Notes under the pieces: model-generated
The model's input: only the letters and a program-made list of their open reading frames with translations
What the model was told of the DNA's origin: nothing
Database searches by the model: none
Source: an uncultured Gammaproteobacteria bacterium
GTDB lineage: Bacteria > Patescibacteriota > Microgenomatia > CAZXEC01
DNA: 64,000 bases
NCBI GenBank assembly: GCA_964639595.1
Contig: CAZXEC010000001.1
Span: forward strand, 390,903-454,902
Reading direction: 5' to 3'
Part shown: one piece after another, positions 1 through 64,000 of the stretch
Position numbering within the stretch: the first letter of the stretch is position 1
How the letters are laid out: every line of letters starts with the position of its first letter
Position numbers and translations under genes: made by a program

Positions 1-1
1 G

Positions 2-520
2 GTTCAGGTTAAAAAAAAGTACGATCTGTCTGGTCAGTACTTTTTGTTTGTGGGTGTGGGTATGAGAAAAAATTTAGCAATGGCTCGAAAGGTGATTATA
101 GAAAAATTTAAAGATTACCAATTGGTGGTAGTTGGCGCTAACATTGAAGAGAGACAACCATCTACGATTTTTTTGAATAATGTTTCGGCTGCTGATCTGG
201 CAACCCTGTATGCTGGCGCTCAAGCCCTACTTTACATTTCCTTTTATGAGGGTTTTGGCTTGCCCTTGCTGGAAGCTATGGCGGTAGGTTGTCCGGTTGT
301 TGCTTCTGATATCAATGTACTAGCAGAAATTTCCGGCGGAGCGGCTGTTTTGGTTGACTCTTATGACGAAGATAGTATTGCCTCAGGTGCAAGAAAAGCC
401 ATAGACTGTAAAGATGAATTGATAAAAAAAGGCTTTGACAGAGCCAAACAGTTTTCTTGGCAGGTATCCGCTTGGCAAACGCTGCAGGCTTATACTGAAG
501 TGTTTCAAGGAGGCAGTTGA
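2..520 (+). CDS. Glycosyltransferase family 1 (GT4-type), C-terminal part; 5' end lies outside the window
   Basis: The frame is open from position 2 (VQVKKKYDLSGQYFLFVGVG...). It carries the GT1 C-terminal motif EGFGLPLLEAMAVGCPVVASD. The stop overlaps the next start (ATGA at 517). Confidence 0.7.
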   Translation, partial: VQVKKKYDLSGQYFLFVGVGMRKNLAMARKVIIEKFKDYQLVVVGANIEERQPSTIFLNNVSAADLATLYAGAQALLYISFYEGFGLPLLEAMAVGCPVVASDINVLAEISGGAAVLVDSYDEDSIASGARKAIDCKDELIKKGFDRAKQFSWQVSAWQTLQAYTEVFQGGS

Positions 521-1692
521 TGATTATTGGGATTGATGCCAATGAAGCCAATCAAAATCAAAAGGTAGGCATTGGCCAGTATGCTTACTGGATTATAAAA
601 AGCCTTTACCAGCTTGATACTAAAAATAGTTATTTGATTTACCTCAAAAATAAATTATTGTCAGGGATGCCCCAGGCCCGCCCCAATTGGCAATATCGAA
701 TCATCGGCCCATCTTGGTTGTGGACTCAATGGAGGCTGCCATGGTCGCTGATAGCAGATCGCCCCCAGCCTGATGTTTTTTTGTCCTTGACCCATTATGC
801 TCCCAGGTTTTGTCCGGTTCCCTTATTGGTATCAGTGATGGACTTATCCTACTTAGAATTTGGTGACTACTTTAAGAAATCTGATTTATATCAGCTCAAA
901 AACTGGACCAAATATTCAGTCGAGAGAGCAAACACTATTATCGCTATTTCCCAATCTACCAAAAATGACATCACCAAACATTACAAAATTGAGCCAGACA
1001 AAATTCATGTGGTTTATCCGGGATACGATCGGGAGAAATTTATGGTTGCCAAGAATGATGATAAATTACAGCAAATCAAGACTAAATATGGCATAGCCGG
1101 CCCATTTATTATATCAGTGGGAACTCTCCAACCCAGAAAAAATTACCTCAAATTGCTCGAGGCGTTGGCTAGGGTGAAGGGTGAAGGATTAAGGGTTAAG
1201 GGACAGGTAGGTCATTCCCTGTCCTCTTCCCCTTTTTCCCTTGACGCTTTACGCTTAGTGATTGCCGGCAAAAAAGGCTGGCTATATCATGATATTTTTA
1301 GCAAAGTCAAGGAACTTGGGCTGGAGAGGGACGTTGTATTTACTGATTTTATTGCTGATGATGATTTGGCTGTACTTTATAATTGCGCCCAAGCTTTTGT
1401 TTTAGTTTCTTTGTATGAAGGTTTTGGAATTCCAGTGGTAGAGGCGATGGCCTGCGGTTGTCCGGTAGTTGTTTCTAACATTTCCAGTTTGCCGGAAGTG
1501 TCAGGCGATGCCGGAATTTTGGTTGACCCCAACTCTGCTGATAATATTGCCCAGGGTATCATTGAGGCTTTAGATAAAAGAGAGGATTTATCAGCCAAAG
1601 CTTTAGTACAAGCTCAAAAATTTGATTGGCAAACTTCGGCCCGGCAAGTGCTACTGTTGCTGGAGGCAACCAGTAGGAACAAATCTCCTTAA
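517..1692 (+). CDS. Glycosyltransferase family 1 (GT4-type), carrying a ~25-aa in-frame insertion
   Basis: Motifs KNYLKLLEA...LVIAGKKGW and EGFGIPVVEAMACGCPVVVSN are present. The segment RVKGEGLRVKGQVGHSLSSSPFSLDALR (nt 1171-1258) is extra relative to the usual GT1 spacing. A GGAGG Shine-Dalgarno lies upstream. Confidence 0.8.
   Translation: MMIIGIDANEANQNQKVGIGQYAYWIIKSLYQLDTKNSYLIYLKNKLLSGMPQARPNWQYRIIGPSWLWTQWRLPWSLIADRPQPDVFLSLTHYAPRFCPVPLLVSVMDLSYLEFGDYFKKSDLYQLKNWTKYSVERANTIIAISQSTKNDITKHYKIEPDKIHVVYPGYDREKFMVAKNDDKLQQIKTKYGIAGPFIISVGTLQPRKNYLKLLEALARVKGEGLRVKGQVGHSLSSSPFSLDALRLVIAGKKGWLYHDIFSKVKELGLERDVVFTDFIADDDLAVLYNCAQAFVLVSLYEGFGIPVVEAMACGCPVVVSNISSLPEVSGDAGILVDPNSADNIAQGIIEALDKREDLSAKALVQAQKFDWQTSARQVLLLLEATSRNKSP
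1171..1258. repeat. GC-rich imperfect palindromic element (G-arm/C-arm followed by CTTGACGCTTTAC), copy 1, in frame within a GT1 gene
   Basis: GGGTGAAGGGTGAAGG...GGGACAGG/CCTGTCC...CCCCTTTTTCCCTTGACGCTTTAC. It shares order and core with the copy at 26371-26430. Confidence 0.45.
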
Positions 1693-1749
1693 CATTCTTA
1701 CTGCACTTGATCTTTGATCCCTCTATCCGAGTTAGGCTATAATTAGCTT

Positions 1750-2352
1750 ATGCAAATTTTCCGCGACAAGGCTGGCAGGCCGCTGACTTTTCCTCAAGCC
1801 ACCCACAAAGGTGCCTCCAGAGCGGCTAGTTGGTTTCTGGATTTGGAGTTGTTACTCTTAACATGGACTGGCCTTGTGCCTTTACATTGGTTCAGGCTCC
1901 TAGCGTATTGGCTGGCTGGTATTCAAATAGGGCAAGGGTCAAGGATCCACATCGGTGCCAAGTTTTTTAATCCCTCTGGCATTAAGATTGGCCGTGATAC
2001 TATTATTGGCGACAATGTTTTTTTAGATGGCCGAGCTCCCCTTACCATCGGTAACCATGTAGATATAGCTTCACAGGTGCTGATTTATAATTCCCAGCAT
2101 GATATTGATGATGATCAGTTTGGTGCTGTTGATGGGTTGGTAGATATCGGCGATTATGCTTTTATCGGTCCCAGGGCCATCATCTTGCCCGGTGTGCAAA
2201 TCGGCCAGGGGGCAGTGCTAGCAGCCGGGGCAGTAGTGGCAGATGATGTGCTGGCATTTACGGTGGTAGGCGGTGTCCCTGCTAAGTTGATAAAAGAAAG
2301 AAATTTAAAAGATCCGCACTATGTGTTGGGGAGAGCCAGGCTGTTTCAATGA
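1750..2352 (+). CDS. Hexapeptide-repeat (left-handed beta-helix) acyltransferase, WcaF/sugar O-acetyltransferase-like, with N-terminal membrane segment
   Basis: Tandem hexapeptide repeats are visible (IGDNVFLDGRAPLTIGNHVDIASQVLIYNSQHDIDD... IGPRAIILPGVQIGQGAVLAAGAVV). It sits within the glycosyltransferase cluster. Confidence 0.6.
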   Translation: MQIFRDKAGRPLTFPQATHKGASRAASWFLDLELLLLTWTGLVPLHWFRLLAYWLAGIQIGQGSRIHIGAKFFNPSGIKIGRDTIIGDNVFLDGRAPLTIGNHVDIASQVLIYNSQHDIDDDQFGAVDGLVDIGDYAFIGPRAIILPGVQIGQGAVLAAGAVVADDVLAFTVVGGVPAKLIKERNLKDPHYVLGRARLFQ

Positions 2353-2945
2353 ATAAATTGATTCAAGTATTTTGGTTGCCAAAATTCGATAATAAAAAAA
2401 AATCTTGGTCTTTATTAGCCCTATTACTTATTATATTACTTTATCTTCTTTTACCACCGCCTAAAGTTATAAGTTTGCCTGATGCTACAGTTTCTGATGA
2501 GCCTGGCGACACCATTCAAATTCAAGGAGTATCAGCTTATTTTACTAATATGACTCAAGAACAGGTGATTGATTATTATGGCCGGGAGTTTAGTCATTCT
2601 TCCTGGCTGGGGATAGCTATGCCAACTTTAGTATTTTCCAGGCCTGTTCAGGAAGCACACCAGTTTATCAATGATCAACTAATCACAACTTACCTTTTTG
2701 AATTTATCCACCCTTTCAGGGAATCTGTTTATGTTAATGGTTGGGTAGAGGGCAAACTGCCTCCGGTCTATAGGAGATGGATCAATCACTCCATAAATCC
2801 CAAGGGCATCCACTTTGACTCAAAAGTCACTGTCAGGCGGGTCGACTCCAGTCTGCTGGCTAGAGTTTTGGTAATGGTGGCGTCCCTCTACGGTATATTA
2901 ATGCTGGTTCGTATTACCAAAATAGTATTCTCCAATAAAATATGA
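2349..2945 (+). CDS. Hypothetical membrane protein (N- and C-terminal TM helices)
   Basis: The ORF is translationally coupled inside the GT operon. Hydrophobic segments LLALLLIILLYLLL and VLVMVASLYGILMLV are present. No recognisable catalytic motif. Confidence 0.4.
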   Translation: MNKLIQVFWLPKFDNKKKSWSLLALLLIILLYLLLPPPKVISLPDATVSDEPGDTIQIQGVSAYFTNMTQEQVIDYYGREFSHSSWLGIAMPTLVFSRPVQEAHQFINDQLITTYLFEFIHPFRESVYVNGWVEGKLPPVYRRWINHSINPKGIHFDSKVTVRRVDSSLLARVLVMVASLYGILMLVRITKIVFSNKI

Positions 2946-3856
2946 CGGATTTATCTATCATCGTAGTCAGTTTTAATACTAAAAAATTACTGGAGGAATG
3001 TTTAAATAGTGTTTTTGATGATGCCCATGCTACTTCTTTAGAGGTTTGGGTAGTTGACAATGCTTCCACTGATGGTTCTGTCGAAATGGTGACACGGCGG
3101 TTCCCGCAAGTAAAAATTATTAAAAACGATCAAAATTGGGGATTTGCCAAGGCCAACAATCAAGCCATAACCAAGACCAGCGGCAGGTATATACTACTCC
3201 TAAACTCTGATACTGAAGTATTAGATGGTGCAATTGACAAAATGATCTTGTGGATGGATGCTCATTTACAGGTGGGTATATCTACCTGTCAACTGCTCAA
3301 TAGCGACCAGTCAATTCAGGCCTCTGGAGGGTTTTTCCCGACTATACCCAGGCTAATTTGTTGGATGTTATTTTTAGATGACTTGCCTGTTATCGGTAAA
3401 TTAATCAAGCCTTTCCATCCCCATTCTCCGGATTTTATATTTGCTGATGATCTGTACAATAAAGAGCATTTTCAGGATTGGGTCACAGGAGCTTTCTTTA
3501 TGGTGCGACGCGATGTGGTTGATAAAATAGGTATTCTGGATGATAATTTTTTTATGTATGTGGAAGAGATGGAGTACTGCTATAGAGCCAAACAAGCAGG
3601 TTTTGAGATTGCCTACGTTCCATTTGCCCAAATCCTCCATCATGGCGGAGGCAGTTCCGGCTTCTCGTCCAGAAATGCTATAGTGGGGGAGTATAAAGGC
3701 CTGGTGTATTTTTACAAAAAACATTTTTCTTTTTACACAACTGCCATTTCCGTGATATTTCTAAAATTAGGTGCAATTTTAAGATGGCTGATTTGGGGAG
3801 TTGCTTTAGGCCGCAAAGAAGCAAAGGAGGCTTATGGTCAAATCATATTTGGCTAG
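2942..3856 (+). CDS. Glycosyltransferase family 2
   Basis: N-terminal GT2 signature: IIVVSFNTKKLLEECLNSV...VVDNASTDGS...LLNSDT, with a DxD-type region. Confidence 0.75.
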   Translation: MTDLSIIVVSFNTKKLLEECLNSVFDDAHATSLEVWVVDNASTDGSVEMVTRRFPQVKIIKNDQNWGFAKANNQAITKTSGRYILLLNSDTEVLDGAIDKMILWMDAHLQVGISTCQLLNSDQSIQASGGFFPTIPRLICWMLFLDDLPVIGKLIKPFHPHSPDFIFADDLYNKEHFQDWVTGAFFMVRRDVVDKIGILDDNFFMYVEEMEYCYRAKQAGFEIAYVPFAQILHHGGGSSGFSSRNAIVGEYKGLVYFYKKHFSFYTTAISVIFLKLGAILRWLIWGVALGRKEAKEAYGQIIFG

Positions 3857-5270
3857 TTTGAATCTTGCCAACTGGTTAGTGGTAATTTTGTTAATATTTA
3901 TCCCGCTTTATCCCAAAATTCCCTTGTTCACAGTGCCGGGAACTTATGTCGCAATAAGGATTGAAGACTTCTTGATTATGGCGTCGTTTTTATTTTGGTT
4001 ATCCCTTTGTGGCGGGTTTAAGAAGCTTGGCCAAAACGATACACATTGGGCCATTTGGGCGTTTTTGGTGATTGGTATCATATCACTGTCTAGTGCTGTG
4101 TTGGTTACTGCGAGCATTGCTCCTCACCTGGGATTATTGCATTTCTTAAGAAGGGTTGAGTACCTGTTGCCTTTCTTAATGGTGGTGGGCAGCCTGACCA
4201 ATATCAAACAACTGGTAGCTTACCAGGTCGTTTTATTTACCGGTGTAGTAGGGGTTTGTTTGTATGGATTTGGGCAGAAATTTTTATCCTTTCCAGTTAT
4301 TTCTACCATGAATGAAGAGTTTTCTAAAGGTTTGATGCTTTCCTTAACCTCCAATGCCCGGGTCAATTCCACCTTCGCCGGCCATTATGATTTGGCAATC
4401 TACCTGGCGATGATGATTGTCTTAGGAATCAGTATCCTCTTGGCGCCAACGACTAAATCCATAAAAATTATTTTAAGTGCTGTTTTATTCCTATCTTTTG
4501 GACTGTTGTTGTTGACCGTTTCCCAGATTGCTTATCTGGCAACTTTTATAGGAGTTTTGTTTCTTCTGTATATGTACGGTAAGAAAAAAATAATTTTAGC
4601 ATTATTTATCGGTTCAATCATGATAGCCTTAGGCTTTGCTCCTTTAAGGCAGAGACTTCTAGACACGGCATTTGTTAACCTTAATTATTTTTCCAGCCGG
4701 TTTTTTGGCCAGTTGGTTAGCCCGCTGGTTGAACAGGAAGGCCAGCTTCCAACTGAAGCTCTGGTAACTTATCAGACAGTAGAAAAGTCCGCCACTCATT
4801 CATCCACTGTCGCTTCGGTTGCCAACATTAGTACACCTTTCGGACAACGACGCCCTGATTTGGGGGTAGTTTATTCTTCAGGAGTAAGATTTGATGTGGA
4901 ATGGCCAAGAGCCATAAGGGCCTTCTTGAAAAATCCACTACTCGGCACCGGTTATTCATCTTTAGGCTTGTCTACAGATAATGATTATCTTCGGGTTTTA
5001 GGGGAAGTTGGGTTACTGGGTTTTTGGGCTTTTTTGCTTGTGATTGCCAGCATTGCCAAAAAGGGTTGGGTAATGGTAAAAAGCCCAAATTGGCAGGTAA
5101 GAAGCCAGACGTTAGGATTATTAACAGTCGGGGTAGTGTTTTTTGTCGGGGCGATATTTATTGATGTTTTTGAAGCATCGAAAATTGCTATTATATTTTG
5201 GATGCTTGCTGGAATGTTAGTCGGGTTGTATAACTTAACAGTCAAGAATAACAACTGGCAAGATAATTGA
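3834..5270 (+). CDS. Polytopic membrane protein, O-antigen ligase/polymerase (Wzy_C)-like
   Basis: About 10-12 predicted TM helices with a large loop. Located within the GT cluster. Confidence 0.4.
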   Translation: MVKSYLASLNLANWLVVILLIFIPLYPKIPLFTVPGTYVAIRIEDFLIMASFLFWLSLCGGFKKLGQNDTHWAIWAFLVIGIISLSSAVLVTASIAPHLGLLHFLRRVEYLLPFLMVVGSLTNIKQLVAYQVVLFTGVVGVCLYGFGQKFLSFPVISTMNEEFSKGLMLSLTSNARVNSTFAGHYDLAIYLAMMIVLGISILLAPTTKSIKIILSAVLFLSFGLLLLTVSQIAYLATFIGVLFLLYMYGKKKIILALFIGSIMIALGFAPLRQRLLDTAFVNLNYFSSRFFGQLVSPLVEQEGQLPTEALVTYQTVEKSATHSSTVASVANISTPFGQRRPDLGVVYSSGVRFDVEWPRAIRAFLKNPLLGTGYSSLGLSTDNDYLRVLGEVGLLGFWAFLLVIASIAKKGWVMVKSPNWQVRSQTLGLLTVGVVFFVGAIFIDVFEASKIAIIFWMLAGMLVGLYNLTVKNNNWQDN

Positions 5271-5288
5271 CTATAAAAATGGCCTAGC

Positions 5289-6752
5289 ATGAAGAAATTA
5301 TTCATAAATTATTGGTTGATTTTGCTCTTGATTATTATTGCCGCCTTTTGGGTGCGCCAATACAGAATCAATATTCCTTTGGGGGATTGGCATTCCTGGA
5401 GGCAGGCAGATACTGCTGCTGTTTCCAGAAATTTTATCAAAGAAGGGTTTGACCTGCTGCATCCCAAATATGATGATATGTCTCCAGTATCCGAGGAATC
5501 ACTACCCAACCCGCAACATCTTCGCTTTGTAGAATTTCCTGTTTATAGTGCTTTGGTTGGTTTAATCTATGTGGCTTTGGGCCAAGTGGAAGTTATCTAT
5601 GGCAGGCAAACATCAGTAGTGTTTTCCTTATTTTCAATAGTATTTTTATATCTTTTGGTTAGGAAGTTTTTAGGCCAAAAAATCGCTCTGTTGTCAGCAG
5701 CGTTTTTTGCCTTCTTACCGTATAATATTTATTTTTCTAGAGTTTTTTTACCAGAGCCAATGATGATTTTTGCATCCCTGGCTGCTCTTTATTTTTTCAC
5801 TAAGTTTCTAGAGGTTGACATTAATACAGAGATCAATTTGCCCAAAACGGTATTTTTTATCTTGACAGTTATTTGTTTGGCTGTGGCATTTTTGACCAAG
5901 CCGTATATGCTTTATTTGGCTTTGCCAATGCTCTACTTGTCATACCATTATCAAGGTTTCAGAGTCTTTACCAATCCGTGGTTATATTTGTTAGCATTCT
6001 TATCGCTGGCGCCTCTTATGGCGTGGAGGTTATGGATCTTGCAGTACCCTGAAGGAGTCCCCAGAGCAGCTTGGCTTTTTAATGGTGATAATATTCGCTA
6101 TAAAGGGGCTTTTTTGTATTGGATAATTGGAGAAAGGCTAGGAAAGGAGATTTTGACAGTTGCCGGATTTGCCCTGGCTACTATTGGATCAGTTATTCGT
6201 CCAAAAACAGGGCAAACATGGGTTTTCCACTGGTGGCTGCTTGGGGTCATTTTGTATGTGATAATTGTGGCTCGTGGTAATGTGGAGCATGATTATTATC
6301 AAATTCCTTTGGTACCAATCCTGTCAGTAATGATGGCCAGAGGAGTGAATTTTCTGGTTTTTGATACAGGGCCATTGTTAGTTCGATGGATCTCAATTCC
6401 AGTGGCCATTTTCTTTATGCTTTTGACTTTTGCTTTGGGTTGGTATCAAGTCAGAGGATTTTATCAAATTAACCATGGAGAAATCATGCAGGCTGGGGAT
6501 GTAGCTCGCCAGATTTTACCAAAAGATGCCAAAGTCATTGCTCCTTATAATGGAGATACGGCATTTTTATATCAACTGGATCGTGTTGGCTGGCCTGTGG
6601 TCTACACTTCAATTGACGAGATGATCAAGCTGGGCGCGACCCATTATGTTTCAGTATCATATGACGCCCAAACCAATGAGATTATGAATAAATACCAAAT
6701 TATTCACCAGGCTTCTAATTTTGTCATAGTCGATTTGACGAAAACCAAGTAG
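5289..6752 (+). CDS. GT-C fold membrane glycosyltransferase, PMT/ArnT (GT39/GT83)-like
   Basis: The N-terminal loop HSWRQADTAAVSRNF resembles the PMT/ArnT-family Asp-containing first-loop motif. Multi-TM N-terminal half with a soluble C-terminal domain. Confidence 0.5.
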   Translation: MKKLFINYWLILLLIIIAAFWVRQYRINIPLGDWHSWRQADTAAVSRNFIKEGFDLLHPKYDDMSPVSEESLPNPQHLRFVEFPVYSALVGLIYVALGQVEVIYGRQTSVVFSLFSIVFLYLLVRKFLGQKIALLSAAFFAFLPYNIYFSRVFLPEPMMIFASLAALYFFTKFLEVDINTEINLPKTVFFILTVICLAVAFLTKPYMLYLALPMLYLSYHYQGFRVFTNPWLYLLAFLSLAPLMAWRLWILQYPEGVPRAAWLFNGDNIRYKGAFLYWIIGERLGKEILTVAGFALATIGSVIRPKTGQTWVFHWWLLGVILYVIIVARGNVEHDYYQIPLVPILSVMMARGVNFLVFDTGPLLVRWISIPVAIFFMLLTFALGWYQVRGFYQINHGEIMQAGDVARQILPKDAKVIAPYNGDTAFLYQLDRVGWPVVYTSIDEMIKLGATHYVSVSYDAQTNEIMNKYQIIHQASNFVIVDLTKTK

Positions 6753-6759
6753 TTTTTCT

Positions 6760-7953
6760 ATGAAGATTTTAATGATTACCCCCTATTTGCCATATCCCTT
6801 AGTATCAGGTGGCCAAATCAGAACCTATAATCTGCTAAAAAAACTCAAAGATAGACACGAGATCACCTTATTTGCCTTCATCCGTCGTCAGGAAGAAAGG
6901 CAACATGTCTCTCAGTTATCAAAATTTTGTCATAAGATAGTTTTAGTGGAAAGGCGGCCGGCTTGGTCGTTTTTCAATATTAGTATTGCCGGCTTTTCGC
7001 CCTTTCCGTTCATTATTGCCATCTACTACTCCAGGACTGTTAAGAAATTACTGACACAGGAATTAAAAGAGCGAGCTTATGATCTGATTCATGCCGAAAC
7101 GTTTTATACGATGCCTAATTTACCCCGATCAACTGTGCCGATTTTATTGGTTGAACAAACCATTGAATTTTTAGTCTATCAGCATTTTGTTGAGGAACTA
7201 AAAATTTTCTTCTTAAAACCACTGCTGTACCTTGATGTATTAAAAATTAAATTATGGGAAAAGTACTTCTGGCAAAAGGCCAGTCGGGTAGTGGCGATGT
7301 CTCAAGCAGACCAAGAAATTATGAAGCAGACCTCGCCAGGCCTGCAGGTGGATATTGTTCCCAATGGTGTTGATATAGAATTTTTTTCCAGCCAACATAA
7401 AGAAGAAGAGTCGCCCCCCATGATTTTATTTGTTGGCAATTTTAGTTGGTTACAAAACAGAGAAGCCGCTGTAGTGCTGGTTAAAGAGGTTTGGCCATAC
7501 ATTAAAAAGGAAATTCCCGAAGCCAAAATTTGGATTGTAGGCAGGAATCCCAGCGATTCTATCAAGAAATTAGCCAGCGATTCCGTAATTGTCGATGAAT
7601 CGCAAGAAGACATCAGACAAGCGTATAGAAGAGCGAGTATTTTAGTAGCGCCTATCAAAGGCGGAGGTGGAACTCGGTATAAGATTTTAGAAGCTATGGC
7701 ATCAAGGTTGCCTGTTATTACCACTTCCATAGGTATTGAAGGCCTGGATGCCAAGGATGGCAGGGAAGTTATCATTCGCGATGATGCAAAATTAATTGCT
7801 CAAGCAACTGTTGAATTATTAAAAGACAGGACAAAATACCAACAAATTGCCGATTCTGCTCACCTGTTTGTTGCTCAGAAATATAACTGGTCTAATATTG
7901 CCAATAAGCTTGATAGGATCTATCAGGAGGTAGCCAGTGGAAGGGATGCGTAA
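6760..7953 (+). CDS. Glycosyltransferase family 1
   Basis: C-terminal GT1 motifs: GGGGTRYKILEAMASRLPVITTSIGIEGL. The N-terminal half has a GT4-like fold. Confidence 0.75.
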   Translation: MKILMITPYLPYPLVSGGQIRTYNLLKKLKDRHEITLFAFIRRQEERQHVSQLSKFCHKIVLVERRPAWSFFNISIAGFSPFPFIIAIYYSRTVKKLLTQELKERAYDLIHAETFYTMPNLPRSTVPILLVEQTIEFLVYQHFVEELKIFFLKPLLYLDVLKIKLWEKYFWQKASRVVAMSQADQEIMKQTSPGLQVDIVPNGVDIEFFSSQHKEEESPPMILFVGNFSWLQNREAAVVLVKEVWPYIKKEIPEAKIWIVGRNPSDSIKKLASDSVIVDESQEDIRQAYRRASILVAPIKGGGGTRYKILEAMASRLPVITTSIGIEGLDAKDGREVIIRDDAKLIAQATVELLKDRTKYQQIADSAHLFVAQKYNWSNIANKLDRIYQEVASGRDA

Positions 7954-8842
7954 GTTAGCAGTAGTGATTGTTAACTATAAGGCGGGAGACATTCTCCAGG
8001 ATTGCTTAGAAGCTCTCGTAAGACCACAAACTAACCTTGATATGGAGATTTGGGTAGTTGACAATGCTTCCGGTGATGGCAGTCCGGCTATGATCAAAAA
8101 AAAGTTTGCCCAAGTGAAATTAATAGAGAACTCTAGTAACTTGGGTTATGCCAAAGCTAATAATATTGCCCTGAAGCAAATCGACGCCGAGTACGTGCTA
8201 CTTCTTAATCCTGACTGCGTCGTTGATGAAAATACTATATTTTTTATGCTGGGTTTTATGGACAAATACCCCAAAGTGGGCGCATCTACCTGTCTGGTGG
8301 TTTTGGCAGATGGTCAGATTGACTGGGCTTGCCATCGGGGTTTTCCTAGCCCTTGGGCAGCTCTGACATATTTTTTCGGGCTGGAAAGACAATTCCCCAG
8401 AGCCAAATTATTGAGCCAGTACCACCAAACTTATAAAAATCTTAACGAGATACACGAAATTGATTCACCATCAGGGGCGTTTTTTTTAATCAGGAAGCAG
8501 GTGATTGATCAAGTCGGCTTTCTTGATGAGGATTATTTTATGTATGGAGAGGACATTGACTGGTCGTTTAGGGTAAAACAAGCAGGATGGAGAATTATGT
8601 ATATTCCAGAAGTAAAAGCCACACACTACAAAGGTATTTCTTCAGGAATCAAACAACATTCACAGGAGCAATCAACAGCTGATGATGAAACTAAGGTAAG
8701 ATCGACCAAAGCATTCTATGAAGCGATGAAAATTTTTTATCGAAAACATTACCATTCCCGATACTTTTTTCTAGTTAATTGGTTAGTATACTTGGCTATT
8801 GATTATAAATTGAAAAAAGCTTTGTCTGAAATAAGGAATTGA
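7937..8842 (+). CDS. Glycosyltransferase family 2
   Basis: LAVVIVNYKAGDILQDCLEAL...VVDNASGDGS...LLLNPDCVV. An AGGAGG Shine-Dalgarno lies upstream. Confidence 0.75.
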   Translation: MEGMRKLAVVIVNYKAGDILQDCLEALVRPQTNLDMEIWVVDNASGDGSPAMIKKKFAQVKLIENSSNLGYAKANNIALKQIDAEYVLLLNPDCVVDENTIFFMLGFMDKYPKVGASTCLVVLADGQIDWACHRGFPSPWAALTYFFGLERQFPRAKLLSQYHQTYKNLNEIHEIDSPSGAFFLIRKQVIDQVGFLDEDYFMYGEDIDWSFRVKQAGWRIMYIPEVKATHYKGISSGIKQHSQEQSTADDETKVRSTKAFYEAMKIFYRKHYHSRYFFLVNWLVYLAIDYKLKKALSEIRN

Positions 8843-8851
8843 AAGATCCAT

Positions 8852-9994
8852 ATGAGAATTGGCATAGATGCTAGATTTTGGGGACCAGCAGGTACTGGTT
8901 TAGGTAAATATATAGAAAAATTAGTCCTTAACTTAGAAAAAACAGATCATCAGAATGACTATTTTGTTTTTTTAAGGAAAAATAATTTCGACCTGTTTGA
9001 GCCACGATCTAAGAATTTCCATAAAGTACAAGCTGATATTAACTGGTATAGCCTGGCAGAGCAATTATTTATGCCAGCTGTTATTAAAAGTGCCAATCTG
9101 GATTTGATGCATTTTGGGCACTTTAATGTACCGCTTTTTTATTTTGGCCGTTTTGTAGTCACAATTCATGACCTGATCAAAAGTGAATTTGCCCATAAGT
9201 CTGCCACAATCAGATCTCCGATCATTTATTATCTGAAGCATAAAGCCTACAATTTAGTTTTATCAAGAGCTATCTTATCATCTGCCAAGATTATCACTCC
9301 CAGCCAGTGGGTCAAAAAGAGAATCCTAGAAGAGTTTTCTGTGAACCCCGATAAAATAGTAGTTTGCTATGAAGCCACAGACGAAAAGTTACAGGATGAT
9401 GATCCAGACCCCCAAAAAATCAGCGAAACCCTCGATAGGTACCAAGTTTTAGGCCAGCAGTATCTTATTTATATAGGGAACATTTATCCGCACAAAAATA
9501 TTACTCGACTATTACAGGCGATCAAAATAATTGTTCAAAATCCAGCATTGTTTAATCTGAAGTTAATCATTGGTTGTCCGCGTGATGTTTTTTGGCAAAG
9601 ATTAGCTAGAGAGATCCTAGCTCTGGATTTGAGTCAAGTCATTATCACGCCCGGATATATACCGGCTGAAGATCTGGCTATCTTGTTCAGGTATGCCCAA
9701 GCTTACGTTTTTCCATCATTATCAGAAGGTTTTGGCCTACCAGGTCTTGATGCTATGCAGGCAGGTTTACCAGTTGTAGCATCAGACGCTTCATGCTTGC
9801 CAGAGATTTATCAACAGGCTGCACTCTATTTTGATCCGCTCTCGATTGATGATATAGCGGATAAAATAACCCAAATCCTGACAGATGAGAACCTACGTGG
9901 AAATTTAATCAAGGAGGGCTACAAAAGAGCTAAGCAGTTTTCTTGGAAGAAAATGGCTCAAGAAACTCTTGCGGTCTATCAAGATGTCATTTAA
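8852..9994 (+). CDS. Glycosyltransferase family 1
   Basis: SEGFGLPGLDAMQAGLPVVASDASCLPE near the C-terminus. Confidence 0.75.
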   Translation: MRIGIDARFWGPAGTGLGKYIEKLVLNLEKTDHQNDYFVFLRKNNFDLFEPRSKNFHKVQADINWYSLAEQLFMPAVIKSANLDLMHFGHFNVPLFYFGRFVVTIHDLIKSEFAHKSATIRSPIIYYLKHKAYNLVLSRAILSSAKIITPSQWVKKRILEEFSVNPDKIVVCYEATDEKLQDDDPDPQKISETLDRYQVLGQQYLIYIGNIYPHKNITRLLQAIKIIVQNPALFNLKLIIGCPRDVFWQRLAREILALDLSQVIITPGYIPAEDLAILFRYAQAYVFPSLSEGFGLPGLDAMQAGLPVVASDASCLPEIYQQAALYFDPLSIDDIADKITQILTDENLRGNLIKEGYKRAKQFSWKKMAQETLAVYQDVI

Positions 9995-11087
9995 ATATAG
10001 TGTAGCTTTAGTCCATGATGACCTAATTCAGGCAGGCGGTGCCGAGAAAGTATTTTTGGCCATCAGTGAGATTTATCCGCAGGCAAAATTATTCACTTCT
10101 ATTGCCAATGACCAATTTCCAATAGGCGACCGAACTCAATTCCAGGCATCGTTTATGCAAAAAATTCCACTGGCCCATAAGCTGTACCGCCTGCTCCTCC
10201 CCCTTTATCCGTTGGCTTTTGAATCTTTTGATCTGTCAGGCTTTAATATAGTAATATCATCCAGCAGTAGATTTGCCCATGGGGTAATAACTCATCCAGA
10301 TAGCTTACACGTCTGGTACTGTTATAGTCCTGCCAGGTATTTATATTTTCAAAAACATTCACTATTAATAAAACCCATAATTCGTGGGCTTGAAGCTTGG
10401 GATCAGGTGGCAGCGAATAGGCCAGATAAAGTGATAGTTATTTCTAATCATGTAGCCGATAGTTTTGAGAAAGTTTATGGTAAAAAACCGGACGGTGTGG
10501 TTTACCCGTTTGTAAATTGGCCGATGTTTCAAAATAAGACTGAAAGGCCAGAAACCCTACCGGCCGTACTGGATGATGTCGACTTTTTTCTAATAGTCAG
10601 CAGACTAGTTGCCTGGAAAAAGATCGAGTTGGCTATTATTGCCTGCAACAACTTAAGGATACCATTAGTCATAGCAGGGACTGGCCCAGACGCATCTCGT
10701 CTTAAATCGATCGCCGGCAAGACGATTTTCTTTACCGGTTATTTGACTGATGAAGAATTAGTTTGGTACTATCAACATTGCCAAGCTTTAGTGATGACCC
10801 AAGAAGAGGATTTTGGGATGGTAGCTTTGGAAGCACAGGCATCAGGCAGGCCAGTAGTGGCTTATCTGGCAGGTGGAGCCAAAGAAACAATTATTGATGG
10901 TAAGACCGGCTATTTTTTTTATCCGCAGACCGGTCAAGCCTTAGCAGATGCGCTAAAAAAATTCAATGCAAAAAGCTTTGATAGTGTAGAATGTAGGGAT
11001 AACGCATTAAATTTTAGCAAGGAGAAATTTCTAGATAATTTTAATGCCGCGTTAACGAATTTATGGCACAATCATCAAACGATCTGA
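9969..11087 (+). CDS. Glycosyltransferase family 1 (GT4)
   Basis: EEDFGMVALEAQASGRPVVAYLAGGAKETIIDGKTGYFF is a typical GT1 E-x7-E region. Confidence 0.7.
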   Translation: MRSIKMSFKYSVALVHDDLIQAGGAEKVFLAISEIYPQAKLFTSIANDQFPIGDRTQFQASFMQKIPLAHKLYRLLLPLYPLAFESFDLSGFNIVISSSSRFAHGVITHPDSLHVWYCYSPARYLYFQKHSLLIKPIIRGLEAWDQVAANRPDKVIVISNHVADSFEKVYGKKPDGVVYPFVNWPMFQNKTERPETLPAVLDDVDFFLIVSRLVAWKKIELAIIACNNLRIPLVIAGTGPDASRLKSIAGKTIFFTGYLTDEELVWYYQHCQALVMTQEEDFGMVALEAQASGRPVVAYLAGGAKETIIDGKTGYFFYPQTGQALADALKKFNAKSFDSVECRDNALNFSKEKFLDNFNAALTNLWHNHQTI

Positions 11088-12163
11088 AAATTGTCATTTT
11101 TTGTGGTGGCGGAGGAACCAGGATTTGGCCTATTAGTAGAAATGCCAAGCCCAAACAATTTCAGCCTTTAGTAGGAGAAAAATCAACTTTTCAAACGATG
11201 GTGGAAGATCTGCAAAGAGCTTTTTCACCTTCTGCCATATTCCCAATTACTAAAAAAGACTATGTTGACTTTATTGCCAGTCAAGCTCCTTTTATCCCCC
11301 ATGAAAATATTCTGATAGAACCTGACGCCAGAGATACTTTTGCGGCGGTGGGTTTTGCAGCCGCAATTCTAAATAATATGTTTGTCAATCCAACTATTGT
11401 ATCCCTCTGGAGTGATCATACGATTACCAATAAAGATAAATTCGTAGAGGTAATTGGTATCGCCGGAAAACTGGCGCAAGAAGAAAGCGCTTTGGTTGAT
11501 ATAGCAGCTCGCCCAACTTTTCCCAGCACCCAATTAGGGTATCTGCAGATAGGGAAAGCGGTCAGGCAAATCAATGGGATGGGAGTTTTTCAATTTGTCA
11601 GACAAGTGGAAAAACCAGATTATCAAAGAGCTCGCGAGATGCTCAAGCTATGGGATTATGTCTGGCATATTGGCTATAAAGCTTGGCAGGCAGAGGTGAT
11701 GTTGTCACTTTATCAACAATTACAACCAGATGCCTATCAACACTTACAAGCTATTGTTGGTGAGCGCCAACGCGGTGATGAACGTAAGGTGCTAAAAGAG
11801 TATAGTGCTATCCCAAAAAGTTCAGTGGACTATGCGATTTATGTAAAAGCTGATAAACAGAAGCATCTGGTAGTTTTAGCTGACTTGGGCTGGAGTGATA
11901 TTGGAGCATGGGATGTCTTGAAAGATGAATTATCAGAAAATAAGGAGGGGAATGTTGTTAGTGGAAATATTGAAATAATAGATTTGAAAGACTGTTTAGT
12001 TTATGGGCTGGAGCACCAGAAGTTGGTAGCAGCAATAGGACTGGAAGGCTTAGTCATTGTGGATACCCCCGATGTCTTATTGGTTTGTTCCAAAGATAGA
12101 GCCCAGGATGTCAAAAAAATGGTGGAAAAATTAAAAGAAGAAGGTAAGGATAAATATCTCTAG
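11063..12163 (+). CDS. manC: Mannose-1-phosphate guanylyltransferase (nucleotidyltransferase domain only)
   Basis: N-terminal IVIFCGGGGTRIWPISRNAKPKQF is the sugar-1-P nucleotidyltransferase G-x-G-T-R loop. It lacks a C-terminal PMI/cupin domain. Confidence 0.65.
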   Translation: MAQSSNDLKIVIFCGGGGTRIWPISRNAKPKQFQPLVGEKSTFQTMVEDLQRAFSPSAIFPITKKDYVDFIASQAPFIPHENILIEPDARDTFAAVGFAAAILNNMFVNPTIVSLWSDHTITNKDKFVEVIGIAGKLAQEESALVDIAARPTFPSTQLGYLQIGKAVRQINGMGVFQFVRQVEKPDYQRAREMLKLWDYVWHIGYKAWQAEVMLSLYQQLQPDAYQHLQAIVGERQRGDERKVLKEYSAIPKSSVDYAIYVKADKQKHLVVLADLGWSDIGAWDVLKDELSENKEGNVVSGNIEIIDLKDCLVYGLEHQKLVAAIGLEGLVIVDTPDVLLVCSKDRAQDVKKMVEKLKEEGKDKYL

Positions 12164-12203
12164 AGATATCAATAGGCCACTTGTTTATGGTAAAGTAACT
12201 GCC

Positions 12204-12827
12204 ATGCTTTATGAAGTGACAAAAAGAATAATAGATGTAATCCTGGCAATTGGGCTGGTGATTATTTTTTTACCAATAATGGTCATCACGGCCATCGCAA
12301 TTAAAATTGATTCCCCCGGTCCTATTATTTATAAACAGTTGAGAGTTGGTCGTGGAGGTCGCGAATTTTGGATTTATAAATTTCGCTCGATGAAGTCTAA
12401 TGCAGAAGAAATGCTTGCAAAAAACCCTCAACTGTTGGCCGCATTCAAGGAGGGAGATTGGAAATTAGGATTACATGAAGACCCGCGTGTGACCAGAGTT
12501 GGAAGATTCATAAGAAGTGTTACAATAGACGAGATGCCGCAATTCTGGAATGTTTTGGCAGGACAGATGAGCATTGTTGGACCGAGGGCCTATCGTCGGG
12601 AAGAACTAGCAGAGCAGCAAGACAAATATCCAGAAACAGTAGTTTATGTTGAACAAATTCTTAAAGTCAAACCGGGCATTACCGGGCCTTGGCAAGTATC
12701 AGGGAGGAATGAACTACCATTTGACCTAAGAACTCACATGGATGCTGAATATGCCCAGTCCAGGTCGCTTTTGAGGGACATTTTAATCATTTTTAAAACG
12801 CCGTTTGCTATGCTATCAAAATGGTAG
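12204..12827 (+). CDS. Initiating polyprenyl-phosphate sugar-phosphate transferase (bacterial sugar transferase, WbaP/PglC-like small form)
   Basis: KRIIDVILAIGLVIIFLPIMV...DSPGPIIYKQLRVGRGGREFWIYKFRSM...PGITGPWQVSGR is the hallmark of the Bac_transf family. Confidence 0.75.
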   Translation: MLYEVTKRIIDVILAIGLVIIFLPIMVITAIAIKIDSPGPIIYKQLRVGRGGREFWIYKFRSMKSNAEEMLAKNPQLLAAFKEGDWKLGLHEDPRVTRVGRFIRSVTIDEMPQFWNVLAGQMSIVGPRAYRREELAEQQDKYPETVVYVEQILKVKPGITGPWQVSGRNELPFDLRTHMDAEYAQSRSLLRDILIIFKTPFAMLSKW

Positions 12828-12839
12828 AATATTATAATT

Positions 12840-14801
12840 ATGGTAGATGATCTTAACAAAACCCTACAGCAGATTGATCAACCCCCATCGCCGGTTATTC
12901 CCGCTATTCAATCTAAAATCTCCAATCCGGTCAATAAACAATCCAGGTTTATTCCTAGATTGTCGATGTCGCCCAAAATGGCCAAAGTTGGTTTGGGCGT
13001 CTTGTTTGCTTGCGCGCTACTGTATCTGCTTTTAGTTCGGCCTTTTATCCAAGTAATAGCGTCAGCCAAACAAGCCAGCAACGAAGGTAAAAAAATTGTC
13101 ATCTCTCTTAAAAACCAAGATTTAGACGGAGCCAAAGCCGCTGTCGCTCCCACCAGGGAAAAATTGCGCCAAGTTGAAAAAAGTCTGGAATATTTTGCTT
13201 TCTTGAAAACAGTACCGTTTTTAGGGAGTTATTATAATGATGGTAGTCATGCTCTCAAGGCAGCATTTATTGGCTTAGATTCAGTTGGGATAATGATCGA
13301 TATAATCACCCCCTATTCTGACTTGTTAGGTTTGAAAGGACGTAGTAATTTTATGGGTGGTAGCCCGCAGGAGAGGTTTCAAAAAGTAGTCCAAACCATT
13401 GATAAAGTAATCCCCGATCTAGATAAATTAGCTCCCAAATTTCAGGAAATTAGAATAGAGGTAGATCAAATTGATCCTGGCAGATACCCGCAAGGCTGGT
13501 TTGGGTTAAGCATTAAGTCTCAAATCAGTTCGGTTATTACCCTAATACAACAAGTAGAGACTCTAGTGGTAGAAGCAAGGCCAGCTTTGGAAGTACTGCC
13601 GTCAATCATGGGCCAACCGACACCTAAGCGCTATTTAGTGCTTTTCCAAAATGATAAAGAGCTACGACCATCCGGGGGATTTTTAACAGCGTATACCTAT
13701 TTGATTTTTGACCGTGGTAAGATTCAGGCAACTGGATCTGATGATATTTATAACCTGGATACCAGGTTACATAATATTTGTTTGAGGAAGATCTGCCCCC
13801 TGGCTCCCCCAGCTCCAATCGTCAGGTATTTGCCGGAACCCGATGGCAAACCAAAAACAGCTTGGGATTCCCGTGATTCTAACTTATCTCCTGACTGGAA
13901 AGTTTCTGCTCAAAGTTTTGAGAGGTTTTATCAAATTATCGGCGGTCCTGCCGTAGATGGTATTATTGGGGTTGATACTAATGTTATAAAAGAGATCTTA
14001 GGAGTACTGGGACCGGTTAGGGTAGGCGGTTATTCGACAGTATTTACTAAAGATAATGTAGTTGATGAACTGGTGGATTATTCGACCATTGTCTTTAAAG
14101 GGTCATCTGGCAGGAAGCAAGTGCTGGGCGATTTGATGTATTCCATCATGCAGTATATTCTCCAATCTGGCAGAGATAAAATACCCAATTTGATCAACAC
14201 TGGTATAGAAATGGGGAATAAAAAGCACATTTTGGTTTACTTTCATGACGCAAAATCCCAAGAGGCGGCTGAAAAATTTAACTGGGCAGGTAGGATCGTT
14301 GATGCCAAGGGCGATTATTTAACTGTAGTTGATTCTAATTTCGCTGGCGGTAAAGCAAATCTTTTTGTGGTTGAAAAAGTGACCCAAGAAATTAATATTT
14401 TGCTCGATGGCACAATAGAAAAGACAGTTACTATAGATTATGACAATCCCCGGGCTTTTCATCCAGACCTTAATCCCACTTACCGGGATTGGGTCAGATT
14501 ATTTGTACCGGAAGGGTCAACATTGCTGGAGCAAAAGGGCAGCCAGCATAATATCGAAGTTGCCGCAGAGCTGGGCAAAACCGTTTTCAATGGGTACGTT
14601 ATCGTCCCACCACAACAAAAAAGGCAACTGGTGGTTAAATACCGACTGCCGTTTAAGACAGATGGCAATAAAACTTATAAACTATTGATTCAGAAACAAC
14701 CAGGTACAGAAGGAGTTGAGTATACGATCAAAATTAACGGCAGGCTTTGGGAAAAACCATTCAGGCTTGATAGCGATAGAAACCTGGATATTACTTTATA
14801 A
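12840..14801 (+). CDS. Hypothetical membrane-anchored protein (possibly DUF4012-like), glycan-cluster associated
   Basis: One N-terminal TM (VGLGVLFACALLYLLLV) followed by a large extracytoplasmic domain. The segment FQNDKELRPSGGFLTAYTY resembles the DUF4012 core. The start codon choice is uncertain. Confidence 0.35.
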   Translation: MVDDLNKTLQQIDQPPSPVIPAIQSKISNPVNKQSRFIPRLSMSPKMAKVGLGVLFACALLYLLLVRPFIQVIASAKQASNEGKKIVISLKNQDLDGAKAAVAPTREKLRQVEKSLEYFAFLKTVPFLGSYYNDGSHALKAAFIGLDSVGIMIDIITPYSDLLGLKGRSNFMGGSPQERFQKVVQTIDKVIPDLDKLAPKFQEIRIEVDQIDPGRYPQGWFGLSIKSQISSVITLIQQVETLVVEARPALEVLPSIMGQPTPKRYLVLFQNDKELRPSGGFLTAYTYLIFDRGKIQATGSDDIYNLDTRLHNICLRKICPLAPPAPIVRYLPEPDGKPKTAWDSRDSNLSPDWKVSAQSFERFYQIIGGPAVDGIIGVDTNVIKEILGVLGPVRVGGYSTVFTKDNVVDELVDYSTIVFKGSSGRKQVLGDLMYSIMQYILQSGRDKIPNLINTGIEMGNKKHILVYFHDAKSQEAAEKFNWAGRIVDAKGDYLTVVDSNFAGGKANLFVVEKVTQEINILLDGTIEKTVTIDYDNPRAFHPDLNPTYRDWVRLFVPEGSTLLEQKGSQHNIEVAAELGKTVFNGYVIVPPQQKRQLVVKYRLPFKTDGNKTYKLLIQKQPGTEGVEYTIKINGRLWEKPFRLDSDRNLDITL

Positions 14802-14817
14802 AACTTATAGCCTCCCC

Positions 14818-15474
14818 ATGCGTTCATACAAAGATGAAGGGATAGTTTTGGATAGGATCAACTTGGGAGAAGCCGACAGATTAGTAATAATTTTTTCCAA
14901 GCATCACGGCAAAATTAAAATCCTCGCCAAAGGAGCCAGAAAAATTACCTCGAGGCGAGCTGGTCACCTGGAGCCTCTCAATCACGTGGTGTTCTCTGTT
15001 TACAAGGGCAGACATTTTGACCATCTGCTGGAAGTAGAATCAAAGCACACCTTTGCTAATGTTAAGAATTTGTTGGCTAGGGTCGGCTACGGCTATTATC
15101 TGGCGGAGTTGGTTACCTGTCTACTTGCAGAAAACCAGCCGCAGCAGGATGTTTTTGATTTGTTGTACGAAACATTAAGACAGCTGTCCGTTAATCCCCG
15201 AAAAGTATATATTCGAGCATTTGAGGTAAAAATGCTAAAATTGTTAGGATTTTGGCCATCACAGCTCTTTAGGGAAGGTTGGGTAACAGACCATTTGTTA
15301 AATGACCTGGAGACAAAAGACTTTAATCAGTTGTCACGGCTTATTATTGACAAACGACATGATGTAGAATTAGAGGGGATGCTGAAAAGCTATATTGAAG
15401 CTATTTTGGAAAAGGAGCTAAAATCGCCCAGTTTGATTAAAAAAATTAGGAACCAAAAATACGATTTTAAGTGA
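14818..15474 (+). CDS. recO: DNA repair protein RecO
   Basis: MRSYKDEGIVLDRINLGEADRLVIIFSKHHGKIKILAKGARK matches the RecO N-terminal OB-fold. The ORF track's upstream start at 14716 overlaps the preceding gene, so the internal ATG was chosen. Confidence 0.7.
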   Translation: MRSYKDEGIVLDRINLGEADRLVIIFSKHHGKIKILAKGARKITSRRAGHLEPLNHVVFSVYKGRHFDHLLEVESKHTFANVKNLLARVGYGYYLAELVTCLLAENQPQQDVFDLLYETLRQLSVNPRKVYIRAFEVKMLKLLGFWPSQLFREGWVTDHLLNDLETKDFNQLSRLIIDKRHDVELEGMLKSYIEAILEKELKSPSLIKKIRNQKYDFK

Positions 15475-15478
15475 ATAT

Positions 15479-16822
15479 ATGGAAATAATGGACAAAATAG
15501 TATCTCTTGCCAAAAGACGAGGGTTTATCTATCCCGGGTCTGCCCTTTATGGTGGACTATCAGGAACTTGGGATTATGGGCCCCTGGGAGTAGAGCTGAA
15601 AAACAATATCAAGAGGCAATGGTGGAAGAGCATGGTTCAGCAGAGAGACGATGTTTATGGGCTTGATGCGGCCATTTTAATGAACTCACAGGCTTGGCAG
15701 GCTTCAGGACATGTGGAAGGTTTTGCGGATCAGATGGTTGATTGCAAAAATTGCCAAAAAAGGTTTAGAGTCGACCAGCTAGAATCTGGCCAGAGTAGAG
15801 CAGGCCATGATCATAATATAGACGAAAAACAAAAAAAATGTCCGGAGTGTGGAGGAGAGTTGACTGCTCCCCGGCCGTTCAACTTGATGCTCAAAACTTT
15901 TGTCGGTCCTCTGGAAGATGAGGCTGCCCAGACTTATCTGCGGCCGGAAACTGCCCAGGGTATTTTTGTTAATTTTGCCAACGTAGTTTCCTCGTTTCAT
16001 CCTAAACTCCCTTTTGGTATTGCTCAAATTGGTAAAGCGTTCAGAAATGAAATAACTCCCCGGAATTTTACCTTTAGATCTCGGGAGTTTGAACAGATGG
16101 AACTGGAGTTTTTCACAGAACCGCAAGATGATAAAAAATGGTTCGAGTTTTGGCGGCAAGAGCGCTTAAATTGGTATTTGAGCCTAGGTCTTGATCCAGA
16201 TCGTGTCAGGCTAAGAGATCAGAACAGTGAAGAGTTGGCTCATTATGCCAAGGGTGCTTGCGATATTGAGTATAATTTCCCCTTTGGCTGGTCTGAACTG
16301 GAAGGAATTGCCAATCGAGCTGATTTTGACCTGAAGCAGCATTCCCAATATTCAGGTGCAGATCTAAAGTTTGCCGACAGCAATGGCAAAAAATTCTTCC
16401 CGCATATCATTGAGCCTTCTGGCGGTGTTGATCGAGCAGCAGCCGCCTTTTTGATTGACGGCTATTGCGAGAAAGAAGATAAAGACGGCATCAGGACCAC
16501 TTTGGCCCTACACCCCAAGTTAGCACCTTATAAAGTGGCGGTTTTCCCGCTGGTTGCAAACAAGCCTCAATTGATGGGTAAGGCCCAGGAATTGTATAAG
16601 TTGCTGAAAGACAGATTTATGGTGGCTTGGGATGATATCGGTAATATTGGTAAACGTTATCGCCGGCAAGATGAGATTGGCACACCCTGGTGCGTCACTG
16701 TCGACTATCAAACTCTGGAGGATGACTCGGTAACTGTACGTGATAGGGATAATATGAAGCAGGATCGGGTTTCTAGCGGAGAACTTATTGAGCATCTCCA
16801 TTCCCATCTTAAAGCTGTTTAG
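15479..16822 (+). CDS. glyQS: Glycyl-tRNA synthetase (dimeric alpha2 GlyQS type)
   Basis: MDKIVSLAKRRGFIYPGSALYGGLSGTWDYGPLG and a class II core. A C4 zinc motif (CKNCQ...CPECGG) is also present. Confidence 0.85.
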   Translation: MEIMDKIVSLAKRRGFIYPGSALYGGLSGTWDYGPLGVELKNNIKRQWWKSMVQQRDDVYGLDAAILMNSQAWQASGHVEGFADQMVDCKNCQKRFRVDQLESGQSRAGHDHNIDEKQKKCPECGGELTAPRPFNLMLKTFVGPLEDEAAQTYLRPETAQGIFVNFANVVSSFHPKLPFGIAQIGKAFRNEITPRNFTFRSREFEQMELEFFTEPQDDKKWFEFWRQERLNWYLSLGLDPDRVRLRDQNSEELAHYAKGACDIEYNFPFGWSELEGIANRADFDLKQHSQYSGADLKFADSNGKKFFPHIIEPSGGVDRAAAAFLIDGYCEKEDKDGIRTTLALHPKLAPYKVAVFPLVANKPQLMGKAQELYKLLKDRFMVAWDDIGNIGKRYRRQDEIGTPWCVTVDYQTLEDDSVTVRDRDNMKQDRVSSGELIEHLHSHLKAV

Positions 16823-16920
16823 TCTGCCTGGTATTTTTAGCAAGTTTCCCCTTAAAAGTTCAGTTTTGAATCGTCTTCCTAAGTTTGAACCAGCTTCAAA
16901 TTCGGAGTATAATTTGCAAT

Positions 16921-17694
16921 ATGACAACGGGAAGGCGAGAGAGTGGAGGGGCACAACCAGAAGATAGAAGTCTGGTAGTTCGTTCTGAGCAATCAAGCTT
17001 GGAATCTTTTACTCAAACTCCTTTTCTTCAACAAGCTGGATTTAGTCCTCAATTCCCAGAAAGATTAATGAGATTAAATGATGTTTTATTCTCTCAACCA
17101 ATCAATAGCATTGGAATTAATCTCCAACCAGGAAGGATACCTCTTATCACAACTAGCATAGAACACAGTTCATCCACTGGATACCGAGTAAGAATCAATG
17201 CTGAACCTAAAGCTCGTATCGCAGAGATTACTGTCTATGGTAGAGGCAGGACAGTTACTATAGAAGATATAAAAGATTTCGTCAAAAGCACTTTCCCAGA
17301 AAATAAATCAATACTTCACGCTGAAGCAAGTCCACGTCTGATAGAACCACTCGAAGATTTCAATGGAGATTTACAGGAAGTAACTAGAGAGTTACTTAGA
17401 TCTTGGTTTGAAGAGAAACCTGCACATCCTTCATCTGTGATTAGTTACAGAGGACAAAACGTTGATTATCCTTATGAGTTTGATCTAGAAATTAGACTAG
17501 AGGGTCAAAATGAACCACTATTCCGCCTGTTATTAGGAATTAATTTGGCTACTACAGTAGGATGCGAGATAAAAGCTGATAGTTGGCCAGCTTTCTATTA
17601 TAAAGGTCAGTCACAAGATGTAGAAAGAGTGATTGACGGTTTAGTTAATTTATTTGGTAAATCAGAAAATTCACAAAATACCAAAGAAGATTGA
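16921..17694 (+). CDS. Hypothetical protein (no recognisable domain)
   Basis: The ORF is preceded by TATAAT (16908-16913) 7 nt upstream of the ATG. Composition and codon usage differ from neighbours (more A-rich, AGA/AGG Arg codons). Confidence 0.4.
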   Translation: MTTGRRESGGAQPEDRSLVVRSEQSSLESFTQTPFLQQAGFSPQFPERLMRLNDVLFSQPINSIGINLQPGRIPLITTSIEHSSSTGYRVRINAEPKARIAEITVYGRGRTVTIEDIKDFVKSTFPENKSILHAEASPRLIEPLEDFNGDLQEVTRELLRSWFEEKPAHPSSVISYRGQNVDYPYEFDLEIRLEGQNEPLFRLLLGINLATTVGCEIKADSWPAFYYKGQSQDVERVIDGLVNLFGKSENSQNTKED

Positions 17695-17715
17695 GTAATA
17701 GTATAAAATAAGATT

Positions 17716-18270
17716 ATGGAAAGTAAAATTTTGTATTTTGGTTATGGAGCAAATCGTGATCCAAAAATGATGGAATGGATTACTGGCAATAAAAATTTAC
17801 TTGGCAAACCAGGAATTTTAAAAGGATATGCCCTTTGTGTTCAAAGAAAAGATCAGGTGCCAGATGAAATCTTACCCACAGCACCTGCGCCATTGTCTGC
17901 AAGAAGGCTACTTGATAACTGGCCCGAAACTTTTGAAAGTTATACGATTAAAAAGGATCCAAACCAGGAAGTTTACGGAACTATTTGGGTTTTAACTCCC
18001 CAAGAAAGGGAGCTAGTTAGAGACTGGGAATTACTGGATTTTGGTTGGTATAAAGATATTGCTGCTAAAGCTCAAGCTGAAGATGGTCAAGTATTAGATG
18101 TACAAACAGAAGGCATGCGAGATGATCAGGAATTTGACAGAGAGGTTGATGGTAAAAATTATGAAACTTGGCTACAGCCATCTGAAGATTTTAAAAGGAT
18201 TGCTACAAAATCCAGACAGGAATACTTTGTCAGGATGGAAGGTTCTGCAAAAACTCTAGAGAAAGTTTAA
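17716..18270 (+). CDS. Gamma-glutamyl cyclotransferase (GGCT/AIG2)-like protein
   Basis: The N-terminus ILYFGYGANRDPKMMEWITG...GYAL matches the YGSN-type GGCT-fold start. Confidence 0.45.
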   Translation: MESKILYFGYGANRDPKMMEWITGNKNLLGKPGILKGYALCVQRKDQVPDEILPTAPAPLSARRLLDNWPETFESYTIKKDPNQEVYGTIWVLTPQERELVRDWELLDFGWYKDIAAKAQAEDGQVLDVQTEGMRDDQEFDREVDGKNYETWLQPSEDFKRIATKSRQEYFVRMEGSAKTLEKV

Positions 18271-18367
18271 CGCTTCAACCTGCTTGTTTAATAAATATAA
18301 TAATCTATAGCTTCTACATGCTCATCTTGGATGAGGCAAGACTCTCTCCCTATTGACAAGGTGAAAA

Positions 18368-18404
18368 AAGTGGTTCAAAATGGATATAAGTGGTGAAAAG
18401 TGGT
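18368..18404 (+). promoter_or_regulatory. Phased direct-repeat array (AAGTGGT x3 plus one degenerate copy at 10-bp spacing), candidate MraZ operator, with a TTGACA -35 at 18353-18358
   Basis: AAGTGGT occurs at 18368, 18388 and 18398, and AAATGGA at 18378. This matches the known architecture of MraZ-binding direct repeats upstream of mraZ. Confidence 0.45.
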
Positions 18405-18420
18405 GTCTGCCCAAAAACTT

Positions 18421-18816
18421 ATGTTTCTTGGGCAGTATCAACCGAATTTAGACCAAAAAGCCAGAATTATCTTGCCAAAAAAGATCAGGAAGGCAATTGA
18501 CGGTCGGGAAATAATAGTAGCCAGAGGATTTGAGCAGTGTATTTTTGGATTTGAAAAAAAAGTTTGGCAGGATCGGACCGACAAAGAACTTTTACAACCA
18601 ATCACTGATGCAACATCCAGGAATAACAGGCGATATCTTTTTTCCGGGGCCTCACTGGTGGAATTAGATCAGCAAGGGAGGTTTGTGATCCCGCGCAATT
18701 TAATAACCTTTGCTCATATTACTAAAGATGTGATGGTCATTGGAGCCGGAGATCATTTTGAGATTTGGGATAGTAAAACCTGGGAGAACTATCAGACCAG
18801 ACTGGAGCAATTATGA
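18421..18816 (+). CDS. mraZ: Transcriptional regulator MraZ
   Basis: MFLGQYQPNLDQKARIILPKKIRKAI...; first gene of the dcw cluster. The GTG start at 18400 in the ORF track was rejected in favour of ATG at 18421. Confidence 0.8.
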   Translation: MFLGQYQPNLDQKARIILPKKIRKAIDGREIIVARGFEQCIFGFEKKVWQDRTDKELLQPITDATSRNNRRYLFSGASLVELDQQGRFVIPRNLITFAHITKDVMVIGAGDHFEIWDSKTWENYQTRLEQL

Positions 18817-19694
18817 ATACTATCTTTCACCAGCCGGTGCTTTTGGCCGAGTCCGTTGACTACTTGAATGTGACAAAAGGTAGGCGATATATTGATGCCA
18901 CTTTAGGTGGTGGTGGGCATACTTGGGAGATTTTAAAAAGAGGTGGTTTGGTTTTGGGGCTGGATGTTGATGAGGCGGCAATCACCTACTGCCAGGAGAG
19001 GTTTGGGCAGGAGGAAAATTTAGTTGTAAAGCAGGGTAATTTTGCCAAGATCGCCGATATTGCTGGCTCTGCCGGTTTTGATCAAGTTGAGGGGATACTG
19101 TTTGATCTGGGTTTATCGTCGCATCAGCTTGGTGCGGCAGAAAGAGGATTTTCGTTTGCCAAAGACGGGCCTTTGGATATGCGGGCGGATTTGTCACTGG
19201 GAGTCAAAGCAGCTGATCTAGTGGGAGTGTTATCAAAAAAGGAGCTCTATGAACTTTTTCAAAATTATGGTCAAGATCCCAATTCTTGGAGAGTGGCTAA
19301 CTATATTGTTAGCCAGCGTCGAATAGAACAGATTATCTCAACCAGGCAACTGGCAGGGATAATTGAGACGGCAACTGGCAAGACCAGACGTAAAATTCAT
19401 CCGGCAACCAGAATTTTTCAAGCGCTCAGAATTGCTGTCAATGATGAGATTGGGAATCTGAAGTTAGGGCTAAGTGGCGCCATGGCAGTTTTAAAGAAAG
19501 ACGGCAAACTGGTGGTTGTTAGTTATCATTCGCTGGAAGATCGGGTGGTTAAGGATTTTTTCAAGAGTCAGAAAAATTTACGCATCGTCAATGAAAAACC
19601 AATTTTACCAACCCGTGAAGAAATTGAAATTAACCCCAGGTCAAGAAGCGCCAAGATGAGAGTAGCAGAGAAAATAATGATGAATGATGAATGA
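18813..19694 (+). CDS. rsmH: 16S rRNA (cytosine1402-N4)-methyltransferase RsmH (MraW)
   Basis: HQPVLLAESVDYL...IDATLGGGGHT...GILFDLGLSSHQL. The C-terminal MMNDE is contributed by a repeat element. Confidence 0.85.
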   Translation: MNTIFHQPVLLAESVDYLNVTKGRRYIDATLGGGGHTWEILKRGGLVLGLDVDEAAITYCQERFGQEENLVVKQGNFAKIADIAGSAGFDQVEGILFDLGLSSHQLGAAERGFSFAKDGPLDMRADLSLGVKAADLVGVLSKKELYELFQNYGQDPNSWRVANYIVSQRRIEQIISTRQLAGIIETATGKTRRKIHPATRIFQALRIAVNDEIGNLKLGLSGAMAVLKKDGKLVVVSYHSLEDRVVKDFFKSQKNLRIVNEKPILPTREEIEINPRSRSAKMRVAEKIMMNDE

Positions 19695-19735
19695 TGAATG
19701 ATGAAGGATAAAAGATAAAAAATAAAGGTTTACTG
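19674..19735. repeat. AT-rich 'ATGAATGATGAAGGAT' dispersed repeat family, copy at the rsmH/ftsL junction
   Basis: ATAATGATGAATGATGAATGATGAATGATGAAGGATAAAAGATAAAAAATAAAGG. Confidence 0.5.
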
Positions 19736-19738
19736 CCC

Positions 19739-20050
19739 ATGTATTTTGCCAAAACAGAAACAACCAAATCCGCACAGCACTACCTATTCATTTTACTAAT
19801 AGTATTAATGCTGATATTGTCATTTTTACAGCTTGTTTTGGCTAACCACCTGGCGACGCAAGGCAGAACCATGGCCAAAATTGAAGAGCAGGTTGGCATT
19901 TTAGAAGAAGAGAATCAAGAACTGCAAAATCAGAAAGCTAAAATTACTTCGATAGGTCACATAGCCCAAGAGAGTCAAAGATTAGGCTTTTACAAGCCTG
20001 GCTCTTTCCTGTATATTTCTTCTCAGACGGTTGTGGCTTTGGCTAATTGA
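19739..20050 (+). CDS. ftsL: Cell division protein FtsL-like (single TM plus coiled coil)
   Basis: Position between rsmH and ftsI; one TM (HYLFILLIVLMLILSFLQLVLA) followed by a leucine-zipper-like segment. Confidence 0.5.
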   Translation: MYFAKTETTKSAQHYLFILLIVLMLILSFLQLVLANHLATQGRTMAKIEEQVGILEEENQELQNQKAKITSIGHIAQESQRLGFYKPGSFLYISSQTVVALAN

Positions 20051-20076
20051 AAATTCTCGTACATTTCTTGTAACTT

Positions 20077-21804
20077 ATGTGGAGAATCAAGTTCCTCTTT
20101 TTTGCTATTGTAGTGGTAGGATTTTTGATCATTGCCAGATTATTTTTTTGGCAAGTATTATCACAGGATAAACTTCAAGCTAGAGCAGAACAGCAGCACT
20201 GGTTTATAAGGGAAATCGGTGCCAGCAGGGGAGAAATATTTGATAGAAATGGTGCCAAACTAGTGGGGAATGATTTGGCCTTTTTGGTGTATGCCAACTT
20301 GCCGGCGCTTGTCGAATCGCAAAAAGCAGAAATTGCCAGAGTCCTGGCGCCGGTTGTCTATCAAGGTAATGAAGCCACGGCCTCGGCAGTTGATTTGCCT
20401 GCTAGCAAGAATTTCCAAGAGGAGATTTTAGCAAAATTAAATCAATCCAATTTAATTTGGGTGCCTCTGGCGCGCAAAATTAGCCAGCAATCCAAAAAAA
20501 CTATTGAATCTTATAATTTTGACGGCATAAACTTTGAGCAAGACAACCAAAGATTTTATCCGGAAGCATCCATGGCAGCCCAACTCTTAGGGTTTGTCGG
20601 CTCTGACCAGGACGGTCGCGATAGAGGTTATTTCGGGCTAGAAGGATTTTACCACCAGGATCTTAAGGGTAAGCCGGGGGAAGTTCAACAAGAACGTGAT
20701 GCCCGTGGTCGGCCCATCCTGATTGGCGGGTATAAAATTGGCCAAGCAGAAGATGGCAGGAATTTACAACTCTACCTGGATCGTACTATTCAATATTTTG
20801 CAGAAAAACATTTGGCAGCAGGTGTTTTGAGATATGGGGCCAAATCAGGCTCGGTGGTGGTAGTGGATCCTCAAACCGGTGGGATATTGGCGATGGCTTC
20901 TTATCCGGCATATGATCCATTAAACTTTACCAAGTATCCGGCTGTCCTCTATAAAAACCCGCTGGTGGCTGATACTTATGAGCCAGGATCAACTTTTAAA
21001 GTGTTTATTATGTCGGCGGCGCTCCAGGAAAGTTTAGTAAAGCCGGACACCATTTGTCCTATCTGCCATGGACCTAAGAAAATTGGTGAGTATGCTGTCA
21101 GAACTTGGGACAATAAGTACAGAGCCAACTCTACCATGGCTGATGTTATCATACACTCGGATAACGTTGGCATGACCCATGTGGCTGACTTGTTGGGACT
21201 AGATAGGCTATATAAATATATTGAAAATTTTGGTTTCGGCCAACTGACAGGAATTGACTTGCAGGATGAAGCGGCAGCCCAGTTGCGCCCCAAAAGTGAT
21301 TGGTATCCGATTGATGTGGCAACTGCCTCATTCGGTCAAGGAGTAGCAGTGACTGCTATCCAAATGGTTAGTGCTGTATCAACACTGGCTAACGGTGGGA
21401 AATTAATGGAACCGCATGTGGTTGAAAAAATTATTGGGAGAGATAAAACAATCGAAATAAAACCTAAAATTATCAGGCAGATTTTAAGACCGGAAACAAC
21501 CAAGCAGGTGACTGAAATAATGGTGCAGGCAGTAGAAAAAGGAGAAGCCAAATGGACCAGGCTTTCTGGCTTTAGAATTGCCGGTAAAACCGGGACGGCC
21601 CAGATTCCCATTGCCGGGCATTATGATCCCAAAAAGACCATTGCTTCTTTTGTGGGATTTGCGCCAGCTGATCAGGCCCGCTTTGTGATGTTGGTCAGGT
21701 ATGATGAGCCAACCAGTTCTCCTTATGGAGCAGAAACCGCCGCTCCCACTTTTTTTGCCATTGCCCGCGATATTTTAGGCTATCTAAATATTGCCCCGCA
21801 GTAG
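20077..21804 (+). CDS. ftsI: Peptidoglycan D,D-transpeptidase FtsI (class B PBP)
   Basis: STFK (EPGSTFKVF), SDN (HSDNVG) and KTGT (AGKTGTAQ) motifs. N-terminal TM plus dimerisation domain. Confidence 0.85.
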   Translation: MWRIKFLFFAIVVVGFLIIARLFFWQVLSQDKLQARAEQQHWFIREIGASRGEIFDRNGAKLVGNDLAFLVYANLPALVESQKAEIARVLAPVVYQGNEATASAVDLPASKNFQEEILAKLNQSNLIWVPLARKISQQSKKTIESYNFDGINFEQDNQRFYPEASMAAQLLGFVGSDQDGRDRGYFGLEGFYHQDLKGKPGEVQQERDARGRPILIGGYKIGQAEDGRNLQLYLDRTIQYFAEKHLAAGVLRYGAKSGSVVVVDPQTGGILAMASYPAYDPLNFTKYPAVLYKNPLVADTYEPGSTFKVFIMSAALQESLVKPDTICPICHGPKKIGEYAVRTWDNKYRANSTMADVIIHSDNVGMTHVADLLGLDRLYKYIENFGFGQLTGIDLQDEAAAQLRPKSDWYPIDVATASFGQGVAVTAIQMVSAVSTLANGGKLMEPHVVEKIIGRDKTIEIKPKIIRQILRPETTKQVTEIMVQAVEKGEAKWTRLSGFRIAGKTGTAQIPIAGHYDPKKTIASFVGFAPADQARFVMLVRYDEPTSSPYGAETAAPTFFAIARDILGYLNIAPQ

Positions 21805-21808
21805 CTTG

Positions 21809-22510
21809 CTACCAAGCAGCGCTGGGATGCTCACGATCAATAATGAATTTCTTAAAATTACCCTGGCAGTATTTTTGGGCCAGTAGTTCAAATTCTGCCA
21901 TAGCCAGATCTAAATTTTGCCTATTTTCATCAGGAGATTCAAAAACCAAGATGGCATTTTTGGTCTGTTCTGTTAGTTTGGTCCTGTCGCCTTCTCGCCA
22001 ATTCCATCTTCTACAAACTGCACCACTGTTATCTTTATAAATAACTTCACCCACCACAGGCGGATCGTTGGCTGTTTGCCCTAAAGGGATAAACTCTTCA
22101 CGGCCGCTGGCAAAATTAAAGATTAGATCGCCGTCTATTTTATCAAGATCTTCTCCGCCGACTGCCAGCAGATATTTTAAGGAAATATAATTGTATAAGT
22201 CGACTAATTTGTTAATATGAGGCAGGGGGTTTTCTCTTGCAGCTCTTCTTACCAGTGCCTCGATTGAGCTTCTATAGTCATGAGGATCGCAACCAAATTT
22301 TCTATATATATTTCTCCAGGCAAGAATTGTGGGGTGTTCTGCCACAGATGCAAACTGGGAAAATGCTTGTCTGACCTCTCTTTCGGCTTGTCTTTGCAGG
22401 TTGCCAATTGTTACCTCATCGCCATTATTATCCAAATTAAATCCAACTATGGCGCCGATAGTAATATTGGCAAATGACTCAAAAATAGCGTCTGACACTA
22501 CTAATTTCAT
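21809..22510 (-). CDS. Stand-alone B3/4 (PheT tRNA-binding-like) domain protein
   Basis: PHINKLVDLYNYISLKYLLAVGGEDLDKIDGDLIFNFASG closely resembles the PheT B3/4 domain core. It is one of the few minus-strand genes. Confidence 0.5.
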   Translation of the reverse strand: MKLVVSDAIFESFANITIGAIVGFNLDNNGDEVTIGNLQRQAEREVRQAFSQFASVAEHPTILAWRNIYRKFGCDPHDYRSSIEALVRRAARENPLPHINKLVDLYNYISLKYLLAVGGEDLDKIDGDLIFNFASGREEFIPLGQTANDPPVVGEVIYKDNSGAVCRRWNWREGDRTKLTEQTKNAILVFESPDENRQNLDLAMAEFELLAQKYCQGNFKKFIIDREHPSAAW

Positions 22511-22576
22511 GACAAGAGTATATACAAAAAAAGTAGCAAATTACAACTGATTAAGATATAATTAGCTTCCAGATCA

Positions 22577-23797
22577 ATGCTACAGACTCTCAAAAACTGG
22601 TACCACTTGCTGCAAGCCTTAACAGCCTGTTTCTGGTTTGGTTTTCCTTCCGCCAGACTTCAGGTAATTGGCGTCACTGGCACTGATGGTAAGACCACCA
22701 CAGTCAATCTGATTTACCACATCCTCAGGCAAGCTGGTAAAAAAGTATCAATGGTGTCCTCAATCAATGCCGTGTTGGGCAACGAGGATTATGATACCGG
22801 CTTTCATGTGACCACCCCTGACCCTTATTTTTTGCAAAAATATCTTAAAATGGCGGCGGATGACGGTGCGGAATATATGATAGTGGAAGCCACTTCCCAT
22901 GGTTTGGACCAAAACCGCCTCTGGGGAGTAAAATTTAAGGCCGCGGTTGTTACCAATATTACTCATGAACACCTGGATTATCACAAGACTTACCAGAATT
23001 ACTTAAAGTCCAAGGCCAAACTTTTTACCAATGTTGATTTGAGTATTCTTAACTTGGATGATCAGTCTTATTGGGTACTAGCTAAATTAGCTGCCGGTAA
23101 AAAAATAACCTATTCCCTAAAAAATAATACTGCCGACTATACAGTTGATAAATTTCCCTTCCAGACCAAGCTGACCGGAGAGTACAATAAATATAATATT
23201 TTGGCAGCACTGGCCTGTTGTCGGGAGTTGGGAATTGATAAGCAGGCCATACGAGATGCCATTGCCGGCTTTTCGTCGTTGGCAGGCAGGATGGAAAAAA
23301 TTGACTTGGGGCAGGATTTTTCTGTGGTGGTTGATTTTGCCCATACACCAAATGCCCTAGGCCAGGCCTTAGGCGCACTGCGTTCAACTACCAAAGGTAG
23401 ATTGATGGCTGTTTTTGGCTGTGCTGGCTTGCGGGACAGGCAAAAAAGGCCGCTGATGGGACAGGTAGCAGGAAAACTGGCAGATCTGGCAGTAATTACC
23501 GCTGAAGATCCCAGGACTGAAGATGTCGGGCAAATTATTGATCAGATTGCCCAGGGCATGCAACAATCAGGGATGGAGGAATCAATGATGAATGATAAAG
23601 GATTAAGGATGAAAGGTTTTTATAAAGTGCCTGATAGAAAAGAAGCAATAGAGTTTGCCATCAATCTGGCGCAAACCGGTGATACAATAGGGATTTTTGG
23701 TAAAGGACACGAAAAATCTATGTGCTATGGTACGAAAGAATATTCCTGGTCAGATCAGGAGGCTGCTTACGCCGCCATCAGGAAAAGGTTATCATGA
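22577..23797 (+). CDS. murE: UDP-MurNAc-L-Ala-D-Glu:diamino acid ligase MurE, short form lacking the N-terminal domain; contains an in-frame repeat-derived insertion
   Basis: P-loop VIGVTGTDGKTTT at about residue 30, and DFAHTPNAL (MurE domain 3). The segment SGMEESMMNDKGLRMKG (23571-23613) coincides with a dispersed repeat. Confidence 0.7.
   Translation: MLQTLKNWYHLLQALTACFWFGFPSARLQVIGVTGTDGKTTTVNLIYHILRQAGKKVSMVSSINAVLGNEDYDTGFHVTTPDPYFLQKYLKMAADDGAEYMIVEATSHGLDQNRLWGVKFKAAVVTNITHEHLDYHKTYQNYLKSKAKLFTNVDLSILNLDDQSYWVLAKLAAGKKITYSLKNNTADYTVDKFPFQTKLTGEYNKYNILAALACCRELGIDKQAIRDAIAGFSSLAGRMEKIDLGQDFSVVVDFAHTPNALGQALGALRSTTKGRLMAVFGCAGLRDRQKRPLMGQVAGKLADLAVITAEDPRTEDVGQIIDQIAQGMQQSGMEESMMNDKGLRMKGFYKVPDRKEAIEFAINLAQTGDTIGIFGKGHEKSMCYGTKEYSWSDQEAAYAAIRKRLS
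23571..23613. repeat. Same repeat family, copy in frame inside murE
   Basis: …ATCAATGATGAATGATAAAGGATTAAGGATGAAAGG shares a 17-mer (AATGATAAAGGATTAAG) with the reverse complement of 30446-30462. Confidence 0.5.
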
Positions 23798-24540
23798 AAA
23801 TAGCTGGTATAATTTTAGCAGCCGGTAAAGGCACCCGTTTTAATAAAGGCGCGCCATCACGCCTGCCCAAAGTGTTATACAAAATTGGTGGTCGACCAAT
23901 GCTTGGTTATACTTTGGATATCCTCAAGCATTTAGGGGTTGAACCCCTCAATACAGTGATTGTGATTGGACATCAAGGCCACCTGGTCAGGCAATTTGCC
24001 GGCAGCCAATATAAATATGCTATTCAAAATCCACCCCTGGGAACAGGTGATGCCTTAAAGTGTGGACTTGGCCAAGTTCCAGCGGACTTTAATACCGTCC
24101 TTTGCTTAAATGGTGATGATAGTGCTTTTTATAAACCACAGACTATCAATAAGATTATAAAAATCCATTTCCAAGAAAAATCAACTATCACCTTTGTCAC
24201 ATTACAAAAAGAAAATCCTGTTGGCTTGGGAAGAATCATCAGGGATCAAGCCGATCACCTGCAGGGTATTATTGAAGAAAAAGATGCCACTGACAGAGAG
24301 AGACAAATCAAAGAAGTAAATGATGGATTATATATATTTGAAAAAAACTGGCTAACCGACAATATTGTTGACCTTCCACGCGGTCCACAAGGAGAATATT
24401 ATTTGGTAGACTTAGTAAAGATGGCGCTGGGCCAAAACAAGAAAGTGATTGCCTATAAACTGACGGATGCCAGCCAATGGTGGGGTGTTAATACCCCGGA
24501 AGAATTGATCCAGGCCAATCAACTGATGTCAAAGGAATAA
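23794..24540 (+). CDS. glmU: GlmU N-terminal domain homologue (GlcNAc-1-P uridylyltransferase) as a separate ORF
   Basis: MKIAGIILAAGKGTRF...LPKVLYKIGGRPMLGYTLD. ATGA overlap with murE. It ends at the position of the GlmU interdomain linker. Confidence 0.6.
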   Translation: MKIAGIILAAGKGTRFNKGAPSRLPKVLYKIGGRPMLGYTLDILKHLGVEPLNTVIVIGHQGHLVRQFAGSQYKYAIQNPPLGTGDALKCGLGQVPADFNTVLCLNGDDSAFYKPQTINKIIKIHFQEKSTITFVTLQKENPVGLGRIIRDQADHLQGIIEEKDATDRERQIKEVNDGLYIFEKNWLTDNIVDLPRGPQGEYYLVDLVKMALGQNKKVIAYKLTDASQWWGVNTPEELIQANQLMSKE

Positions 24541-24543
24541 TCA

Positions 24544-25215
24544 ATGAATTTAAAATTTCCGGACTGGGAGAGATCACAGAAGAAAATTGACCAACTTCAG
24601 TCTGCCGGGGTGCGCTTTTATCAACCTGGTAGTTGTGTGGTGGCAGAGAAGGTACAAATCAAATCAGGTACAGCAATTTTACCCAACTGCCGCATTTTAG
24701 GGAAAACCACGATTGGTAAAAATTGCCAGATAGGACCGGATTGCTTAATAGATAATTGCCAAATTGGTGATGATTGCCAGATTGTCGCGTCTTGCTTGGA
24801 AGAGGCGGTCATTGAAAGTAGTGTTGATATTGGCCCGTATTCTCATATTAGAGAGGGCACGGTTATTAAAAAAAGCGCTCATATTGGAAATTTTGTAGAA
24901 ACAAAAAATACCGAAATTGGCCAAAGTACCAGAGTTGGACATATGTCATATCTTGGTGATGCGACAGTTGGCCAAGATGTCAATGTGGGAGCAGGGGCTG
25001 TTGTTGCTAATTTTGACGGACAAAAAAAATATCAAACTAAAATTGGATCAGGAACTCAAGTTGGGTCAGATACCATCCTTGTTGCTCCTGTTTCTGTGGG
25101 ACGGAATGCCAAAACTGGTGCCGGAGCAGTGGTGATTGAAGATATTCCCGATGATGCCTTGGCAGTCGGAGTGCCGGCCAAAGTTATCAAAGTGAGAGGG
25201 GTAAGAATTAAATGA
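24544..25215 (+). CDS. glmU: GlmU C-terminal domain homologue (GlcN-1-P N-acetyltransferase, LbH) as a separate ORF
   Basis: HMSYLGDATVGQDVNVGAGAVVANFDGQKKYQTKIGSGTQVGSDTILVAPVSVG matches the GlmU acetyltransferase core. Confidence 0.6.
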   Translation: MNLKFPDWERSQKKIDQLQSAGVRFYQPGSCVVAEKVQIKSGTAILPNCRILGKTTIGKNCQIGPDCLIDNCQIGDDCQIVASCLEEAVIESSVDIGPYSHIREGTVIKKSAHIGNFVETKNTEIGQSTRVGHMSYLGDATVGQDVNVGAGAVVANFDGQKKYQTKIGSGTQVGSDTILVAPVSVGRNAKTGAGAVVIEDIPDDALAVGVPAKVIKVRGVRIK

Positions 25216-26393
25216 GATTGTATGAATTTGAAGCCCGCCAACTCTTAAAAGATCAAGGAGTGAACGTCCCTGATGGGAAACTTATCACCAGTGTCGAAGA
25301 CCTTAAAAAATTACCCGCAGATTATTTGGTTGTCAAAGCGCAAGTATTGACAGGCGGCAGGCAAAAAGGCAATCTGGTGAGAATCAGAGATAATGCCGGT
25401 CAAGTAGCTGCCGACGTTAAAGAATTATTATCTGAAAAAGATGATTATGTTTCCTCTATATTGGTTTGTCAAAAAATTACTTCACAAAAAGAATATTATG
25501 TTAGTTTTTCTTATGATACTTCCAGCCGAACTCCGGTGTTAGCTTTTTCTGATCAGGGAGGCGTTGATATTGAAGATGCCAAAAAGGTGAAAATTTATCC
25601 GATTGATCCATTGACTGATTTTGATCCGTCAGCTTTACCGATTCCGAAGGATTTAGTTGACACAGTGGCCAAACTATATCAGGTTTTTGTCAAATATGAT
25701 TGCGAGCTGGTGGAAGTAAATCCCCTGGTGGTTGATACTGCAGGACAAATTCTGGCGCTTGATGCCAAGATTATTTTGGATGATGATGCGGACTTTCGCA
25801 GAGAAGCAAACCCCGATTTAATCGGGGTAAAATTCCCGGAAAGAAATTTATTTGGCAGAGCTTCAACAGAAGCAGAAATTGAGGCCAGAACTATTGATGA
25901 GGGAGATCATCGAGGCACAGCCGGTTCTGTTTATTGGGATCTACCAGGTGACATTGCAGTGCTGGCTGCCGGCGGCGGCGGTTCTATTGTCTGCATGGAT
26001 GCTTTAATCGCCTTGGGAGGCAAACCTGCCAATTATACCGAGCATTCCGGCAATCCGCCTCGAGAAAAAATTAAACAGCTGACTAAAATAATTCTTGCCA
26101 AAAGTGGTTTGAAAGGTTGTTGGGTGGTAGGCGGCACCGCTAATTTTACAGATATTTATGAAACCTTGATGGGTTTTGTGGAAGGTTTAAGAGAAACCAG
26201 CCCCAAGCCTGGTTATCCGATTGTGATCCGTCGCGGCGGCCCCAGGGATCGTGAAGCTTTTGAGGCGCTAAAAGAAATTGGTAAAAAAGAAGGCTATGAT
26301 TTTCATATATATGGTCGGGAAACACCCATGACAGCGACAGCCAAAACAATAGTGGAACTGGCTTATGGCAAAGGGGAAAGGGGTAAAGGGTGA
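25212..26393 (+). CDS. SucC-like ATP-grasp subunit (succinyl-CoA synthetase beta, citryl-CoA synthetase large subunit, or ACL beta-like)
   Basis: MRLYEFEARQLLKDQGVNVPDGK... aligns with SucC throughout (…GGKPANYTEHSGNPP…). The C-terminal GKGERGKG tail is contributed by a GC-rich repeat element. Confidence 0.7.
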   Translation: MRLYEFEARQLLKDQGVNVPDGKLITSVEDLKKLPADYLVVKAQVLTGGRQKGNLVRIRDNAGQVAADVKELLSEKDDYVSSILVCQKITSQKEYYVSFSYDTSSRTPVLAFSDQGGVDIEDAKKVKIYPIDPLTDFDPSALPIPKDLVDTVAKLYQVFVKYDCELVEVNPLVVDTAGQILALDAKIILDDDADFRREANPDLIGVKFPERNLFGRASTEAEIEARTIDEGDHRGTAGSVYWDLPGDIAVLAAGGGGSIVCMDALIALGGKPANYTEHSGNPPREKIKQLTKIILAKSGLKGCWVVGGTANFTDIYETLMGFVEGLRETSPKPGYPIVIRRGGPRDREAFEALKEIGKKEGYDFHIYGRETPMTATAKTIVELAYGKGERGKG

Positions 26394-26430
26394 AGAAAAT
26401 CTTTCCCCTAAACGCTTGACGCTTTACCCT
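26371..26430. repeat. GC-rich palindromic element copy 2 at the sucC-like/sucD-like junction
   Basis: AAGGGGAAAGGGGTAAAGGGTGAAG...CTTTCCCC...CTTGACGCTTTACCC. The stems GGGGAAAG/CTTTCCCC and GGGTAAAG/CTTTACCC pair. Confidence 0.45.
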
Positions 26431-26435
26431 AACTA

Positions 26436-27347
26436 ATGATTTTAATAAACGAAAAAACTAAAGTTTTGGTACAGGGGATCACTGGTAAAGAAGGTTCCAA
26501 AGTGGCTTTGCAGATGCAAAACTATGGCACTAAAGTCTTGGCCGGAGTCACTCCGGGAAAAGGCGGAGAAGAAGTACATGGAGTACCAGTATATGACACA
26601 GTCGCCCAAGCTCTAAAAAACCACCCAGGTATTAATGCTTCGTTTGTGGCAGTACCTAATTTTGCCGCCTTATCAGCAGTTAAAGAAGCAGCAGTAGCCA
26701 AAATTGGGCTGATTAATGTTTTAACTGAACATGTACCGGTTCATGATACGGCTGTGATGATTGCCTTGGCCAAACAAAATAACGTCTGTTTGGTTGGCCC
26801 CAGTTCAATCGGGATTATCGCACCCGGAACTGGTAAAATTGGTTCAATCGGCGGAGATGACCCGCGGGGGGTATTTAGTCCAGGGGTGGTAGGTGTAATT
26901 TCCAAAAGCGGCGGCATGGCCTCGGAGATTTCCTGGATTTTAACAACAGCCGGTCTGGGGCAGTCAACAGTAGTGGGAATTGGCGGCGATATTTTAATAG
27001 GTAGCAATTTTGCCGATCTTTTATTACAATTCGATGGAGATGATCAAACCCGGGTGGTGGTGTTGTTTGGAGAAATTGGCGGTACTTACGAAGAGGAAGC
27101 AGCAGAATATATAAGTGGTAAGGGGAAAGCGGGAAGGGGAAAGTTTAGTAAACCAGTGGTGGCTTTTGTGTCCGGTTTATTTGCAGAAACCTTGCCTTCT
27201 GGTACCAAACTGGGGCATGCCGGAGCGATAGTTTACGGTAATAAAGGAAGTTATCCATCTAAGGTAGAGGCGCTCAAGAGAGCTGGAGTAGTGATGGCCA
27301 AGACCCTGGATGAAATCCCGACTTTGGTAAAAAAGGAGCTAAAATAA
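26436..27347 (+). CDS. SucD-like CoA-binding subunit with phospho-His loop
   Basis: KVLVQGITGKEGS (CoA-binding Rossmann) and TKLGHAGAIV (SucD catalytic His loop). Confidence 0.75.
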   Translation: MILINEKTKVLVQGITGKEGSKVALQMQNYGTKVLAGVTPGKGGEEVHGVPVYDTVAQALKNHPGINASFVAVPNFAALSAVKEAAVAKIGLINVLTEHVPVHDTAVMIALAKQNNVCLVGPSSIGIIAPGTGKIGSIGGDDPRGVFSPGVVGVISKSGGMASEISWILTTAGLGQSTVVGIGGDILIGSNFADLLLQFDGDDQTRVVVLFGEIGGTYEEEAAEYISGKGKAGRGKFSKPVVAFVSGLFAETLPSGTKLGHAGAIVYGNKGSYPSKVEALKRAGVVMAKTLDEIPTLVKKELK

Positions 27348-27352
27348 CAATT

Positions 27353-28117
27353 ATGGATAAGCAAAGCTTTTCTTCGAATAAAAGGTGGAAGACAGCCATT
27401 TCCGCAATAATTGACGGCCAACCTCACATTAGGGGCTATAAACTGGCAGATCTGGTGGATAAACTTACCCTTACCGAGGTGATCTTTTTGGAACTTAAAG
27501 GAGAATTACCGACAGGTAGCCAGCGCCAGATGATGGATGCTATTTTAATCTCCACTGTTGATAATGGTTTGGGCCCGCCGTCTGTTACTAACGCCCGAAA
27601 CTCGGCATCAAGTGTCAATCCGATGCAAGCATCAGTGGCTGCCGGAATTTTAGGTATCGGGGAGGCACATGGCGGGGCTATTGAGGAAGCAGCCCACCTA
27701 TTGCAGATGGGATACGCGGCTCCAGTTCTGGTAGAAAAAATTTTAGGCAAAGGCGATAGGATTCCCGGCTATGGCCACAAAGTCTATGATATTGACCCCA
27801 GAGCAACCCAGCTTTTGGACAAAGCCCAACAACTGGGATTTTATGGCGAGTACTGCACTTTGGCCAAAGAGGTAGGCAACGAACTGGAAAAGCAAAAAGG
27901 CAAGAAAATTCCCCTCAACGTTGATGGGGCTATTGCCGCCATTGTGTCTGATATGGGTTTTGACTGGCGTCTGGGCAAGGGCTTTTTCATAATCGGCAGA
28001 ACAGTCGCTTTGGTGGCTCACAGTTTTGAGGAGACAACCAGAGAAAAACCTTTCCGAAGAATTAGCGATGAAGATATTGAATACGACGGTCCTAACCCAA
28101 GAAAACTACCGCGTTAA
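27353..28117 (+). CDS. Citrate-synthase C-terminal-domain-like protein (citryl-CoA lyase-like, ~254 aa)
   Basis: All three citrate-synthase catalytic positions are conserved: HGGAIEE, GYGHKVYDIDPRA and NVDGA, plus GRTVALVAHSFEE. The size matches stand-alone Ccl. Confidence 0.55.
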   Translation: MDKQSFSSNKRWKTAISAIIDGQPHIRGYKLADLVDKLTLTEVIFLELKGELPTGSQRQMMDAILISTVDNGLGPPSVTNARNSASSVNPMQASVAAGILGIGEAHGGAIEEAAHLLQMGYAAPVLVEKILGKGDRIPGYGHKVYDIDPRATQLLDKAQQLGFYGEYCTLAKEVGNELEKQKGKKIPLNVDGAIAAIVSDMGFDWRLGKGFFIIGRTVALVAHSFEETTREKPFRRISDEDIEYDGPNPRKLPR

Positions 28118-28119
28118 TA

Positions 28120-29367
28120 TTGAAATTTAATATGTCTAATTCCCCAGAAGTTTTACATTTTATTGGTATTGGTGGTAGTGGTGCCTCGGCAGTGGCTGCT
28201 CTTGCTCAAGCCGCTGGATATCAAGTTACCGGATGCGATTTGGATACCAGCTCCAACTACTTAAAAGATTTGTCAACCATAGCAATCAGCCAAGGACATG
28301 CTCCCGCGCATATAAATAAGGTAGATCTGGTGGTAGTTTCGCCGGCGATTTTAAGCCTTGATGCTGATAACGAGGAACTCAAAGCAGCACACAATAAAAA
28401 AATTCCGCTGATGACCTGGCAGGAATTTATGGGTAAATTTTTGCAAAAAGACAAATTTGTGATTGCTGTTGCCGGCACTCACGGCAAATCAACCACTTGC
28501 GCCATGATCGGAATGATTTTGGAAGCGGCCGGCCTTGACCCAACAGTGGAAGTTGGAGCAATTGTCAGACAGTGGGGTAAAAATTATCGTCTTGGCCAGG
28601 GCAAATATTTTGTCTGTGAGGCCGATGAGTTTAATGATAATTTCTTAAACTACTATCCTGACCTGGCTGTTATTACCAACATTGAGTTTGACCATCCGGA
28701 ATATTTTCAAAATGAGCAGCAACTCCAGACTAGTTTTGCCAAGTTTATCAGCCAAGTCAAGTCTGGCGGTAGAGTGCTTCGTACCAGTGAAGTTGCTAAA
28801 GTTAAATATAATTTATCTATACCGGGTGAGTTTAATCAGGATAATGCCAGCCTGGCTGCAGCTTGCGCTCAACAACTTGGCATTGATGAGCTAGTTATAA
28901 AGAGCGCTTTGGAAAATTTTTCCGGAGTTGGCAGGAGATTTGAACAGGTGGGAGAAGTTGACGGTGTCAAAGTTTTTGACGATTATGCCCACCATCCCAC
29001 CGCCATTGTCAAAACACTGCAGGCTTTCAGGCAAAAATTCTCTAATGAGAAAATCTTTTGTGTTTTTCAGCCGCATATGTTTTCCCGCACCCGAGCTTTA
29101 TTTGATGATTTTGTTAAGGCTTTCCAAAATGCGCCGGTGGATGAAGTGATAGTTGTTGATATTTTTGCATCCCGCGAAAAAGCTACCGGCAGGGTGACCA
29201 GCCGTCAATTAGTCGAGGCTATAGGCAAAGATCATGTCAAATACTTATCCAGCTTAGAGGCTGCCTATAATTGGCTAAAAAGCCGGCTAGTTCCTGGTAG
29301 TATTGTGGTATGCATGGGCGCGGGTGATATTAATAAATTATCAAGAAAACTAGTTAATAATGAGTGA
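28120..29367 (+). CDS. murC: UDP-N-acetylmuramate--L-alanine ligase MurC
   Basis: HFIGIGGSGASAVA (domain 1) and VIAVAGTHGKSTT (P-loop). Confidence 0.85.
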   Translation: MKFNMSNSPEVLHFIGIGGSGASAVAALAQAAGYQVTGCDLDTSSNYLKDLSTIAISQGHAPAHINKVDLVVVSPAILSLDADNEELKAAHNKKIPLMTWQEFMGKFLQKDKFVIAVAGTHGKSTTCAMIGMILEAAGLDPTVEVGAIVRQWGKNYRLGQGKYFVCEADEFNDNFLNYYPDLAVITNIEFDHPEYFQNEQQLQTSFAKFISQVKSGGRVLRTSEVAKVKYNLSIPGEFNQDNASLAAACAQQLGIDELVIKSALENFSGVGRRFEQVGEVDGVKVFDDYAHHPTAIVKTLQAFRQKFSNEKIFCVFQPHMFSRTRALFDDFVKAFQNAPVDEVIVVDIFASREKATGRVTSRQLVEAIGKDHVKYLSSLEAAYNWLKSRLVPGSIVVCMGAGDINKLSRKLVNNE

Positions 29368-30436
29368 TCAATACAAAATAATTATAGACGAGTTGGGCAA
29401 AGATCACCTTTTGCAAGATGAGCCAATGGCCAGGCATACCACCTTTGCCATTGGCGGGCCGGCGGATTTGTTTTATGTAGCGCAAACCGCAGATGAGCTT
29501 ATTGGCGCTGTCAATTTAGCCAAAGCACGAAAAATTCCTTATTTTATTTTAGGTGGCGGATCAAAGATTTTGGTGGGGGATAAAGGTATCAGAGGACTGG
29601 TAATTCATAATAAAACTGTTGTAGTGGAAGTCATTAATTCATCCTTCATCATTCATCCCTCATCATTAACTAAGACGCAGCCGCGTTTTGGTCAGGCCGA
29701 TGAGGATCAGTTCATCAAATTTAATGATCTGGACTATGATGAATCAAAATATGACCGGGTGTTGGTCAAAGTTGATTCCGGAGTTATGGTGCCGGTGCTG
29801 ATTACTAATTTAATTAGCCAGGATATAACTGGCTTGGAGTGGTTTGCCAGAATCCCGGCATCAGTTGGTGGTGCAATCTATATGAATATGCATGGTGCTA
29901 ATCGTTTTTTGGGAAACTTAGTGGTGTCTGCCAGAATTCTTGATGCAGCCGGTAATATCAAAACTGTTGACCAATCTTATTTTCAATTTGATTATGATTA
30001 TAGTATTTTGCACAAGACCCTTGAGGTAGTACTTGATGTGACCCTAGCCTTGTATAAAGGAGACAGGCAGAAAGCATTAACTATTGCCACTGAGTGGGCC
30101 AAGAGAAAAAGTAAGGTTCAAACACCAACTTCTGCCGGTAGTATTTTCCGCAATCTTTCTGTGGTTGATATGACGAGACTTAAACTGCCCACTCCTGCTG
30201 CTGGCTATGTGATTGATCACCTGCTTGGTCTGGCAGGCACCAAAATCGGACAAGCCCAAATTTCTACTAAACATGCCAACTTTATAGTTAATTTAGGTGG
30301 AGCAAAAGCTACCGATGTGCTAGAATTGGTGAAGCTTTGCCAAGAGCAAGCCCAGCAAAAATTGGGTTTGGAACTGGCAGAAGAACTGCTCTACGTAGGG
30401 GAGTTTGGTAAGCAGATGGATGGTGAGATGAATTAA
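29360..30436 (+). CDS. murB: UDP-N-acetylenolpyruvoylglucosamine reductase MurB with an in-frame repeat-derived insertion
   Basis: An FAD-binding N-terminus (TTFAIGGPADLFY) and GSIFRN. The segment INSSFIIHPSSLTKTQ (29631-29675) coincides with the dispersed repeat in reverse orientation. Confidence 0.8.
   Translation: MSDQYKIIIDELGKDHLLQDEPMARHTTFAIGGPADLFYVAQTADELIGAVNLAKARKIPYFILGGGSKILVGDKGIRGLVIHNKTVVVEVINSSFIIHPSSLTKTQPRFGQADEDQFIKFNDLDYDESKYDRVLVKVDSGVMVPVLITNLISQDITGLEWFARIPASVGGAIYMNMHGANRFLGNLVVSARILDAAGNIKTVDQSYFQFDYDYSILHKTLEVVLDVTLALYKGDRQKALTIATEWAKRKSKVQTPTSAGSIFRNLSVVDMTRLKLPTPAAGYVIDHLLGLAGTKIGQAQISTKHANFIVNLGGAKATDVLELVKLCQEQAQQKLGLELAEELLYVGEFGKQMDGEMN
29631..29675. repeat. 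Same repeat family, reverse orientation, in frame inside murB
   Basis: Reverse complement = CTTAGTTAATGATGAGGGATGAATGATGAAGGATGAATTAATGAC. Confidence 0.5.
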
Positions 30437-30482
30437 CAAGATTCATTAATCTTTAATACTTAATCCTTTATCATTAACTAAT
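30416..30482. repeat. Same repeat family at the murB/murA junction, ending at the murA ATG
   Basis: Reverse complement contains ATTAGTTAATGATAAAGGATTAAG. Forward sequence reads …CCTTTATCATTAACTAAT-ATG. Confidence 0.5.
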
Positions 30483-31769
30483 ATGGCTAAATTTGAAATC
30501 ACTGGCGGCAGGCCCTTAATCGGACAGATTAATGCTGGAGCCAACAAGAATGGAATCTTACCGGTAATGGCTGCCAGCTTGTTAACGGATGAGGATTGTA
30601 TTTTAGAAAATGTACCTGATATAGGCGATGTTAAAGTATTGGGCCAAATCCTGCGGGAATTAGGTGCGGTAGTGGAAAAGCAGGGCGAGGATACACTCAA
30701 AATCAATACTTCAAAAGTTACTAAACATCAATTATCATCAGAACTGGTAGCTCAATTGAGAGGTTCTGTTTTACTTTTGGGGCCACTGGTCAAAAGACTG
30801 GGTAAGGTAAAAATGCGCCACCCCGGTGGAGACATTATCGGACGCAGGTCGATTGATGTCCATTTAGATGCTCTGTCTCAACTAGGAGTCAGCGTTAAGG
30901 TTGATGATAATAGTTACGAATTATCTGCTGGCAAATTAACCGGAGTTCCGGTGTTTTTAGTTGAGTCATCGGTCACAGCTACAGAAAATGTTATCATGGC
31001 AGCAGTTCTGGCAGAAGGAACTACGGTTATCAAACATGCTGCTTCCGAGCCGCATGTGGCTGATTTGTGTAAATTCTTAAATAAAATGGGTGCCAAAATA
31101 TCAGGAGTTGGTTCAAACCTGCTGATGGTGGAAGGCGTCTCAAGATTAAGAGGAATAACACACAGAATTCCCTCTGATCATATTGAAGTAGGCACTTTTG
31201 CCGTGGCTGCTGCTGTTACCCAGGGAGATATTACCATCAATGATGTGCAACCGGAAGATATGGACATGATTGTGACTTATCTGAAAAAAATGGGAGTTGA
31301 TATCAAGTTGGTTGCCAATAATTCGTCAGAACATAACCAGTCTCCATGGAGTCTGCAGGTGAAATCATCAAAACTGACGGCAATTCGTAAAATCGATACT
31401 GACCCATGGCCAGGATTCCCGACTGATTTGACGTCTGTATTTACTGTTTTGGCAACCCAAGCTGCAGGAACTACGTTGGTTCATGACTGGATGTACGAAG
31501 GCAGAATGTTTTTTGTGGATAAACTGATTAACATGGGCGCCAACATCATCTTATGTGATCCCCATCGGGCAGTGGTGGCTGGGCCGACTAAGCTGGTCGG
31601 CAGAGAACTGGATAGTCCGGATTTGAGAGCCGGTATGGCCCTGGTTTTGGCAGCCTTGGCAGCTGATGGTAGAAGCACCATAGATCGGATAGAACAGGTG
31701 GAAAGAGGTTACGGGGATGTGGAAAAAAGATTCAAAAGCCTGGGCGCGGCTATTAAGAGGGTAGACTGA
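30483..31769 (+). CDS. murA: UDP-N-acetylglucosamine 1-carboxyvinyltransferase MurA
   Basis: MAKFEITGGRPLIGQINAGANKNGILPVMAA... with typical MurA N-terminus and length. Confidence 0.85.
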   Translation: MAKFEITGGRPLIGQINAGANKNGILPVMAASLLTDEDCILENVPDIGDVKVLGQILRELGAVVEKQGEDTLKINTSKVTKHQLSSELVAQLRGSVLLLGPLVKRLGKVKMRHPGGDIIGRRSIDVHLDALSQLGVSVKVDDNSYELSAGKLTGVPVFLVESSVTATENVIMAAVLAEGTTVIKHAASEPHVADLCKFLNKMGAKISGVGSNLLMVEGVSRLRGITHRIPSDHIEVGTFAVAAAVTQGDITINDVQPEDMDMIVTYLKKMGVDIKLVANNSSEHNQSPWSLQVKSSKLTAIRKIDTDPWPGFPTDLTSVFTVLATQAAGTTLVHDWMYEGRMFFVDKLINMGANIILCDPHRAVVAGPTKLVGRELDSPDLRAGMALVLAALAADGRSTIDRIEQVERGYGDVEKRFKSLGAAIKRVD

Positions 31770-31845
31770 TAATGATTAAGGATGAATGATGAATTACAAA
31801 ATAAATTTAATCATTAATAGTTGATCTTTTATCATTAACTAATGT
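31770..31845. repeat. Same repeat family at the murA/glmS junction (forward and reverse half-copies forming a hairpin)
   Basis: TAATGATTAAGGATGAATGATGAAT…TTAATCATTAATAG…CTTTTATCATTAACTAATG. TAATGATTAA (31770-79) pairs with TTAATCATTA (31808-17). Confidence 0.5.
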
Positions 31846-33621
31846 ATGTGTGGGATTTTTGGCTATGTCGGAACCAACGATGATGCTGCTGAAAAAGTCT
31901 TACAAGGACTGAAAAGATTAGAATATCGCGGTTATGATTCTTGGGGAATCGCTGTTTTAAATGGTAAAATAAAGTTGAGCAAAAAAGTTGGGGCAATAGG
32001 AGATATTAATGGCCAAACAAGCCTGCCTCGATCCTCAATCGGTATTGGACATACTCGTTGGGCTACACATGGAGGAATAAATGAAATTAATGCTCACCCA
32101 CACCTCTCTTCTGATAGGAGCTTTGCCCTTGCTCAAAATGGTATTGTAGAAAACTATCTGGAGCTCAAAAAAGAACTATTAAAGAAAAACTTCAAATTTA
32201 ACTCCGAAACAGACACCGAAGTAATTGTTAGGTTAGTTGAGCAGGAACTAAAGCATAGCAAAAACCTGATTGATGCGATACGTTTGGCGTTTTTGAAATT
32301 AAAAGGAAGAAATACGGTAATTATTTTAACACAAGATGGCCGGATGATTGCCGCTCGTAATGGCTCACCTTTGGTTGTTGGTCTAAATAAGAAAGATCGT
32401 GAAATATATTTGTCTTCCGATACTTTATCTTTTGCTCCATTTGTTCAGAAGATGATAGTTGTAGAAAATAGTCAGCTGGTTTACTGCCAAGACGGGAATA
32501 TAAAATTAATGGATATTAAATCAGGCAGGAATCGATCATATATACAAGAAAATGTTGATCTTGACAATAATACTATCGATAAAGAAGGGTATCCCCACTT
32601 CATGGTTAAGGAGATACACGAAGGCCCATATGTCATAAGACAATTGCTGAATCAAGATATAAAAATTTATCAACAACTGGTAAATGCCATCAAGAAAGCC
32701 AAAAATGTCTATACTATCGCATCTGGGACAACCGGTATAGCAGCCTCTCAGATAGCATTTTATTTGAGAATTTATACTAAAATTAAAGTAACCAGCTTAA
32801 TAGGTGCCGAAGCTCTGGATTATTATGATCTGTTCTCTAAAGGAGATTTGATTATTGCCCCATCCCAAAGCGGTGAAACAGCAGATGTGTTGGAGGTTCT
32901 GGAAGTTGCCAAAAAGAAAGGGGTTAAAATTGCCTCTTTTGTTAATATGTCAGGATCCACCATGACCAGAATGTCAGATATTAAATTTATGACCCAATCC
33001 GGTCCGGAGGTTTGTGTGATGTCTACTAAGGTGTTCGTTTCACAAATTGCCTGGGGTTATCTGATTGCCAAAATTGCTCAAGGTAAACTCAAAGAAGGGG
33101 TTAGAAATTTGAATGATCTAGCTTATCAAATGGATAAGTACTTAAAAGATAGAAAAAATCATAAGGCTATAAAATTGATAGGGAAAAAGTTGATCAAAGC
33201 AAAAAATATTTTCCTTTTAGGAAAATATCAAAATCTAAATATTATCAAGGAAGGTATGGTTAAAATTATTGAAGGCACGTATAAACATGCTCATGCTATC
33301 CCTGCTGGGGACTTAAAACACTACGCCATAACTCTAATAGAAAAAGGCGTTCCGGTTATTTCAGCTGTTTCTTGTGATGTGGCAGAGAGAGATATTCTCA
33401 ACGCTGTCAATGAGGTAAAAGCCAGAGGTGCTACAATTATAGGGATATCACCAAAACCTCATCAAAGCTTTGATTTTCACCTCCAAGTTCCTGACACGAA
33501 AGAAACCTCGGCTATTATGAATATTATTCCACTGCAGTTGCTATCTTATTATATGACTGTTGAACTTGGTCATAATGTAGATAAACCTAGAAATATTGCC
33601 AAAAGCGTGACAGTTAAATAA
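31846..33621 (+). CDS. glmS: Glutamine--fructose-6-phosphate aminotransferase GlmS
   Basis: MCGIFGYVG (Ntn Cys) plus two SIS domains. Confidence 0.9.
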   Translation: MCGIFGYVGTNDDAAEKVLQGLKRLEYRGYDSWGIAVLNGKIKLSKKVGAIGDINGQTSLPRSSIGIGHTRWATHGGINEINAHPHLSSDRSFALAQNGIVENYLELKKELLKKNFKFNSETDTEVIVRLVEQELKHSKNLIDAIRLAFLKLKGRNTVIILTQDGRMIAARNGSPLVVGLNKKDREIYLSSDTLSFAPFVQKMIVVENSQLVYCQDGNIKLMDIKSGRNRSYIQENVDLDNNTIDKEGYPHFMVKEIHEGPYVIRQLLNQDIKIYQQLVNAIKKAKNVYTIASGTTGIAASQIAFYLRIYTKIKVTSLIGAEALDYYDLFSKGDLIIAPSQSGETADVLEVLEVAKKKGVKIASFVNMSGSTMTRMSDIKFMTQSGPEVCVMSTKVFVSQIAWGYLIAKIAQGKLKEGVRNLNDLAYQMDKYLKDRKNHKAIKLIGKKLIKAKNIFLLGKYQNLNIIKEGMVKIIEGTYKHAHAIPAGDLKHYAITLIEKGVPVISAVSCDVAERDILNAVNEVKARGATIIGISPKPHQSFDFHLQVPDTKETSAIMNIIPLQLLSYYMTVELGHNVDKPRNIAKSVTVK

Positions 33622-33625
33622 TAAT

Positions 33626-34303
33626 ATGAAGAGGCTTATTTTTGATATCGAAACAGTCGGGCAGAAATTTTCCAAACTTGACCGGGAGCAGAAGAAGTAT
33701 TTAACCCGTTTTGCCAAAGATGAAAAAGAATTGCTGTCTGCCAAACAATCAACCGCGCTTTATCCGGTGACTGGTTTTGTTTTTGCCATTGGCCTGTTCT
33801 CGCCGGATTATCCTGATTTTGGCAAAGTGTATTACCTGAGTCCACTGGATAAGACTGCCCAAACTGATCAGAAGAAAAAAGTAGTTTATGAACCTTTCGC
33901 AGATGAAGCGCAGCTATTGGAAAAATTCTGGCAGGCAGTTGCCAATTTTGAGCAAGTTGTCACTTTTAACGGCCGGGCTTTTGATGTGCCGTTTTTGATG
34001 ATCAGGTCCGCTGTCAATAAAGTTAAAGTAACCACCGCTCTGATGGGCAACCGCTATGCTGCCCGGCATGTAGATTTGGCAGACCAGCTAAGTTTTTTTG
34101 GTGCCTCCAGAAAATTGTCTTTGGACATGTATTGTAAGGCATTTGGTATAAAAAGTCCCAAAGCTCAAGGCATCACCGGCCTGGACGTGTCAAGGCTGTA
34201 TTATAAGAAGAAATATTTGGACATTGCCCAGTATTGCTGGGGCGATGTGGTGGCCACTTACCAACTTTATCAGTACTGGCACGACTTCATGATGGTAGAA
34301 TAA
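33626..34303 (+). CDS. Predicted DEDDy-type 3'-5' exonuclease (RNase H-like fold)
   Basis: FDIET (Exo I), FNGRAFDVPFL (Exo II) and YCWGDVVATYQLY (Exo III, Y-x3-D). Confidence 0.4.
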   Translation: MKRLIFDIETVGQKFSKLDREQKKYLTRFAKDEKELLSAKQSTALYPVTGFVFAIGLFSPDYPDFGKVYYLSPLDKTAQTDQKKKVVYEPFADEAQLLEKFWQAVANFEQVVTFNGRAFDVPFLMIRSAVNKVKVTTALMGNRYAARHVDLADQLSFFGASRKLSLDMYCKAFGIKSPKAQGITGLDVSRLYYKKKYLDIAQYCWGDVVATYQLYQYWHDFMMVE

Positions 34304-34307
34304 AGAT

Positions 34308-35582
34308 ATGGCGGCCTGGTTCAAGACGATCTTATACTTTCCCATAGCTTATTACTTTAGATTTTTTGCCGGTATTCAATTAAAAATCTGGCATCCTAGA
34401 GTAATCGTAGTGACAGGGTCTAGCGGTAAAACTACCCTGTTGCATTTAATCGAATCACAACTAAGAAGCCAAGCTAAATATTCCCACCATGCCAACAGTT
34501 CCTATGGGATACCTTTTGATATTTTAAATCTGCATCGCCGTAGCCTGACTATTATTGAATGGCCAGGACTTTTTTTACTGGCCCCGTTTAGGGCTTTTAA
34601 AAAACCTTATCCGCAAAAAATTTATATAGTTGAGGCTGATTGTGATCGACCGTTTGAAGGTAAGTTCTTAGCATTGCTGCTTAGACCGGAAGTGACTTTA
34701 TGGACGAGCGTTTCCCGGACTCACAGTAAAAATTTTGATAAGTTAGTCAAAAACAAAAAATATTATTCACTGGAGGATGCCATTGCTTATGAGTATGGCT
34801 ATTTTCTGGAGTATACATCAGATTTGTCGATAGTGGATGGAGATTCTGCATTTATCACAAAGCAACTATCCAGGACCACCTCTCAGGTGAAGCTGGCTAC
34901 TATTGCAAATCACCTTCAGGATTATCAAGTTTCGCTTAGTCAGACTAGATTTAAAATTGATGATAAACTGTATACTTTTAATTTTTCTCTACCAAGGGAG
35001 ACCTCCTATAATATTTTTATGTGTCTTGGGCTTCTTGCTTATCTTGGTCATCCAGTTGATGATACATTTGCTCATTTTTATCTTCCTCCCGGTAGAAGCT
35101 CAGTATTTCCTGGGGTAAATGATATCACCATTATTGATAGTAGTTACAATGCCAATTTATCTTCCATGGAAGTAATCCTGGAAATGTTTTCCAGAATTCC
35201 CGCCCAAACCAAATGGGCAGTAATTGGCGATATGCTGGAACAAGGAGCAGGTGAGGGTTATGAGCATGAACAACTTGCCCAAATTATAGCTAAACTAGAG
35301 CTAAAAAAAATTATTTTATTTGGTCCTCGCACATCACAGTATACTTTCCCTCAATTACAAAAAATGATTGGGGACAAAACGGATGTTCAAAAATTTATGA
35401 ATCCTCGGGAAGTGCTGGACTATTTACAAAATACAATTTCCGGCGGTGAAGTTATTCTATTTAAAGGAGCTCGTTTTTTAGAAGGAGTTATCGAACATCT
35501 GCTTTGGGATAAAAATGATGCACAAAAATTGGCCAGACGGGAAAAAGTTTGGCAAATAAGGAGAAAACACTGGGGGCTATGA
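34308..35582 (+). CDS. murF: UDP-MurNAc-tripeptide--D-Ala-D-Ala ligase MurF, short form lacking the N-terminal domain
   Basis: VIVVTGSSGKTTLL P-loop at about residue 33, and IIDSSYNANLSSM (the MurF DDSYNANP motif). Confidence 0.7.
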   Translation: MAAWFKTILYFPIAYYFRFFAGIQLKIWHPRVIVVTGSSGKTTLLHLIESQLRSQAKYSHHANSSYGIPFDILNLHRRSLTIIEWPGLFLLAPFRAFKKPYPQKIYIVEADCDRPFEGKFLALLLRPEVTLWTSVSRTHSKNFDKLVKNKKYYSLEDAIAYEYGYFLEYTSDLSIVDGDSAFITKQLSRTTSQVKLATIANHLQDYQVSLSQTRFKIDDKLYTFNFSLPRETSYNIFMCLGLLAYLGHPVDDTFAHFYLPPGRSSVFPGVNDITIIDSSYNANLSSMEVILEMFSRIPAQTKWAVIGDMLEQGAGEGYEHEQLAQIIAKLELKKIILFGPRTSQYTFPQLQKMIGDKTDVQKFMNPREVLDYLQNTISGGEVILFKGARFLEGVIEHLLWDKNDAQKLARREKVWQIRRKHWGL

Positions 35583-36292
35583 ACAAAATTTTTATTCTAC
35601 ACGGATGGACGTACTCAAATGTGAATATAGATCCTCTTAAGAAATGGGATCTGTTTATAAAATTTATGGCTTCAAAAGGAACGAATCCTGTTTTACTGCG
35701 TATTCCCGGTTTAACAACAGCAATAGATCAAGTTTGGAATCTGGAAGAATATGTTAAATGGCTCAAAAAAATAACCGACGATGAAAAAGGGAAAGTTATA
35801 TTAATAGGTCATTCAAATGGAGGACGCATCGCGTTTAGTTTTGCTGAAAAATATCCAGATAAAATTAGTCAACTGGTTTTGATAGACAGTGCAGGTGTTT
35901 ACCACAATGAATTACCAATTCGTATTAAAAGATTTATCTTTGGGAATATGGCTAAGTTAGGGAAAAAAATAACCACCTCTGAAACTCTTAAAATTTTACT
36001 CTATAAATTAGCCCGCGAAGGAGATTATGGAAATGCTCTGCCAGCTCAACGACGAACGATGTTAAATTTAATCAGCACTGATTTAACTGGAATACTGAGC
36101 AAAATTCAAGTACCGACACTAATTATTTGGGGTCAGGAAGATACCACTACTCCTCTTGAGGATGGTAAATTAATGCACAGTTTAGTTAAAGGTTCAAAAT
36201 TATACGTTGTTAAAGGTGCCGGGCATTCACCTCAATTTACTCATACAAAAGAAGTGGCTGACCTCATCATAAAAGAATTGCCAGTTGTATGA
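35579..36292 (+). CDS. Alpha/beta-hydrolase fold protein
   Basis: GHSNGG nucleophile elbow and a GAGH motif near the C-terminus. ATGA overlap with murF. Confidence 0.55.
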   Translation: MNKIFILHGWTYSNVNIDPLKKWDLFIKFMASKGTNPVLLRIPGLTTAIDQVWNLEEYVKWLKKITDDEKGKVILIGHSNGGRIAFSFAEKYPDKISQLVLIDSAGVYHNELPIRIKRFIFGNMAKLGKKITTSETLKILLYKLAREGDYGNALPAQRRTMLNLISTDLTGILSKIQVPTLIIWGQEDTTTPLEDGKLMHSLVKGSKLYVVKGAGHSPQFTHTKEVADLIIKELPVV

Positions 36293-37488
36293 GTATTTTT
36301 AATTCCTTAGGCTCAAATTACTCTGCAGATTTTGTATTGAAAGCTATATTTGCTCCAAATAATCAGCAACATCAGGTAGATTTAAAAAATATGCTGGAGC
36401 AAAGATACGGAGGCCAAGTACTACTATTTTATAAAGCCCGTGAAGCTTTGAAGTCAGCATTAATGCTACTGGGATTGGACTTGTCCGCCACTGTCGCTGT
36501 TTGCGGCTTTACTTGTTATGTAGTATACCAGGCAGTCACAGAAGCGGGGTTAAAGGTTGAGTATTTGGATATTGCCGATGGCGGCTTAAACTTTACAGCA
36601 TCACAGCTGGAGGAAAGATTAAAGACGAATCCCTCCATCAAAGTAGTAATAATACAAAATACTTTAGGTTATCCTTGCGAGATTAGAGAAATAAAAAAAC
36701 TATGCGTTGATAACCAATTAATATTGATTGAGGATTTAGCTCATAGTGCCGGGCTAGTTTATCTTAATGGTCAGGAAGCTGGCACGATGGGTGATTTGGC
36801 AGTGCTATCTTTTAGCCAAGACAAAATTATCGATGGAATATCTGGAGGAGCATTGATTATAAGAAACAAAAAATTATTTCCTCTTTTTTCAATAAAATTT
36901 ACCAACCTAAACCTCCGGCAACAGCTGCTTGATAGGATGTATCCCATGTTTACGTTTTTGATTAGAAATAGTTATGATTTGGCTATCGGGAAGATTTTGC
37001 ATCTTGTCCTCAAGCAAGCAGGCTGGTTGTCATCAACAATTAATACCGCAGGGATTTTAACGATTCACTCGCTCCCATTTTGGTATTGTTATTTAATTAA
37101 ATTACAGATGGAGCATTTGGATATGAACCTTAAACATAGAAGGGAAATAGCCCGCATTTATACCAGGTATCTTGACAAAAAAATGCTTTCTTCTGCCCTA
37201 ATTTCCCAGATTAATAACTCTACTCATGTCAGATTTCCTATTCTGGTAGATAAAAGAGACAGTTTAATAACTTATCTGACCAAGCGTGGCATTCATCTGG
37301 CAGATATTTGGTATGATGCCCCGATTGCGCCTGGCAAATATCTGCAGATGACTAATTATCAATCTCAGTGTCCGGTAGCAGAAAAAATTTCCTCGAGGAT
37401 AGTTAATTTACCGACTCATGGTTACGTCTCGGGGAAATATGCCCGAAGGATTACCAACCTAATTAACCAATGGCAACTATCACAGTAA
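36289..37488 (+). CDS. DegT/DnrJ/EryC1/ArnB-family PLP-dependent (sugar) aminotransferase
   Basis: LIEDLAHSAGLVYLNGQEAGTMGDLAVLSFSQDKIIDGISGGALI matches the DegT core, including the PLP lysine. Confidence 0.55.
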   Translation: MSIFNSLGSNYSADFVLKAIFAPNNQQHQVDLKNMLEQRYGGQVLLFYKAREALKSALMLLGLDLSATVAVCGFTCYVVYQAVTEAGLKVEYLDIADGGLNFTASQLEERLKTNPSIKVVIIQNTLGYPCEIREIKKLCVDNQLILIEDLAHSAGLVYLNGQEAGTMGDLAVLSFSQDKIIDGISGGALIIRNKKLFPLFSIKFTNLNLRQQLLDRMYPMFTFLIRNSYDLAIGKILHLVLKQAGWLSSTINTAGILTIHSLPFWYCYLIKLQMEHLDMNLKHRREIARIYTRYLDKKMLSSALISQINNSTHVRFPILVDKRDSLITYLTKRGIHLADIWYDAPIAPGKYLQMTNYQSQCPVAEKISSRIVNLPTHGYVSGKYARRITNLINQWQLSQ

Positions 37489-38495
37489 AAAATATTAACG
37501 ACAAAAATATTTGGGAGAATTTCATCAGTCAATACCCGGAGGCTAATTTTTTACAATCCTGGAGTTGGGGAGAATTTCATCAAAACCTGGGAGCTACCAT
37601 TTTTAGAACCGGTTTTTTCCAAGACGAAAAATTAGCTGGAGTGATGCTATCAATAGTAGAAAAGGCAAAGCGAGGCCGCTACTTAACAGTTCCCGGCGGT
37701 CCTATTCTTAATTGGGATAATCAAGAGTTGGTAGACCATTTTGTACAACAACTTAAAAAATTAGCCCAAATCCAAAAATGTGTTTTTGTTCGCGTCCGGC
37801 CGCAACTTATAGCCAATACTTTTGCTAAAGAATTGTTTTCTTCTCATGGTTTTATCAATTCTCCAATGCACCTACATGCGGAACTGACTGTCCAATTAAA
37901 TCTCACCCAATCAGAAGGGGAATTATTGAAGCAGATGAGAAAAAACACCCGTTACGAAATTAAAAAAGCCGAATCTATAGGAATTGAAATAACTACCAGT
38001 CAAAAACCCGATTCGATTAAAGATTTTTACAATCTACAAATTATTACTGCCAAAAGACATCATTTTGTACCATTTTCTTTTGGTTTTCTACATGAACAAT
38101 TCCGTGTTTTTGCCCGGAATCAGCAAGCGCTGCTTTATCAAGCCAGCCTAAAAGGTCAGGTATTGGCGCAAGCCATGGTTATTTTCTGCGGATCGGAAGC
38201 TGTTTATCATTATGGGGCTAGCACAGAAGCAGGTCGAAAATATCCCGGTTCATATCTGATTCAGTGGGAGGCAATTAAGGAGGCTAAAAAAAGAGGTATA
38301 AGACGATACAATTTATGGGGGGTATCTCCCCTCAACCAAACAAAGCATAGATTTTATCGAATTTCTTTGTTTAAACGTGGCTTCGGTGGTGAAGAGATTG
38401 AATATCTTCATGCGCAAGACTTAGTCATCAACCGGGTCGGATACTGGGTTAACTATTTGGTAGAAACAATTAGAAAGATAATAAGGGGTCTCTAA
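37470..38495 (+). CDS. FemAB/FemX-family aminoacyl-tRNA-dependent peptidoglycan peptidyltransferase
   Basis: N-terminal NFLQSWSWGEFHQNLG and a GNAT-like duplicated fold. Adjacent to murF. Confidence 0.6.
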   Translation: MATITVKNINDKNIWENFISQYPEANFLQSWSWGEFHQNLGATIFRTGFFQDEKLAGVMLSIVEKAKRGRYLTVPGGPILNWDNQELVDHFVQQLKKLAQIQKCVFVRVRPQLIANTFAKELFSSHGFINSPMHLHAELTVQLNLTQSEGELLKQMRKNTRYEIKKAESIGIEITTSQKPDSIKDFYNLQIITAKRHHFVPFSFGFLHEQFRVFARNQQALLYQASLKGQVLAQAMVIFCGSEAVYHYGASTEAGRKYPGSYLIQWEAIKEAKKRGIRRYNLWGVSPLNQTKHRFYRISLFKRGFGGEEIEYLHAQDLVINRVGYWVNYLVETIRKIIRGL

Positions 38496-38513
38496 TTACA
38501 ATTGTGGTAAATC

Positions 38514-38912
38514 TTAACTGGTTTTTGGCAACAGCTCTTCTTTTTTGAGGTTGTCGCCGGCAGAATGAATAGTCACACTGCCGATGTATGGCATAAGAAA
38601 ACCTGTGATATTGCCTTGGGCGTCTCTGGAAAAACTATGATGAAAGTCCAGATTAGTGCCAGTTATAGTCAAATCCTTATCAGCTTCTTTCTCTTGCCAA
38701 AGTCGCCAGCCCTCTGGTGTTCTTCTAGCAATCCAGCCTAAATAAATGGACAAGAACCCCTTTTCTCCCGGACTTTTTTGATCTTTGGCTATTTCTACAT
38801 TAACAATAGGACCCCGAAAGATCTCTCCTGCCTCATGCTGTTCCAGATCCCGGCCCACCAGGCCTCGCAGCTCTTCTGTGATATTGGCCCTGTTCTCTAT
38901 TGTTGGATCCAT
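38514..38912 (-). CDS. Hypothetical protein
   Basis: ORF only; no recognisable motif. Confidence 0.3.
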   Translation of the reverse strand: MDPTIENRANITEELRGLVGRDLEQHEAGEIFRGPIVNVEIAKDQKSPGEKGFLSIYLGWIARRTPEGWRLWQEKEADKDLTITGTNLDFHHSFSRDAQGNITGFLMPYIGSVTIHSAGDNLKKEELLPKTS

Positions 38913-38952
38913 CAGACTTGATGATAGCTTCGCTGGTGCGCCTGTGTCAAAT

Positions 38953-38981
38953 TTTGCCTTTGCTTAAGCTTTAGGTATAAT
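38953..38981 (+). promoter_or_regulatory. Sigma70-like promoter (TTTGCC-N17-TATAAT) ending 8 nt before the dgkA ATG; leaderless-type
   Basis: TATAAT at 38976-38981; ATG at 38990. Confidence 0.4.
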
Positions 38982-38989
38982 ATAAATAC

Positions 38990-39376
38990 ATGATCAGGCG
39001 CGTGTTCCATCGGGTGCGCCGGCATACCATTTCTTTCCAAAATGCCTTCTCAGGCTTGTGGTATGCCTATTCCACCCAGCCTAATTTTGCTGTTCATACT
39101 ATCGTGGCGATACTGGCGATTTTTTTGGGCTGGCGGTTGGCAATTGGTGAAACCGAGTGGTTGATTTTGACTTTTACCATAGTTTTAGTATTTGTGGCAG
39201 AAATGATCAATACTGCCCTGGAGTCAATCTGTGATCTGGTAACCCAGGAATGGCGGCAAAGCGCCAAAATTGCCAAAGATATATCAGCAGCCATGGTGCT
39301 GGTTGTTGCCATTGGCGCAGTCGTTGTGGGACTGGTTATTTTCGGAAAATATATAATGCTAATTCTTAATTCATAA
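38990..39376 (+). CDS. dgkA: Diacylglycerol/undecaprenol kinase DgkA
   Basis: Aligns with E. coli DgkA (EMINTALESICDLV, AKDISAAMVLVVAIGAVVVG). Three TM helices. Confidence 0.75.
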   Translation: MIRRVFHRVRRHTISFQNAFSGLWYAYSTQPNFAVHTIVAILAIFLGWRLAIGETEWLILTFTIVLVFVAEMINTALESICDLVTQEWRQSAKIAKDISAAMVLVVAIGAVVVGLVIFGKYIMLILNS

Positions 39377-39398
39377 TTCTGGATTCTTAATTATAAAT

Positions 39399-40436
39399 AT
39401 GTTCGAACTTTTAAGCGTGGTTATTTTATCATTTGTTATTACTTCAATCTTGATTGTTCCCTATATTAATTTACTTTATAAATGGAAATTCCAAAGACGG
39501 GCCCAGACAACCTTGGATGTTTTCGAAAATCCCACGCCGATTTTTGACCGTCTGCATGCCTGGAAAAAAGGCACGCCGGTGGGTGGCGGATTGGTGGTAA
39601 TTTTGGTGGTGTCACTCTTGTCAGTCTTTAGTTTGCTACTTTTACAATCCCAGGAAAATCTGATCACTTCCCTGTATCCGTTTTGGAAAGAAACTTTATT
39701 ACTATTTTTTACCTTTATCTCATTTGGACTGTTGGGCCTTTATGATGATTTGATAAAAACTTTCGGTTTTACCAGGACCATGTTTTGGGGTTTGAGAATG
39801 CGTCATAAGCTAATTCTTCAAGTGGTCTTGGCGGTGTTTATTGCTTGGCTGTTGTATGCCGGGCTGGGGATAAATTTAGTGAATGTTCCCGGCTTTGGCC
39901 CGGTGGTATTGGGCCTCTGGTATATTCCCTTGGCTGCCTTTATCATTATTGCTTTTGCCAATGCTTTTAATATTACCGATGGTCTGGATGGGCTGGCTGC
40001 CGGCCTGTTGCTGATTTGTCTGGTGGTATTGCTGATTTTATCAAATACGGTTCTGGATACTGTGCTGTCTATTTTTATCGGAGCTTGGTTGGGATCTCTG
40101 GTGGCGTTTTTATATTTTAATGTCTACCCGGCCAGAATTTGGATGGGTGATGTGGGAGCGATGGCCTTCGGCGCCACCCTGGGGTTATTGGGCCTGCTGT
40201 TGGGTAAAGTTATTGCTTTGGCGGTGGTTGGCGGAGTTTTTATTGTTGAGGTTGGTTCATCTCTATTGCAGCTTTTGTCTAAAAAATTTCTTGGCAAGAA
40301 ACTTTTTCCGGTGGCTCCGGTTCACATCCTGTTCCAAAACATGGGTTGGGAAGAGCCCAAAGTGGTCGCCAGATTTTGGCTGGCAGGCTGCATGTTTGCT
40401 ATTTTGGGATTATGGCTGACGCTGTTGAAAGGATAA
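39399..40436 (+). CDS. mraY: Phospho-N-acetylmuramoyl-pentapeptide transferase MraY
   Basis: NAFNITDGLDGLAAG and typical 10-TM topology. Confidence 0.9.
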   Translation: MFELLSVVILSFVITSILIVPYINLLYKWKFQRRAQTTLDVFENPTPIFDRLHAWKKGTPVGGGLVVILVVSLLSVFSLLLLQSQENLITSLYPFWKETLLLFFTFISFGLLGLYDDLIKTFGFTRTMFWGLRMRHKLILQVVLAVFIAWLLYAGLGINLVNVPGFGPVVLGLWYIPLAAFIIIAFANAFNITDGLDGLAAGLLLICLVVLLILSNTVLDTVLSIFIGAWLGSLVAFLYFNVYPARIWMGDVGAMAFGATLGLLGLLLGKVIALAVVGGVFIVEVGSSLLQLLSKKFLGKKLFPVAPVHILFQNMGWEEPKVVARFWLAGCMFAILGLWLTLLKG

Positions 40437-41816
40437 ATGGGCTTTGCTGGTAAAAAAGTAGCAGTTTTAGGTTTAGGAATAGAAGGCCTTTCCACTGTGG
40501 AGTGGCTGCAAAAACAGGGAGCTGATATCACAATACTTGATCAGAAGACAGAAGATCAATTAGCAGGAAATGTGGGGGAAAAAATAACCAGTTGGAAGTT
40601 AGAGCCTATTCTGGGACCTAAGTATTTAGATAGTTTAGACCAATTTGATGTGATTGTCAGGTCCCCCGGCATCAGACCGGATTTGCCACCTCTTTTGGCA
40701 GCAGCCAAAAAAGGAGTAAAGATCACCTCTCAAACAAAATTATTTTTCGATTTATGTCAGGCACCGATTATTGGGGTGACAGGTACCAAAGGTAAGGGCA
40801 CCACGGCCACTTTAATTTACGAAATATTAAAAGCCGTCGGTAAAAAAGTTTTTTTAGGCGGAAATATTGGCCGGCCGCCGCTGGATTTTTTGGATGATGT
40901 GACAGGAGATTCCTGGGTGATTCTGGAATTATCCAGTTTTCAGCTGATGGATCTGACCAAAAGCCCCCATATAGGGGTGGTGCTAATGGTGACTAGCGAA
41001 CACTTAGACTGGCATAAGAATACTCAAGAATATTTATCGGCCAAAGAGCCAGTTGTTTCCTACCAGACAAATAACGACTTTGCGGTAATTGCCCAGGATT
41101 ATCCCAACAGTATGTATTATGCTTCCCAAACCAGAGGACAAGTTTTTATCTTTTCCCGCCTTGCCAAAGTTGACCATGGAGTATGGGTAGAAAAAGACAG
41201 TTTTTGGTACAGTGATGGTGATATTAAGCAAAAAATCATGCCGATTGGCGGCGTGGCATTACCGGGCCGACATAATTGGGATAATGTGGCAGCCGCCATT
41301 TGCGTGGCTAAGATTTTATCGATTGACAATAAAGTAATTGGTCGGGCCATTGCCAATTTTAAGGGCTTGGAGCATCGGCTGGAAAAAGTGGCAGAGGTCG
41401 CCGGCGTTACTTATTATAATGATTCTTTTTCCACCACTCCGGAAACTACCATTGCCGCCATTGCCGCTTTTGATCGGCCGGAGATTCTCATTTTAGGCGG
41501 CTCATCCAAAGGATCAGATTTTAGAAAATTAGGTCAGGTTATCAAAAACAGTCAGAACGTCAAAGCCATCATCGGCATAGGAGTGGAATGGCCCACAATT
41601 AAAAAAGCAGTCAGCAGTCAGCTACCAGCTATCAGCTTTATTGAAGATTGCAAAGATATGAAGCAAGTAGTCCAGGCCGCCTCTAAAATTGCTCAACCTG
41701 GCGACGTGGTGTTGCTGTCTCCGGCTTGCGCCAGTTTTGACATGTTCAAAAACTATAAAATTAGGGGTGAACAATTCAAAGAAGAAGTTTTATCATTGAA
41801 GAAGATAAAATCATAG
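40437..41816 (+). CDS. murD: UDP-N-acetylmuramoylalanine--D-glutamate ligase MurD
   Basis: VAVLGLGIEGLS (domain 1) and GVTGTKGKGTT (P-loop). Confidence 0.85.
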   Translation: MGFAGKKVAVLGLGIEGLSTVEWLQKQGADITILDQKTEDQLAGNVGEKITSWKLEPILGPKYLDSLDQFDVIVRSPGIRPDLPPLLAAAKKGVKITSQTKLFFDLCQAPIIGVTGTKGKGTTATLIYEILKAVGKKVFLGGNIGRPPLDFLDDVTGDSWVILELSSFQLMDLTKSPHIGVVLMVTSEHLDWHKNTQEYLSAKEPVVSYQTNNDFAVIAQDYPNSMYYASQTRGQVFIFSRLAKVDHGVWVEKDSFWYSDGDIKQKIMPIGGVALPGRHNWDNVAAAICVAKILSIDNKVIGRAIANFKGLEHRLEKVAEVAGVTYYNDSFSTTPETTIAAIAAFDRPEILILGGSSKGSDFRKLGQVIKNSQNVKAIIGIGVEWPTIKKAVSSQLPAISFIEDCKDMKQVVQAASKIAQPGDVVLLSPACASFDMFKNYKIRGEQFKEEVLSLKKIKS

Positions 41817-41825
41817 ATTAAATAT

Positions 41826-43313
41826 ATGGATCAAATAAAAACTGAAACAACAGAAGTGCAACAGCCAACAGTCGAAGCTTCAAAAGCCTCTGTTGTCGGT
41901 ATTGGTGAGCAGTTTTTGAAAGACCTGCAGGAAAAAGGCTTAGCCTTGCAAACTCCCCTTGAAGTAGTGGGGGAGATTGCTAAGGATTATGCTACTAATG
42001 AGACCGGATCTCCTTCGCTGTTTGAAAAAATCCAGAGCCAAAAAGAAGCGCCTGATGGTTATCTGGTAGGTATTGGCGCCGGCAATGTTTTTTCTATGCT
42101 GGAAGCTTTTCCTGAAGGTCAATTACCCAAGGCCATCTTGCTATTTGATATAAATTATGAGGCAGTCGCGTCCGGTCAGGCATTAATTGAGAAATTAAAG
42201 CGCGGTGAGCCATGTCCTTATACTTCAGCAGTAACTTATACCAATATTGATAAGAATGTTTTTACCGAAGATCTCCCTGCCAATATTAAATTCGCCTGGA
42301 TAAAATATTGGCCTACTCTTACCAAACTTGCTCAAGCAGGAAACCTAGCGATTGCTCAAGTAGATTTTGCCAATCCGGAACTGATGAATCTATTGGCAAA
42401 CCTGCCGCAATTTAAAGATTCCAACAATGTTGTCTATCTTTCCAATATTGCGGATCATATTTGGAGAAGAAAGCCGGTTGTTGTACCTGATCTTGGCTTC
42501 TTAAGGATACTAACGCCTGATTTTCCCCATAACAACTATTATATTGATACTTTACTCTCCAGCCTAGATTATCGCTTAAGAGCCAGTACCCATCCTCCAG
42601 AATTTTCCCGGACTGATTTTTCCGACTTTTTCCAGCCGGTCAGGTTCCAAACCAGGCCGATTGATGAAGTTGATGGCCCTGTTCAAGAAAATCCACTGCG
42701 GGACGATTTACAGTCGTGGACCCTTGAGCATTTGGTTGGTTCGTATACCAGCTTAGATAATTCTAAACGGCACCAAGCGAGGAAGGAATTTATCGGCCGT
42801 CGTATTAGTGAAATGAGGAACAACACCAGAGACACATATGATGAATACAAAAAGCGTCCGCAGTCGGGAAAAGTAACAGATAACATTGAAATAAAATATC
42901 AGTTCCCTGCGGGTCCCGAGGAAGAAGCAAAACTTTTAGAGGAGCTAAGGCAGCCTTACAATTATGATTGCGATTTCATCCCATTTTTAGCAAACTATTT
43001 TTGGGCCAATGCCCAAAGTCCCGAAGAATTTATGATAGAAAAATTACCAGAAGTTTTCTTTAAAGATAGCGCCAGCGGTGCCAGCTATTATATTTACGAT
43101 CCCAGAGCTAGTCAAAAAGGCCGGGTGGAGATAGGTTTGCTTAGAAGCGGTATATATTATGAACAGTTGGCGATGGCCAAAATTTATCAGGAGGTCAAAA
43201 AAAGAGTACTGCAAAAAAATCCCGATATTGATGTATCCGGGAAAACTTTTCCGGAACTGGTTGACCGGCTGCAATTTGGCCGACCGGCCAAAGCTGGGGC
43301 ATCTATGCTATGA
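41826..43313 (+). CDS. Hypothetical 495-aa soluble protein inserted between murD and ftsW; weak Rossmann/SAM-MTase-like N-terminal motif
   Basis: The GYLVGIGAGNVFSML...ILLFDINYEAV pattern resembles MTase motifs I/II. The remainder is unrecognised. Confidence 0.35.
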   Translation: MDQIKTETTEVQQPTVEASKASVVGIGEQFLKDLQEKGLALQTPLEVVGEIAKDYATNETGSPSLFEKIQSQKEAPDGYLVGIGAGNVFSMLEAFPEGQLPKAILLFDINYEAVASGQALIEKLKRGEPCPYTSAVTYTNIDKNVFTEDLPANIKFAWIKYWPTLTKLAQAGNLAIAQVDFANPELMNLLANLPQFKDSNNVVYLSNIADHIWRRKPVVVPDLGFLRILTPDFPHNNYYIDTLLSSLDYRLRASTHPPEFSRTDFSDFFQPVRFQTRPIDEVDGPVQENPLRDDLQSWTLEHLVGSYTSLDNSKRHQARKEFIGRRISEMRNNTRDTYDEYKKRPQSGKVTDNIEIKYQFPAGPEEEAKLLEELRQPYNYDCDFIPFLANYFWANAQSPEEFMIEKLPEVFFKDSASGASYYIYDPRASQKGRVEIGLLRSGIYYEQLAMAKIYQEVKKRVLQKNPDIDVSGKTFPELVDRLQFGRPAKAGASML

Positions 43314-43369
43314 AGACAAGGAAAGAGATTACTTCTAATTTTGTTGTTTACGCATTCCTTATTTTATTC

Positions 43370-43398
43370 TTGCTCAATTTTAACCATAGTACTATAAT
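43370..43398 (+). promoter_or_regulatory. Sigma70-like promoter (TTGCTC-N17-TATAAT) with the ATG 6 nt downstream; predicted leaderless
   Basis: TATAAT at 43393-43398; ATG at 43405. Confidence 0.4.
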
Positions 43399-43404
43399 AT
43401 TGTA

Positions 43405-43791
43405 ATGAGTAAGAAGTCATCTAGCTCATGTTGTTTAGATGTTATTGATTACAATAAGAATAGGATTATATTTCATGAAAAACGCCGTAAGGAAAAAGCG
43501 AATACACACGTAGATTTAGATGATTTAAGTCCGAATGGATTTGTTAAGAAAAGCATACCAGAAGCATTGGTAGATCCAGATGTAATTTGGGAAGACTTGA
43601 CAAACCCCAAGATAAGGAATTATTATAAACTTAACTATTATCAAAAAACAAGATTCTCCAGGTTTAATTTATATACGAAAGTAGTTGTTGGAACATGGGA
43701 CAAACCATGGTTTATATTAACTGCATACCAACCTCAAAACATAAAAGAAGAGAAGGGAGATACTAAAAAATGTCTATACCAAAAGCAATAA
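43405..43791 (+). CDS. Hypothetical small protein in low-GC islet (ends ...WFILTAYQP, reminiscent of small toxin-like families)
   Basis: GC about 30% against ~43% background. It overlaps the next ORF by 22 nt. Confidence 0.35.
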   Translation: MSKKSSSSCCLDVIDYNKNRIIFHEKRRKEKANTHVDLDDLSPNGFVKKSIPEALVDPDVIWEDLTNPKIRNYYKLNYYQKTRFSRFNLYTKVVVGTWDKPWFILTAYQPQNIKEEKGDTKKCLYQKQ

Positions 43792-44213
43792 ACATTATTC
43801 AAAAACTTAATCCTAAAAAACTTAGGGAGAGTATCTATAGGCTTCCAAATATAGCTAGGGAAGAAAAGTGGAGATTATCATATGATAAGTTGATAGATGC
43901 TTTATATTTCACTCCTTCTATTGTTGCCCGAGACGCTGTGTTATTCAATGTAACCAATGAATTTGCTATTTATGTTAATAAAAATTCTAAAATTGAAGGA
44001 TTATTCATTGAAAATTTTAAGGCAAACTTTGTCCGACATAATGCTTCCTTTGAAGAACTACTTGAGGTATTAAACAAAAATATTGATGATATTTATGTTG
44101 CAAGAGATAAAAATAGATCAGAGTTATATGAAAAAGCATTAGAAGCGAATTTTCTAGAACTTATAAATAACAACAATAATTTGTTAACAGGAGCTAAATT
44201 TTTGAGCACATGA
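43770..44213 (+). CDS. Hypothetical protein in low-GC islet
   Basis: Overlapping (coupled) with the upstream ORF; no motif recognised. Confidence 0.35.
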   Translation: MSIPKAINIIQKLNPKKLRESIYRLPNIAREEKWRLSYDKLIDALYFTPSIVARDAVLFNVTNEFAIYVNKNSKIEGLFIENFKANFVRHNASFEELLEVLNKNIDDIYVARDKNRSELYEKALEANFLELINNNNNLLTGAKFLST

Positions 44214-44310
44214 AGACATTCTCTCAATTGAGGAAAAAAGATAACGGATGGAAAGCCTGATTTGAAAAAGGTAGTTGTGATGGTTCTAAAAGGGGTTTAC
44301 AATAGCTTCT

Positions 44311-44499
44311 ATGAAAGTAGATTTTGGATGGCAAATCTTTAGATTTATATTCTTCATATTTTGCTTATTTTTAGGCTATCTGCTTTTAAGAACCTATCAC
44401 GATTCAGGATCTCAAACTGTTATCACTATAGTTTTTGCCTTTGCTTGGCTATATTTCTGGTTAAAAGCCTTCCAGTACATTTCCTACAAAAATCCTTAG
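44311..44499 (+). CDS. Hypothetical small two-TM membrane protein
   Basis: 62 aa with two hydrophobic helices; located in the low-GC islet. Confidence 0.25.
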   Translation: MKVDFGWQIFRFIFFIFCLFLGYLLLRTYHDSGSQTVITIVFAFAWLYFWLKAFQYISYKNP

Positions 44500-44534
44500 T
44501 CGCCACTTTTCCTAAACTTTTTCATTTCTAGCTC

Positions 44535-44563
44535 TTGACAAGGTTTTTAGTCAGTGATATATA
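44535..44563 (+). promoter_or_regulatory. Sigma70-like promoter TTGACA-N17-TATATA
   Basis: TTGACA at 44535-44540 and TATATA at 44558-44563. It is followed within ~40 nt by a terminator hairpin. Confidence 0.4.
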
Positions 44564-44600
44564 AATATTCGACCAAAGCTGGGCAACCAACTTTGAGTCA

Positions 44601-44640
44601 AGAAGCCCATGCGCCTCTAAGGAGTGTGGGCTTCTTTTTT
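44601..44640 (+). terminator. Rho-independent terminator-like hairpin plus T-tract
   Basis: Stem AGAAGCCCA (44601-09) pairs with TGGGCTTCT (44627-35), followed by TTTTTT (44635-40). Confidence 0.45.
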
Positions 44641-44690
44641 GCCTCAAATCCCTAGATTTTAGTATAATAGTTTGGTTCAACAAACCAGCT

Positions 44691-45806
44691 ATGCAATTTT
44701 CCAGACGCAAAAGCCCAAAGTCAGAGCCCAAATTTGCCAAGTCCGCTGACAGCTGGCTGATTGCCTCGGCCTTGGTTTTGACAATATTCGGTCTGGTGAT
44801 GATTTATGACTCTTCTGTGGTGGCGGCACAACGGGATTTTGGCGACCAATACTGGTATGTTAAAAATCAGGCAATTTGGAGTGTGCTGGGAGCCTTGGCT
44901 TTAATTTTAGGTGCTAAAATAGATTATCATCTGTGGAGGAGATGGGCCCTGCCGATTGTGGGTCTGGCCCTGGTGTTACTTTTGGCAGTCCTTATCCCTA
45001 GTCTGTCTTATAGCGCTTATGGCGCTTCCAGGTGGTTAGATTTAGGCGTGGTAAAGTTCCAGCCTTCAGAACTTATTAAAATTGCCTCTATTTTTTACCT
45101 GGCGGCAATATTTGAAAAACGGACCCGCGTTGGCCCATTTATGCTGCTTATTATTTTAGTTACTTTTGTTACTGCCATCCTGCAAAAAGACTTGGGTACT
45201 ACTTTGATATTTTTGTCCATTGCTGCTACTGTCTATTTCATAGCTGGAGCTCCATTATGGCATTTTGCTGTTATGATTCCTTTTGCTCTGGTGACAATTT
45301 TTGGTTTGATAAAATTATTCCCGCATCGTTTGTTGCGCATCACTACTTTTTTTAACAGTTCATCTGATCCTCAAGGGGCCTCATATCACATCAATCAGAT
45401 TTTGATCGCTTTGGGTAGTGGTGGTATATTCGGACTAGGGTTAGGGCAGTCCAGGCAGAAGTTTGGTTATTTACCGGAAGCAACCACTGACTCTATTTTT
45501 GCCATTGTGGCAGAAGAGCTGGGATTTGTTGGCGCCTCGCTGATAATTGGCGTATTATTATTTTTGATTTTTAGAGGATTTATTATAGTCATGAGCGCTC
45601 CAGATAGGTTTGGCAGGTTATTAGGGGCAGGAATAATCAGCTTAATTGGTTTTCAAACCATGATAAATTTATCATCGATGGTGGCACTGGTTCCTCTAAC
45701 CGGGGTGCCTCTGCCATTTATATCATACGGGGGATCAGCTTTGGTTGTTAACCTGGCTGCAGTCGGGATACTGGCTAATATCTCCAAGCAGAAAGAAATT
45801 TCATGA
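44691..45806 (+). CDS. ftsW: SEDS peptidoglycan polymerase/lipid II flippase FtsW
   Basis: Typical SEDS topology and motifs; located between murD and murG. Confidence 0.85.
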   Translation: MQFSRRKSPKSEPKFAKSADSWLIASALVLTIFGLVMIYDSSVVAAQRDFGDQYWYVKNQAIWSVLGALALILGAKIDYHLWRRWALPIVGLALVLLLAVLIPSLSYSAYGASRWLDLGVVKFQPSELIKIASIFYLAAIFEKRTRVGPFMLLIILVTFVTAILQKDLGTTLIFLSIAATVYFIAGAPLWHFAVMIPFALVTIFGLIKLFPHRLLRITTFFNSSSDPQGASYHINQILIALGSGGIFGLGLGQSRQKFGYLPEATTDSIFAIVAEELGFVGASLIIGVLLFLIFRGFIIVMSAPDRFGRLLGAGIISLIGFQTMINLSSMVALVPLTGVPLPFISYGGSALVVNLAAVGILANISKQKEIS

Positions 45807-46930
45807 AGGTCCTTATAACAGGAGGGCATGTCACACCGGCGCAAGCTGTCATTGAACAGCTAAGAAAAAAGCAGGGCGTGGATATTGCTTATGTGGGTAG
45901 AAAGTCGACGATGGAAGGTGATGAGTCTGACAGTTATGAATATCAAGTTATCCAAAAATTAGGCATTCCATTTTTTAATTTAATCACCGGCAGACTGCAA
46001 AGAAAGCTGACACCCTATACTTTATGGTCATTGATAAAAATTCCGGTCGGCCTCATACATTCGTTGTCAATCATTATTCAGGTAAAACCAGATGTGGTCT
46101 GCGCCTTTGGCGGATATCTATCAACCCCGATCTGCTTTTGGGCCTATCTTTTTCATATCCCAATTGTTATTCATGAACAAACACAGACAGCCGGTTTTGC
46201 CAACCGGATAAATTCTTTATTCGCCGCCAAAATAGCCGTCTCTTTTACATCATCCCTGCCATATTTTGCAAAAGGCAAAACTGTCCTGACTGGAAATCCC
46301 CTAAGAAGCGCGATTTTTTCTCATCAAATTACATCACCGGAAATACAAGAATTCTCAAATAATAATTTGTCAGTTCCCAAGATCTATGTTACCGGTGGTA
46401 ATCAAGGCAGTCATATCATCAACCAGGTTATTTTTAAGTCTCTGCCAAGACTAGCGGCAGAGTTTGCCATCATCCATCAAACAGGTGACCAGAAGTCAAC
46501 CGGTGATTTTGACATGGCGCAAAACATCAGATTACATTTGCCTAGCAAACAGCAAGACCGCTACCTGCCTATTAAATTTATCTATGATGACGATATTGGC
46601 GGAGTATTAAATTTGGCTGATTTGGTTATCTGTCGCTCTGGAGCCAATACCGTGTTGGAGTTGGCGGCCTTGGGCAAAAAAGCTATTCTTGTCCCGCTTG
46701 GCATCTCGGCTCAAGGTGACCAAGCCAAAAACGCGCTGCTATTGCAAAAAATTAGCGGCGCCGAAATTATTTTGGAGAATGACTTAAACGAGAAGTTGTT
46801 AGTTAGCAAAATAACACTACTTTTAGGACAGGTAGTGGATGATTTTAAACTAAAGGCTCAACAATATATCCATCCCACTGCCGCCTCGGATCTGGCAGAG
46901 CTAGTTATCGCTCAAACTAAATTAAATTAA
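45803..46930 (+). CDS. murG: UDP-GlcNAc:MurNAc-pentapeptide GlcNAc transferase MurG
   Basis: MKVLITGGHVTPAQAV (GT28 N-terminus) and GGYLSTP... dcw context. Confidence 0.85.
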   Translation: MKVLITGGHVTPAQAVIEQLRKKQGVDIAYVGRKSTMEGDESDSYEYQVIQKLGIPFFNLITGRLQRKLTPYTLWSLIKIPVGLIHSLSIIIQVKPDVVCAFGGYLSTPICFWAYLFHIPIVIHEQTQTAGFANRINSLFAAKIAVSFTSSLPYFAKGKTVLTGNPLRSAIFSHQITSPEIQEFSNNNLSVPKIYVTGGNQGSHIINQVIFKSLPRLAAEFAIIHQTGDQKSTGDFDMAQNIRLHLPSKQQDRYLPIKFIYDDDIGGVLNLADLVICRSGANTVLELAALGKKAILVPLGISAQGDQAKNALLLQKISGAEIILENDLNEKLLVSKITLLLGQVVDDFKLKAQQYIHPTAASDLAELVIAQTKLN

Positions 46931-46932
46931 CC

Positions 46933-47760
46933 ATGTTTGCCAAAAGGAGACGACTACAAATTCGTAGAAACAGATTAATTCTGCCGCTGAAAAATGTGGT
47001 AGTAGTGCCGTTCAAGAAGTTTTGGTTAGTTAGTGTGGTAGTGCTACTTGCTGCAGTTGTCTACTTATTTTTTCGTTCGGATCTGTTTTTAATTCATCAG
47101 ATTAAAGTGCAATCTTCCAGCCAATGTGTCAGTGAAGATCAGATCAAAGATGCTGCCGGTGCTTGGGGAAAAAGTTTTTTTACTATCGACACGAGCGATC
47201 TTTCCCAAAAAATCCTCAACAAGTTTATAGTTATTAAATCAGTTGAAATTAAAAAAGATTGGCCGGATCAGTTGATTTTGACAGTCGAATGTAGAAAACC
47301 TCTGCTCCAGGTGATTAAAGCCAACCTACCAGGGTTAAATATCAAAGAAGCCTCAAGCTCTGCCGATATTGTCATACCCGGCAACCCAGGCGCTGTTTTG
47401 TTAGCTGATGTACAGGGGGTTATTTTTAAGACTCAACCAAACCTGGATTTGAGCTTGCCGGTATTTTTAATCGAAGAGGAACTTAGCATAGGATCTAAAC
47501 TAGATAGTATTGCCCAAAAGGCGGCAATTGATGCTATTGAAACGAGTCAACAAGAAGGGTTTTTTAGCCAGTCAGTAGTGTTTTTGGATGATCTTATTCA
47601 GGTTAACTTCAGTAATGGTATGATAGTGAAAATGAATAAGGCACCCTTGCCAAATAAGTTATCTGATCTTGATTTAATCCTCAAAAAAATCAAGCTAGAT
47701 GGTAAGCAAGTTAGGCTGATAGACCTGCGTTTTGACAAACCGATTATAGTATATCGCTAA
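46933..47760 (+). CDS. ftsQ: Cell division protein FtsQ (TM plus POTRA)
   Basis: One TM followed by FIVIKSVEIKKDWPDQLILTVECRKPL (POTRA-like). Located between murG and ftsA. Confidence 0.6.
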   Translation: MFAKRRRLQIRRNRLILPLKNVVVVPFKKFWLVSVVVLLAAVVYLFFRSDLFLIHQIKVQSSSQCVSEDQIKDAAGAWGKSFFTIDTSDLSQKILNKFIVIKSVEIKKDWPDQLILTVECRKPLLQVIKANLPGLNIKEASSSADIVIPGNPGAVLLADVQGVIFKTQPNLDLSLPVFLIEEELSIGSKLDSIAQKAAIDAIETSQQEGFFSQSVVFLDDLIQVNFSNGMIVKMNKAPLPNKLSDLDLILKKIKLDGKQVRLIDLRFDKPIIVYR

Positions 47761-47823
47761 ATTACGGCGGCTCAATTGTAAATATGTCATTTGGCCTGTG
47801 AGGCATCCTTGAATAGTTCATGA

Positions 47824-47852
47824 TTGACTCATTTTTTAGCTTGACGTATACT
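47824..47852 (+). promoter_or_regulatory. Sigma70-like promoter TTGACT-N17-TATACT, 11 nt upstream of the ftsA ATG
   Basis: TTGACT at 47824-29 and TATACT at 47847-52; ATG at 47864. Confidence 0.5.
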
Positions 47853-47863
47853 CAAAATTATAA

Positions 47864-49171
47864 ATGGCTAGAGATCGTATAGTTTGCGGCATTGATATAG
47901 GTTCTTCTAAAATAACTACCGTTATCGCAACTGTTGTTCAAGATACACAGGCAGTTAATGTTATCGGAGTCTCGACGATTCATTCTAAAGGAATGCGTAA
48001 GGGGCAAGTAGTCAATATTGATGAGATAGTATCGGCTATTACTGAAAATTTAGAGGCAGCGGAGAGAATGGCAGGCTGCACAGTGTCATCTTGCTATGTT
48101 TCAATTGGCGGTTCTCATATCGCTTCCCAAAATTCCCATGGCGTAGTAGCAGTTTCTCAACCCGATCATGAAATAGGCGAAGACGATGTCAGACGAGTAA
48201 TTGAGGCGGCTCGAGCAATATCATTGCCGTCATCCCGCGAAACAGTTCATGTGATCCCACGCTGGTTTGTGGTGGATGGGCAAGAAGGCATTGCTGACCC
48301 TATTGGTATGACGGGAATTCGCCTGGAGGTAGACACCCACATCATATCAGGATCAACTACTTCTATGAGAAACTTAGCCAAGGCAGTGGGGGAAGTTGGC
48401 GTTGACGTAGATGGTCTGGTTTTTTCAGGTTTAGCTTCAGCAGAAGCTGTCCTGTCTGATACAGAAAAAGAGTTAGGAGTAATTGTAGTTGATATTGGCG
48501 GAGGAACAACTGATATTTGCATGTATGTGGAAGGTGCTTTGGCCTACTCATCGGTTTTACCAGTGGGTGCCAAAAATATTACCAATGATATTGCCATTGG
48601 TTTAAGGATCTCTCTGGATAGTGCTGAAAAAATTAAAATTTCTTTGTCTGCTCCTCCAAAGTATGCAGTGGGCATTGATGAAGAAGTAGCAATTCCTTCT
48701 CACCACGCCGATGATAAAAGAAGAAGAGAAGATGAGATTGACCTGACTAATTTGGGCTTACAAGAAGAAATAAAAAGCGCGTCTAAGAAAACCTTGGTAG
48801 ATGGCATTATCAGACCGCGCTTGGACCAGATATTTGAATATGTGGGCTTAGAAATTAAAAGGTCTGGTCTAGTTGGCCAAACCCCCGCCGGTTTAGTATT
48901 AACCGGAGGAGGATCTCAAACTGTTGGTATAGTTGAGTCAGCCAAAAAAGAATTAGCATTACCAGTCAGAATCGGCACACCCACTGGCCTGTCAGGTTTA
49001 GTTGATGAAATTTTATCTCCGGCTTACGCTACCAGCGCTGGCTTAGTTGTCTATGGAGCTCGTACCCAACATGAAGAAAAATCACGTAATGTTATACCAA
49101 GAGTAGGCAATATCCAATTTAAGGGTTTATTGTCTCGCGGTATGGATTTATTAAAATCTCTTCTGCCATAG
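47864..49171 (+). CDS. ftsA: Cell division protein FtsA
   Basis: Actin-fold motifs: VCGIDIGSSKI and DIGGGTTD. Confidence 0.85.
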   Translation: MARDRIVCGIDIGSSKITTVIATVVQDTQAVNVIGVSTIHSKGMRKGQVVNIDEIVSAITENLEAAERMAGCTVSSCYVSIGGSHIASQNSHGVVAVSQPDHEIGEDDVRRVIEAARAISLPSSRETVHVIPRWFVVDGQEGIADPIGMTGIRLEVDTHIISGSTTSMRNLAKAVGEVGVDVDGLVFSGLASAEAVLSDTEKELGVIVVDIGGGTTDICMYVEGALAYSSVLPVGAKNITNDIAIGLRISLDSAEKIKISLSAPPKYAVGIDEEVAIPSHHADDKRRREDEIDLTNLGLQEEIKSASKKTLVDGIIRPRLDQIFEYVGLEIKRSGLVGQTPAGLVLTGGGSQTVGIVESAKKELALPVRIGTPTGLSGLVDEILSPAYATSAGLVVYGARTQHEEKSRNVIPRVGNIQFKGLLSRGMDLLKSLLP

Positions 49172-49186
49172 GGTTTACTTTTTTGC

Positions 49187-49214
49187 TTGACACGAAGGTG
49201 TCGTATGTTATACT
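49187..49214 (+). promoter_or_regulatory. Sigma70-like promoter TTGACA-N16-TATACT, 13 nt upstream of the ftsZ ATG
   Basis: TTGACA at 49187-92 and TATACT at 49209-14; ATG at 49228. Confidence 0.5.
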
Positions 49215-49227
49215 TCTGTGTAAATTT

Positions 49228-50367
49228 ATGTTGATTAAGCCGGAAGTGAGACCTTTTGCCAAGATTAAAGTCATTGGACTGGGAGGTGCTGGTTGTAATG
49301 CCTTAAACTCCATGATTTCACTATCACAAATCCAGGGAGTAGAATTTATTGCCGTCAATACTGATGCTCAAGCACTCTTAACCTGTCAAGCTCCCACTAA
49401 AGTTCAAATCGGAGAAAATTTAACCAAAGGTTTAGGCAGTGGGGCTGATCCGGAAATAGGCCAAAAAGCGGCAGAGGAATCGACTGAAAAACTCCATGAC
49501 ATTTTATCCGACGCTGACATGGTGTTTGTCACCGCCGGCATGGGAGGAGGCACTGGGACTGGTTCTGCTCCGATAGTGGCCTCAATTGCCCGGTCACAAA
49601 AAGCCTTGACAGTGGCAGTGACTACTAAGCCATTTGCTTTTGAAGGAACTCGAAGAATGATGATAGCAGAACAGGGCATATCAACACTCAAAGATAAGGT
49701 TGATGCCTTAATTGTTATTCCCAACCAGCGGATTCTGGACGTAGTTGATGCGAAGATGTCCATTATTGAGGCTTTTAAGGTGGCTGATTCAGTGCTATCC
49801 CAGGGTGTGCAGGGCATTGCTGATTTGATTACCATGCCGGGACTGATTAATGTGGACTTTGCCGATGTCAGGACTATTATGACCGGTGCTGGTTCTGCTT
49901 TGATGGGTATTGGTGTTGGGCAAGGAGAAAATAGAGCAGTGACTGCTGCTAGGATGGCGATTGCCTCGCCCTTATTGGAGGTATCCATTGATGGCGCCAG
50001 AGGGGTATTGTTTAATATTATCGGCGGGCCGGACTTGGCCATGTCAGAAGTTGATGAGGCTGCTAAAATTATTGCCGGCGCAGCTGATGCTGATGCTAAT
50101 ATTATCTTTGGGGCCACCATTGATGAGAAAATGGTAGACCAGATCAAAATTACTGTTATTGCCACTGGTTTTGATGCCACCAGAAGGCGGTTGAGGGAGC
50201 TAACCAGAAGAGACACCAGTCAGATTCAAAACCAGATGGGCGACCCATGGCTAAATTCTTCAACAGGCGATATACCGCTTACTCCAGCATCGACAGTTCC
50301 AATTATTGATGAAAATATATTTACCGATGATGATTTCGACACTCCGGCCTTTTTGAAAAAACACTAG
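49228..50367 (+). CDS. ftsZ: Cell division GTPase FtsZ
   Basis: IKVIGLGGAGCNA and the GGGTGTG (T7-loop region). The internal ATG was chosen over the ORF-track start at 49183 because it fits the promoter. Confidence 0.9.
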   Translation: MLIKPEVRPFAKIKVIGLGGAGCNALNSMISLSQIQGVEFIAVNTDAQALLTCQAPTKVQIGENLTKGLGSGADPEIGQKAAEESTEKLHDILSDADMVFVTAGMGGGTGTGSAPIVASIARSQKALTVAVTTKPFAFEGTRRMMIAEQGISTLKDKVDALIVIPNQRILDVVDAKMSIIEAFKVADSVLSQGVQGIADLITMPGLINVDFADVRTIMTGAGSALMGIGVGQGENRAVTAARMAIASPLLEVSIDGARGVLFNIIGGPDLAMSEVDEAAKIIAGAADADANIIFGATIDEKMVDQIKITVIATGFDATRRRLRELTRRDTSQIQNQMGDPWLNSSTGDIPLTPASTVPIIDENIFTDDDFDTPAFLKKH

Positions 50368-50666
50368 TTTGCCACTTCCATGACAGAGGTTGTTGAACAA
50401 ACACCGCCAAATCATGCAAAGTGGCCTGAAAAATTAAAGGTCAGTTATCGCTACTCCGGCTTTTCTAAGAAATAGCAGGTAACATCCAGAGCCTAAGATT
50501 TGATTATCAACTGCATGAGTAGTTTAATATAAAAGATGGACACAGTGGACACAGAAAAAACACCCTCCCTCCCCCGCCTTTCACAAAAAAGAAAGGCCGG
50601 GTTCTTTCCCGAACATCTTCTGCCATTTGTTCCCTGGCGTGGTGAAGTAGAAGACGAGAAGTGTAC

Positions 50667-51447
50667 ACATCACACCCTTAGGGTGTGATGTATTTGATGG
50701 TCTAGTGATCCTCATTCTATTAGAAGGTGTTTTAGTTGATCTAATTGTCTTTGGTAGCCGATTTGGTCTTCTGTGAATTTGATAAATTCTTGGGTAGAAG
50801 TAAAATATTTTAAAACAAGATCTTTATTGATGATATCTAAATTATGCTTACCAATGTAGGTAGGAAAAGATGACCATGGATAGTTTTCTAATTGTTTGAT
50901 ATCACTTAAAATAAAAGCAGTAGTAGGGTTTAAATGTATATATCTTACAACATGAATCAATTGGTCACCGCTTTTAATTAATTTTGCCTTGAACATAGTT
51001 TTGAATAAACTTCCGTCACGAGCCGTCCTAACATTAAAATATTTAGCATAGCTGTTCTGAAAGTTACTCATAAAAGTTGATATTCCCCTTGCTCTTACCT
51101 CTTTGATTAGGAAATGGATATGATTTGGCATAAGACAGAAAGCAAGTAACTCTATTTGTTTTTGGCCATTTTTTCTTAAGTTATCCATAAAATCATTTTT
51201 TTGCAAATCAGATAAACGTTTAAAGTAGGAGAACCGTATCTTTACACCTACATAGCTGTAGAATACTAAGACTTGTAAAGCTCTTTGATAGTCCTGCTTA
51301 GTTAAGAATATAGACTGTTGAGCAATACCTCTATTAAATACATGATATATTTGGTCAATCACTAAAGGGGGATTCCTGTATGTCATGATTTAATACTATC
51401 ACACCCTTAGGGTGTGATAGGGGTGTATAGGGTGTGATAGTATTGTC
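50667..51447 (-). mobile_element. Y1-HUH (IS200/RAYT-type) transposase gene bracketed by identical palindromes (REPtron-like unit)
   Basis: Palindrome ACATCACACCC-TTA-GGGTGTGATGT at 50667-50691. Palindrome TATCACACCC-TTA-GGGTGTGATA at 51397-51419, with a partial third copy at 51421-51440. They flank a 224-aa ORF. Confidence 0.55.
50712..51386 (-). CDS. REP-associated tyrosine transposase (RAYT)/IS200-family Y1 HUH transposase
   Basis: N-terminal YHVFNRG (RAYT-type YHV..RGN), the HUH motif LMPNHIHFLI, and the Tyr motif VRYIHLNP. Confidence 0.6.
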   Translation of the reverse strand: MTYRNPPLVIDQIYHVFNRGIAQQSIFLTKQDYQRALQVLVFYSYVGVKIRFSYFKRLSDLQKNDFMDNLRKNGQKQIELLAFCLMPNHIHFLIKEVRARGISTFMSNFQNSYAKYFNVRTARDGSLFKTMFKAKLIKSGDQLIHVVRYIHLNPTTAFILSDIKQLENYPWSSFPTYIGKHNLDIINKDLVLKYFTSTQEFIKFTEDQIGYQRQLDQLKHLLIE

Positions 51448-51487
51448 AACTTGTCCCCAAGCTGGATTTTTAGGTACAATATCATTG

Positions 51488-54409
51488 ATGTTTAAACCAG
51501 TTTCTACCAAGATGGATTTTATTGACATGGAGCATAAGCTCCTGGATTTTTGGTATTCCCAGGGGATTATTAAGAAATATTTGGCCAAAAATAACCAGTC
51601 ACAGTCCAAATTCTCCTTTTTAGACGGCCCGATTACTGCCAATAATCCCATGGGAGTGCACCATGCCTGGGGCAGAACTTATAAAGACCTCTGGCAACGC
51701 TTTTTTACTATGCTAGGTAAAAAACAACGTTATCAAAACGGTTTTGATGAACAAGGGCTTTGGGTAGAGGTAGAAGTTGAGAAAGAGCTGGGCTTAAAAA
51801 GTAAAAAAGATATTGAGAATTTGGTTCCCGGTGATAAATTCAAAAGTCTGGAAAAATTTATCAACCTGTGCCAGGATCGAGTCAAAAAATTTTCCGCCAT
51901 CCAAACGGAACAATCCCAGAGACTGGGCTACTTCATGGATTGGGATAATTCTTATCACACTTCCTCGGAAGAGAATAACTACACGATTTGGCGTTATTTG
52001 GCAACTGTTCATAAAAAGGGTTGGTTGTATAAAGGCAGGGATTCTGTGCCATGGTGTCCCAGATGCGGAACAGCCATTTCTCAACATGAGATTTTAACTG
52101 AAGAATATCAAGAACTTACCCATAAAACAGTCGTATTTAAGCTTCCTCTAAAAGGGAAAAAGAATGAATACCTTTTAGCTTGGACGACAACTCCGTGGAC
52201 GATACCAGGAAATGTAGCTCTAGCCGTAGACCCAGATCGTTCATATTGGAAGATGACTAATAATAAAGGAGAAAAAATAATACTTATCAATCCTACAGCA
52301 AGTGGAAATGTTGAGAAGGAGGCAATGCTTGTTGAAAGATTGGATTTGACTAAAGGTTGGGTGAAGCATCAGGGAGGAGAAATAAAAGGTAAAGATTTAA
52401 TTGGGCTAGAATATGAGGCGCCATATAATCATCTACCAGCTGTTAAAAAAACTTTAGGGAAATACCAGCATCAGGTAGTTTCAGCAGACCCAAAGATATT
52501 GGCAATTAATCCAGCTGAAGGTACAGGAATTGTTCATATAGCACCTGGTGCTGGAGCCGAAGATTTTAGGCTAGGTATTAAAGAAAAAATACCCTCAATT
52601 GAAGAAATTGATGAGACGGGAATATTTCTAGAAGGATTTGAATTTTTAAGTAGTCTTGATGTCAACGAAGCCTCAAAGAAAATACTGGAAGATCTCAAGA
52701 ATCGTAATTTAGCTTTTAAGATCGCTGATTATACTCATCGATACCCCACATGCTGGCGATGTAAAACAGAACTGGTCTGGCGGGTAGTAGATGAGTGGTA
52801 TATAGCGATGGACCATCCTTCGCGCAAGGCTTCGGATGGCAAGCAAACCTATCGACAAATGATGATGGAAGTGGCAAAAAAGATTGACTGGATTCCAGAG
52901 TGGGGATTGGATCGGGAACTGGATTGGCTCAAAAATATGCACGATTGGTTAATCTCCAAGAAAAGATACTGGGGTTTGGCCCTGCCTGTTTGGGAATGTC
53001 ACAAATGCGGAAATTTTGAAGTTATTGACAGCAGGGATGAATTACAAAAAAAAGCTGTAGCGGGCTGGGATCAATTTACTGGACATTCGCCTCATCGGCC
53101 TTGGATAGATCAAATAAAAATCAAATGCTCAAAATGTAATGAAAGTATCTTAAGAATTCCGGATGTGGGCAACCCTTGGCTTGATGCCGGGATAGTGCCT
53201 TTTTCGACCATGCCAGAAGATTGGTTTCCGGCAGATTTTATTACGGAATCTTTTCCTGGTCAATTTAAAAACTGGTTCTATTCGTTAATTGCCATGAGCA
53301 CTGTCTTAAAAAACACTAATCCATTCCAGGCGGTGTTAGGCTTTGCGTCGGTCAGGGATGACAGGGGAGAGGAAATGCACAAGTCCAAAGGCAATGCTAT
53401 TGAGTTTGGCGAGGCGGCAGACAAGATTGGCGTGGATGTGATGCGGTGGATTTATAGTATTCAAAATCCGGAACAAAATCTTAATTTTGGCTATCATACG
53501 GCAGACGAAACCAGGCGGAGATTTTATTTAATTCTGTGGAATGTTTACAGTTTCTTTGTAACATATGCCAACCTTGATAAATGGACTCCACCGGCAAAAT
53601 TTTCCCAACACTCTCAATCTGCTAATATACTTGACCGTTGGGTACTTACTAAATTATATCGATTGGTTGAGCTGGTAACTAGTTCACTGGCAAGCTATGA
53701 TGCTATGACTGCCTCTCGGGCAATTGAAGAGTTTGTTGTTGATGATCTTTCCGGATGGTATATCAGACGCAGCCGTGATCGGGTGGGGCCCACTGTTGAT
53801 GATAGTCAAGACAAAGATGCCTTTTATCAGACATGCCATGAAGTTTTGGTGAAGTTATCAAAAACTCTGGCCCCTTTTATACCATTTATTGCTGAAGAGA
53901 TTTACCAGAATCTGACTGGCGAGGAATCAGTCCATTTGTCTGATTGGCCAAAACCAGATAGCAAACAGACTATTGGGGGTATTGATCTAAACATGTCTGA
54001 TGCCATTAAACTTGCTTCTGTTGTCCATGCTTTTCGCAAGACTGCTGGCGTGAAAGTGAGAATTCCATTCAAAAAACTGCATTATTCAGGTTCAAAAATA
54101 CCAGATGAGATACTTAAAATAGTTGAGGATGAAGTTAATGTTTACCATTTAGAGTATAGAGGCAGGAATGAAGATTTTCAGGTGGATGGTGACATATCGG
54201 TTGCCAACCAAGATTTGCAAGCAGGACAGGCCAGGGAACTAATAAGAACAATTCAGGAAAAGAGAAAAGAAGCAGGCTGCGCTTTAGACGAGTTGATTGA
54301 AATAGTTGTTCCAAATTGGCCTGCTAGCTTCGAAAAAGACATTCTCAAGCAGACACTAGCCAAAAGCATAACCTCTGGACCAGAGTTGTCCGTGGTGAGA
54401 ATTTCATAA
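51488..54409 (+). CDS. ileS: Isoleucyl-tRNA synthetase (archaeal/eukaryote-like type)
   Basis: Class I HIGH-variant (PMGVHHAWG), KMSKS-variant (HKSKGN), and the zinc/editing region VPWCPRCGTAIS. Start 51488 was chosen because TACAAT (51475-80) lies 7 nt upstream; 51512 is possible. Confidence 0.7.
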   Translation: MFKPVSTKMDFIDMEHKLLDFWYSQGIIKKYLAKNNQSQSKFSFLDGPITANNPMGVHHAWGRTYKDLWQRFFTMLGKKQRYQNGFDEQGLWVEVEVEKELGLKSKKDIENLVPGDKFKSLEKFINLCQDRVKKFSAIQTEQSQRLGYFMDWDNSYHTSSEENNYTIWRYLATVHKKGWLYKGRDSVPWCPRCGTAISQHEILTEEYQELTHKTVVFKLPLKGKKNEYLLAWTTTPWTIPGNVALAVDPDRSYWKMTNNKGEKIILINPTASGNVEKEAMLVERLDLTKGWVKHQGGEIKGKDLIGLEYEAPYNHLPAVKKTLGKYQHQVVSADPKILAINPAEGTGIVHIAPGAGAEDFRLGIKEKIPSIEEIDETGIFLEGFEFLSSLDVNEASKKILEDLKNRNLAFKIADYTHRYPTCWRCKTELVWRVVDEWYIAMDHPSRKASDGKQTYRQMMMEVAKKIDWIPEWGLDRELDWLKNMHDWLISKKRYWGLALPVWECHKCGNFEVIDSRDELQKKAVAGWDQFTGHSPHRPWIDQIKIKCSKCNESILRIPDVGNPWLDAGIVPFSTMPEDWFPADFITESFPGQFKNWFYSLIAMSTVLKNTNPFQAVLGFASVRDDRGEEMHKSKGNAIEFGEAADKIGVDVMRWIYSIQNPEQNLNFGYHTADETRRRFYLILWNVYSFFVTYANLDKWTPPAKFSQHSQSANILDRWVLTKLYRLVELVTSSLASYDAMTASRAIEEFVVDDLSGWYIRRSRDRVGPTVDDSQDKDAFYQTCHEVLVKLSKTLAPFIPFIAEEIYQNLTGEESVHLSDWPKPDSKQTIGGIDLNMSDAIKLASVVHAFRKTAGVKVRIPFKKLHYSGSKIPDEILKIVEDEVNVYHLEYRGRNEDFQVDGDISVANQDLQAGQARELIRTIQEKRKEAGCALDELIEIVVPNWPASFEKDILKQTLAKSITSGPELSVVRIS

Positions 54410-54412
54410 AAT

Positions 54413-55486
54413 ATGCCTTTTTCTAAAATTGATGGTGTTTTAACACTCTGCGCAGTTTTTTTATCGCTGTTTGGGCTGGCCATGATTGGGTCTGTGGCGC
54501 CGAGTTTATTCTTACAACAACTGGCATTTTTTGGTGTCGGGTTTTTGTTATATTTATTATTCTCTTCTTTCGACTACCGAATTTTTCGCCATTTGGCGCC
54601 GTTGCTTTATTTGATGACCATGCTGTTTTTGATTTTTACTTATTTTTGGGGATTGACCGCCAGAGGATCAGTGAGATGGTTAACAATCGCAGATTTTAGA
54701 TTGCAACCCTCGGAGATAGCTAAAGTGGTATTGATAATAACCGCGTGCTCCCTGTTGTTGAAGTTTAGAAAAAATTTTCCTGTGGCGCTAATCTTGTCCC
54801 TGACTGCAATGCTCTTACCCATGTTACTAGTTTTTCTGCAGCCAGATCTTGGATCAAGCATGGTGATTGCGTCTATCTGGTTGAGTATTATCCTGGCATT
54901 TGGGGTACCAAAAAAGTATTTGATGATGGGAATATTAGGACTGGCATTAGTCATTCCCATTTCTTGGAATGTGCTTCATGATTATCAAAAACAGCGACTG
55001 GTTACGTTTGTTAATCCCTATCTTGATCCGCTTGGTTCAGGATATCACGCTATCCAATCGACTATCGCAGTAGGGTCTGGGCAATTTTGGGGTAAGGGTT
55101 TTGGCAAAGGTACTCAAAGCCACCTGCAATTTTTACCTGAACAATACACTGATTTTATATTTGCCACTTTAGCTGAAGAATTCGGCTTTGTGGGGTCGAT
55201 GATTATAGTGGCACTGTTTACGATTTTATGTTTAAGGCTAATTTTTATTGCCCAACACGCGCCGGATTTATTTGGCTGCCTAATAGTGGTTGGGGTTTTG
55301 GTAATGATTTTGGTACAGACTGTAGTTAATATTGGCATGAATGTCGGCTTATTACCAATAACCGGTATTACTCTGCCTTTGGTGTCGTACGGCGGCAGCT
55401 CTTTGATATCAACCCTGATTGCCCTGGGGATAGCCTCATCAGTAGCAGTCAGGTCAAAATCGATTCGCTGGCAAGGGAAAAGCTAA
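54413..55486 (+). CDS. rodA: SEDS family protein RodA (second SEDS paralogue)
   Basis: SEDS topology and motifs (GSGYHAIQSTIAVGSGQFWGKGFG). Confidence 0.8.
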   Translation: MPFSKIDGVLTLCAVFLSLFGLAMIGSVAPSLFLQQLAFFGVGFLLYLLFSSFDYRIFRHLAPLLYLMTMLFLIFTYFWGLTARGSVRWLTIADFRLQPSEIAKVVLIITACSLLLKFRKNFPVALILSLTAMLLPMLLVFLQPDLGSSMVIASIWLSIILAFGVPKKYLMMGILGLALVIPISWNVLHDYQKQRLVTFVNPYLDPLGSGYHAIQSTIAVGSGQFWGKGFGKGTQSHLQFLPEQYTDFIFATLAEEFGFVGSMIIVALFTILCLRLIFIAQHAPDLFGCLIVVGVLVMILVQTVVNIGMNVGLLPITGITLPLVSYGGSSLISTLIALGIASSVAVRSKSIRWQGKS

Positions 55487-55508
55487 GCTGTCGCAAGGAA
55501 CAGTCACG

Positions 55509-55538
55509 TTGACTTGACCAGCCCCAATAACGTAAAAT
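55509..55538 (+). promoter_or_regulatory. Sigma70-like promoter TTGACT-N18-TAAAAT, 7 nt upstream of the rplU ATG (leaderless-type)
   Basis: TTGACT at 55509-14 and TAAAAT at 55533-38; ATG at 55546. Confidence 0.45.
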
Positions 55539-55545
55539 CAAGCCC

Positions 55546-55920
55546 ATGGAATATGCCATTGTTGAAGCTGCCGGAAAGCAATATCGAGTTCAAAAGGGGG
55601 ATCTGGTGGTGCTTGATAGCCAAAACCAGGCAGTAGGATCAAAGATAGTTTTTGATAAGGTATTACTGTGGGTAAACAACAGTAATGCCTTGATTGGCCA
55701 GCCGTACCTTGATGGTGTCCAGGTCGTGGCAAGTGTCCAGAAAGAGCAAAAAGGCACCAAAATCAGAGTTGCCAAATTTAGGGCCAAATCAAACTACCGG
55801 CGCCTTCATGGCCACCGCCAACTGGAAACCCTGTTGAAAATAGAAGACATCAAATCTAGCGCTAGCTCTCAAACCAAAACCGCTAAACCACCAACCAAAT
55901 CCAGGAAGAAAAGTGCCTAG
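55546..55920 (+). CDS. rplU: 50S ribosomal protein L21 with Lys-rich C-terminal extension
   Basis: MEYAIVEAAGKQYRVQKGDLV. Confidence 0.85.
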   Translation: MEYAIVEAAGKQYRVQKGDLVVLDSQNQAVGSKIVFDKVLLWVNNSNALIGQPYLDGVQVVASVQKEQKGTKIRVAKFRAKSNYRRLHGHRQLETLLKIEDIKSSASSQTKTAKPPTKSRKKSA

Positions 55921-57088
55921 ATACATTTTTATATCTGGTAATACACCCACACTTTCCCAAGCAGAACAAGAAGCCATCTTGTCGTTTGATGGCATAGACT
56001 ATAAAGCAACCCACTTTAGTAATTTTTCTCTAGTTGAGGTTGTCAACCAATTAAATGTCAAAAATTTAATATTACGACTTGGTGGTACAGTTAAAATTGG
56101 TCAAGTGCTGTATGATCGGGATGATACCAGCCTACAAGATAAGATTATGCAAATTATTGTTGAGGATCTGATAAGTCAAGGAAAAAACAGTAAACGGTTG
56201 GTGTTCGGTGTTAGTGTCTTAACACCTAGTTACCAAAATTATCAGAAAAAGATTTGCCAAGGTGTTAAAGAATTACTTGAAGAAGATAGGATCTCTTCCC
56301 GTTATATTTTGGGTAAAAGTGCCCTACTGTCCAGTGTGGTAGTAGTAAAACAGCAAGTTTGTGAGTACCTGGTGGTGCTAGAGCCCCTGGTGATTGCCAA
56401 AACAGTAGCAGTCCAGGATTTTGCAGACTGGTCAAAAAGAGATTGGGGCAGACCAGCTGTTAGGCCTAAAACCGGTATGTTGCCGCCCAAGGTTGCCAGG
56501 ATGATGGTAAATATCGGAGTGGGCCAATTCAGAGCTCTGGGCTCTGGGCCAGTACTATACGATCCTTTTTGCGGTTGCGGAACTATCTTAAATGAATCTC
56601 GCGCCTTAGGCTATCAGTTTTTTGGATCAGATATAGATGTCAATTCAGTTACTTCAGCCAAAAAAAATTTAGATTGGCTTGAAACCAGCTATAAATTAGA
56701 CAAAACCGGCAGTCAGGCTATCTTCGTTCATGATGCAACCAAGCCATTTCCTAAGCTTGCTCCCGCGCCTGTTATTACAGTAACAGAAGGAGATCTGGGG
56801 CCACCCCAGCGACAAATCATGTCGCATGGCCATACCATTGAGTTGCTTAGCCGGCTTAATGAGATGTATGCAAAATATCTGATCAATCAATCTAAAACCT
56901 TGCCACAAGTCCAAGTGGTGGTTTTGGCTCTGCCGATGATTGTTGATCGAGACGGTCATACTCACCATCTTGAGTTGGTTGACAATTGTGAAAAGTTTGG
57001 TTATACTCTGCATGAAACTTTTAAATATTCACGACCAAGAGCTTTTATTAAAAGAGAAATAGCTGTACTTATAAAAAAAGAAGTTTAA
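55913..57088 (+). CDS. Putative class I SAM-dependent methyltransferase (RlmL/Trm11-like, DPFCGCGT motif I) between rplU and rpmA
   Basis: [22 protein letters not shown] (substrate-channel motif of the RlmL/Trm11 family) and [14 protein letters not shown] (motif I). Confidence 0.45.
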
Positions 57089-57090
57089 TT

Positions 57091-57336
57091 ATGGCTCATA
57101 TTAAAGCAGGAGGAGTTGCCAGAGGGAATAAAGATTCCCAGTCTAAACGTTTAGGCGTTAAAAGGTACGATGGCCAAAAAGTGATTTCCGGCAATATTAT
57201 TGTCAGACAGCGTGGCACTAAAATTCACCCGGGACAGGGCGTGGGAATAGGCAAAGACTACACGATTTTTTCCTTAAAACAAGGTGTAGTGAAATTTGGT
57301 TTGAGAAAAGGTAATAAAATAGTCAGCGTTATCTAA
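57091..57336 (+). CDS. rpmA: 50S ribosomal protein L27
   Basis: [31 protein letters not shown]. Confidence 0.9.
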
Positions 57337-57338
57337 TT

Positions 57339-58244
57339 ATGGACGACAATACCACTCAACTGGACACTGATCTGCTCCAACCAAATCCTCTCCAGCCTCG
57401 CGGCCTAATTAGCCCGGACTCTTTAGCGGAACTGGCAGCTTCCATCCGTGAACACGGTATACTGGAGCCTTTGGTGGTGGCCAAGACTCCTGCTGGCTTC
57501 CAAATCATTGCAGGCGAGAGGAGGTGGAGAGCGGCAAAACTAGCTGGCCTCAAACAAGTGCCGGTGGTTGTCAGAGAAACATCTCCCCAGGGAATGTTGG
57601 AGATGGCTATTGTGGAAAATGTCCAAAGGATTGATCTAAACCCTCTGGAAAGGGCCCAAGCGTATAAAAGACTAATGGATGAATTTGGATTAACCAATAG
57701 TGAAATTGCCCGTCGAGTTAGCAAAAGCGCTCCATTTATATCCAATAGCATTAGGCTGTTAACCTTGCCTGATGCTCTAAAAGATGGCCTATTGTCAGGG
57801 ATGACAACAGAAGGCCATATTAGAGCTTTGGCAGCCATTGAGGACCCGGCGTTGATGATTGAGGCGTATAAAGTCTGCTTAAGGGAAAATCTATCTGTTA
57901 GAGGGGCAGAGGAGCTAGCAAGAAAAGTTAAAGCATCCGGAGTGGTCACTACTGATAAGGTGGATGCAGCCAAACCGCGTAAAACCGTGGCTGAAATAAA
58001 CCAAGAAGGGTTGACGGTGTTGGAAAAGGAAATAGAGAATATCTTGTTGAAAAAGGTCAAAAAAGTCAGTGTCAAAATTACCCAATCCAGAATTCAAGCG
58101 AGGGTACTCATTTTAATAAATGGCAAGCGTGACATCACCATGCCATTAGTGCAAGAACTCTATGAGGCCATGGCCAAAATGGGAGATGAGGTAAAATCTA
58201 GATCGGCTACAGCTGATAGTGTTGGATTGACTGCCAGCGAGTAA
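57339..58244 (+). CDS. parB: ParB/Spo0J-family partition protein
   Basis: ParB box GERRWRAAKLAGL, HTH, and the N-terminal LQPNPLQPRG. Confidence 0.75.
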   Translation: MDDNTTQLDTDLLQPNPLQPRGLISPDSLAELAASIREHGILEPLVVAKTPAGFQIIAGERRWRAAKLAGLKQVPVVVRETSPQGMLEMAIVENVQRIDLNPLERAQAYKRLMDEFGLTNSEIARRVSKSAPFISNSIRLLTLPDALKDGLLSGMTTEGHIRALAAIEDPALMIEAYKVCLRENLSVRGAEELARKVKASGVVTTDKVDAAKPRKTVAEINQEGLTVLEKEIENILLKKVKKVSVKITQSRIQARVLILINGKRDITMPLVQELYEAMAKMGDEVKSRSATADSVGLTASE

Positions 58245-58764
58245 TTGGCCAATAGATCACAAAAGCCTTGCCGACAATACTTTTTTTGGAAACTGCACCC
58301 CAGCTTCTGGAATCACTGCTGACACTTCTGTTGTCTCCCATAACAAAATACTCATCTTGGCCTAACGATACTGTTGAATTGTCTTTCAAAAAGGTACTGC
58401 CGTTACTAGTTTTATCGGACAAATACGGCTCATGAAATAGCTGGTTGTTAATGTAAACCGCTCCACCCTGTAAAGTTATAGTTTCATAAGGGAGACCGAT
58501 TACTCTTTTAATAAAGTCTCTCTTTTCAGGATCATGCGGGGCATGAAAGACAACTATGTCTCCCCGATTGATAGGGTTAAATGCATAAGATATCTTGTCC
58601 GTTAATATGACATCATCATGTAGTAGCGTAGGTTGCATAGACGGCCCATCTACTTTGTGAGGCCTGGCGATAAAAGCAATTATTATCACCAAAATGACTA
58701 AGGAAATAGCAATAGTCTCTACCACGTCGAGAAAAAAATCAGTAAAATTATGCCAAGCAGACAT
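58207..58764 (-). CDS. lepB: Signal peptidase I
   Basis: DGPSMQPTL (Ser nucleophile box) and VMGDNRSVSSDSRSWG. Start was trimmed to the internal Met (MSAWHNF...) so it does not overlap the tRNA. Confidence 0.7.
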   Translation of the reverse strand: MSAWHNFTDFFLDVVETIAISLVILVIIIAFIARPHKVDGPSMQPTLLHDDVILTDKISYAFNPINRGDIVVFHAPHDPEKRDFIKRVIGLPYETITLQGGAVYINNQLFHEPYLSDKTSNGSTFLKDNSTVSLGQDEYFVMGDNRSVSSDSRSWGAVSKKSIVGKAFVIYWPITRWQSIQHYQL

Positions 58765-58860
58765 GTCCCCAGTATAAATGAAGCTCAATTGCCAGACAAG
58801 TCTGAATATTGGTAAAATAGGCCCATTGCTGCTGGTTATAAAAAACCATTGGCAATATCT

Positions 58861-58935
58861 GGACAAGTAGCTCAGTTGGTCAAGAGCGTCGCATTCACAT
58901 TGCGAAGGTCACAGGTTCGAATCCTGTCTTGTCCA
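58861..58935 (+). tRNA. tRNA-Val (anticodon CAC)
   Basis: Cloverleaf read by hand. Acceptor GGACAAG/CTTGTCC plus discriminator A, D-arm GCTC/GAGC, anticodon stem TCGCA/TGCGA with loop TTCACAT, T-arm ACAGG-TTCGAAT-CCTGT. No encoded CCA. Confidence 0.8.
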
Positions 58936-58962
58936 CATTTTTAATAAGCCTGCCTTCAAGAG

Positions 58963-59868
58963 ATGTCTCATCAGATGTCAAAATTAGCTAAAATATTTAT
59001 TATCATACTTAGTTGGAATGGCAAGGATGATACGCTCACCTGCCTCGCATCATTATCAAAAATAAATCAGGATGGTATTAAAGCACATATAGTAGTGGTA
59101 GACAACGGCTCAAGTGACGGCTCGGCGAGAGTCATCAAAAAACAATTTCCCCAAGTTATTCTTTGCCAAAATAAAACTAATTTAGGTTTTGGCGCCGGAG
59201 CCAATCAAGGAGCAAAATTTGCTCTGGATAATGGGGCAGATTTTTTGCTGTTTTTGAATAATGACACCACAGTTGAGAAGGATTTTTTAATAAAACTGTG
59301 GGAATTTTGTGTAGCTTGCCAAAAAGAGGTGGTTTCACCCTACATTTATTACCACAATAGTCGTCAGCTGTGGTACTGTGGCGGTAGGGTGGTTTGGCCG
59401 ATTGCTAGAATTGAGCCAATAAAATGTTCCATGAGAGATAATTTTTACCCAGCCGAATTATTATCAGCCTGCTGTCTGCTGGTATCAAAAAAAGCTTGGC
59501 AGATGGTGGGTGAATTTGATGAAAGGTATTTTTTTGGTCTGGAAGATGCTGATTGGTGTTTGAGGGCCAAGCAAAAAGGAATTTCTTTGTGGGTCAATCC
59601 GAGATCTAAGATATGGCATAAAGTATCAGCATCAGTTGGCGGCAAAAATAGCCCCTTGGCGATTTATTATTTGCTAAGGAACAATCTTATTTTTATCAAA
59701 GATTATTATCCCGCCTATTTTGCCCTTCCATATTTATATGTGTTGCTCTTAGGAGCCAAAATCGCCACCAAAATGCCCCAAGTAGCAATTATTAAAGCTA
59801 TTTGGTGGGCTTGGACAGATTTTTTTGGTGGGAAATCATCTAGTTTTAGGCATGACTTTAATGAATAA
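58963..59868 (+). CDS. Glycosyltransferase family 2
   Basis: IFIIILSWNGKDDTLTCLASL...VVVDNGSSDGS...LFLNNDT. Confidence 0.7.
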   Translation: MSHQMSKLAKIFIIILSWNGKDDTLTCLASLSKINQDGIKAHIVVVDNGSSDGSARVIKKQFPQVILCQNKTNLGFGAGANQGAKFALDNGADFLLFLNNDTTVEKDFLIKLWEFCVACQKEVVSPYIYYHNSRQLWYCGGRVVWPIARIEPIKCSMRDNFYPAELLSACCLLVSKKAWQMVGEFDERYFFGLEDADWCLRAKQKGISLWVNPRSKIWHKVSASVGGKNSPLAIYYLLRNNLIFIKDYYPAYFALPYLYVLLLGAKIATKMPQVAIIKAIWWAWTDFFGGKSSSFRHDFNE

Positions 59869-61000
59869 AAAAACCATACTTTTTATTGACCATGCGCCAT
59901 TTGTGGGCGGTGCCCAAAAAATATTGCTGGCCCATATTAAACAGCTAGTGGCAGATGGTTATTTGCCAATTGTTGTACTTGGACCAAACCCTTATTTGGA
60001 AAAAAAGTATACTGAACTGGGAGTTTGCTTAACTGTGGTTCAATTTAATAAATTAAAGAAATTCTCACCCACTGCAGTTTTTTATTTAGTCGACGGACTT
60101 CGGAAAATCGCCAAAATAGCACGAGCAGATAGGGTCGACTTGATATGTACCAATACTGTCAGGACTCATATTATGGGGTCTATTGCGGCCAAATTAGCCG
60201 GCAAGAAGATAATCTGGTTGTTGAGGGATTACACTTTTCCTGTCAATCTAGTCAGGATACTTAGTAACATTGTAGACTATTCCATATGCGTTTCCGCTTC
60301 AATTGCTACTTACTATTTTGGTTCAAACTGGCAAGCCAGACCAGTTGAAGTTGTTCATGTAGCCAGCGATATTAAAAACGAGCTAGCTAAGGTTACCCAA
60401 GAGGCTATTGAAAAAGAAAAGCAAGCATTAGGTATTGGCAGTGATGATTTTGTGATTGGTTATGTTGGCAGGCTGATTAAATGGAAAGGAGCGCAAGTAT
60501 TGGTTAAAGCTGCCAGAATTTTAATTGAACAACACAAAAAGATTAAAGTGATAATTGCCGGTAGTGATGATGGCCAGGGTGAGCAGTGGCAAGCTTACTT
60601 AGAAAGACTCATAAATGAAAATAACTTAAGCCAGTACGTTAAATTAGTGGGCTGGCAGGAAAATGTAGCGTTGATTTATAAATGTCTTGATTGTTTTGTT
60701 TTGACCTCTATTGAGAGAGAACCTTATGCCACTTCCGCAATTGAAGCCATGATGGCCAAGGTGCCTGTAGTAGGCACAAATATTGGTGGAACTAGTGAGG
60801 CGATCCATAATTATCAGACCGGATTGCTTATTAACCCAAACGATGCCCGCCAATTAGCAAAGGCCATTGACTTTATTGCCAAAAATAAAAATAAAGCTGC
60901 CCAAATGGCCCAAAAAGCCTATGATCAGGTGATAAAATACAATCAGGAGAGCTATGCCACCGAACGTTTACTGGGTATTTATAAAAGAGTTTTAGCATGA
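59861..61000 (+). CDS. Glycosyltransferase family 1
   Basis: REPYATSAIEAMMAKVPVVGTNIGGTSE (GT1 E-x7-E region). The internal ATG at 59861 was chosen. Confidence 0.7.
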   Translation: MNKKTILFIDHAPFVGGAQKILLAHIKQLVADGYLPIVVLGPNPYLEKKYTELGVCLTVVQFNKLKKFSPTAVFYLVDGLRKIAKIARADRVDLICTNTVRTHIMGSIAAKLAGKKIIWLLRDYTFPVNLVRILSNIVDYSICVSASIATYYFGSNWQARPVEVVHVASDIKNELAKVTQEAIEKEKQALGIGSDDFVIGYVGRLIKWKGAQVLVKAARILIEQHKKIKVIIAGSDDGQGEQWQAYLERLINENNLSQYVKLVGWQENVALIYKCLDCFVLTSIEREPYATSAIEAMMAKVPVVGTNIGGTSEAIHNYQTGLLINPNDARQLAKAIDFIAKNKNKAAQMAQKAYDQVIKYNQESYATERLLGIYKRVLA

Positions 61001-62238
61001 ATTTTATCAAGGTGCCATCTGCAAAATCAATCATCCAAAAGCTGATACTATTAAATTTATTAGCTTTAGCAGCAGGACAAATCTTAAAACTCCCAACAGG
61101 TTCCAATTCCATTAGCATCTATTTTCATGATATTTCACTAGTAGTCCTGTGGTTTTTTTATCTGGTAACTGCCAGGAAAAATCCCTTCAGCACCTCAACT
61201 CCTTTAACAAAGCCCATCATCATATTTATAGCAACCATGCTTCTTTCATTGGTTGCCAGCCTATTTATTTATCAGCCATCTGAAGTTGTAGTGGGATTTT
61301 TCTACTTGGTCAGGTTTATCTTATATACTGGATTATTTTTCATAACTTATTCATACCTTGATAATAGATTTTCCAGCATACTACAAGATTTTGTGGTCAT
61401 TGCTGCTTTAGTGGTAGCTGTACTTGGGCTCTTACAATTAATTTTTATTCCAGATTTTACTTTTATGGCTCAATTTGGCTGGGATCCGCATTATGGCAGA
61501 ATGGTTTCAACTTTTTTTGACCCGAATTTTAGCGGTGGACTCTTGAGCTTAATTTTTATTCCCACCATGGCGATGTTTTTGACTGCAAAAAGCAACAGAC
61601 TGGCCATCCTTTTATCTTTAGTAATAATTTATACAGCCCTATCCCAGACCTATTCCCGTTCATCATATCTAGCCTTTTCTTTTTCAATGGTAATCTTTTC
61701 TTATATCTTAAAATCATGGAAAGTGGCCCTAGCAAGCCTTATAATGATTGTTTCTTTGCTTGCTTTGACCTTTCCCAGACAGCAATTGGAAACAAACAGA
61801 GGGATTGATCGGCAAGTTAGCGCCAGAGCCAGATTATCTTCCTGGCAGCAGGGTTTGACAATAGTCAGAGATTATCCGATTCTAGGGATAGGATTTAATA
61901 ATTATCGGCTGGCGCAAAAACACTACGGCTTTTTATCAGCAGCAGAAATTGACAGGCATTCCGGATCAGGCAATGATTCAGGATTAATGTTTGTTTTAGC
62001 AACAGGCGGCATAGTTGGTTTTTTAGCATACGCTTACCTGTTGTTTAGTATTTTTAAATTATGCTTTATGGGACTGCCAAATAACATATTAAAATTGGCT
62101 GTTGGTTGCGGCTTGGTAGGTTTACTTGTCCATGGCCAGTTTGTTAATTCTATGTTCTTCGTCCCGATTGTGGGAGTAATTTGGTTGCTTTTGGCTCAAG
62201 TCGCGTATTATAAAGAAAGCAATGGTAGACTCAAGTAG
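60997..62238 (+). CDS. O-antigen ligase/polymerase (Wzy_C)-like polytopic membrane protein
   Basis: Multiple TM helices. The Wzy_C-type motif TYSRSSYLAFS sits before a large periplasmic loop. Confidence 0.5.
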   Translation: MNFIKVPSAKSIIQKLILLNLLALAAGQILKLPTGSNSISIYFHDISLVVLWFFYLVTARKNPFSTSTPLTKPIIIFIATMLLSLVASLFIYQPSEVVVGFFYLVRFILYTGLFFITYSYLDNRFSSILQDFVVIAALVVAVLGLLQLIFIPDFTFMAQFGWDPHYGRMVSTFFDPNFSGGLLSLIFIPTMAMFLTAKSNRLAILLSLVIIYTALSQTYSRSSYLAFSFSMVIFSYILKSWKVALASLIMIVSLLALTFPRQQLETNRGIDRQVSARARLSSWQQGLTIVRDYPILGIGFNNYRLAQKHYGFLSAAEIDRHSGSGNDSGLMFVLATGGIVGFLAYAYLLFSIFKLCFMGLPNNILKLAVGCGLVGLLVHGQFVNSMFFVPIVGVIWLLLAQVAYYKESNGRLK

Positions 62239-63322
62239 AACCGGCAAGCGGTTAATAACTCTTTTTGTTACTTGGAAAACGACTTTATTTTTAGTGTCTG
62301 CCTGCGCTATTTTACTATCACAAAACTCCAAAGCGTTCAATCATTTTTTTGACTATTGGCTGATGTGGGATGGCCTGCATTATTGGCAAATTACCAAAGA
62401 TGGCTACACCTCATTACAAGAGACCGCCTTTTTCCCATTACTACCCTTGCTTACCAAAGCTTTATATACCATTTTCCCATTTGGCAATATCCTATTTTGG
62501 GGCTTGGTGCTAGTCAGCTTATCAACTGTTGGCCTGGTTGTTGTTTTTTACAGGTTGATACGTCTCGATTATGAGGAAGATATAGCTTTCAGAAGCTTGG
62601 TGTTATTATTAACTTTCCCTTCAGCTCTTTTTTTGAGCGCCTTTTACACAGAAAGTTTATTTTTATTCTTGACAGTTTCCAGTTTTTATCTAGCTCGGCA
62701 AAAACACTGGTTTTGGGCCAGTTTTGTTTGTGCTCTGGTTACTGCCACCCGGCCCATTGGCATAGTTTTGGCAGTGGCGTTAATTGTGGAATATCTGATG
62801 TCTGTTAAATTTAGACTAAAAAGAAAAAATTATTCCTGGCTGTGGTTGCTGGTTGCTCCTCTGGGTTTGGTGGCATATAGTAGTTATCTAACTTTCGCCT
62901 TTAAGAACCCCCTGGCTTTTTTTATAGTTCAATCAGATTGGCAAAGAGGTTTGTCAGACTATCCCTGGCAAATAATTTATCAAGATATTATCCAAATTTT
63001 TCAAATGAACCCGCCCGCCCCATTCCTGTTATCAAAACTGGCGGATTTTATCTCCAGTATCTTGTTTTTAGCTTTGCTGGTGCCGGTATTTAGGAAATTA
63101 AGGCTGTCTTATTTTATTTATGCTTACGGTGTGCTGATGGTACCCTTGCTGACTGGAGTTACCACCAGCATGTTTAGGTTTGTGTTGGCTGCCTTTCCGA
63201 TGTTTATCATTGGCGGAATTTTGGCAAAAGACGAACTCTTTTATACCGGGATGTTACTGGTAAACATCTCGCTTTTGGTTATTTTTACCGTGCTTTTTAT
63301 CAGTGGCTATTGGGTAGCTTGA
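62222..63322 (+). CDS. Polytopic membrane protein, PIG-V/DUF2029-like GT-C glycosyltransferase
   Basis: WDGLHYWQITKDGYTSLQETAFFPLLPLL resembles the PIG-V/GT-C first-loop motif. Confidence 0.35.
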   Translation: MVDSSRTGKRLITLFVTWKTTLFLVSACAILLSQNSKAFNHFFDYWLMWDGLHYWQITKDGYTSLQETAFFPLLPLLTKALYTIFPFGNILFWGLVLVSLSTVGLVVVFYRLIRLDYEEDIAFRSLVLLLTFPSALFLSAFYTESLFLFLTVSSFYLARQKHWFWASFVCALVTATRPIGIVLAVALIVEYLMSVKFRLKRKNYSWLWLLVAPLGLVAYSSYLTFAFKNPLAFFIVQSDWQRGLSDYPWQIIYQDIIQIFQMNPPAPFLLSKLADFISSILFLALLVPVFRKLRLSYFIYAYGVLMVPLLTGVTTSMFRFVLAAFPMFIIGGILAKDELFYTGMLLVNISLLVIFTVLFISGYWVA

Positions 63323-63325
63323 GTT

Positions 63326-63955
63326 TTAAGGATTATAAACAACAGTTCTTTCATGGACTGTCTTATTGCCGGCATCATCAGCAGCAGTGATGCTAATTTT
63401 ATTTTCTCCTTGTGCCAGCTTCAAATTATAGCTGAATGTACCATCAGAGAGTAATGTCGCCCAAAAGCCGCCAACGGTGACTTGGGTGGCTCCTTCGGCT
63501 TTTCCAAACACCTGAATTTCTGATGTTGATCCGGAGAACGTTGACCCCTCGGCTGGTGTATTAACGATGATCTTGGGAGCTTTATTTTTAAGCATGATGG
63601 TGGCAGTGGGAGATGGCTGGCTAGTTTCTCCCTTGTCGTTTGTGGCAATAGCGTTAATTCTGTTTTCTCCCTCCTGTAATGTCAAGTTGGGGAATTCAAA
63701 ATTGTTATCCTTGGCGACCAGCTTTTTACCCACTGTTTGACCGTTTAAGAATAATTCTACGTTAGAGCCGGGGGTGGCAAATCCATAAATTGTAATTTGG
63801 GCGCTATTGGTAGCATTGGGCAGGCTATCTAGTCTTGGCGGGAATAAGGGTAGGTTATTGGTGATCGGCGTCTGCCTGCCGCCTCTTAAAATATCCCAGG
63901 CATCGGCGATCCCCACCAGTAATCTAATCCCCCAGTTCAATATCACAAACAGCAA
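63326..63955 (-). CDS. Hypothetical secreted/anchored protein with tandem Ig-like beta-sandwich segments
   Basis: An N-terminal hydrophobic anchor followed by repeated segments such as GENRINAIATNDKGETS and GENKISITAADDAGNKT. Confidence 0.35.
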   Translation of the reverse strand: MLFVILNWGIRLLVGIADAWDILRGGRQTPITNNLPLFPPRLDSLPNATNSAQITIYGFATPGSNVELFLNGQTVGKKLVAKDNNFEFPNLTLQEGENRINAIATNDKGETSQPSPTATIMLKNKAPKIIVNTPAEGSTFSGSTSEIQVFGKAEGATQVTVGGFWATLLSDGTFSYNLKLAQGENKISITAADDAGNKTVHERTVVYNP

Positions 63956-64000
63956 CAGAAGTGATAAAATGGTGCTGATAAGAATACGCTTATAGATGCG

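Follow-up and report, generated by a model that had tools for sequence, protein, structure and literature searches.

The window (the whole stretch of DNA analyzed here, 64 kb long, ~41% G+C) contains a 32-kb mraZ–ftsZ supercluster that makes up half of its length. Dispersed through the window are repeats in which a degenerate heptamer, reading GRTNAAK (‘R’) on one strand and TTNATCM (‘F’) on the opposite one, forms short tandem arrays, with both orientations present among the repeat loci. There are eight such loci in the 64 kb, five at gene junctions and three inside ORFs, and seven of the eight belong to the supercluster (Table 1). The copies are 34–97 nt long, several of them consisting of a single arm, and their pairwise identities are 63–90% over 28–56 nt; when aligned, all copies, including the G+C-richer variants, fit a single (TTNATCM)n consensus. 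Some of the F arrays end in a conserved, non-periodic 3' sequence, ATCATTAACTAAT, which adjoins a start codon. A first-pass annotation had described a dispersed family in both orientations, at junctions and in frame within ORFs, and the five copies it listed are indeed there (19676–19727, 23571–23613, 29634–29674, 30415–30482 and 31767–31845); the 7-nt periodicity and the loci at 1166–1262, 26367–26437 and 39356–39398 had escaped it. The analysis covered ~73 kb from the genome of the window and, from a single close relative, 7 kb.

Table 1. Heptamer array loci in the window.
Locus	Position	Strand	Composition	Relation to genes	TRF period-7 copies
GT4 glycosyltransferase (GT), full element, G+C-richer	1166..1262	+	R array 1172–1207 (GGTGAAG GGTGAAG GATTAAG GGTTAAG), loop, F arm 1217–1262 ending CTTAGTGAT	inside ORF 517–1692	4.6
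rsmH–ftsL R array	19672..19727	+	(AATGATG)x4, then AAGGATA AAAGATA AAAAATA	rsmH TGA stop 19692–19694	4.9 (96% matches)
murE R array	23580..23613	+	AATGATG AATGATA AAGGATT AAGGATG AA	in-frame peptide SMMNDKGLRM	
ATP-citrate-lyase-like (ACL) gene junction, full element, G+C-richer	26367..26437	+	R array (GGCAAAG GGGAAAG GGGTAAAG GGTGAAG), short loop, F arm ending CCCTAACTAAT	TGA stop 26391–26393 within R array; F arm end overlaps ATG at 26436	
murB F array	29634..29674	-	TTAATTCATCCTTCATCATTCATCCCTCATCATTAACTAAG	in-frame peptide INSSFIIHPSSLTK	
murB–murA junction element	30415..30482	+	weak R-like stretch GATGGATGGTGAGATGAATTAA; F array 30440–30482, terminus TTTATCATTAACTAAT	R-like stretch in final murB codons; murB stop 30434–30436; F array directly 5' of murA ATG (30483)	
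murA–glmS junction element	31767..31845	+	murA stop, R array TAATGATTAAGGATGAATGATGAATTA (31770–31796), A-rich loop, F array 31801–31843, terminus TTTATCATTAACTAAT	F array 2–3 nt before glmS ATG (31846)	
dgkA–mraY divergent F-type array	39356..39398	-	TAATTCT TAATTCA TAATTCT GGATTCT TAATTAT	dgkA stop 39374–39376; mraY ATG 39399	4.7

With at least three head-to-tail copies, TRF reports period 7 at 1171, 19676, 23571, 26370, 29638, 31767 and 39360. In an autocorrelation scan of the window, period 7 alone is enriched, with 7–10 regions compared with 0–1 for the other periods within the 4–13 range. The seven period-7 arrays of the window compare with 1.2 per 64 kb in related CPR/Chloroflexota loci and 0.8 per 64 kb in unrelated metagenome loci. 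A search for ATGAATGATGAAGGAT with up to 3 mismatches yields 17 matches versus 1.3 expected, a number reached in none of 100 shuffles; a strict 24-nt degenerate pattern of three units is matched 4 times (0.00 expected), and a PWM-like scan finds 32 positions versus 3.3 in Markov shuffles (maximum 9), the GT copy scoring 18/18. These repeats form a genuine family that is specific to the present Daviesbacteria lineage, and they are far more abundant than expected by chance.

At the junctions, the rsmH–ftsL array holds the last six rsmH codons, the stop and most of the spacer, and the dgkA–mraY array, which aligns with the other F arms, spans the dgkA stop and the entire spacer. The distance from array to start codon is 1 nt at murA, where the terminal unit, TAACTAA, stops just short of the ATG, 2–3 nt at glmS and 0–4 nt at mraY, and at the ACL alpha-like gene the two overlap. 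None of these four starts has an SD-like motif; a 4-nt SD-like motif was found for 14 of 58 genes (~24%). The sequence TTATCATTAACTAAT occurs exactly twice, directly 5' of the murA and glmS starts, and the two junction elements concerned form family D1, aligning at 79% identity over a 56-nt stretch that takes in the loop and the terminus. The F arm of the ACL element is 74% identical to the GT copy over 38 nt (family D13), and the murB–murA element is 89% complementary to the murE array over 28 nt (pair I5), so that the 17-mer reported earlier as shared by the murE and murA-upstream copies, AATGATAAAGGATTAAG, is genuine. An Rfam covariance-model scan gave no match in 19500–32000 at E <= 1, and only one tRNA in the whole window.

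The coding properties of the two orientations are distinct. Whatever the reading frame, an R array such as (GATGAAT)n runs into a TGA: 7 and 3 share no common factor, and both TGA and ATG therefore appear in each frame within 21 nt, so that these arrays are confined to the ends of ORFs or to intergenic DNA unless variant units drop the stop, as in murE. The F arrays contain neither stop nor start codons and almost lack G, which makes read-through (murB) or the role of an SD-less leader (murA, glmS, mraY) feasible. The protein ends given in the first-pass annotation, ...IMMNDE* for rsmH and ...GEMN* for murB, are correct. The notion that the repeats supply last codons holds insofar as rsmH does end within its array; with TGA in every frame, such an end is unavoidable, a mechanical consequence of the repeat and nothing more.

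All three copies inside ORFs occupy length-variable loops or linkers. The GT element is translated in frame as VKGEGLRVKGQVGHSLSSSPFSLDA (25 aa) and codes for an inter-domain linker that ranges from 2 to 22 aa across homologues and is longest in the GT of the window. In murE, where variant units escape the in-frame TGA, the array amounts to a net insertion of ~10 aa compared with the family consensus loop and has no counterpart, in protein or DNA, in the 79%-identical MurE (P0122) of the relative L005; in the MurE model, the peptide is a coil between helix 317–330 and strand 347–350 (pLDDT 75–78, flanks ~93). The MurE insertion of ~10 aa is thus a true, lineage-specific one. MurB had likewise been thought to gain a peptide, INSSFIIHPSSLTKTQ, but in alignment A1, the array coincides with a variable linker common to all homologues and equal in length to that of the closest one, the DNA of which contains no heptamers. 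MurB has no net insertion, the array taking up the linker without a change in length, an outcome that neither simple insertion nor slippage accounts for directly. The murB copy (an exact 16-mer match on the minus strand) bears the terminus characteristic of the family (ATCATTAACTAAG), which no start codon follows here, and its peptide is modeled as a coil (pLDDT 68–71). According to the alignments, neither the MurE nor the MurB peptide is conserved native sequence in orthologues.

A specific hairpin is formed at only one of the eight loci, by the GT copy. Its RNA fold of -53.1 kcal/mol (z = -5.1) is equaled by none of 200 shuffles, and its arms are each other's best partners (-46.3). The ACL element folds at -21.4 kcal/mol (z = -1.6) and its L005 version at -28.7 (z = -3.5). 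The hairpin previously proposed for 31770–31845, in the murA–glmS element, is weak (-15.4 kcal/mol, z = -1.7, 12 of 200 shuffles as good), and its arms pair more strongly with arrays elsewhere than with each other; the hairpin of the murB–murA element is not significant (z = +0.5; own-arm duplex -9.9). Across the AT-rich elements, cross-locus pairing exceeds own-arm pairing.

The 79%-identical relative, L005, retains the rsmH–ftsL and ACL arrays with altered unit numbers: the rsmH–ftsL junction has seven units in the window versus five in L005, and the ACL junction of L005 has 6 extra nt and several substitutions. Such changes at orthologous loci, observed here in one relative, indicate slippage, and the maintenance of two arrays across ~20% protein divergence could reflect selection. 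The murB–murA spacer is 46 nt long in the window; in three more distant relatives, none of which has arrays at this junction, it measures 7 nt or 2 nt or the genes overlap; the spacer downstream of murA is 76 nt long versus 48 nt, with the array missing, in the one relative with readable DNA (74% MurA identity).

Heptanucleotide simple-sequence repeats (SSRs) include the STRR of Calothrix and Nostoc, GGGAATC in Xanthomonas and GGGGAYT in Nostoc (Rehm et al. 2015, PMC4692102), and TAACTGA direct repeats have been described in marine Beggiatoaceae, cyanobacteria and Bacteroidetes (MacGregor 2015, PMC4679880). These systems provide precedents for a heptameric SSR excess, for intergenic sites that sister species share but fill with arrays of differing length, for inverted arrays and for ORFs that contain reverse copies, and also for arrays that stop 1 nt upstream of an SD-less start (PMC4692102, PMC4679880). 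Like the STRR-type heptamers, the arrays of the window are tandem degenerate 7-nt units that also occur within operons (pecE–pecF in Nostoc), with occasional inverted pairs and with intergenic sites shared between sister species but variable in length and sequence. The STRR-type heptamers are mostly intergenic; in the 64 kb examined here, five of the eight array loci are at junctions and three inside ORFs. The G-tract spacing of the G-rich variants (1172–1204, 26370–26390) is similar to that of these G4-forming repeats. The arrays of the window differ in the unit, the phylum (CPR/Microgenomates), the very short arrays (3–7 units), the conserved non-periodic terminus and the copies in essential peptidoglycan enzymes. 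With the TAACTGA repeats, they share arrays that lie a few nt from SD-less starts and overlap the stop of the upstream ORF, one orientation with stops in all three frames, and the other occupying sites within ORFs that tolerate it (in MurG for TAACTGA, in MurE and MurB in the window). With TAACTGA, the terminal unit TAACTAA agrees at 6 of 7 positions; it occurs in the window only as single termini, and a search of the window for tandem TAACTGA (TAACTGATAACTGA, <=3 mismatches) gave 4 matches versus 6.7 expected, none at the repeat loci. Unlike in the TAACTGA system, the stop-free rather than the stop-rich strand faces the murA, glmS and mraY starts, and the units are far more degenerate.

The array loci are most readily interpreted as degenerate heptanucleotide simple-sequence (STRR-like) repeats of this Daviesbacteria lineage, with a probability of roughly 0.65, and the arrays add a new case to the heptanucleotide repeats described in cyanobacteria, Xanthomonas and Beggiatoaceae. 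Replication slippage is the established explanation of the period-7 SSR excess in bacteria, and the arrays of the window would grow and shrink by this process. New sites would be seeded by copying an array over a short range, non-periodic 3' end included, a step suggested by similarity, for which ectopic conversion and template switching are candidate routes; neither a target-site duplication (TSD) nor donor–recipient polarity was seen for it. Such copying would account for the 56-nt homology of junction elements 1.36 kb apart and for three F copies within 2.2 kb. The survival of a copy would then be dictated by the coding arithmetic of R versus F: an F array may persist when translated within a loop that tolerates it, as in murB and the second half of the GT element, or when it forms an A/U/C-rich leader, free of structure and immediately 5' of a start codon; such a leader would be compatible with initiation in a genome with so few SD-like motifs. 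In support of this reading, the homology exceeds the periodic part (the 56 nt at 79%; the 38 nt at 74% between GT and ACL), the terminus occurs within murB without a start, and the in-ORF copies fall in variable, low-confidence coils. A specific regulatory function of the arrays is possible.

That the repeats are chance AT-rich low complexity or an assembly artefact is hardly credible. The units are A/T-rich, the window has ~41% G+C, and a metagenome pattern scan shows that short motif pieces arise by chance in AT-rich DNA, but the shuffle controls and the PWM-like, strict-pattern and period scans, with period 7 alone enriched, exclude ordinary low complexity; the family also includes G+C-rich variants, a second species retains two of the arrays, and the identity of the repeat-bearing sequence across four independent assemblies rules out an assembly artefact. 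A non-autonomous mini-element of the MITE, REPIN or RPE type, of which a trans-acting enzyme copies the R array, loop, F array and terminus into new sites, even in frame in essential genes, is a rather improbable source. Homology that runs through loop and terminus (D1, D13), presence versus absence in relatives at murE, murB–murA and murA–glmS, the strong, specific, in-frame GT hairpin, reminiscent of Rickettsia palindromic elements (RPEs), and a Y1 (IS200-like) transposase gene 2.5 kb past the window end would all fit such an element; however, the copies have no common length, many are single arms, mutual identity among the copies is low, no TSD is found at the junctions compared with relatives, none of the AT-rich elements forms a specific hairpin, and unit-number change at orthologous sites typifies slippage, not transposition. 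The Y1_Tnp gene (L206:14259–14927) itself is flanked not by the heptamer family but by unrelated inverted repeats absent from the window, CCTGGGAGGTT and AACCTCCCAGG, and a hexamer array. MIRU, REP/BIME, Correia and RUP elements are 35–155 bp units with defined ends; RAYT transposases are linked to REP, and TIRs and TSDs are features of Correia and RUP. The arrays resemble them in their intercistronic sites in operons and, as in MIRU, in repeat ends that overlap neighboring stop and start codons; defined ends, a RAYT link, TIRs and TSDs were not found for the heptamer arrays, and the earlier analogy to Correia/RUP/BIME-type elements breaks down over fixed length, distinct terminal inverted repeats, recognizable target-site duplications and near-identical copies, all of which are missing. 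RPEs are 100–150 bp unit elements without 7-nt periodicity, restricted to Rickettsia. The GT copy is like them a palindromic repeat (97 nt, -53 kcal/mol, 25 aa) translated in frame at a surface or linker position, whereas a specific palindrome is seen at only one of the eight loci and murE and murB each contain a single array, not a palindrome; the arrays are not known to be related in sequence to RPE families.

It is also doubtful that the arrays are selected cis-acting translation signals. In this reading, F arrays would be SD-independent leaders or enhancers at the murA, glmS, mraY and ACL alpha-like starts, and R arrays at the end of the upstream ORF would couple termination to reinitiation; R/F pairing might in addition hide the start for as long as the upstream ORF remains untranslated. 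All four intergenic F arrays end 0–4 nt from an SD-less start, TAACTAA stops 1 nt short of the murA ATG, a placement shared with the TAACTGA arrays of ‘Maribeggiatoa’ (PMC4679880), and the relative retains the rsmH and ACL arrays. At a Collierbacteria locus (L144), an (AAGGAYG)5 array covers one gene's stop codon together with the murI start (ATG), and in Nostoc, heptamer repeats near starts are reported to affect expression (preprint 10.1101/2022.06.06.494920). Yet the SD is missing from most genes of the genome, hence there is nothing special to explain; the arrays occupy whole spacers, so that contact with both genes is partly trivial; the identical terminus in murB is followed by no start, relatives use 0–7 nt junctions for the same genes, the hairpins of the AT-rich elements are not significant, and three copies lie within ORFs. 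The operon-specific signal initially suggested is likewise unsupported, as one copy lies in an unrelated glycosyltransferase gene and the terminus recurs in murB without a start. The clustering of seven of the eight loci in the supercluster could reflect an operon-tied function rather than neutral accumulation. We give little credence to a broader scenario, in which the arrays and their terminus would be an undescribed CPR-specific cassette, subject to active short-range copying within the cell-wall and division supercluster. The cassette would signal SD-independent initiation or coupling, or else provide binding sites for an RNA- or DNA-binding protein that reads heptamers, and would co-regulate the peptidoglycan precursor genes ftsL, murA, glmS and mraY; the murE, murB and GT copies would be by-products of this spread.

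The first-pass annotation described an AT-rich dispersed mini-repeat at dcw gene junctions and in frame inside murE and murB. The observation is real, since the proposed core with up to three mismatches has 17 matches compared with 1.3 expected, and the 15-mer TTATCATTAACTAAT occurs exactly twice, both times adjoining a start codon; the description, however, was partly inaccurate, and the MITE-like interpretation holds only in part. What had been overlooked is the 7-nt periodicity of every copy. The unit is GRTNAAK on one strand (R; variants GATGAAT, GATGAAG, GATTAAG, GGTGAAG and GGTAAAG) and TTNATCM on the other (F), and in the alignment a single F-strand consensus, TTnATCCTTAATCCTTnATCCTTnATCATTAA(C)TAAT, fits all copies. 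The strict degenerate three-unit pattern has 4 matches (0.00 expected), Tandem Repeats Finder assigns period 7 to the heptamer loci, and an autocorrelation scan yields 7–10 period-7 regions, compared with 0–1 for each other period from 4 to 13. Ordinary AT-rich low complexity does not produce this signal. At an equal threshold, there are 1.2 period-7 regions per 64 kb in 1.2 Mb of related CPR/Chloroflexota loci and 0.8 in 0.84 Mb of unrelated metagenome loci. The related loci were obtained by a MurA search of species representatives (the nearest being ~56% identical) and were used for periodicity only. Among the matches listed, those of the degenerate three-unit pattern in viral contigs are unrelated sequences, and those of GATGAAT-N(20–50)-ATCATTAACTAAT in metagenomes are almost all chance occurrences in AT-rich DNA. 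An unrelated second period-7 stretch (AGCAGTC AGCAGTC AGCTACC AGCTATC) is found within the murD ORF, at 41606–41637.

The host of the repeats is a 32-kb cell-wall and division supercluster (gene identities by Pfam) with the order mraZ, rsmH, ftsL, ftsI, a B3_4-domain gene (minus strand), murE, a split glmU, three ATP-citrate-lyase-like (ACL-like) genes, murC, murB, murA, glmS, further genes, dgkA, mraY, murD, further genes, ftsW, murG, ftsQ, ftsA and ftsZ. The MurB, MurE and MurA proteins of the window are 100% identical to NCBI proteins of Candidatus Daviesbacteria (CPR/Microgenomates), and the 23.4–34.4 kb stretch has the same sequence in four independent assemblies. Within 22577–25215, MurE is a 406-aa short form that, like all close homologues, lacks the Mur ligase N-terminal domain, and GlmU is split into separate uridyltransferase (23794–24540) and hexapeptide acetyltransferase (24544–25215) genes. 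The ACL-like genes (25212–28117; ATP-grasp_2 with Citrate_bind, CoA_binding with Ligase_CoA, and the C-terminal part of Citrate_synt), which lie within the dcw cluster, with the split glmU on one side and murC on the other, may supply acetyl-CoA for the GlmU acetyltransferase. The first of these and the start of the second are also present in L005 (L005:5675–6948, where the contig stops), the contig of a relative whose MurE (P0122) is 79% identical to that of the window. In L005, only a 40-nt spacer separates ftsI from murE, and the B3_4-domain gene that lies between them in the window (21809–22510, minus strand) is missing, so that this gene is either a lineage-specific insertion or was lost in L005. 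Directly upstream of the mraZ start and overlapping it, AAAAGTGGTG is repeated four times with period 10 (18366–18405), an array similar to the operators of spaced direct repeats to which MraZ binds; these are the likely MraZ boxes, distinct from the heptamer family, and the heptamers themselves were rejected as an MraZ operator.

Heptamer arrays occupy eight loci (see the table), three of which fall outside the interval given in the first-pass annotation, and at five loci the F arm is closed by a non-periodic terminus. The similarity between loci runs past the periodic part of the arrays: the murB–murA and murA–glmS elements, separated by 1.36 kb, share 79% identity along a 56-nt stretch that includes the loop, and the F arms of the glycosyltransferase and ACL elements are 74% identical over 38 nt.

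Heptamer arrays of the window, with the terminus of the F arm
Arms	Position	Context	F-arm terminus	Remark
R only	19672-19727	end of rsmH plus rsmH–ftsL spacer		
R only	23580-23613	within murE		
F only	29634-29674	within murB	ATCATTAACTAAG	
F only	39356-39398	from stop of dgkA to start of mraY		divergent TAATTCT unit
R-loop-F	1166-1262	within GT4 glycosyltransferase gene	CGCTTAGTGAT	
R-loop-F	26367-26437	between two ACL-like genes	CCCTAACTAAT	ahead of ACL alpha-like gene
R-loop-F	30415-30482	murB-murA	ATCATTAACTAAT	ahead of murA
R-loop-F	31767-31845	murA-glmS	ATCATTAACTAAT	ahead of glmS

Because 7 and 3 are coprime, (GATGAAT)n presents TGA and ATG in each frame within 21 nt, as read directly from the sequence, so that any ORF running into an R array must stop. 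The earlier claim that the arrays supply the last codons is correct insofar as rsmH ends in ...IMMNDE*, but the appearance of a supplied stop follows from this frame arithmetic. The murE array consists of GATAAAG and GATTAAG variants and has no in-frame TGA. Conversely, (ATTCATC)n contains no stop codons, no ATG, GTG or TTG and no G, and can therefore be translated whatever the frame; murB is an example (INSSFIIHPSSLTK). The window clearly displays how the arithmetic of 7 versus 3 decides where each orientation is able to survive.

The peptide said to have been added to MurE is indeed an addition: the 79%-identical P0122 lacks 15 residues at this position, and its DNA is free of heptamers. Relative to the family consensus loop, the extra segment is SMMNDKGLRM (30 nt, coincident with the array), other MurE homologues carry unrelated insertions in the same loop, and AlphaFold models the segment as a coil of lower confidence between helix 317–330 and strand 347–350. 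No such addition is apparent in MurB, where the repeat-coded segment, a coil with pLDDT of about 70 in the structure model, shows no net insertion, as it occupies a variable linker that all 19 aligned homologues possess and is exactly equal in length to that of the closest one (57% identical), the DNA of which is non-repetitive. In the GT4 protein, 25 repeat-coded residues take the place of an inter-domain linker of 2–22 residues in homologues. Heptamer repeats can make peptide insertions specific to a lineage, as in MurE and a glycosyltransferase, and annotators should be aware that in these proteins short extensions at the C terminus and insertions in loops derive from repeats.

Comparison with relatives separates older from younger arrays. 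L005 retains the rsmH–ftsL array (5 units versus 7 in the window) and the ACL element (6 nt longer, with several substitutions), but not the murE copy. The murB–murA junction measures 46 nt in the window, compared with a 7-nt spacer in a relative with 74% MurA identity, an overlap (TGATG) in a second relative and 2 nt, with a GGAG Shine-Dalgarno (SD) motif, in a third. Accordingly, the murB–murA, murA–glmS and murE arrays are gains in the lineage of the window, whereas the older arrays vary by whole or partial units.

The reading with the best support is that the loci are degenerate heptanucleotide SSR arrays forming a family specific to this lineage. Such arrays would grow and shrink through slippage, a published hypothesis for the excess of bacterial period-7 SSRs (cited in PMC4692102) that is reflected here only in the difference in unit number from one relative; new sites would be seeded locally, with the array copied along with its terminus, as suggested by the extended homology and by the presence of three F copies in a 2.2-kb stretch; and copies would be kept only at positions permitted by the frame arithmetic and by protein structure. 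A true copy-paste mini-element would also account for similarity beyond the periodic part, but we consider it unlikely: the heptamer elements show no target-site duplications and no fixed length, and membership among MITEs or REPINs fails on defined ends, target-site duplications and transposase linkage. A Y1 (IS200-like) transposase gene (222 aa, Y1_Tnp) does lie 2.5 kb past the window end (L206:14100–15125; GCA_016198195.1, JACQJB010000011.1), flanked by inverted repeats (CCTGGGAGGTT / AACCTCCCAGG), by a hairpin on its upstream side and by an array of the hexamer CTAAAT; these inverted repeats do not occur in the window, and a tie to the heptamers was rejected given that the flanks are unrelated to the heptamer family. 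A hairpin, as proposed for the murA–glmS copy, is not a general property of the elements. Folding is specific only for the GT4 copy (−53.1 kcal/mol, z = −5.1), whose arms are each other's best partners; the ACL element is marginal, and the two AT-rich junction elements, including murA–glmS, fold no better than shuffles, with arms that prefer arrays at other loci. On the strength of these folds and of the cross-locus pairing, a shared hairpin or translational-masking structure was discarded for the AT-rich copies and retained for the GT4 copy alone. Long-range R/F pairing in a polycistronic mRNA (the arrays at 19.7 and 29.6 kb are 90% complementary) is judged to be a by-product of shared units. 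The heptamer elements match no Rfam family, so that a glmS ribozyme or other known RNA in the 76-nt murA–glmS spacer was also rejected.

A selected role of the arrays in SD-independent initiation or coupling is similarly doubtful. The F arrays stop 0–4 nt from the starts of murA, glmS, mraY and the ACL alpha-like gene and occupy the entire spacer. However, SD-like motifs (at least 4 nt, within 20 nt of the start) precede only 14 of the 58 genes, so that these four SD-less genes are the rule in this genome and not the exception, and the F-arm terminus is also found within murB with no start codon behind it. As for CsrA-type GGA sites or SD mimicry, AAGGA occurs in only some units and not in the commonest one, GATGAAT. 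If the arrays do affect translation in this largely SD-less organism, they would open a way to study how CPR bacteria initiate translation independently of SD sites. Several genes (e.g. starts 1750, 22577, 38990 and 43405) have a TATAAT-like hexamer only 5–15 nt upstream of their ATG, suggesting that the mRNAs are leaderless or have very short leaders.

Heptanucleotide repeats are already known and are over-represented in many bacteria; new here is the phylum, that of a small-genome CPR bacterium, and the window neatly illustrates in-frame tolerance in essential enzymes, inside which the arrays are translated in either orientation. The Xanthomonas GGGAATC and Nostoc GGGGAYT repeats behave in the same way, being intergenic, within operons and sometimes inverted, with sites shared between sister species and variable length (PMC4692102). 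The same applies to the TAACTGA repeats, which stop 1 nt short of SD-less start codons, run over the stop codons upstream and also occur reversed within ORFs, MurG included (PMC4679880); the arrays here do not share the defining unit of that family. A preprint on Nostoc reports that heptamer repeats affect expression (10.1101/2022.06.06.494920). The window is a compact case in which one unit family appears in every possible context, namely ORF end, inter-cistronic spacer, SD-less leader and translated sequence. The G+C-rich R arrays (1172–1204, 26370–26390 and L005:6826–6850) contain 3–4 GGG(G) tracts with loops of 3–11 nt on the sense strand and, by sequence, could be G-quadruplexes, like the Xanthomonas and Nostoc heptamers of PMC4692102.

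Elsewhere, among the loci compared and the matches listed, the GRTNAAK unit family was found only in a Collierbacteria locus, where (AAGGAYG)5 covers a stop codon together with the ATG of murI (L144:12677–12713). Analogous R-loop-F arrays of GTGATGA/GAGTAAT units are present in a Chloroflexota MAG and one metagenome contig. In 21 kb, the MAG (L179:15077–19930) carries six period-7 arrays, among them an R-loop-F pair and F arrays immediately ahead of an SD and ATG; the metagenome contig (L296, minus strand, ~4120–4210 of the reverse complement), among the matches listed, carries (GTGATGA)-loop-(CACTCAT)n with the terminus CATTAACTAAT. Within the window, the 47-nt divergent region between the genes at 50712–51386 (minus strand) and 51434–54409 holds a perfect palindrome with 11-nt arms, CTATCACACCC-TTA-GGGTGTGATAG, along with more GGGTGTGATAG-like copies (51396–51440), which looks like a putative operator.

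Follow-up and report, generated by a model that had tools for sequence, protein, structure and literature searches.

A citryl-CoA synthetase/citryl-CoA lyase module adjacent to acetyltransferase genes in Candidatus Daviesbacteria and Curtissbacteria

Background

Eukaryotic ATP-citrate lyase (ACLY), a single fused chain of 1,100 aa, is the cytosolic supplier of acetyl-CoA for acetylation reactions. The reaction of ATP-citrate lyases (ACL), like that of citryl-CoA synthetase and citryl-CoA lyase (CCS/CCL) together, is accompanied by only a small change in free energy and can proceed both ways in vitro. In AclA/AclB of Chlorobium limicola (PDB 6hxj) and Methanothrix/Methanosaeta (6hxi), a single chain of about 600 aa unites the counterparts of CcsB and Ccl, whereas Hydrogenobacter thermophilus (Aquificae) has three separate polypeptides, CcsA, CcsB and Ccl (6hxq, 6hxp). 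Succinyl-CoA synthetase (SCS, SucCD) belongs to the same fold family and shares the mechanism, with an ATP-grasp beta subunit and a CoA-binding alpha subunit that carries the phospho-histidine. Genes of the CCS/CCL clade have already been pointed out in CPR bacteria (preprint 10.1101/2022.10.25.513756). Here, we compare with these systems a three-gene module from the genome of a tiny groundwater bacterium of the Candidatus Daviesbacteria (CPR).

Results

The window, that is, the entire 64-kb stretch of DNA analyzed, contains an extended dcw/cell-envelope cluster in which five genes, all on the plus strand, lie between a murE-type Mur ligase (22577..23797, +; Mur_ligase_M and Mur_ligase_C domains) and murC (28120..29367, +; Mur_ligase, Mur_ligase_M and Mur_ligase_C domains), the latter followed by murB, murA and glmS. 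The initial annotation described three tightly spaced ORFs between glmU and murC, and the coordinates and lengths given there were reproduced, with GlmU split into two ORFs. The GlmU N-half, a sugar-1-phosphate uridylyl/nucleotidyltransferase (23794..24540, +; 248 aa from the ATG; Pfam NTP_transferase, 67 bits), lies in an ORF that opens at GTG 23722; counted from the ATG, it overlaps the end of murE by 4 nt, the gene call is identical in locus L001, and the matches to the NCBIfam GlmU models are confined to profile positions 2-238. The C-half (24544..25215, +; 223 aa) is a left-handed beta-helix GlcN-1-P N-acetyltransferase domain that matches positions 238-441 of the glmU profile TIGR01173 with 246 bits.

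The stop of the C-half overlaps the start of ccsA (25212..26393, +; 393 aa) by 4 nt, so that the module indeed directly follows the acetyltransferase ORF; ccsB (26436..27347, +; 303 aa) comes after a gap of 42 nt, and ccl (27353..28117, +; 254 aa), after 5 nt. The distance from ccl to murC is 2 nt to a TTG start and 14 nt to the ATG used by gene callers; the ATG at 28132 is the likely start, and in L001, gene callers begin murC at the ATG (411 aa). The gene arrangement is the same in five independent SRA assemblies. As the initial annotation noted, there are no other TCA-cycle genes within the 64-kb window; neither a citrate transporter nor an oxaloacetate-using enzyme was detected within it.

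CcsA combines an ATP-grasp_2 domain (Pfam, 114 bits) with a Citrate_bind domain (PF16114, 89 bits). Its best PDB match is the CCS large subunit of H. thermophilus (6hxq_B, 195 bits), with which it shares the citrate-domain signature, followed by ACL-beta of Chlorobium (155 bits) and SCS-beta (121 bits); for the C-terminal, substrate domain alone, the respective scores are 101 bits for CCS, 102 for ACL and 32 for SCS. The protein falls below the cut-offs of both the SucC model (172 vs 370 bits) and the malate-CoA ligase model. The citrate-pocket signature (26139..26243, +) extends from ANFT (aa 310-313; nt 26139-26150) to RRGGP (aa 340-344; nt 26229-26243), and upstream of it are AGGG (aa 253-256, within AAGGGGS, aa 252-258) and HSGN (aa 278-281). 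In this order, AGGG, HSGN, ANFT and RRGGP align with residues 280-283, 307-310, 343-348 and 378-382 of human ACLY, in which residues 280-281, 307-310, 343-348 and 379 contact citrate (PMC11365397). The equivalents of the citrate-contacting side chains S308, N346, F347, T348 and R379 are identical in CcsA and ACLY. The signature is retained in all 30 complete CcsA sequences examined from Daviesbacteria and Curtissbacteria, apart from three kinds of single-residue variants, namely, Tyr for His at the ACLY-307 position (L015, L091), RRSGP (L008), and SGGG with AVANFT (L091). At the same positions, SCS-beta subunits have IFGGIT and RVAGT. Judging from these alignments, the ANFT and RRGGP pocket is of the ACL/CCS citrate type rather than of the succinyl-CoA synthetase type; AGGG, ANFT and RRGGP are identical to the ACL pocket, to which CcsA is closer than to Hydrogenobacter CcsA with its ANNT and RRNGP.

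CcsB contains the CoA_binding (77 bits) and Ligase_CoA (60 bits) Pfam domains and the predicted phospho-histidine loop GHAGA (aa 260-264; 27213..27227, +), which can be read directly from the sequence and aligns with the SCS-alpha and CcsB structures. The overall score of this subunit counts against its being a CCS component: archaeal SCS-alpha (278 bits, up to ~55% similarity) ranks above CcsB (217 bits). Nevertheless, CcsB scores below both SucD cut-offs (287 vs 336-353 bits) and shares with Hydrogenobacter CcsB two insertions, of four residues (IGSIGGDDPR) and of three residues (GLFAETL), that are absent from three SCS-alpha structures, as well as the GHAGA loop. In quick neighbour-joining trees, constructed without support values, it groups with other ccs-linked alpha subunits. 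Unlike the 353-aa Hydrogenobacter CcsB, it lacks the C-terminal tail of about 60 residues.

Ccl passes the NCBIfam citryl-CoA lyase model NF004869 (297 bits; cut-off 212) and matches the Hydrogenobacter CCL structure (6hxp_A) over its full length with 269 bits, whereas the next match, a citrate synthase, scores 61 bits, and the lyase domain of ACL, about 60 bits. Its full-length identity to the Hydrogenobacter enzyme, which is characterized both biochemically and structurally, is 53.5%, and its Pfam match covers the C-terminal part of Citrate_synt (profile positions 167-355 of 357). The initial annotation asserted that all three catalytic positions of citrate synthase were retained (27668..27931, +), and indeed, H106 (in HGGAIEE, aa 106-112; nt 27668-27688), H142 (in GYGHKVY, aa 139-145; 27767-27787) and D191 (in NVDGA, aa 189-193; 27917-27931) are invariant in a 14-sequence alignment and correspond to the same residues in 6hxp and in citrate synthase 6abx. 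The exact protein is named citryl-CoA lyase [Candidatus Daviesbacteria bacterium] at NCBI. Each of two CPR classes contributes over 100 clusters of Ccl proteins at about 70% identity, from which purifying selection on the predicted lyase is evident.

The profile scores, the PDB ranking, the citrate domain and pocket, the CcsB indels and the Ccl identity all uphold the original assignment. At the sequence level, the comparisons confirm that the three ORFs encode true homologues of CcsA, CcsB and Ccl with intact catalytic and citrate-binding residues, in the unfused precursor architecture of ACL and with the same domain make-up as in Hydrogenobacter; a stop codon and the 5-nt gap separate the parts that are fused in ACL. 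An ordinary SucCD next to a truncated or pseudogenized citrate synthase is extremely improbable. The best-named NCBIfam matches of the first two proteins are SucC and SucD models, the top PDB matches of the alpha subunit are SCS-alpha, and CPR genes of this kind are often annotated accordingly (preprint 10.1101/2022.10.25.513756). The failed SucC and SucD cut-offs, the ACL/CCS-type pocket and domain, the CCS-type alpha indels and a lyase partner that is a full-length CCL match rule this pairing out on sequence; the first two proteins do not fall firmly within SucCD, the third is not a citrate synthase fragment, and the window lacks the other TCA genes.

A citrate analogue, such as 2-methylcitrate or another hydroxy-polycarboxylate, might instead be the substrate, so that a different acyl-CoA or keto acid would reach the neighbouring acyltransferase. 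The CPR homologues are known here from sequence, methylcitrate synthases belong to the citrate synthase superfamily, and the equivalent of ACLY residue 307 is His in Daviesbacteria vs Tyr in ACL. We nevertheless consider an analogue very unlikely, given the identity of the five citrate-contacting side chains, the scores of Ccl against 2-methylcitrate synthases (at most 70 bits vs 297 and 269 for the citryl-CoA lyase model and structure), and the neighbouring LbH domains, which are typical of the GlmU acetyltransferase (236-246 bits to TIGR01173). The other CoA-thioester chemistry that the initial annotation offered as an alternative is likewise disfavoured by the conserved citrate pocket.

Across genomes of Daviesbacteria and Curtissbacteria, an acetyl-CoA-dependent acetyltransferase is kept directly 5' of ccsA in four non-orthologous forms, a conserved gene linkage. 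In 22 of the 25 informative Daviesbacteria species, the gene upstream of ccsA encodes a bifunctional GlmU of archaeal type, which shares just 25-28% identity with the window GlmU; in L088 and L089, an acetyl-CoA consumer adjoins ccsA with a 3-nt gap. Among Curtissbacteria, a stand-alone GlmU C-domain overlaps ccsA in L090, L091 and L095, and a divergently transcribed GNAT lies 73 nt from it in L093 and L094. The window C-half shares 52% identity with the stand-alone acetyltransferase of L091; in a database of 5.8 billion proteins, no homologue other than itself exceeded 51% identity. The two CPR module types share no more than 43-50% identity, so the linkage was either kept or re-created over a deep divergence and through partner replacement.

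The same module might, however, be a genuine CCS/CCL of general metabolism, providing citrate carbon or oxaloacetate for aspartate or PEP, or persisting as a remnant of a partial rTCA branch, with the acetyltransferase next to it by accident. The enzyme identity, which is solid, agrees with this, and the linkage is not universal: the adjacent acetyltransferase is missing in L007, L016, L027 and L087. Small cassettes, toxin-antitoxin pairs among them, stand between the genes in many Daviesbacteria and space them up to 2.5 kb apart, so that the genes need not form an obligatory operon. Furthermore, a gene of the Asp/Glu-racemase family lies 3' of ccl in four loci, so oxaloacetate-derived aspartate could matter too, and a single ancestral arrangement could underlie most of the 22 Daviesbacteria cases. 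We regard this possibility as unlikely because four non-orthologous acetyltransferases at one site in two such divergent lineages are hard to inherit once, and because none of 54 non-CPR ccl loci has an acetyl-CoA-using acetyltransferase beside the module, Hydrogenobacter differing in this from the contiguous window genes.

The joint presence of the glmU halves and ccs at the murE|murC junction, empty in relatives, also argues against an accidental association. Four loci from related metagenomes (L103, L109, L137 and L139) lack both glmU and ccs genes at this place, and their murC either comes immediately behind murE or is separated from it by a single 248-aa ORF, which suggests that glmU and ccs travel together. 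The five-gene block at this junction is specific to the window clade: embedding of the ccs module among mur/dcw genes was found only in the window and in one 90%-identical relative, and the position is probably secondary. Accordingly, of the original proposal that the module supplies acetyl-CoA to GlmU, the recurrent acetyltransferase gene 5' of ccsA speaks for the supply, whereas the mur/dcw embedding is not conserved.

Discussion

Taking the sequences and their neighbourhood together, we favour a working two-step citrate cleavage dedicated to the acetyl-CoA supply of the adjacent acetyltransferase as the probable role of the module. CcsA and CcsB, the ATP-grasp and phospho-histidine subunits, would form citryl-CoA from citrate, ATP and CoA, and Ccl would split it into acetyl-CoA and oxaloacetate. 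The Daviesbacteria module and its divergent Curtissbacteria version would each act as a dedicated acetyl-CoA generator for the upstream acetyltransferase, not as part of a reductive TCA cycle. In the window genome, the sink would be the acetyltransferase half of GlmU, yielding GlcNAc-1-P for UDP-GlcNAc and peptidoglycan; the CoA freed there would be re-used by CcsAB, and the net reaction would be citrate + ATP + GlcN-1-P -> oxaloacetate + ADP + Pi + GlcNAc-1-P.

Given that the ACL/CCS reaction is nearly reversible, we infer the cleavage direction from context only, and the same holds for the use of citrate in vivo, for co-transcription of the genes and for their metabolic purpose. In the opposite, synthetic direction, the enzymes, whose reversibility in vitro is well established, could serve as an ATP-conserving citrate synthase, in which acetyl-CoA and oxaloacetate would give citryl-CoA, and then, citrate and CoA with formation of ATP from ADP and Pi, a fermentative substrate-level phosphorylation. 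In line with this, CPR fermenters usually obtain their acetyl-CoA through PFOR, with a gain of ATP (PMC7143001, PMC9698310). Moreover, PFOR, ACS/ACD and Pta-Ack, routes typical of CPR bacteria, other Microgenomates included (PMC7143001, PMC9698310), might already supply acetyl-CoA in this genome, which, like the lack of a citrate transporter and of an oxaloacetate-using enzyme in the window, counts against the favoured role. The synthetic direction is nevertheless very doubtful: it requires stoichiometric oxaloacetate, for which there is no source within the 64-kb window, an ADP-forming acetyl-CoA synthetase would bring an equal ATP gain without a co-substrate, and the conserved neighbours, which consume rather than produce acetyl-CoA, would be left unexplained.

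The proposed cleavage would be analogous in its logic to that by eukaryotic ACLY, where imported citrate is cleaved to provide acetyl-CoA for biosynthetic acetylation and not to fix carbon. Both systems share the citrate-contact residues, although in the window the task would fall to three small proteins whose genes are linked to that of one specific acetyltransferase. The CPR host differs from Hydrogenobacter in being mesophilic, ultra-small and non-autotrophic, and the window contains no rTCA genes. The enzymes themselves are known, the CPR genes and the NCBI lyase name having preceded this work, whereas the coupling to an acetyltransferase, claimed as new in the initial annotation, does appear to be undescribed. 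The recurrence of the acetyltransferase-ccs pairing in related lineages suggests that these bacteria may make acetyl-CoA for the cell wall from citrate.

Organization of the module

The three ORFs of the module are all present on the forward strand, with the coordinates and lengths assigned to them in the initial annotation: ccsA at 25212-26393 (393 aa), ccsB at 26436-27347 (303 aa, stop codon at 27345-27347) and ccl at 27353-28117 (254 aa). Their spacing is indeed tight, with gaps of 42 nt between ccsA and ccsB and 5 nt between ccsB and ccl. On the 5' side, ccsA overlaps by 4 nt a hexapeptide acetyltransferase ORF (glmU-C, 24544-25215, forward strand, 223 aa), and on the 3' side, ccl is followed by murC, after 2 nt if translation starts at a TTG, or after 14 nt at the ATG selected by the gene caller. 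All the motifs noted previously can be read in the translations, namely, GHAGA at residues 260-264 of CcsB, and HGGAIEE, GYGHKVY and NVDGA at residues 106-112, 139-145 and 189-193 of Ccl.

The window is an extended cell envelope/dcw cluster that opens with glycosyltransferases, followed by mraZ, rsmH, ftsI, murE, glmU-N, glmU-C and the module, and then by murC, murB, murA, glmS, a murF-like gene, femAB, mraY, murD, ftsW, murG, ftsQ, ftsA and ftsZ. The sole minus-strand gene within the co-directional mraZ-to-ftsZ block encodes a B3_4-domain protein (21809-22510), and an IS200-like (Y1) transposase is encoded just past ftsZ (50712-51386, minus strand). The identical arrangement was found in five independent SRA assemblies, and the exact Ccl protein is deposited at NCBI under the name "citryl-CoA lyase [Candidatus Daviesbacteria bacterium]", encoded on a contig of 458 kb. 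Composition gives no signal of recent transfer, with both GC and GC3 of the genes in the block staying within 1.7 standard deviations of the window mean. Scanning positions 18000-34500 for promoters and terminators did not delimit an operon: site counts were about those expected from shuffled sequence, with no convincing intergenic terminator.

An exact 15-mer, TTATCATTAACTAAT, occurs at 30468-30482 and 31829-31843, ending 0-2 nt before the ATG of murA and glmS, and a related sequence, TTTACCCTAACTA, precedes ccsB near 26420-26435. A search for TTATCATTAACTAAT with mismatches did not yield matches above chance; its placement just ahead of both start codons is nevertheless peculiar, and it may act as a leader or in translation initiation.

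The earlier statement that no other TCA cycle genes are in view holds for the 64-kb window, where we detected no 2-oxoglutarate:ferredoxin oxidoreductase, fumarate reductase or other enzymes of the reductive TCA cycle, and no recognizable citrate carrier. The TCA cycle and carbon fixation pathways have been reported to be absent in CPR bacteria (PMC7143001).

Family assignment of the three proteins

Comparisons with curated models and structures, the citrate pocket and two insertions in CcsB bear out the original assignment of the three proteins as CcsA/CcsB plus Ccl, and the module very probably belongs to the CCS/CCL family, that is, to the same known system as the Hydrogenobacter enzymes. 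The ATP-grasp, phospho-histidine, citrate-pocket and lyase catalytic residues are all intact, and the three proteins are under strong purifying selection. The opposite outcome, whereby the first two ORFs would fall firmly within SucCD and the third would be a citrate synthase fragment, is not what these comparisons show.

Ccl is a stand-alone 254-aa protein, and its match to the Pfam Citrate_synt profile is limited to the C-terminal part (profile positions 167-355/357). It scores 297.4 bits against the NCBIfam citryl-CoA lyase model NF004869 (cut-off 212), and its best match in the PDB is the Hydrogenobacter thermophilus CCL structure (6hxp_A; 269 bits, full length, 53.5% identity), followed by citrate synthase with 61 bits and 31% identity. 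The neighbor-joining (NJ) tree places Ccl within the CCL clade. The three catalytic positions of citrate synthase that the initial annotation had found retained (H106, H142 and D191) are invariant in an alignment of 14 homologues. Judging from these sequence features, Ccl is predicted to cleave citryl-CoA to acetyl-CoA and oxaloacetate.

CcsA matches PF08442 (ATP-grasp_2; 114 bits) and then PF16114 (Citrate_bind; 89 bits, cut-off 26.8). Among structures, it ranks the CCS large subunit first (195 bits), followed by the beta subunit of Chlorobium ACL (155 bits) and the beta subunit of SCS (121 bits); for the C-terminal domain taken separately, the scores are 101, 102 and 32 bits, respectively. 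In human ACLY, citrate is contacted by residues 280-281, 307-310, 343-348 and 379 (PMC11365397). At these positions, CcsA from the window reads AGGG / HSGN / GTANFT / RRGGP, compared with AGGG / YSGA / SIANFT / RRGGP in ACLY and NGAG / IGGG / IFGGIT / RVAGT in the beta subunit of Thermus SCS. Apart from three single-residue variants, this pocket signature is retained in 30 of the 30 complete CcsA sequences that we collected from Daviesbacteria and Curtissbacteria.

CcsB matches PF02629 (CoA_binding) and PF00549 (Ligase_CoA), with the GHAGA phospho-histidine loop in place, and is the ambiguous member of the trio. Its best overall match is an archaeal SCS alpha subunit (2yv2, 278 bits), with Hydrogenobacter CcsB (6hxq_A) at 217 bits, which weakens the CcsB assignment without overturning it because alpha subunits are highly conserved. 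Two insertions, one of four residues (IGSIGG-DDPR, consensus IGxIGGxD/N) and one of three just ahead of GHAGA (GLF-AETL, consensus GxFxE), are common to 6hxq_A and all ccs-linked alpha subunits and missing from three SCS alpha structures; these are signatures derived here from few references rather than a published definition. In the NJ distance tree, CcsB groups with the ccs-linked alpha subunits. At residues ~219-230 (27090-27125), CcsB contains a variable low-complexity loop rich in Gly, Lys, Ser and Pro (GKGKAGRG in the window), which recurs at the same position in six other Daviesbacteria loci (L012, L016, L020, L023, L028 and L031) and reaches ~25 residues.

Assignment of the first two proteins to succinyl-CoA synthetase was rejected since both fall under the curated equivalog cut-offs, CcsA scoring 172 bits against SucC models with cut-offs of 370 and 375, and CcsB 286-288 bits against SucD models with cut-offs of 336 and 353; the malate-CoA ligase cut-off is likewise far above the CcsA score. 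The separation of ccsB and ccl into two genes rules out ACL proper, and the corresponding modules are unfused in all related loci as well. ACL is a fused derivative of CCS/CCL, whereas the module in the window is unfused while possessing an ACL-like pocket.

Phyletic distribution and placement in the dcw cluster

We scanned a single genome for each species and detected Ccl relatives in 309 genomes. About 26 species of Daviesbacteria/Microgenomates encode Ccl with 65-71% identity to the protein in the window, and the next tier, after a gap, consists of Zixibacteria, Ignavibacteria, Chloroflexi and one archaeon at ~45-53% identity. The ccsA-ccsB-ccl genes stay together in all 26 Daviesbacteria species. 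Outside CPR, a contiguous trio was found in Chloroflexi and on one archaeal contig (L047), and 47 of the 54 non-CPR loci (L032-L085; Zixibacteria, Ignavibacteria and others) carry a Ccl homologue with no ccsA or ccsB within 8 kb. In one non-CPR locus, L071, there is a second SucCD-like pair, with GHRGV instead of GHAGA in the alpha subunit.

The location of the module within the peptidoglycan cluster had been taken as evidence of functional coupling, and this argument does not stand: mur/dcw embedding is not conserved among the 26 Daviesbacteria species. When the respective loci were probed with all 62 ORFs of the window, none of the other 59 was found within 8 kb of the module, and because only the three ccs genes were recovered, we do not treat mur linkage as conserved evidence. 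Embedding is common only to the window and a 90%-identical relative (L086), which together form the sister clade of all other Daviesbacteria in both the Ccl and the CcsB trees. Placement inside the peptidoglycan cluster is thus a clade-specific, secondary feature.

Metagenomic relatives of MurC, only 40-57% identical to the protein in the window, are encoded in the order mraZ-(rsmH)-ftsI-murE-murC(-murB-murA), and no more than a single, unrelated ORF of 248 aa separates murE from murC. This comparison is suggestive only, and points to glmU-N, glmU-C, ccsA, ccsB and ccl having been placed as one block at the murE-murC junction in the window clade. We considered whether the 248-aa ORF, present in the metagenomic loci L109 and L139, was a resident N-terminal half of GlmU, in which case the mobile unit would comprise four genes. 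The ORF has no similarity to NTP-transferases, and we rejected this variant; visual inspection suggests a resemblance to PgeF/YfiH-type proteins.

Acetyltransferases adjacent to ccsA

In the window, both domains of GlmU are present (23722-25215), on two ORFs separated by a TAA stop codon and 3 nt. Against TIGR01173 (cut-off 367), glmU-N scores 183 bits and glmU-C 246 bits, each matching only its own half of the model. From its ATG at 23794, glmU-N encodes 248 aa, and the same split is found in an independent assembly (L001). Apart from glmU-C itself, a database search with this protein retrieved nothing above 51% identity. Among named relatives, the closest are stand-alone acetyltransferases of ~200 aa from Curtissbacteria and other Patescibacteria; such stand-alone GlmU C-domains are common among the best Microgenomates matches.

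Clustering of flanking ORFs revealed a different conserved order in Daviesbacteria, Nramp-fam3-ccsA-ccsB-ccl-...-trpS-ftsH, with fam3 located 5' of ccsA in 22 of the 25 informative loci, at distances from 1 nt to 2.2 kb. Proteins of fam3 (~430 aa) combine NTP_transferase and hexapeptide domains in the architecture of archaeal-type bifunctional sugar-1-phosphate nucleotidylyltransferases/acetyltransferases, score 247 bits against TIGR03992 (under the cut-off of 292), and show only 25-28% identity to the bacterial-type GlmU halves of the window. The fam3-ccsA arrangement recurs, with a 3-nt gap, in two additional loci (L088 and L089).

The Curtissbacteria module is only 43-50% identical to that in the window, and its Ccl type itself forms a large family. 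In three of these loci (L090, L091 and L095), a stand-alone GlmU C-domain is encoded directly 5' of ccsA-ccsB-ccl, with overlapping frames in L091 and L095. In two others, the GlmU-type enzyme is replaced by a 141-aa GNAT, encoded divergently 73 nt from ccsA (3384-3809 in L093 and 3328-3756 in L094, both on the minus strand). This protein is a generic GNAT with no specific family match, and could be similar to glucosamine-6-phosphate acetyltransferases. Thus, the position adjacent to ccsA is filled by four non-orthologous acetyl-CoA-dependent acetyltransferases, in two versions of the module that diverged deeply from one another, and this pattern is limited to these CPR lineages: in the 54 non-CPR loci, BLAST probes and iterated profile searches up to 8 kb from ccl detected no LbH, NTP-transferase or GNAT ORFs of these types.

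The adjacency is missing in four Daviesbacteria loci (L007, L016, L027 and L087). In many Daviesbacteria, small cassettes are inserted between the module genes, so that co-transcription is not guaranteed; ccsB-ccl gaps reach 2.5 kb among L006-L031 and L087, with interrupted modules, for example, in L024 (5531-7998), L029 (6137-7998) and L087 (8446-9964). The cassettes include toxin-antitoxin modules, such as BrnT/BrnA-like and MazEF-like pairs and Phd/ParE, as well as four-helix proteins of 23S rRNA intervening sequences and GIY-YIG nucleases.

Several additional ORFs near the module or elsewhere in the window were recorded. A conserved ORF of ~432-441 aa, without Pfam or NCBIfam matches, lies directly 3' of ccl in several Daviesbacteria (L009, 8866-10164; L006, 9054-10424; L088, 6699-8024; also L013 and L019), and two Curtissbacteria-type loci contain an ORF of 161-168 aa between ccsB and ccl (L091, 10731-11216; L090, 11076-11582), whose copies are 32% identical and match no family. 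The window also encodes a second hexapeptide acetyltransferase (1750-2352), by family an acetyl-CoA-type consumer, within a glycosyltransferase-rich polysaccharide cluster, and a FemAB-family protein (37470-38495) with a weak match to the GNAT fold (Acetyltransf_6).

A putative role in acetyl-CoA supply

CcsA/CcsB and Ccl would cleave citrate to acetyl-CoA and oxaloacetate, and the enzyme encoded upstream would use this acetyl-CoA, in the window for the conversion of glucosamine-1-phosphate to N-acetylglucosamine-1-phosphate en route to UDP-GlcNAc and peptidoglycan. The CoA released by acetyl transfer would be reused in citrate cleavage. Considering sequence and gene neighborhood evidence only, we find such acetyl-CoA supply the best-supported explanation, and on balance favor it. 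The logic, with citrate as the acetyl carrier, would be that of eukaryotic ACLY, unlike that of the reductive TCA cycle. The usual routes to acetyl-CoA in CPR bacteria are PFOR and ACS/ACD (PMC7143001, PMC9698310).

In four Daviesbacteria loci, a gene of the Asp/Glu racemase family (TIGR00035, 146 bits) is located a few genes 3' of ccl (L009, 11710-12450; L023 and L024, 11691-12401; and L028). This is a weak hint at the fate of oxaloacetate: aspartate derived from it may also be used, perhaps as D-Asp for peptidoglycan.

A broader, tentative scenario, which we consider somewhat less probable than its converse, is that the acetyltransferase, CcsA, CcsB and Ccl form a "citrate-driven acetylation cassette" that is self-contained and transferable and recycles CoA in a closed loop. 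The cassette would serve CPR bacteria without another source of acetyl-CoA, using citrate from the host or the environment to N-acetylate cell wall amino sugars; at least three exchanges of the partner would have taken place (archaeal-type GlmU, bacterial GlmU C-domain, GNAT), and in one clade the entire block would have moved into the dcw cluster. Should this be the case, these symbionts would need citrate from outside to make peptidoglycan.

Implications

Two settings are known for citrate cleavage by CCS/CCL or ACL, the reductive TCA cycle of autotrophs and the cytosolic acetyl-CoA supply of eukaryotes. The chemistry, the presence of CCS/CCL in CPR and the name of the lyase in NCBI are already known; the genetic coupling appears to be new, and the physiological role is probably new. 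Sequences from CPR and DPANN annotated as SCS or citrate synthase have been noted to fall within CCS/CCL clades (preprint 10.1101/2022.10.25.513756). Our literature search combining citryl-CoA or citrate with CPR lineages or GlmU retrieved this one preprint on CCS/CCL-clade genes, nothing on acetyltransferase linkage, and no paper tying citryl-CoA enzymes to GlmU or to acetyl supply in CPR.

An unfused CCS/CCL with an ACL-like pocket, encoded in a deep radiation of bacteria, is relevant to how ACL evolved. If the CPR version does feed one particular acetyltransferase, this ancient enzyme pair would have a third physiological role, a hypothesis open to direct testing with three small recombinant proteins. 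Such a role would explain the source of acetyl groups for UDP-GlcNAc and peptidoglycan in these highly reduced bacteria, and citrate would then probably be a nutrient obtained from the host or the community, a point that could guide the design of media for the cultivation of Daviesbacteria and Curtissbacteria.

Follow-up and report, generated by a model that had tools for sequence, protein, structure and literature searches.

The interval between murD and ftsW in this uncultured Candidatus Daviesbacteria genome is probably a permissive slot that holds independent, non-division cargo: a resident methyltransferase-like gene and a recently acquired islet with a toxin-first type II toxin-antitoxin (TA) module. 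The slot would follow murD and precede a conserved terminator-like hairpin as well as ftsW's own promoter. Its 495-aa gene, resident and of host composition, would encode a cytosolic protein of a rare kind, with a class-I SAM-dependent methyltransferase fold in its N-terminal half. In the islet, a 128-aa protein is predicted to be a metal-independent BECR-fold endoribonuclease of the PBECR2/DUF4258 (colicin-D-like) clade, and a translationally coupled 147-aa partner would bind and neutralise it. Were the module lost, or the antitoxin degraded under stress or phage attack, the toxin would be expected to arrest translation.

Layout and composition of the murD–ftsW interval

The window (the entire 64 kb stretch of DNA that was analysed) contains the following features in and around the interval:

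40437–41816: murD, with Mur_ligase domains (family match)
41826–43313, + strand: 495-aa orphan-family protein HY388_01895, an ORF that starts 9 nt past the murD stop
43314–44530, no strand: low-GC islet (~30% GC vs 41% in the host) carrying the predicted toxin-antitoxin pair and a 62-aa ORF
43370–43398, + strand: putative promoter of the pair, read from the sequence; −35 TTGCTC (43370–43375), 17-nt spacer, −10 TATAAT (43393–43398)
43405–43791, + strand: 128-aa predicted BECR-fold endoribonuclease toxin HY388_01890, of a subfamily between PBECR2 and DUF4258
43770–44213, + strand: 147-aa partner HY388_01885, the putative antitoxin, with a 22-nt overlap with the toxin gene
44311–44499, + strand: 62-aa hydrophobic ORF HY388_01880 with two TM-like segments, unproven as a gene
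44564–44645, + strand: conserved non-coding element that marks the slot's right edge; of its two hairpins, the second is a terminator-like stem with a T-run behind it
44639–44668, + strand: sigma-70-like promoter of ftsW, TTGCCT-18-TATAAT, 10/12 in the scan
44691–45806: ftsW (FTSW_RODA_SPOVE match, E 4e-98)

The four ORFs claimed by the first-pass annotation were all found at exactly the coordinates it had given. The dip in GC that it described is real as well: in 300-nt windows over about 43314–44530 the content is 0.267–0.33, the minimum of the entire 64 kb, against a window mean of 0.411 (sd 0.040). The length of the dip had been put at ~1.4 kb but is actually about 1.2 kb. Gene by gene, GC is 0.315 for the 128-aa ORF, 0.284 for the 147-aa ORF (GC3 0.21) and 0.317 for the 62-aa ORF. 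The 495-aa gene lies outside the low-GC stretch and has a host-like composition (0.425; murD and ftsW 0.43). Given this composition and the 9-nt spacing, it probably shares a transcript with murD. That the 495-aa gene and the islet form a single unit is not supported, since their compositions differ and they do not co-occur elsewhere. The best explanation is that the islet was acquired more recently than the 495-aa gene.

The normal adjacency of murD and ftsW, on which the first-pass annotation relied, held in 23 of the 26 fetched loci with a MurD-like match upstream of ftsW (gap of 14–150 nt in these 23), but it is looser in Candidate Phyla Radiation (CPR) bacteria. A Nealsonbacteria locus likewise has an unknown 224-aa gene between the two.

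Neither the ORFs nor the family matches in 41817–44690 include a recombinase gene (integrase or transposase), and a repeat search around the islet yielded no convincing att repeats or target-site duplications. One candidate duplication, the 14-nt direct repeat D7 (43285–98 / 44570–83, 13/14 nt), brackets the islet. It was rejected because chance alone would give about 0.2 repeats of this kind, and because the right-hand copy falls within sequence that L093, the close relative described below, also has.

The 128-aa predicted toxin

The family of the 128-aa protein has 54 representatives in 1.84e9 proteins. Most are short stand-alone proteins of ~110–140 aa; the exceptions are a few fragments of 38–107 aa and the longer P0059 (158 aa) and P0065 (219 aa, an apparent chimera). 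The window protein itself matches PBECR2 collinearly over residues 48–115 with an E of 5.2e-5 and 23.9 bits, below the Pfam GA of 27.1. PBECR2 is the sole consistent Pfam match of the family, being found in 6 of 8 close members and in 27 of 51 wider members (E ≤ 0.01, best 2.2e-8). DUF4258 matches 9 of these 51, and MuF_C weakly matches a single family member. The sequence comparisons support a relation to PBECR2 for the toxin family as a whole, not for the single window sequence.

The putative catalytic residues are K31, H35, K92, and T106. Across the 51 members, column 35 is always His or Arg (40 and 11, respectively) and column 106 always Thr or Ser (44 and 7); position 31 is Lys in 32 members and His in 17, and K92 is kept in 45. 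The PBECR active site pairs an N-terminal-helix His (or Arg) with a C-terminal Thr or Ser (PMC5512222). The H/R-35 and T/S-106 pattern fits this description, with the helix and strand assigned from a low-confidence model. The C-terminus had earlier been called toxin-like, and its ILTAY segment indeed corresponds to the conserved catalytic-strand motif of the RelE/DUF4258/PBECR-type (BECR) clade. The AF2 model, built from an eight-sequence alignment, has a pLDDT of 39 and leaves the BECR fold, an N-terminal helix and then a sheet of 4–5 strands, without structural confirmation; a PDB profile search with the toxin family returned only chance matches. The 128-aa protein is predicted to be an RNase and toxic.

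The definition of PBECR2 (PF18810; Iyer et al. 2017) rests on phage polyvalent proteins and on solo genes of phages (PMC5512222). The window toxin resembles it in the H/R of the N-terminal region and the T/S on the C-terminal strand, and PBECR2 is its best and only consistent sequence match. Unlike PBECR2, the window family consists of stand-alone proteins, encoded on cellular (CPR-like) contigs together with a partner downstream; it shows no fusion to MuF, portal or polyvalent proteins, and no member turned up in the viral collections searched. With DUF4258 (PF14076; RelE/ParE-BECR superfamily, colicin-like branch), whose type II TA toxins are experimentally uncharacterised and have no known target (PMC11980606), it shares the form of a small solo BECR toxin in a bicistronic module. 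The order listed for DUF4258, however, is antitoxin–toxin, whereas the window pair is toxin–antitoxin, and its reported partners or fusions are MqsA-like or HicB-like, whereas the window partner is novel and of 145–150 aa.

The 147-aa partner, the putative promoter of the pair and the 62-aa ORF

The 22-nt overlap between the two ORFs, noted in the first-pass annotation, was confirmed, and the same overlap (19–22 nt) is present in loci L003, L007, and L010. A GGGAG Shine-Dalgarno sequence lies at 43755–43759, 10 nt upstream of the ATG of the 147-aa gene. On sufficiently long contigs every toxin homologue is overlapped and followed by a partner of 145–151 aa, and in a distant relative, P0060, the toxin and partner segments are found in one ORF (hhalign 98.2%, E 5e-14). 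We infer that the 147-aa partner is an antitoxin that neutralises the toxin.

The 147-aa protein and its family have no significant match in Pfam, NCBIfam, PADLOC, PHROG or PDB, and no recognisable antitoxin or DNA-binding (HTH/RHH/AbrB/Phd) domain. DUF2283 (PF10049) is associated with DUF4258 and was considered as a candidate partner family. It matches one of six partners, with an E of 0.24 and 12 bits vs a GA of 23, and covers just the YDxxxDxLY motif at residues 34–50 of the L010 partner. Because the match is motif-level at this E value, we do not claim the identity. The pair resembles HigBA, MqsRA, and BrnTA, toxin-first type II TA systems with BECR toxins, in its gene order, its translational coupling and a putative antitoxin that is larger than the toxin or near its size. 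The antitoxins of those systems, however, have an HTH, zinc-ribbon/HTH or RHH DNA-binding domain, none of which is detectable in the 147-aa partner.

A leaderless-type promoter had been proposed for the islet. A perfect −10 TATAAT does end 6 nt before the ATG of the 128-aa gene (at 43405), but the −35 is weak (3/6) and falls below the scan threshold, which is why the consensus scan missed the promoter. With the −10 so close to the ATG, the toxin mRNA is probably leaderless; promoter function is predicted from the sequence.

The 62-aa ORF has two Kyte-Doolittle peaks above 2.1. It forms a singleton cluster, and neither tblastn nor tblastx against the fetched loci found a homologue of it; it probably stands outside the toxin-antitoxin module.

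The pair in other genomic contexts

At least five unrelated genomic contexts contain the overlapping toxin–partner pair, which bears out the earlier suggestion of a mobile toxin-antitoxin-type module. It adjoins SET/GNAT/SLFN genes in L003-6, occurs in L007-9, lies beside an IS1595 transposase in L010, and is placed between Flavin_Reduct and DUF4202/NUDIX genes in L100/101. DNA and protein similarity to the other pair loci spans 43411–44221 only, that is, the two genes. Elsewhere the pair has a GC of 32–35%, in hosts of 32–39% GC. The horizontal acquisition of an addiction or defence cassette, as also proposed earlier, is supported: the islet is compositionally foreign and absent from the close relative (n=1).

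The 495-aa methyltransferase-like protein

In the AF2 model of the 495-aa protein (pLDDT 81.6, pTM 0.81), an N-terminal class-I SAM-methyltransferase-like Rossmann domain at about residues 75–255, with the beta-alpha-beta order typical of class I methyltransferases, is followed by a C-terminal alpha/beta domain of 240 residues without an identified counterpart. In the PDB, Foldseek matched the model to NNMT, COMT, Trm8/METTL1 and RmtC, with probabilities of 0.8–1.0 and modest E values (6.5e-4 to 3e-2), and also to 6ulo. Methyltransferases predominate among the matches in both PDB and BFVD; the latter includes several annotated methyltransferases, and its top two matches are uncharacterised phage proteins. 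Thus the Rossmann/methyltransferase-like hint of the first-pass annotation is upheld by the model and by Foldseek.

The family is very rare, with 11 members among 5.8e9 proteins. All 10 sequences that span motif I, the Gly-rich stretch after beta1, have G82 and G84; the acidic D108, which closes beta2, is found in all 11, and N207 and D210 vary little or not at all. The window protein has no match in Pfam or NCBIfam, methyltransferase models included. The homologue P0005 passes the threshold of Pfam DUF7790, a family of unknown function (26.9 vs 23 bits), and two other homologues match it weakly. A weak local PDB-profile resemblance of the family to oligopeptide-binding proteins (E 0.012) was judged to be noise.

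The protein is like the class I SAM methyltransferases (NNMT/PNMT-type, COMT, Trm8; DUF7790; 6ulo) in its Rossmann-like alpha/beta core, in the G82-x-G84 loop after beta1, and in the D108 that ends beta2. It is unlike them in the insertion of ~45 residues between beta2/alphaB and beta3 and in the added C-terminal domain. Methyltransferase activity is predicted.

A close relative and the conserved element before ftsW

Presence and absence were compared in a single close relative, L093, from the 90% cluster of FtsW; its ftsW and murD are 86% and 78% identical in nucleotides to those of the window. L093 has neither the islet nor the 495-aa gene, and an unrelated kinase-like gene fills its murD–ftsW slot. 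Homology to the window ends at the murD 3′ end, of which L093 carries three tandem relic copies, and restarts at about 44536–44563. The different gene and the relic murD ends suggest that the slot is variable cargo space and not conserved dcw content.

Scanning genome contigs with FtsW yielded distant relatives alone (≤45% identity), since the scan was saturated by a universal motif; a MurG scan yielded one relative, with an identity of 27%.

At the right edge of the slot, the conserved element is identical to L093 at 81 of 82 nt, compared with 78–86% in the coding flanks. It contains the inverted repeat I3 and has an MFE of −36.5 kcal/mol (z −5.6). It has no Rfam match; a covariance model built from its two copies detected no further copy in 64 sources, and an exact 21-mer found no match in JGI metagenomes. 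The −10 region of the ftsW promoter is also conserved in L093.

Alternative explanations and implications

The first-pass annotation had offered a novel division factor in the dcw cluster as an alternative. The genes would then be lineage-specific division or cell-wall factors of the dcw operon, for example a peptidoglycan-precursor methyltransferase and small FtsW regulators. Their position between murD and ftsW, and the 495-aa gene 9 nt after murD with its host-like GC, fit such a role. The idea was not borne out and is very improbable: four homologues of the 495-aa protein sit in four different non-dcw contexts, every homologue of the pair lies outside dcw clusters, and a relative with 86% identical ftsW DNA holds the kinase-like gene instead. 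It is harder still to believe that the small ORFs arose by chance in AT-rich intergenic DNA. The 62-aa singleton agrees with this, but AT-rich DNA does not readily produce long ORFs, and the 128- and 147-aa ORFs recur with 44–70% protein identity and the same lengths and overlap across divergent loci, with the 54 toxin representatives already mentioned. For this pair, sequence conservation effectively rejects a chance origin.

The 128-aa protein might also be a remnant or solo phage PBECR effector accompanied by an immunity or inhibitor protein, which would make the islet a fragment of a decayed prophage or satellite, not a free-standing TA module. We regard this as improbable. The phage origin of PBECR2, its closest Pfam relative (PMC5512222), and the weak MuF_C match point that way; against it, searches of IMG/VR viral contigs, GenBank phages and PLSDB plasmids yielded no relative, none of the five pair contexts contains phage genes, and the family members are mostly short and stand-alone. 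Somewhat less remote, although still unlikely, is a primary role in anti-phage abortive infection or defence, in which infection and not gene loss would free the RNase and kill or arrest the infected cell. BECR RNases are common effectors of conflict systems (PMC5512222; PMC11980606), and in L003-5 the pair adjoins an SLFN_AlbA_2/HATPase_c_4 gene, a typical defence-island neighbour. On the other hand, PADLOC models match none of the four ORFs (nor do PHROGs or NCBIfam), and the contexts in L007, L010, and L100 are without defence genes. Mechanistically, such a role is compatible with a slot that carries a TA module, and the two are not exclusive.

The 495-aa gene and the TA pair are strain-specific cargo, not new division factors. 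The highly conserved division and cell-wall cluster of a reduced CPR genome appears to tolerate such cargo at a defined site, which would be insulated from ftsW by the terminator-like conserved element together with that gene's own promoter. To our knowledge, almost no TA systems have been characterised from the Candidate Phyla Radiation. The pair provides a concrete candidate from this group, with a predicted toxin of a BECR subfamily (PBECR2/DUF4258) and a partner without a described family, and the 495-aa protein represents a methyltransferase-fold family that is very rare. Current understanding is not overturned; the value lies in annotation and candidate reagents.

A more speculative reading, which we think unlikely, is that the murD 3′ end and the conserved hairpin element form a lineage-specific cassette-exchange hotspot in the Daviesbacteria division cluster. 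Unrelated cargo would be swapped in again and again without a recombinase, each cassette bringing a murD 3′ end of its own; the three tandem murD-tail relics of L093 fit such exchange. The 82-nt element might itself act on ftsW as a new small RNA or attenuator, and the partner might found a new antitoxin family. As examples of hotspot cargo, the window has the methyltransferase-like gene and the TA islet, and L093 the kinase-like gene.

Gene content of the murD–ftsW interval

The window originates from a Candidatus Daviesbacteria (CPR/Microgenomates) MAG. ORF and domain analysis confirmed that four ORFs, all hypothetical proteins at NCBI, lie between murD and ftsW, as the first-pass annotation had proposed:

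40437-41816, murD, left flank
41826-43313, + strand, 495-aa ORF (HY388_01895)
43405-43791, + strand, 128-aa ORF (HY388_01890)
43770-44213, + strand, 147-aa ORF (HY388_01885)
44311-44499, + strand, 62-aa ORF (HY388_01880)
44691-45806, ftsW, right flank

The 22-nt overlap of the 128- and 147-aa ORFs was also seen, as was the reported dip in GC content: values fall to 0.27-0.33 over approximately 43314-44530, whereas the window averages 0.411 (sd 0.040), and the GC profile is lower here than anywhere else in the 64 kb. The 495-aa gene has a host-like composition (0.425) and thus stands outside the low-GC islet. It is probably co-transcribed with murD, since the gap between the two is just 9 nt.

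The premise that murD and ftsW are normally adjacent turned out to be only partly correct. Among the 26 fetched loci having a MurD-like match upstream of ftsW, the two genes were separated by 14-150 nt in 23, but the arrangement is looser in the CPR. A Nealsonbacteria locus also has a gene there (L028 7316-7990, 224 aa, without a Pfam match), so the junction is not tight across the CPR generally.

Two other features were observed in the vicinity. A 132-aa ORF (38514-38912, - strand) lies on the opposite strand between the FemAB-like and diacylglycerol-kinase-like genes upstream of mraY; it lacks a Pfam match and is a gene call in another assembly (L094). A second low-GC patch (below 0.32; 50712-51386, - strand) directly follows ftsZ and encodes a 224-aa IS200-like Y1 transposase (Pfam Y1_Tnp, E 2.6e-9), a further mobile gene bordering the dcw cluster.

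The 128/147-aa pair as a predicted toxin–antitoxin module

The pair is best described as a predicted toxin-first type II TA module, in which the predicted toxin is a BECR RNase of the PBECR2/DUF4258 type and the predicted antitoxin is novel. The 128-aa protein has eight homologues, its own database entry included, at 53-70% identity. Its match to Pfam PBECR2 (E 5.2e-5, 23.9 bits) falls just under the threshold of 27.1. When 1.84 billion representatives were searched with a profile, 54 relatives emerged, and of the 51 that were aligned, 27 matched PBECR2 (best 2.2e-8), nine DUF4258 and one MuF_C.

Column 35 of the family alignment is His or Arg without exception and column 106 Thr or Ser without exception, while K/H31, K92 and Y74 are nearly invariant. 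According to Iyer et al. [quoted passage not shown] The residue pattern matches this active site, as well as the colicin-like branch of a recent BECR classification. PMC11980606 lists DUF4258 among type II TA toxin families, with its target unknown and no experimental work. The AlphaFold2 model of the 128-aa protein, at a pLDDT of just 39, gave no usable fold. Searches of phages, plasmids and viral contigs returned no relatives of this family.

On every contig long enough, a homologue of the 147-aa ORF (125-151 aa) comes next after the 128-aa gene, overlapping it or lying close by. The surroundings change from locus to locus, with SET/GNAT/SLFN genes, an IS1595 transposase or Flavin_Reduct/DUF4202/NUDIX genes as neighbours. 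The window resembles the other pair loci only over 43411-44221, an interval that corresponds exactly to the two genes.

No family could be assigned to the 147-aa partner. The sole hint was a DUF2283 match of one homologue over the 'YDxxxDxLY' motif; as a single motif-level match at E 0.24, it does not lead us to claim membership. In the distant relative P0060, the N-terminal parts of toxin and partner are joined in one ORF (hhalign 98.2%, E 5e-14), which links the two families functionally unless a frameshift produced it. Another relative, P0065, joins the N-terminal part of the toxin to a GSGKT helicase/restriction-enzyme-like segment. P0060 and P0065 may each be a true fusion or the product of an assembly or frameshift error.

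A perfect TATAAT ends 6 nt ahead of the toxin ATG, and GGGAG occurs inside the toxin gene, 10 nt ahead of the partner ATG. These signals would fit a leaderless toxin mRNA and a translationally coupled antitoxin.

The 62-aa ORF has two hydrophobic segments and forms a singleton cluster. It could be a real gene, a spurious one or a small membrane peptide. No homologue lies beside any other copy of the pair, and we found nothing connecting it to the module.

A methyltransferase-like fold in the 495-aa protein

The 495-aa protein has no model match in Pfam, NCBIfam, PADLOC or PHROG, and its family counts only 11 members among 5.8 billion proteins (38-47% identity). One homologue matches DUF7790, a functionally uncharacterised Pfam family, above threshold, and two more match it weakly and collinearly. 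AlphaFold2, run on the family alignment, gave a confident model (pLDDT 81.6, pTM 0.81), in which strands and helices over residues 80-254 follow the order of a class-I methyltransferase core. Foldseek against the PDB ranked 6ulo, an uncharacterised Leptospira protein, first, followed by many SAM-dependent methyltransferases, among them NNMT, COMT, Trm8/METTL1 and RmtC, with probabilities of 0.8-1.0 and modest E-values (6.5e-4 to 3e-2). A search of a viral structure library gave the same picture.

The Rossmann/methyltransferase-like motif noticed earlier is indeed present: G82-x-G84 after beta1 is conserved, and D108, which closes beta2, is invariant. The beta4 segment 'NNVVYLSNIADH' is likewise conserved in the family alignment. 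The methyltransferase hint is therefore supported at the level of the predicted fold, and we conclude that the protein is a putative stand-alone cytosolic methyltransferase-fold enzyme.

In another genome, a homologue of the 495-aa gene has directly behind it a different TA module (L092 2555-3116), consisting of a RelB/RHH antitoxin and a YafQ toxin. The arrival of TA modules behind members of this family may be coincidental.

Strain-specific cargo and probable acquisition of the pair

The comparison that decides the matter is with L093: in this contig of a close relative from another sample (DNA identity to the window of 86% in ftsW and 78% in murD), the slot holds a single unrelated 400-aa kinase-like ORF (L093 1299-2501). 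Its product carries an HxDxxxxN...DWG signature and has weak Pfam Kdo/Pkinase matches (E about 2e-3). Homology between L093 and the window stops at the murD 3' end and restarts approximately 130-155 nt upstream of ftsW, which makes the 495-aa gene as well as the islet strain-specific cargo.

Two readings of this cargo had been put forward, a horizontally acquired addiction or defence cassette and a division-associated factor. Mobile pairing, low GC and absence from L093 support the former for the 128/147-aa pair. Elsewhere the pair has a GC content of 32-35%, in hosts of 32-39%; at approximately 30% in a 41% host, it is thus in keeping with a recent transfer from a donor of lower GC. The evidence does not support the division-factor reading: homologues of the pair lie outside the dcw cluster, as do those of the 495-aa protein (four differing neighbourhoods, none of the four dcw), and L093 has another gene in the slot.

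Four further assemblies of this strain (L094-L097) all break off within the islet or at its margin (window positions 43336, 43630, 43897 and 44609). These breaks are compatible with strain heterogeneity; low coverage of AT-rich DNA could explain them equally well, and repeats are a further candidate cause.

The ORF/domain and repeat scan of the slot found no recombinase, convincing att site or target duplication. A 14-nt direct repeat brackets the islet (43285-43298, CGGCCAAAGCTGGG, and 44570-44583, CGACCAAAGCTGGG; 13/14 identical), its left copy lying within the final codons of the 495-aa gene and its right copy at the start of a conserved element. Chance alone would give approximately 0.2 repeats of this kind, so its role as the islet junction is unproven.

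Conserved element upstream of ftsW and the insertion site

The more unusual by-products of the analysis are the possible hotspot architecture and this element. Over 44564-44645 (82 nt, non-coding), 81 of 82 positions are identical between the window and L093, far above the coding flanks (78-86%). The element folds as two hairpins (-36.5 kcal/mol, z -5.6), and the lone difference replaces a U·G pair with U-A. The second hairpin is terminator-like and followed by a T-run, with a conserved TTGACA ahead (the extent here being given up to 44657). A sigma-70-like ftsW promoter comes after the element, at 44639-44668. Rfam gave no match, and a search with a covariance model revealed no additional copies. 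Candidate roles for the element are a small RNA and an attenuator of ftsW.

Cargo placed upstream of the terminator-like element would leave ftsW expression undisturbed, which would make the slot plausibly permissive. Between the real murD stop and the cargo gene of L093 lie three tandem copies, all degenerate, of the segment coding for the murD 3' end (L093 1101-1282). They stand in different frames (K[DH]RG.[QE]F[KR]...), and the last one is closest to the murD tail of the window. They suggest that recombination or cassette exchange may have occurred repeatedly at the murD end of L093, leaving these copies as its scar.
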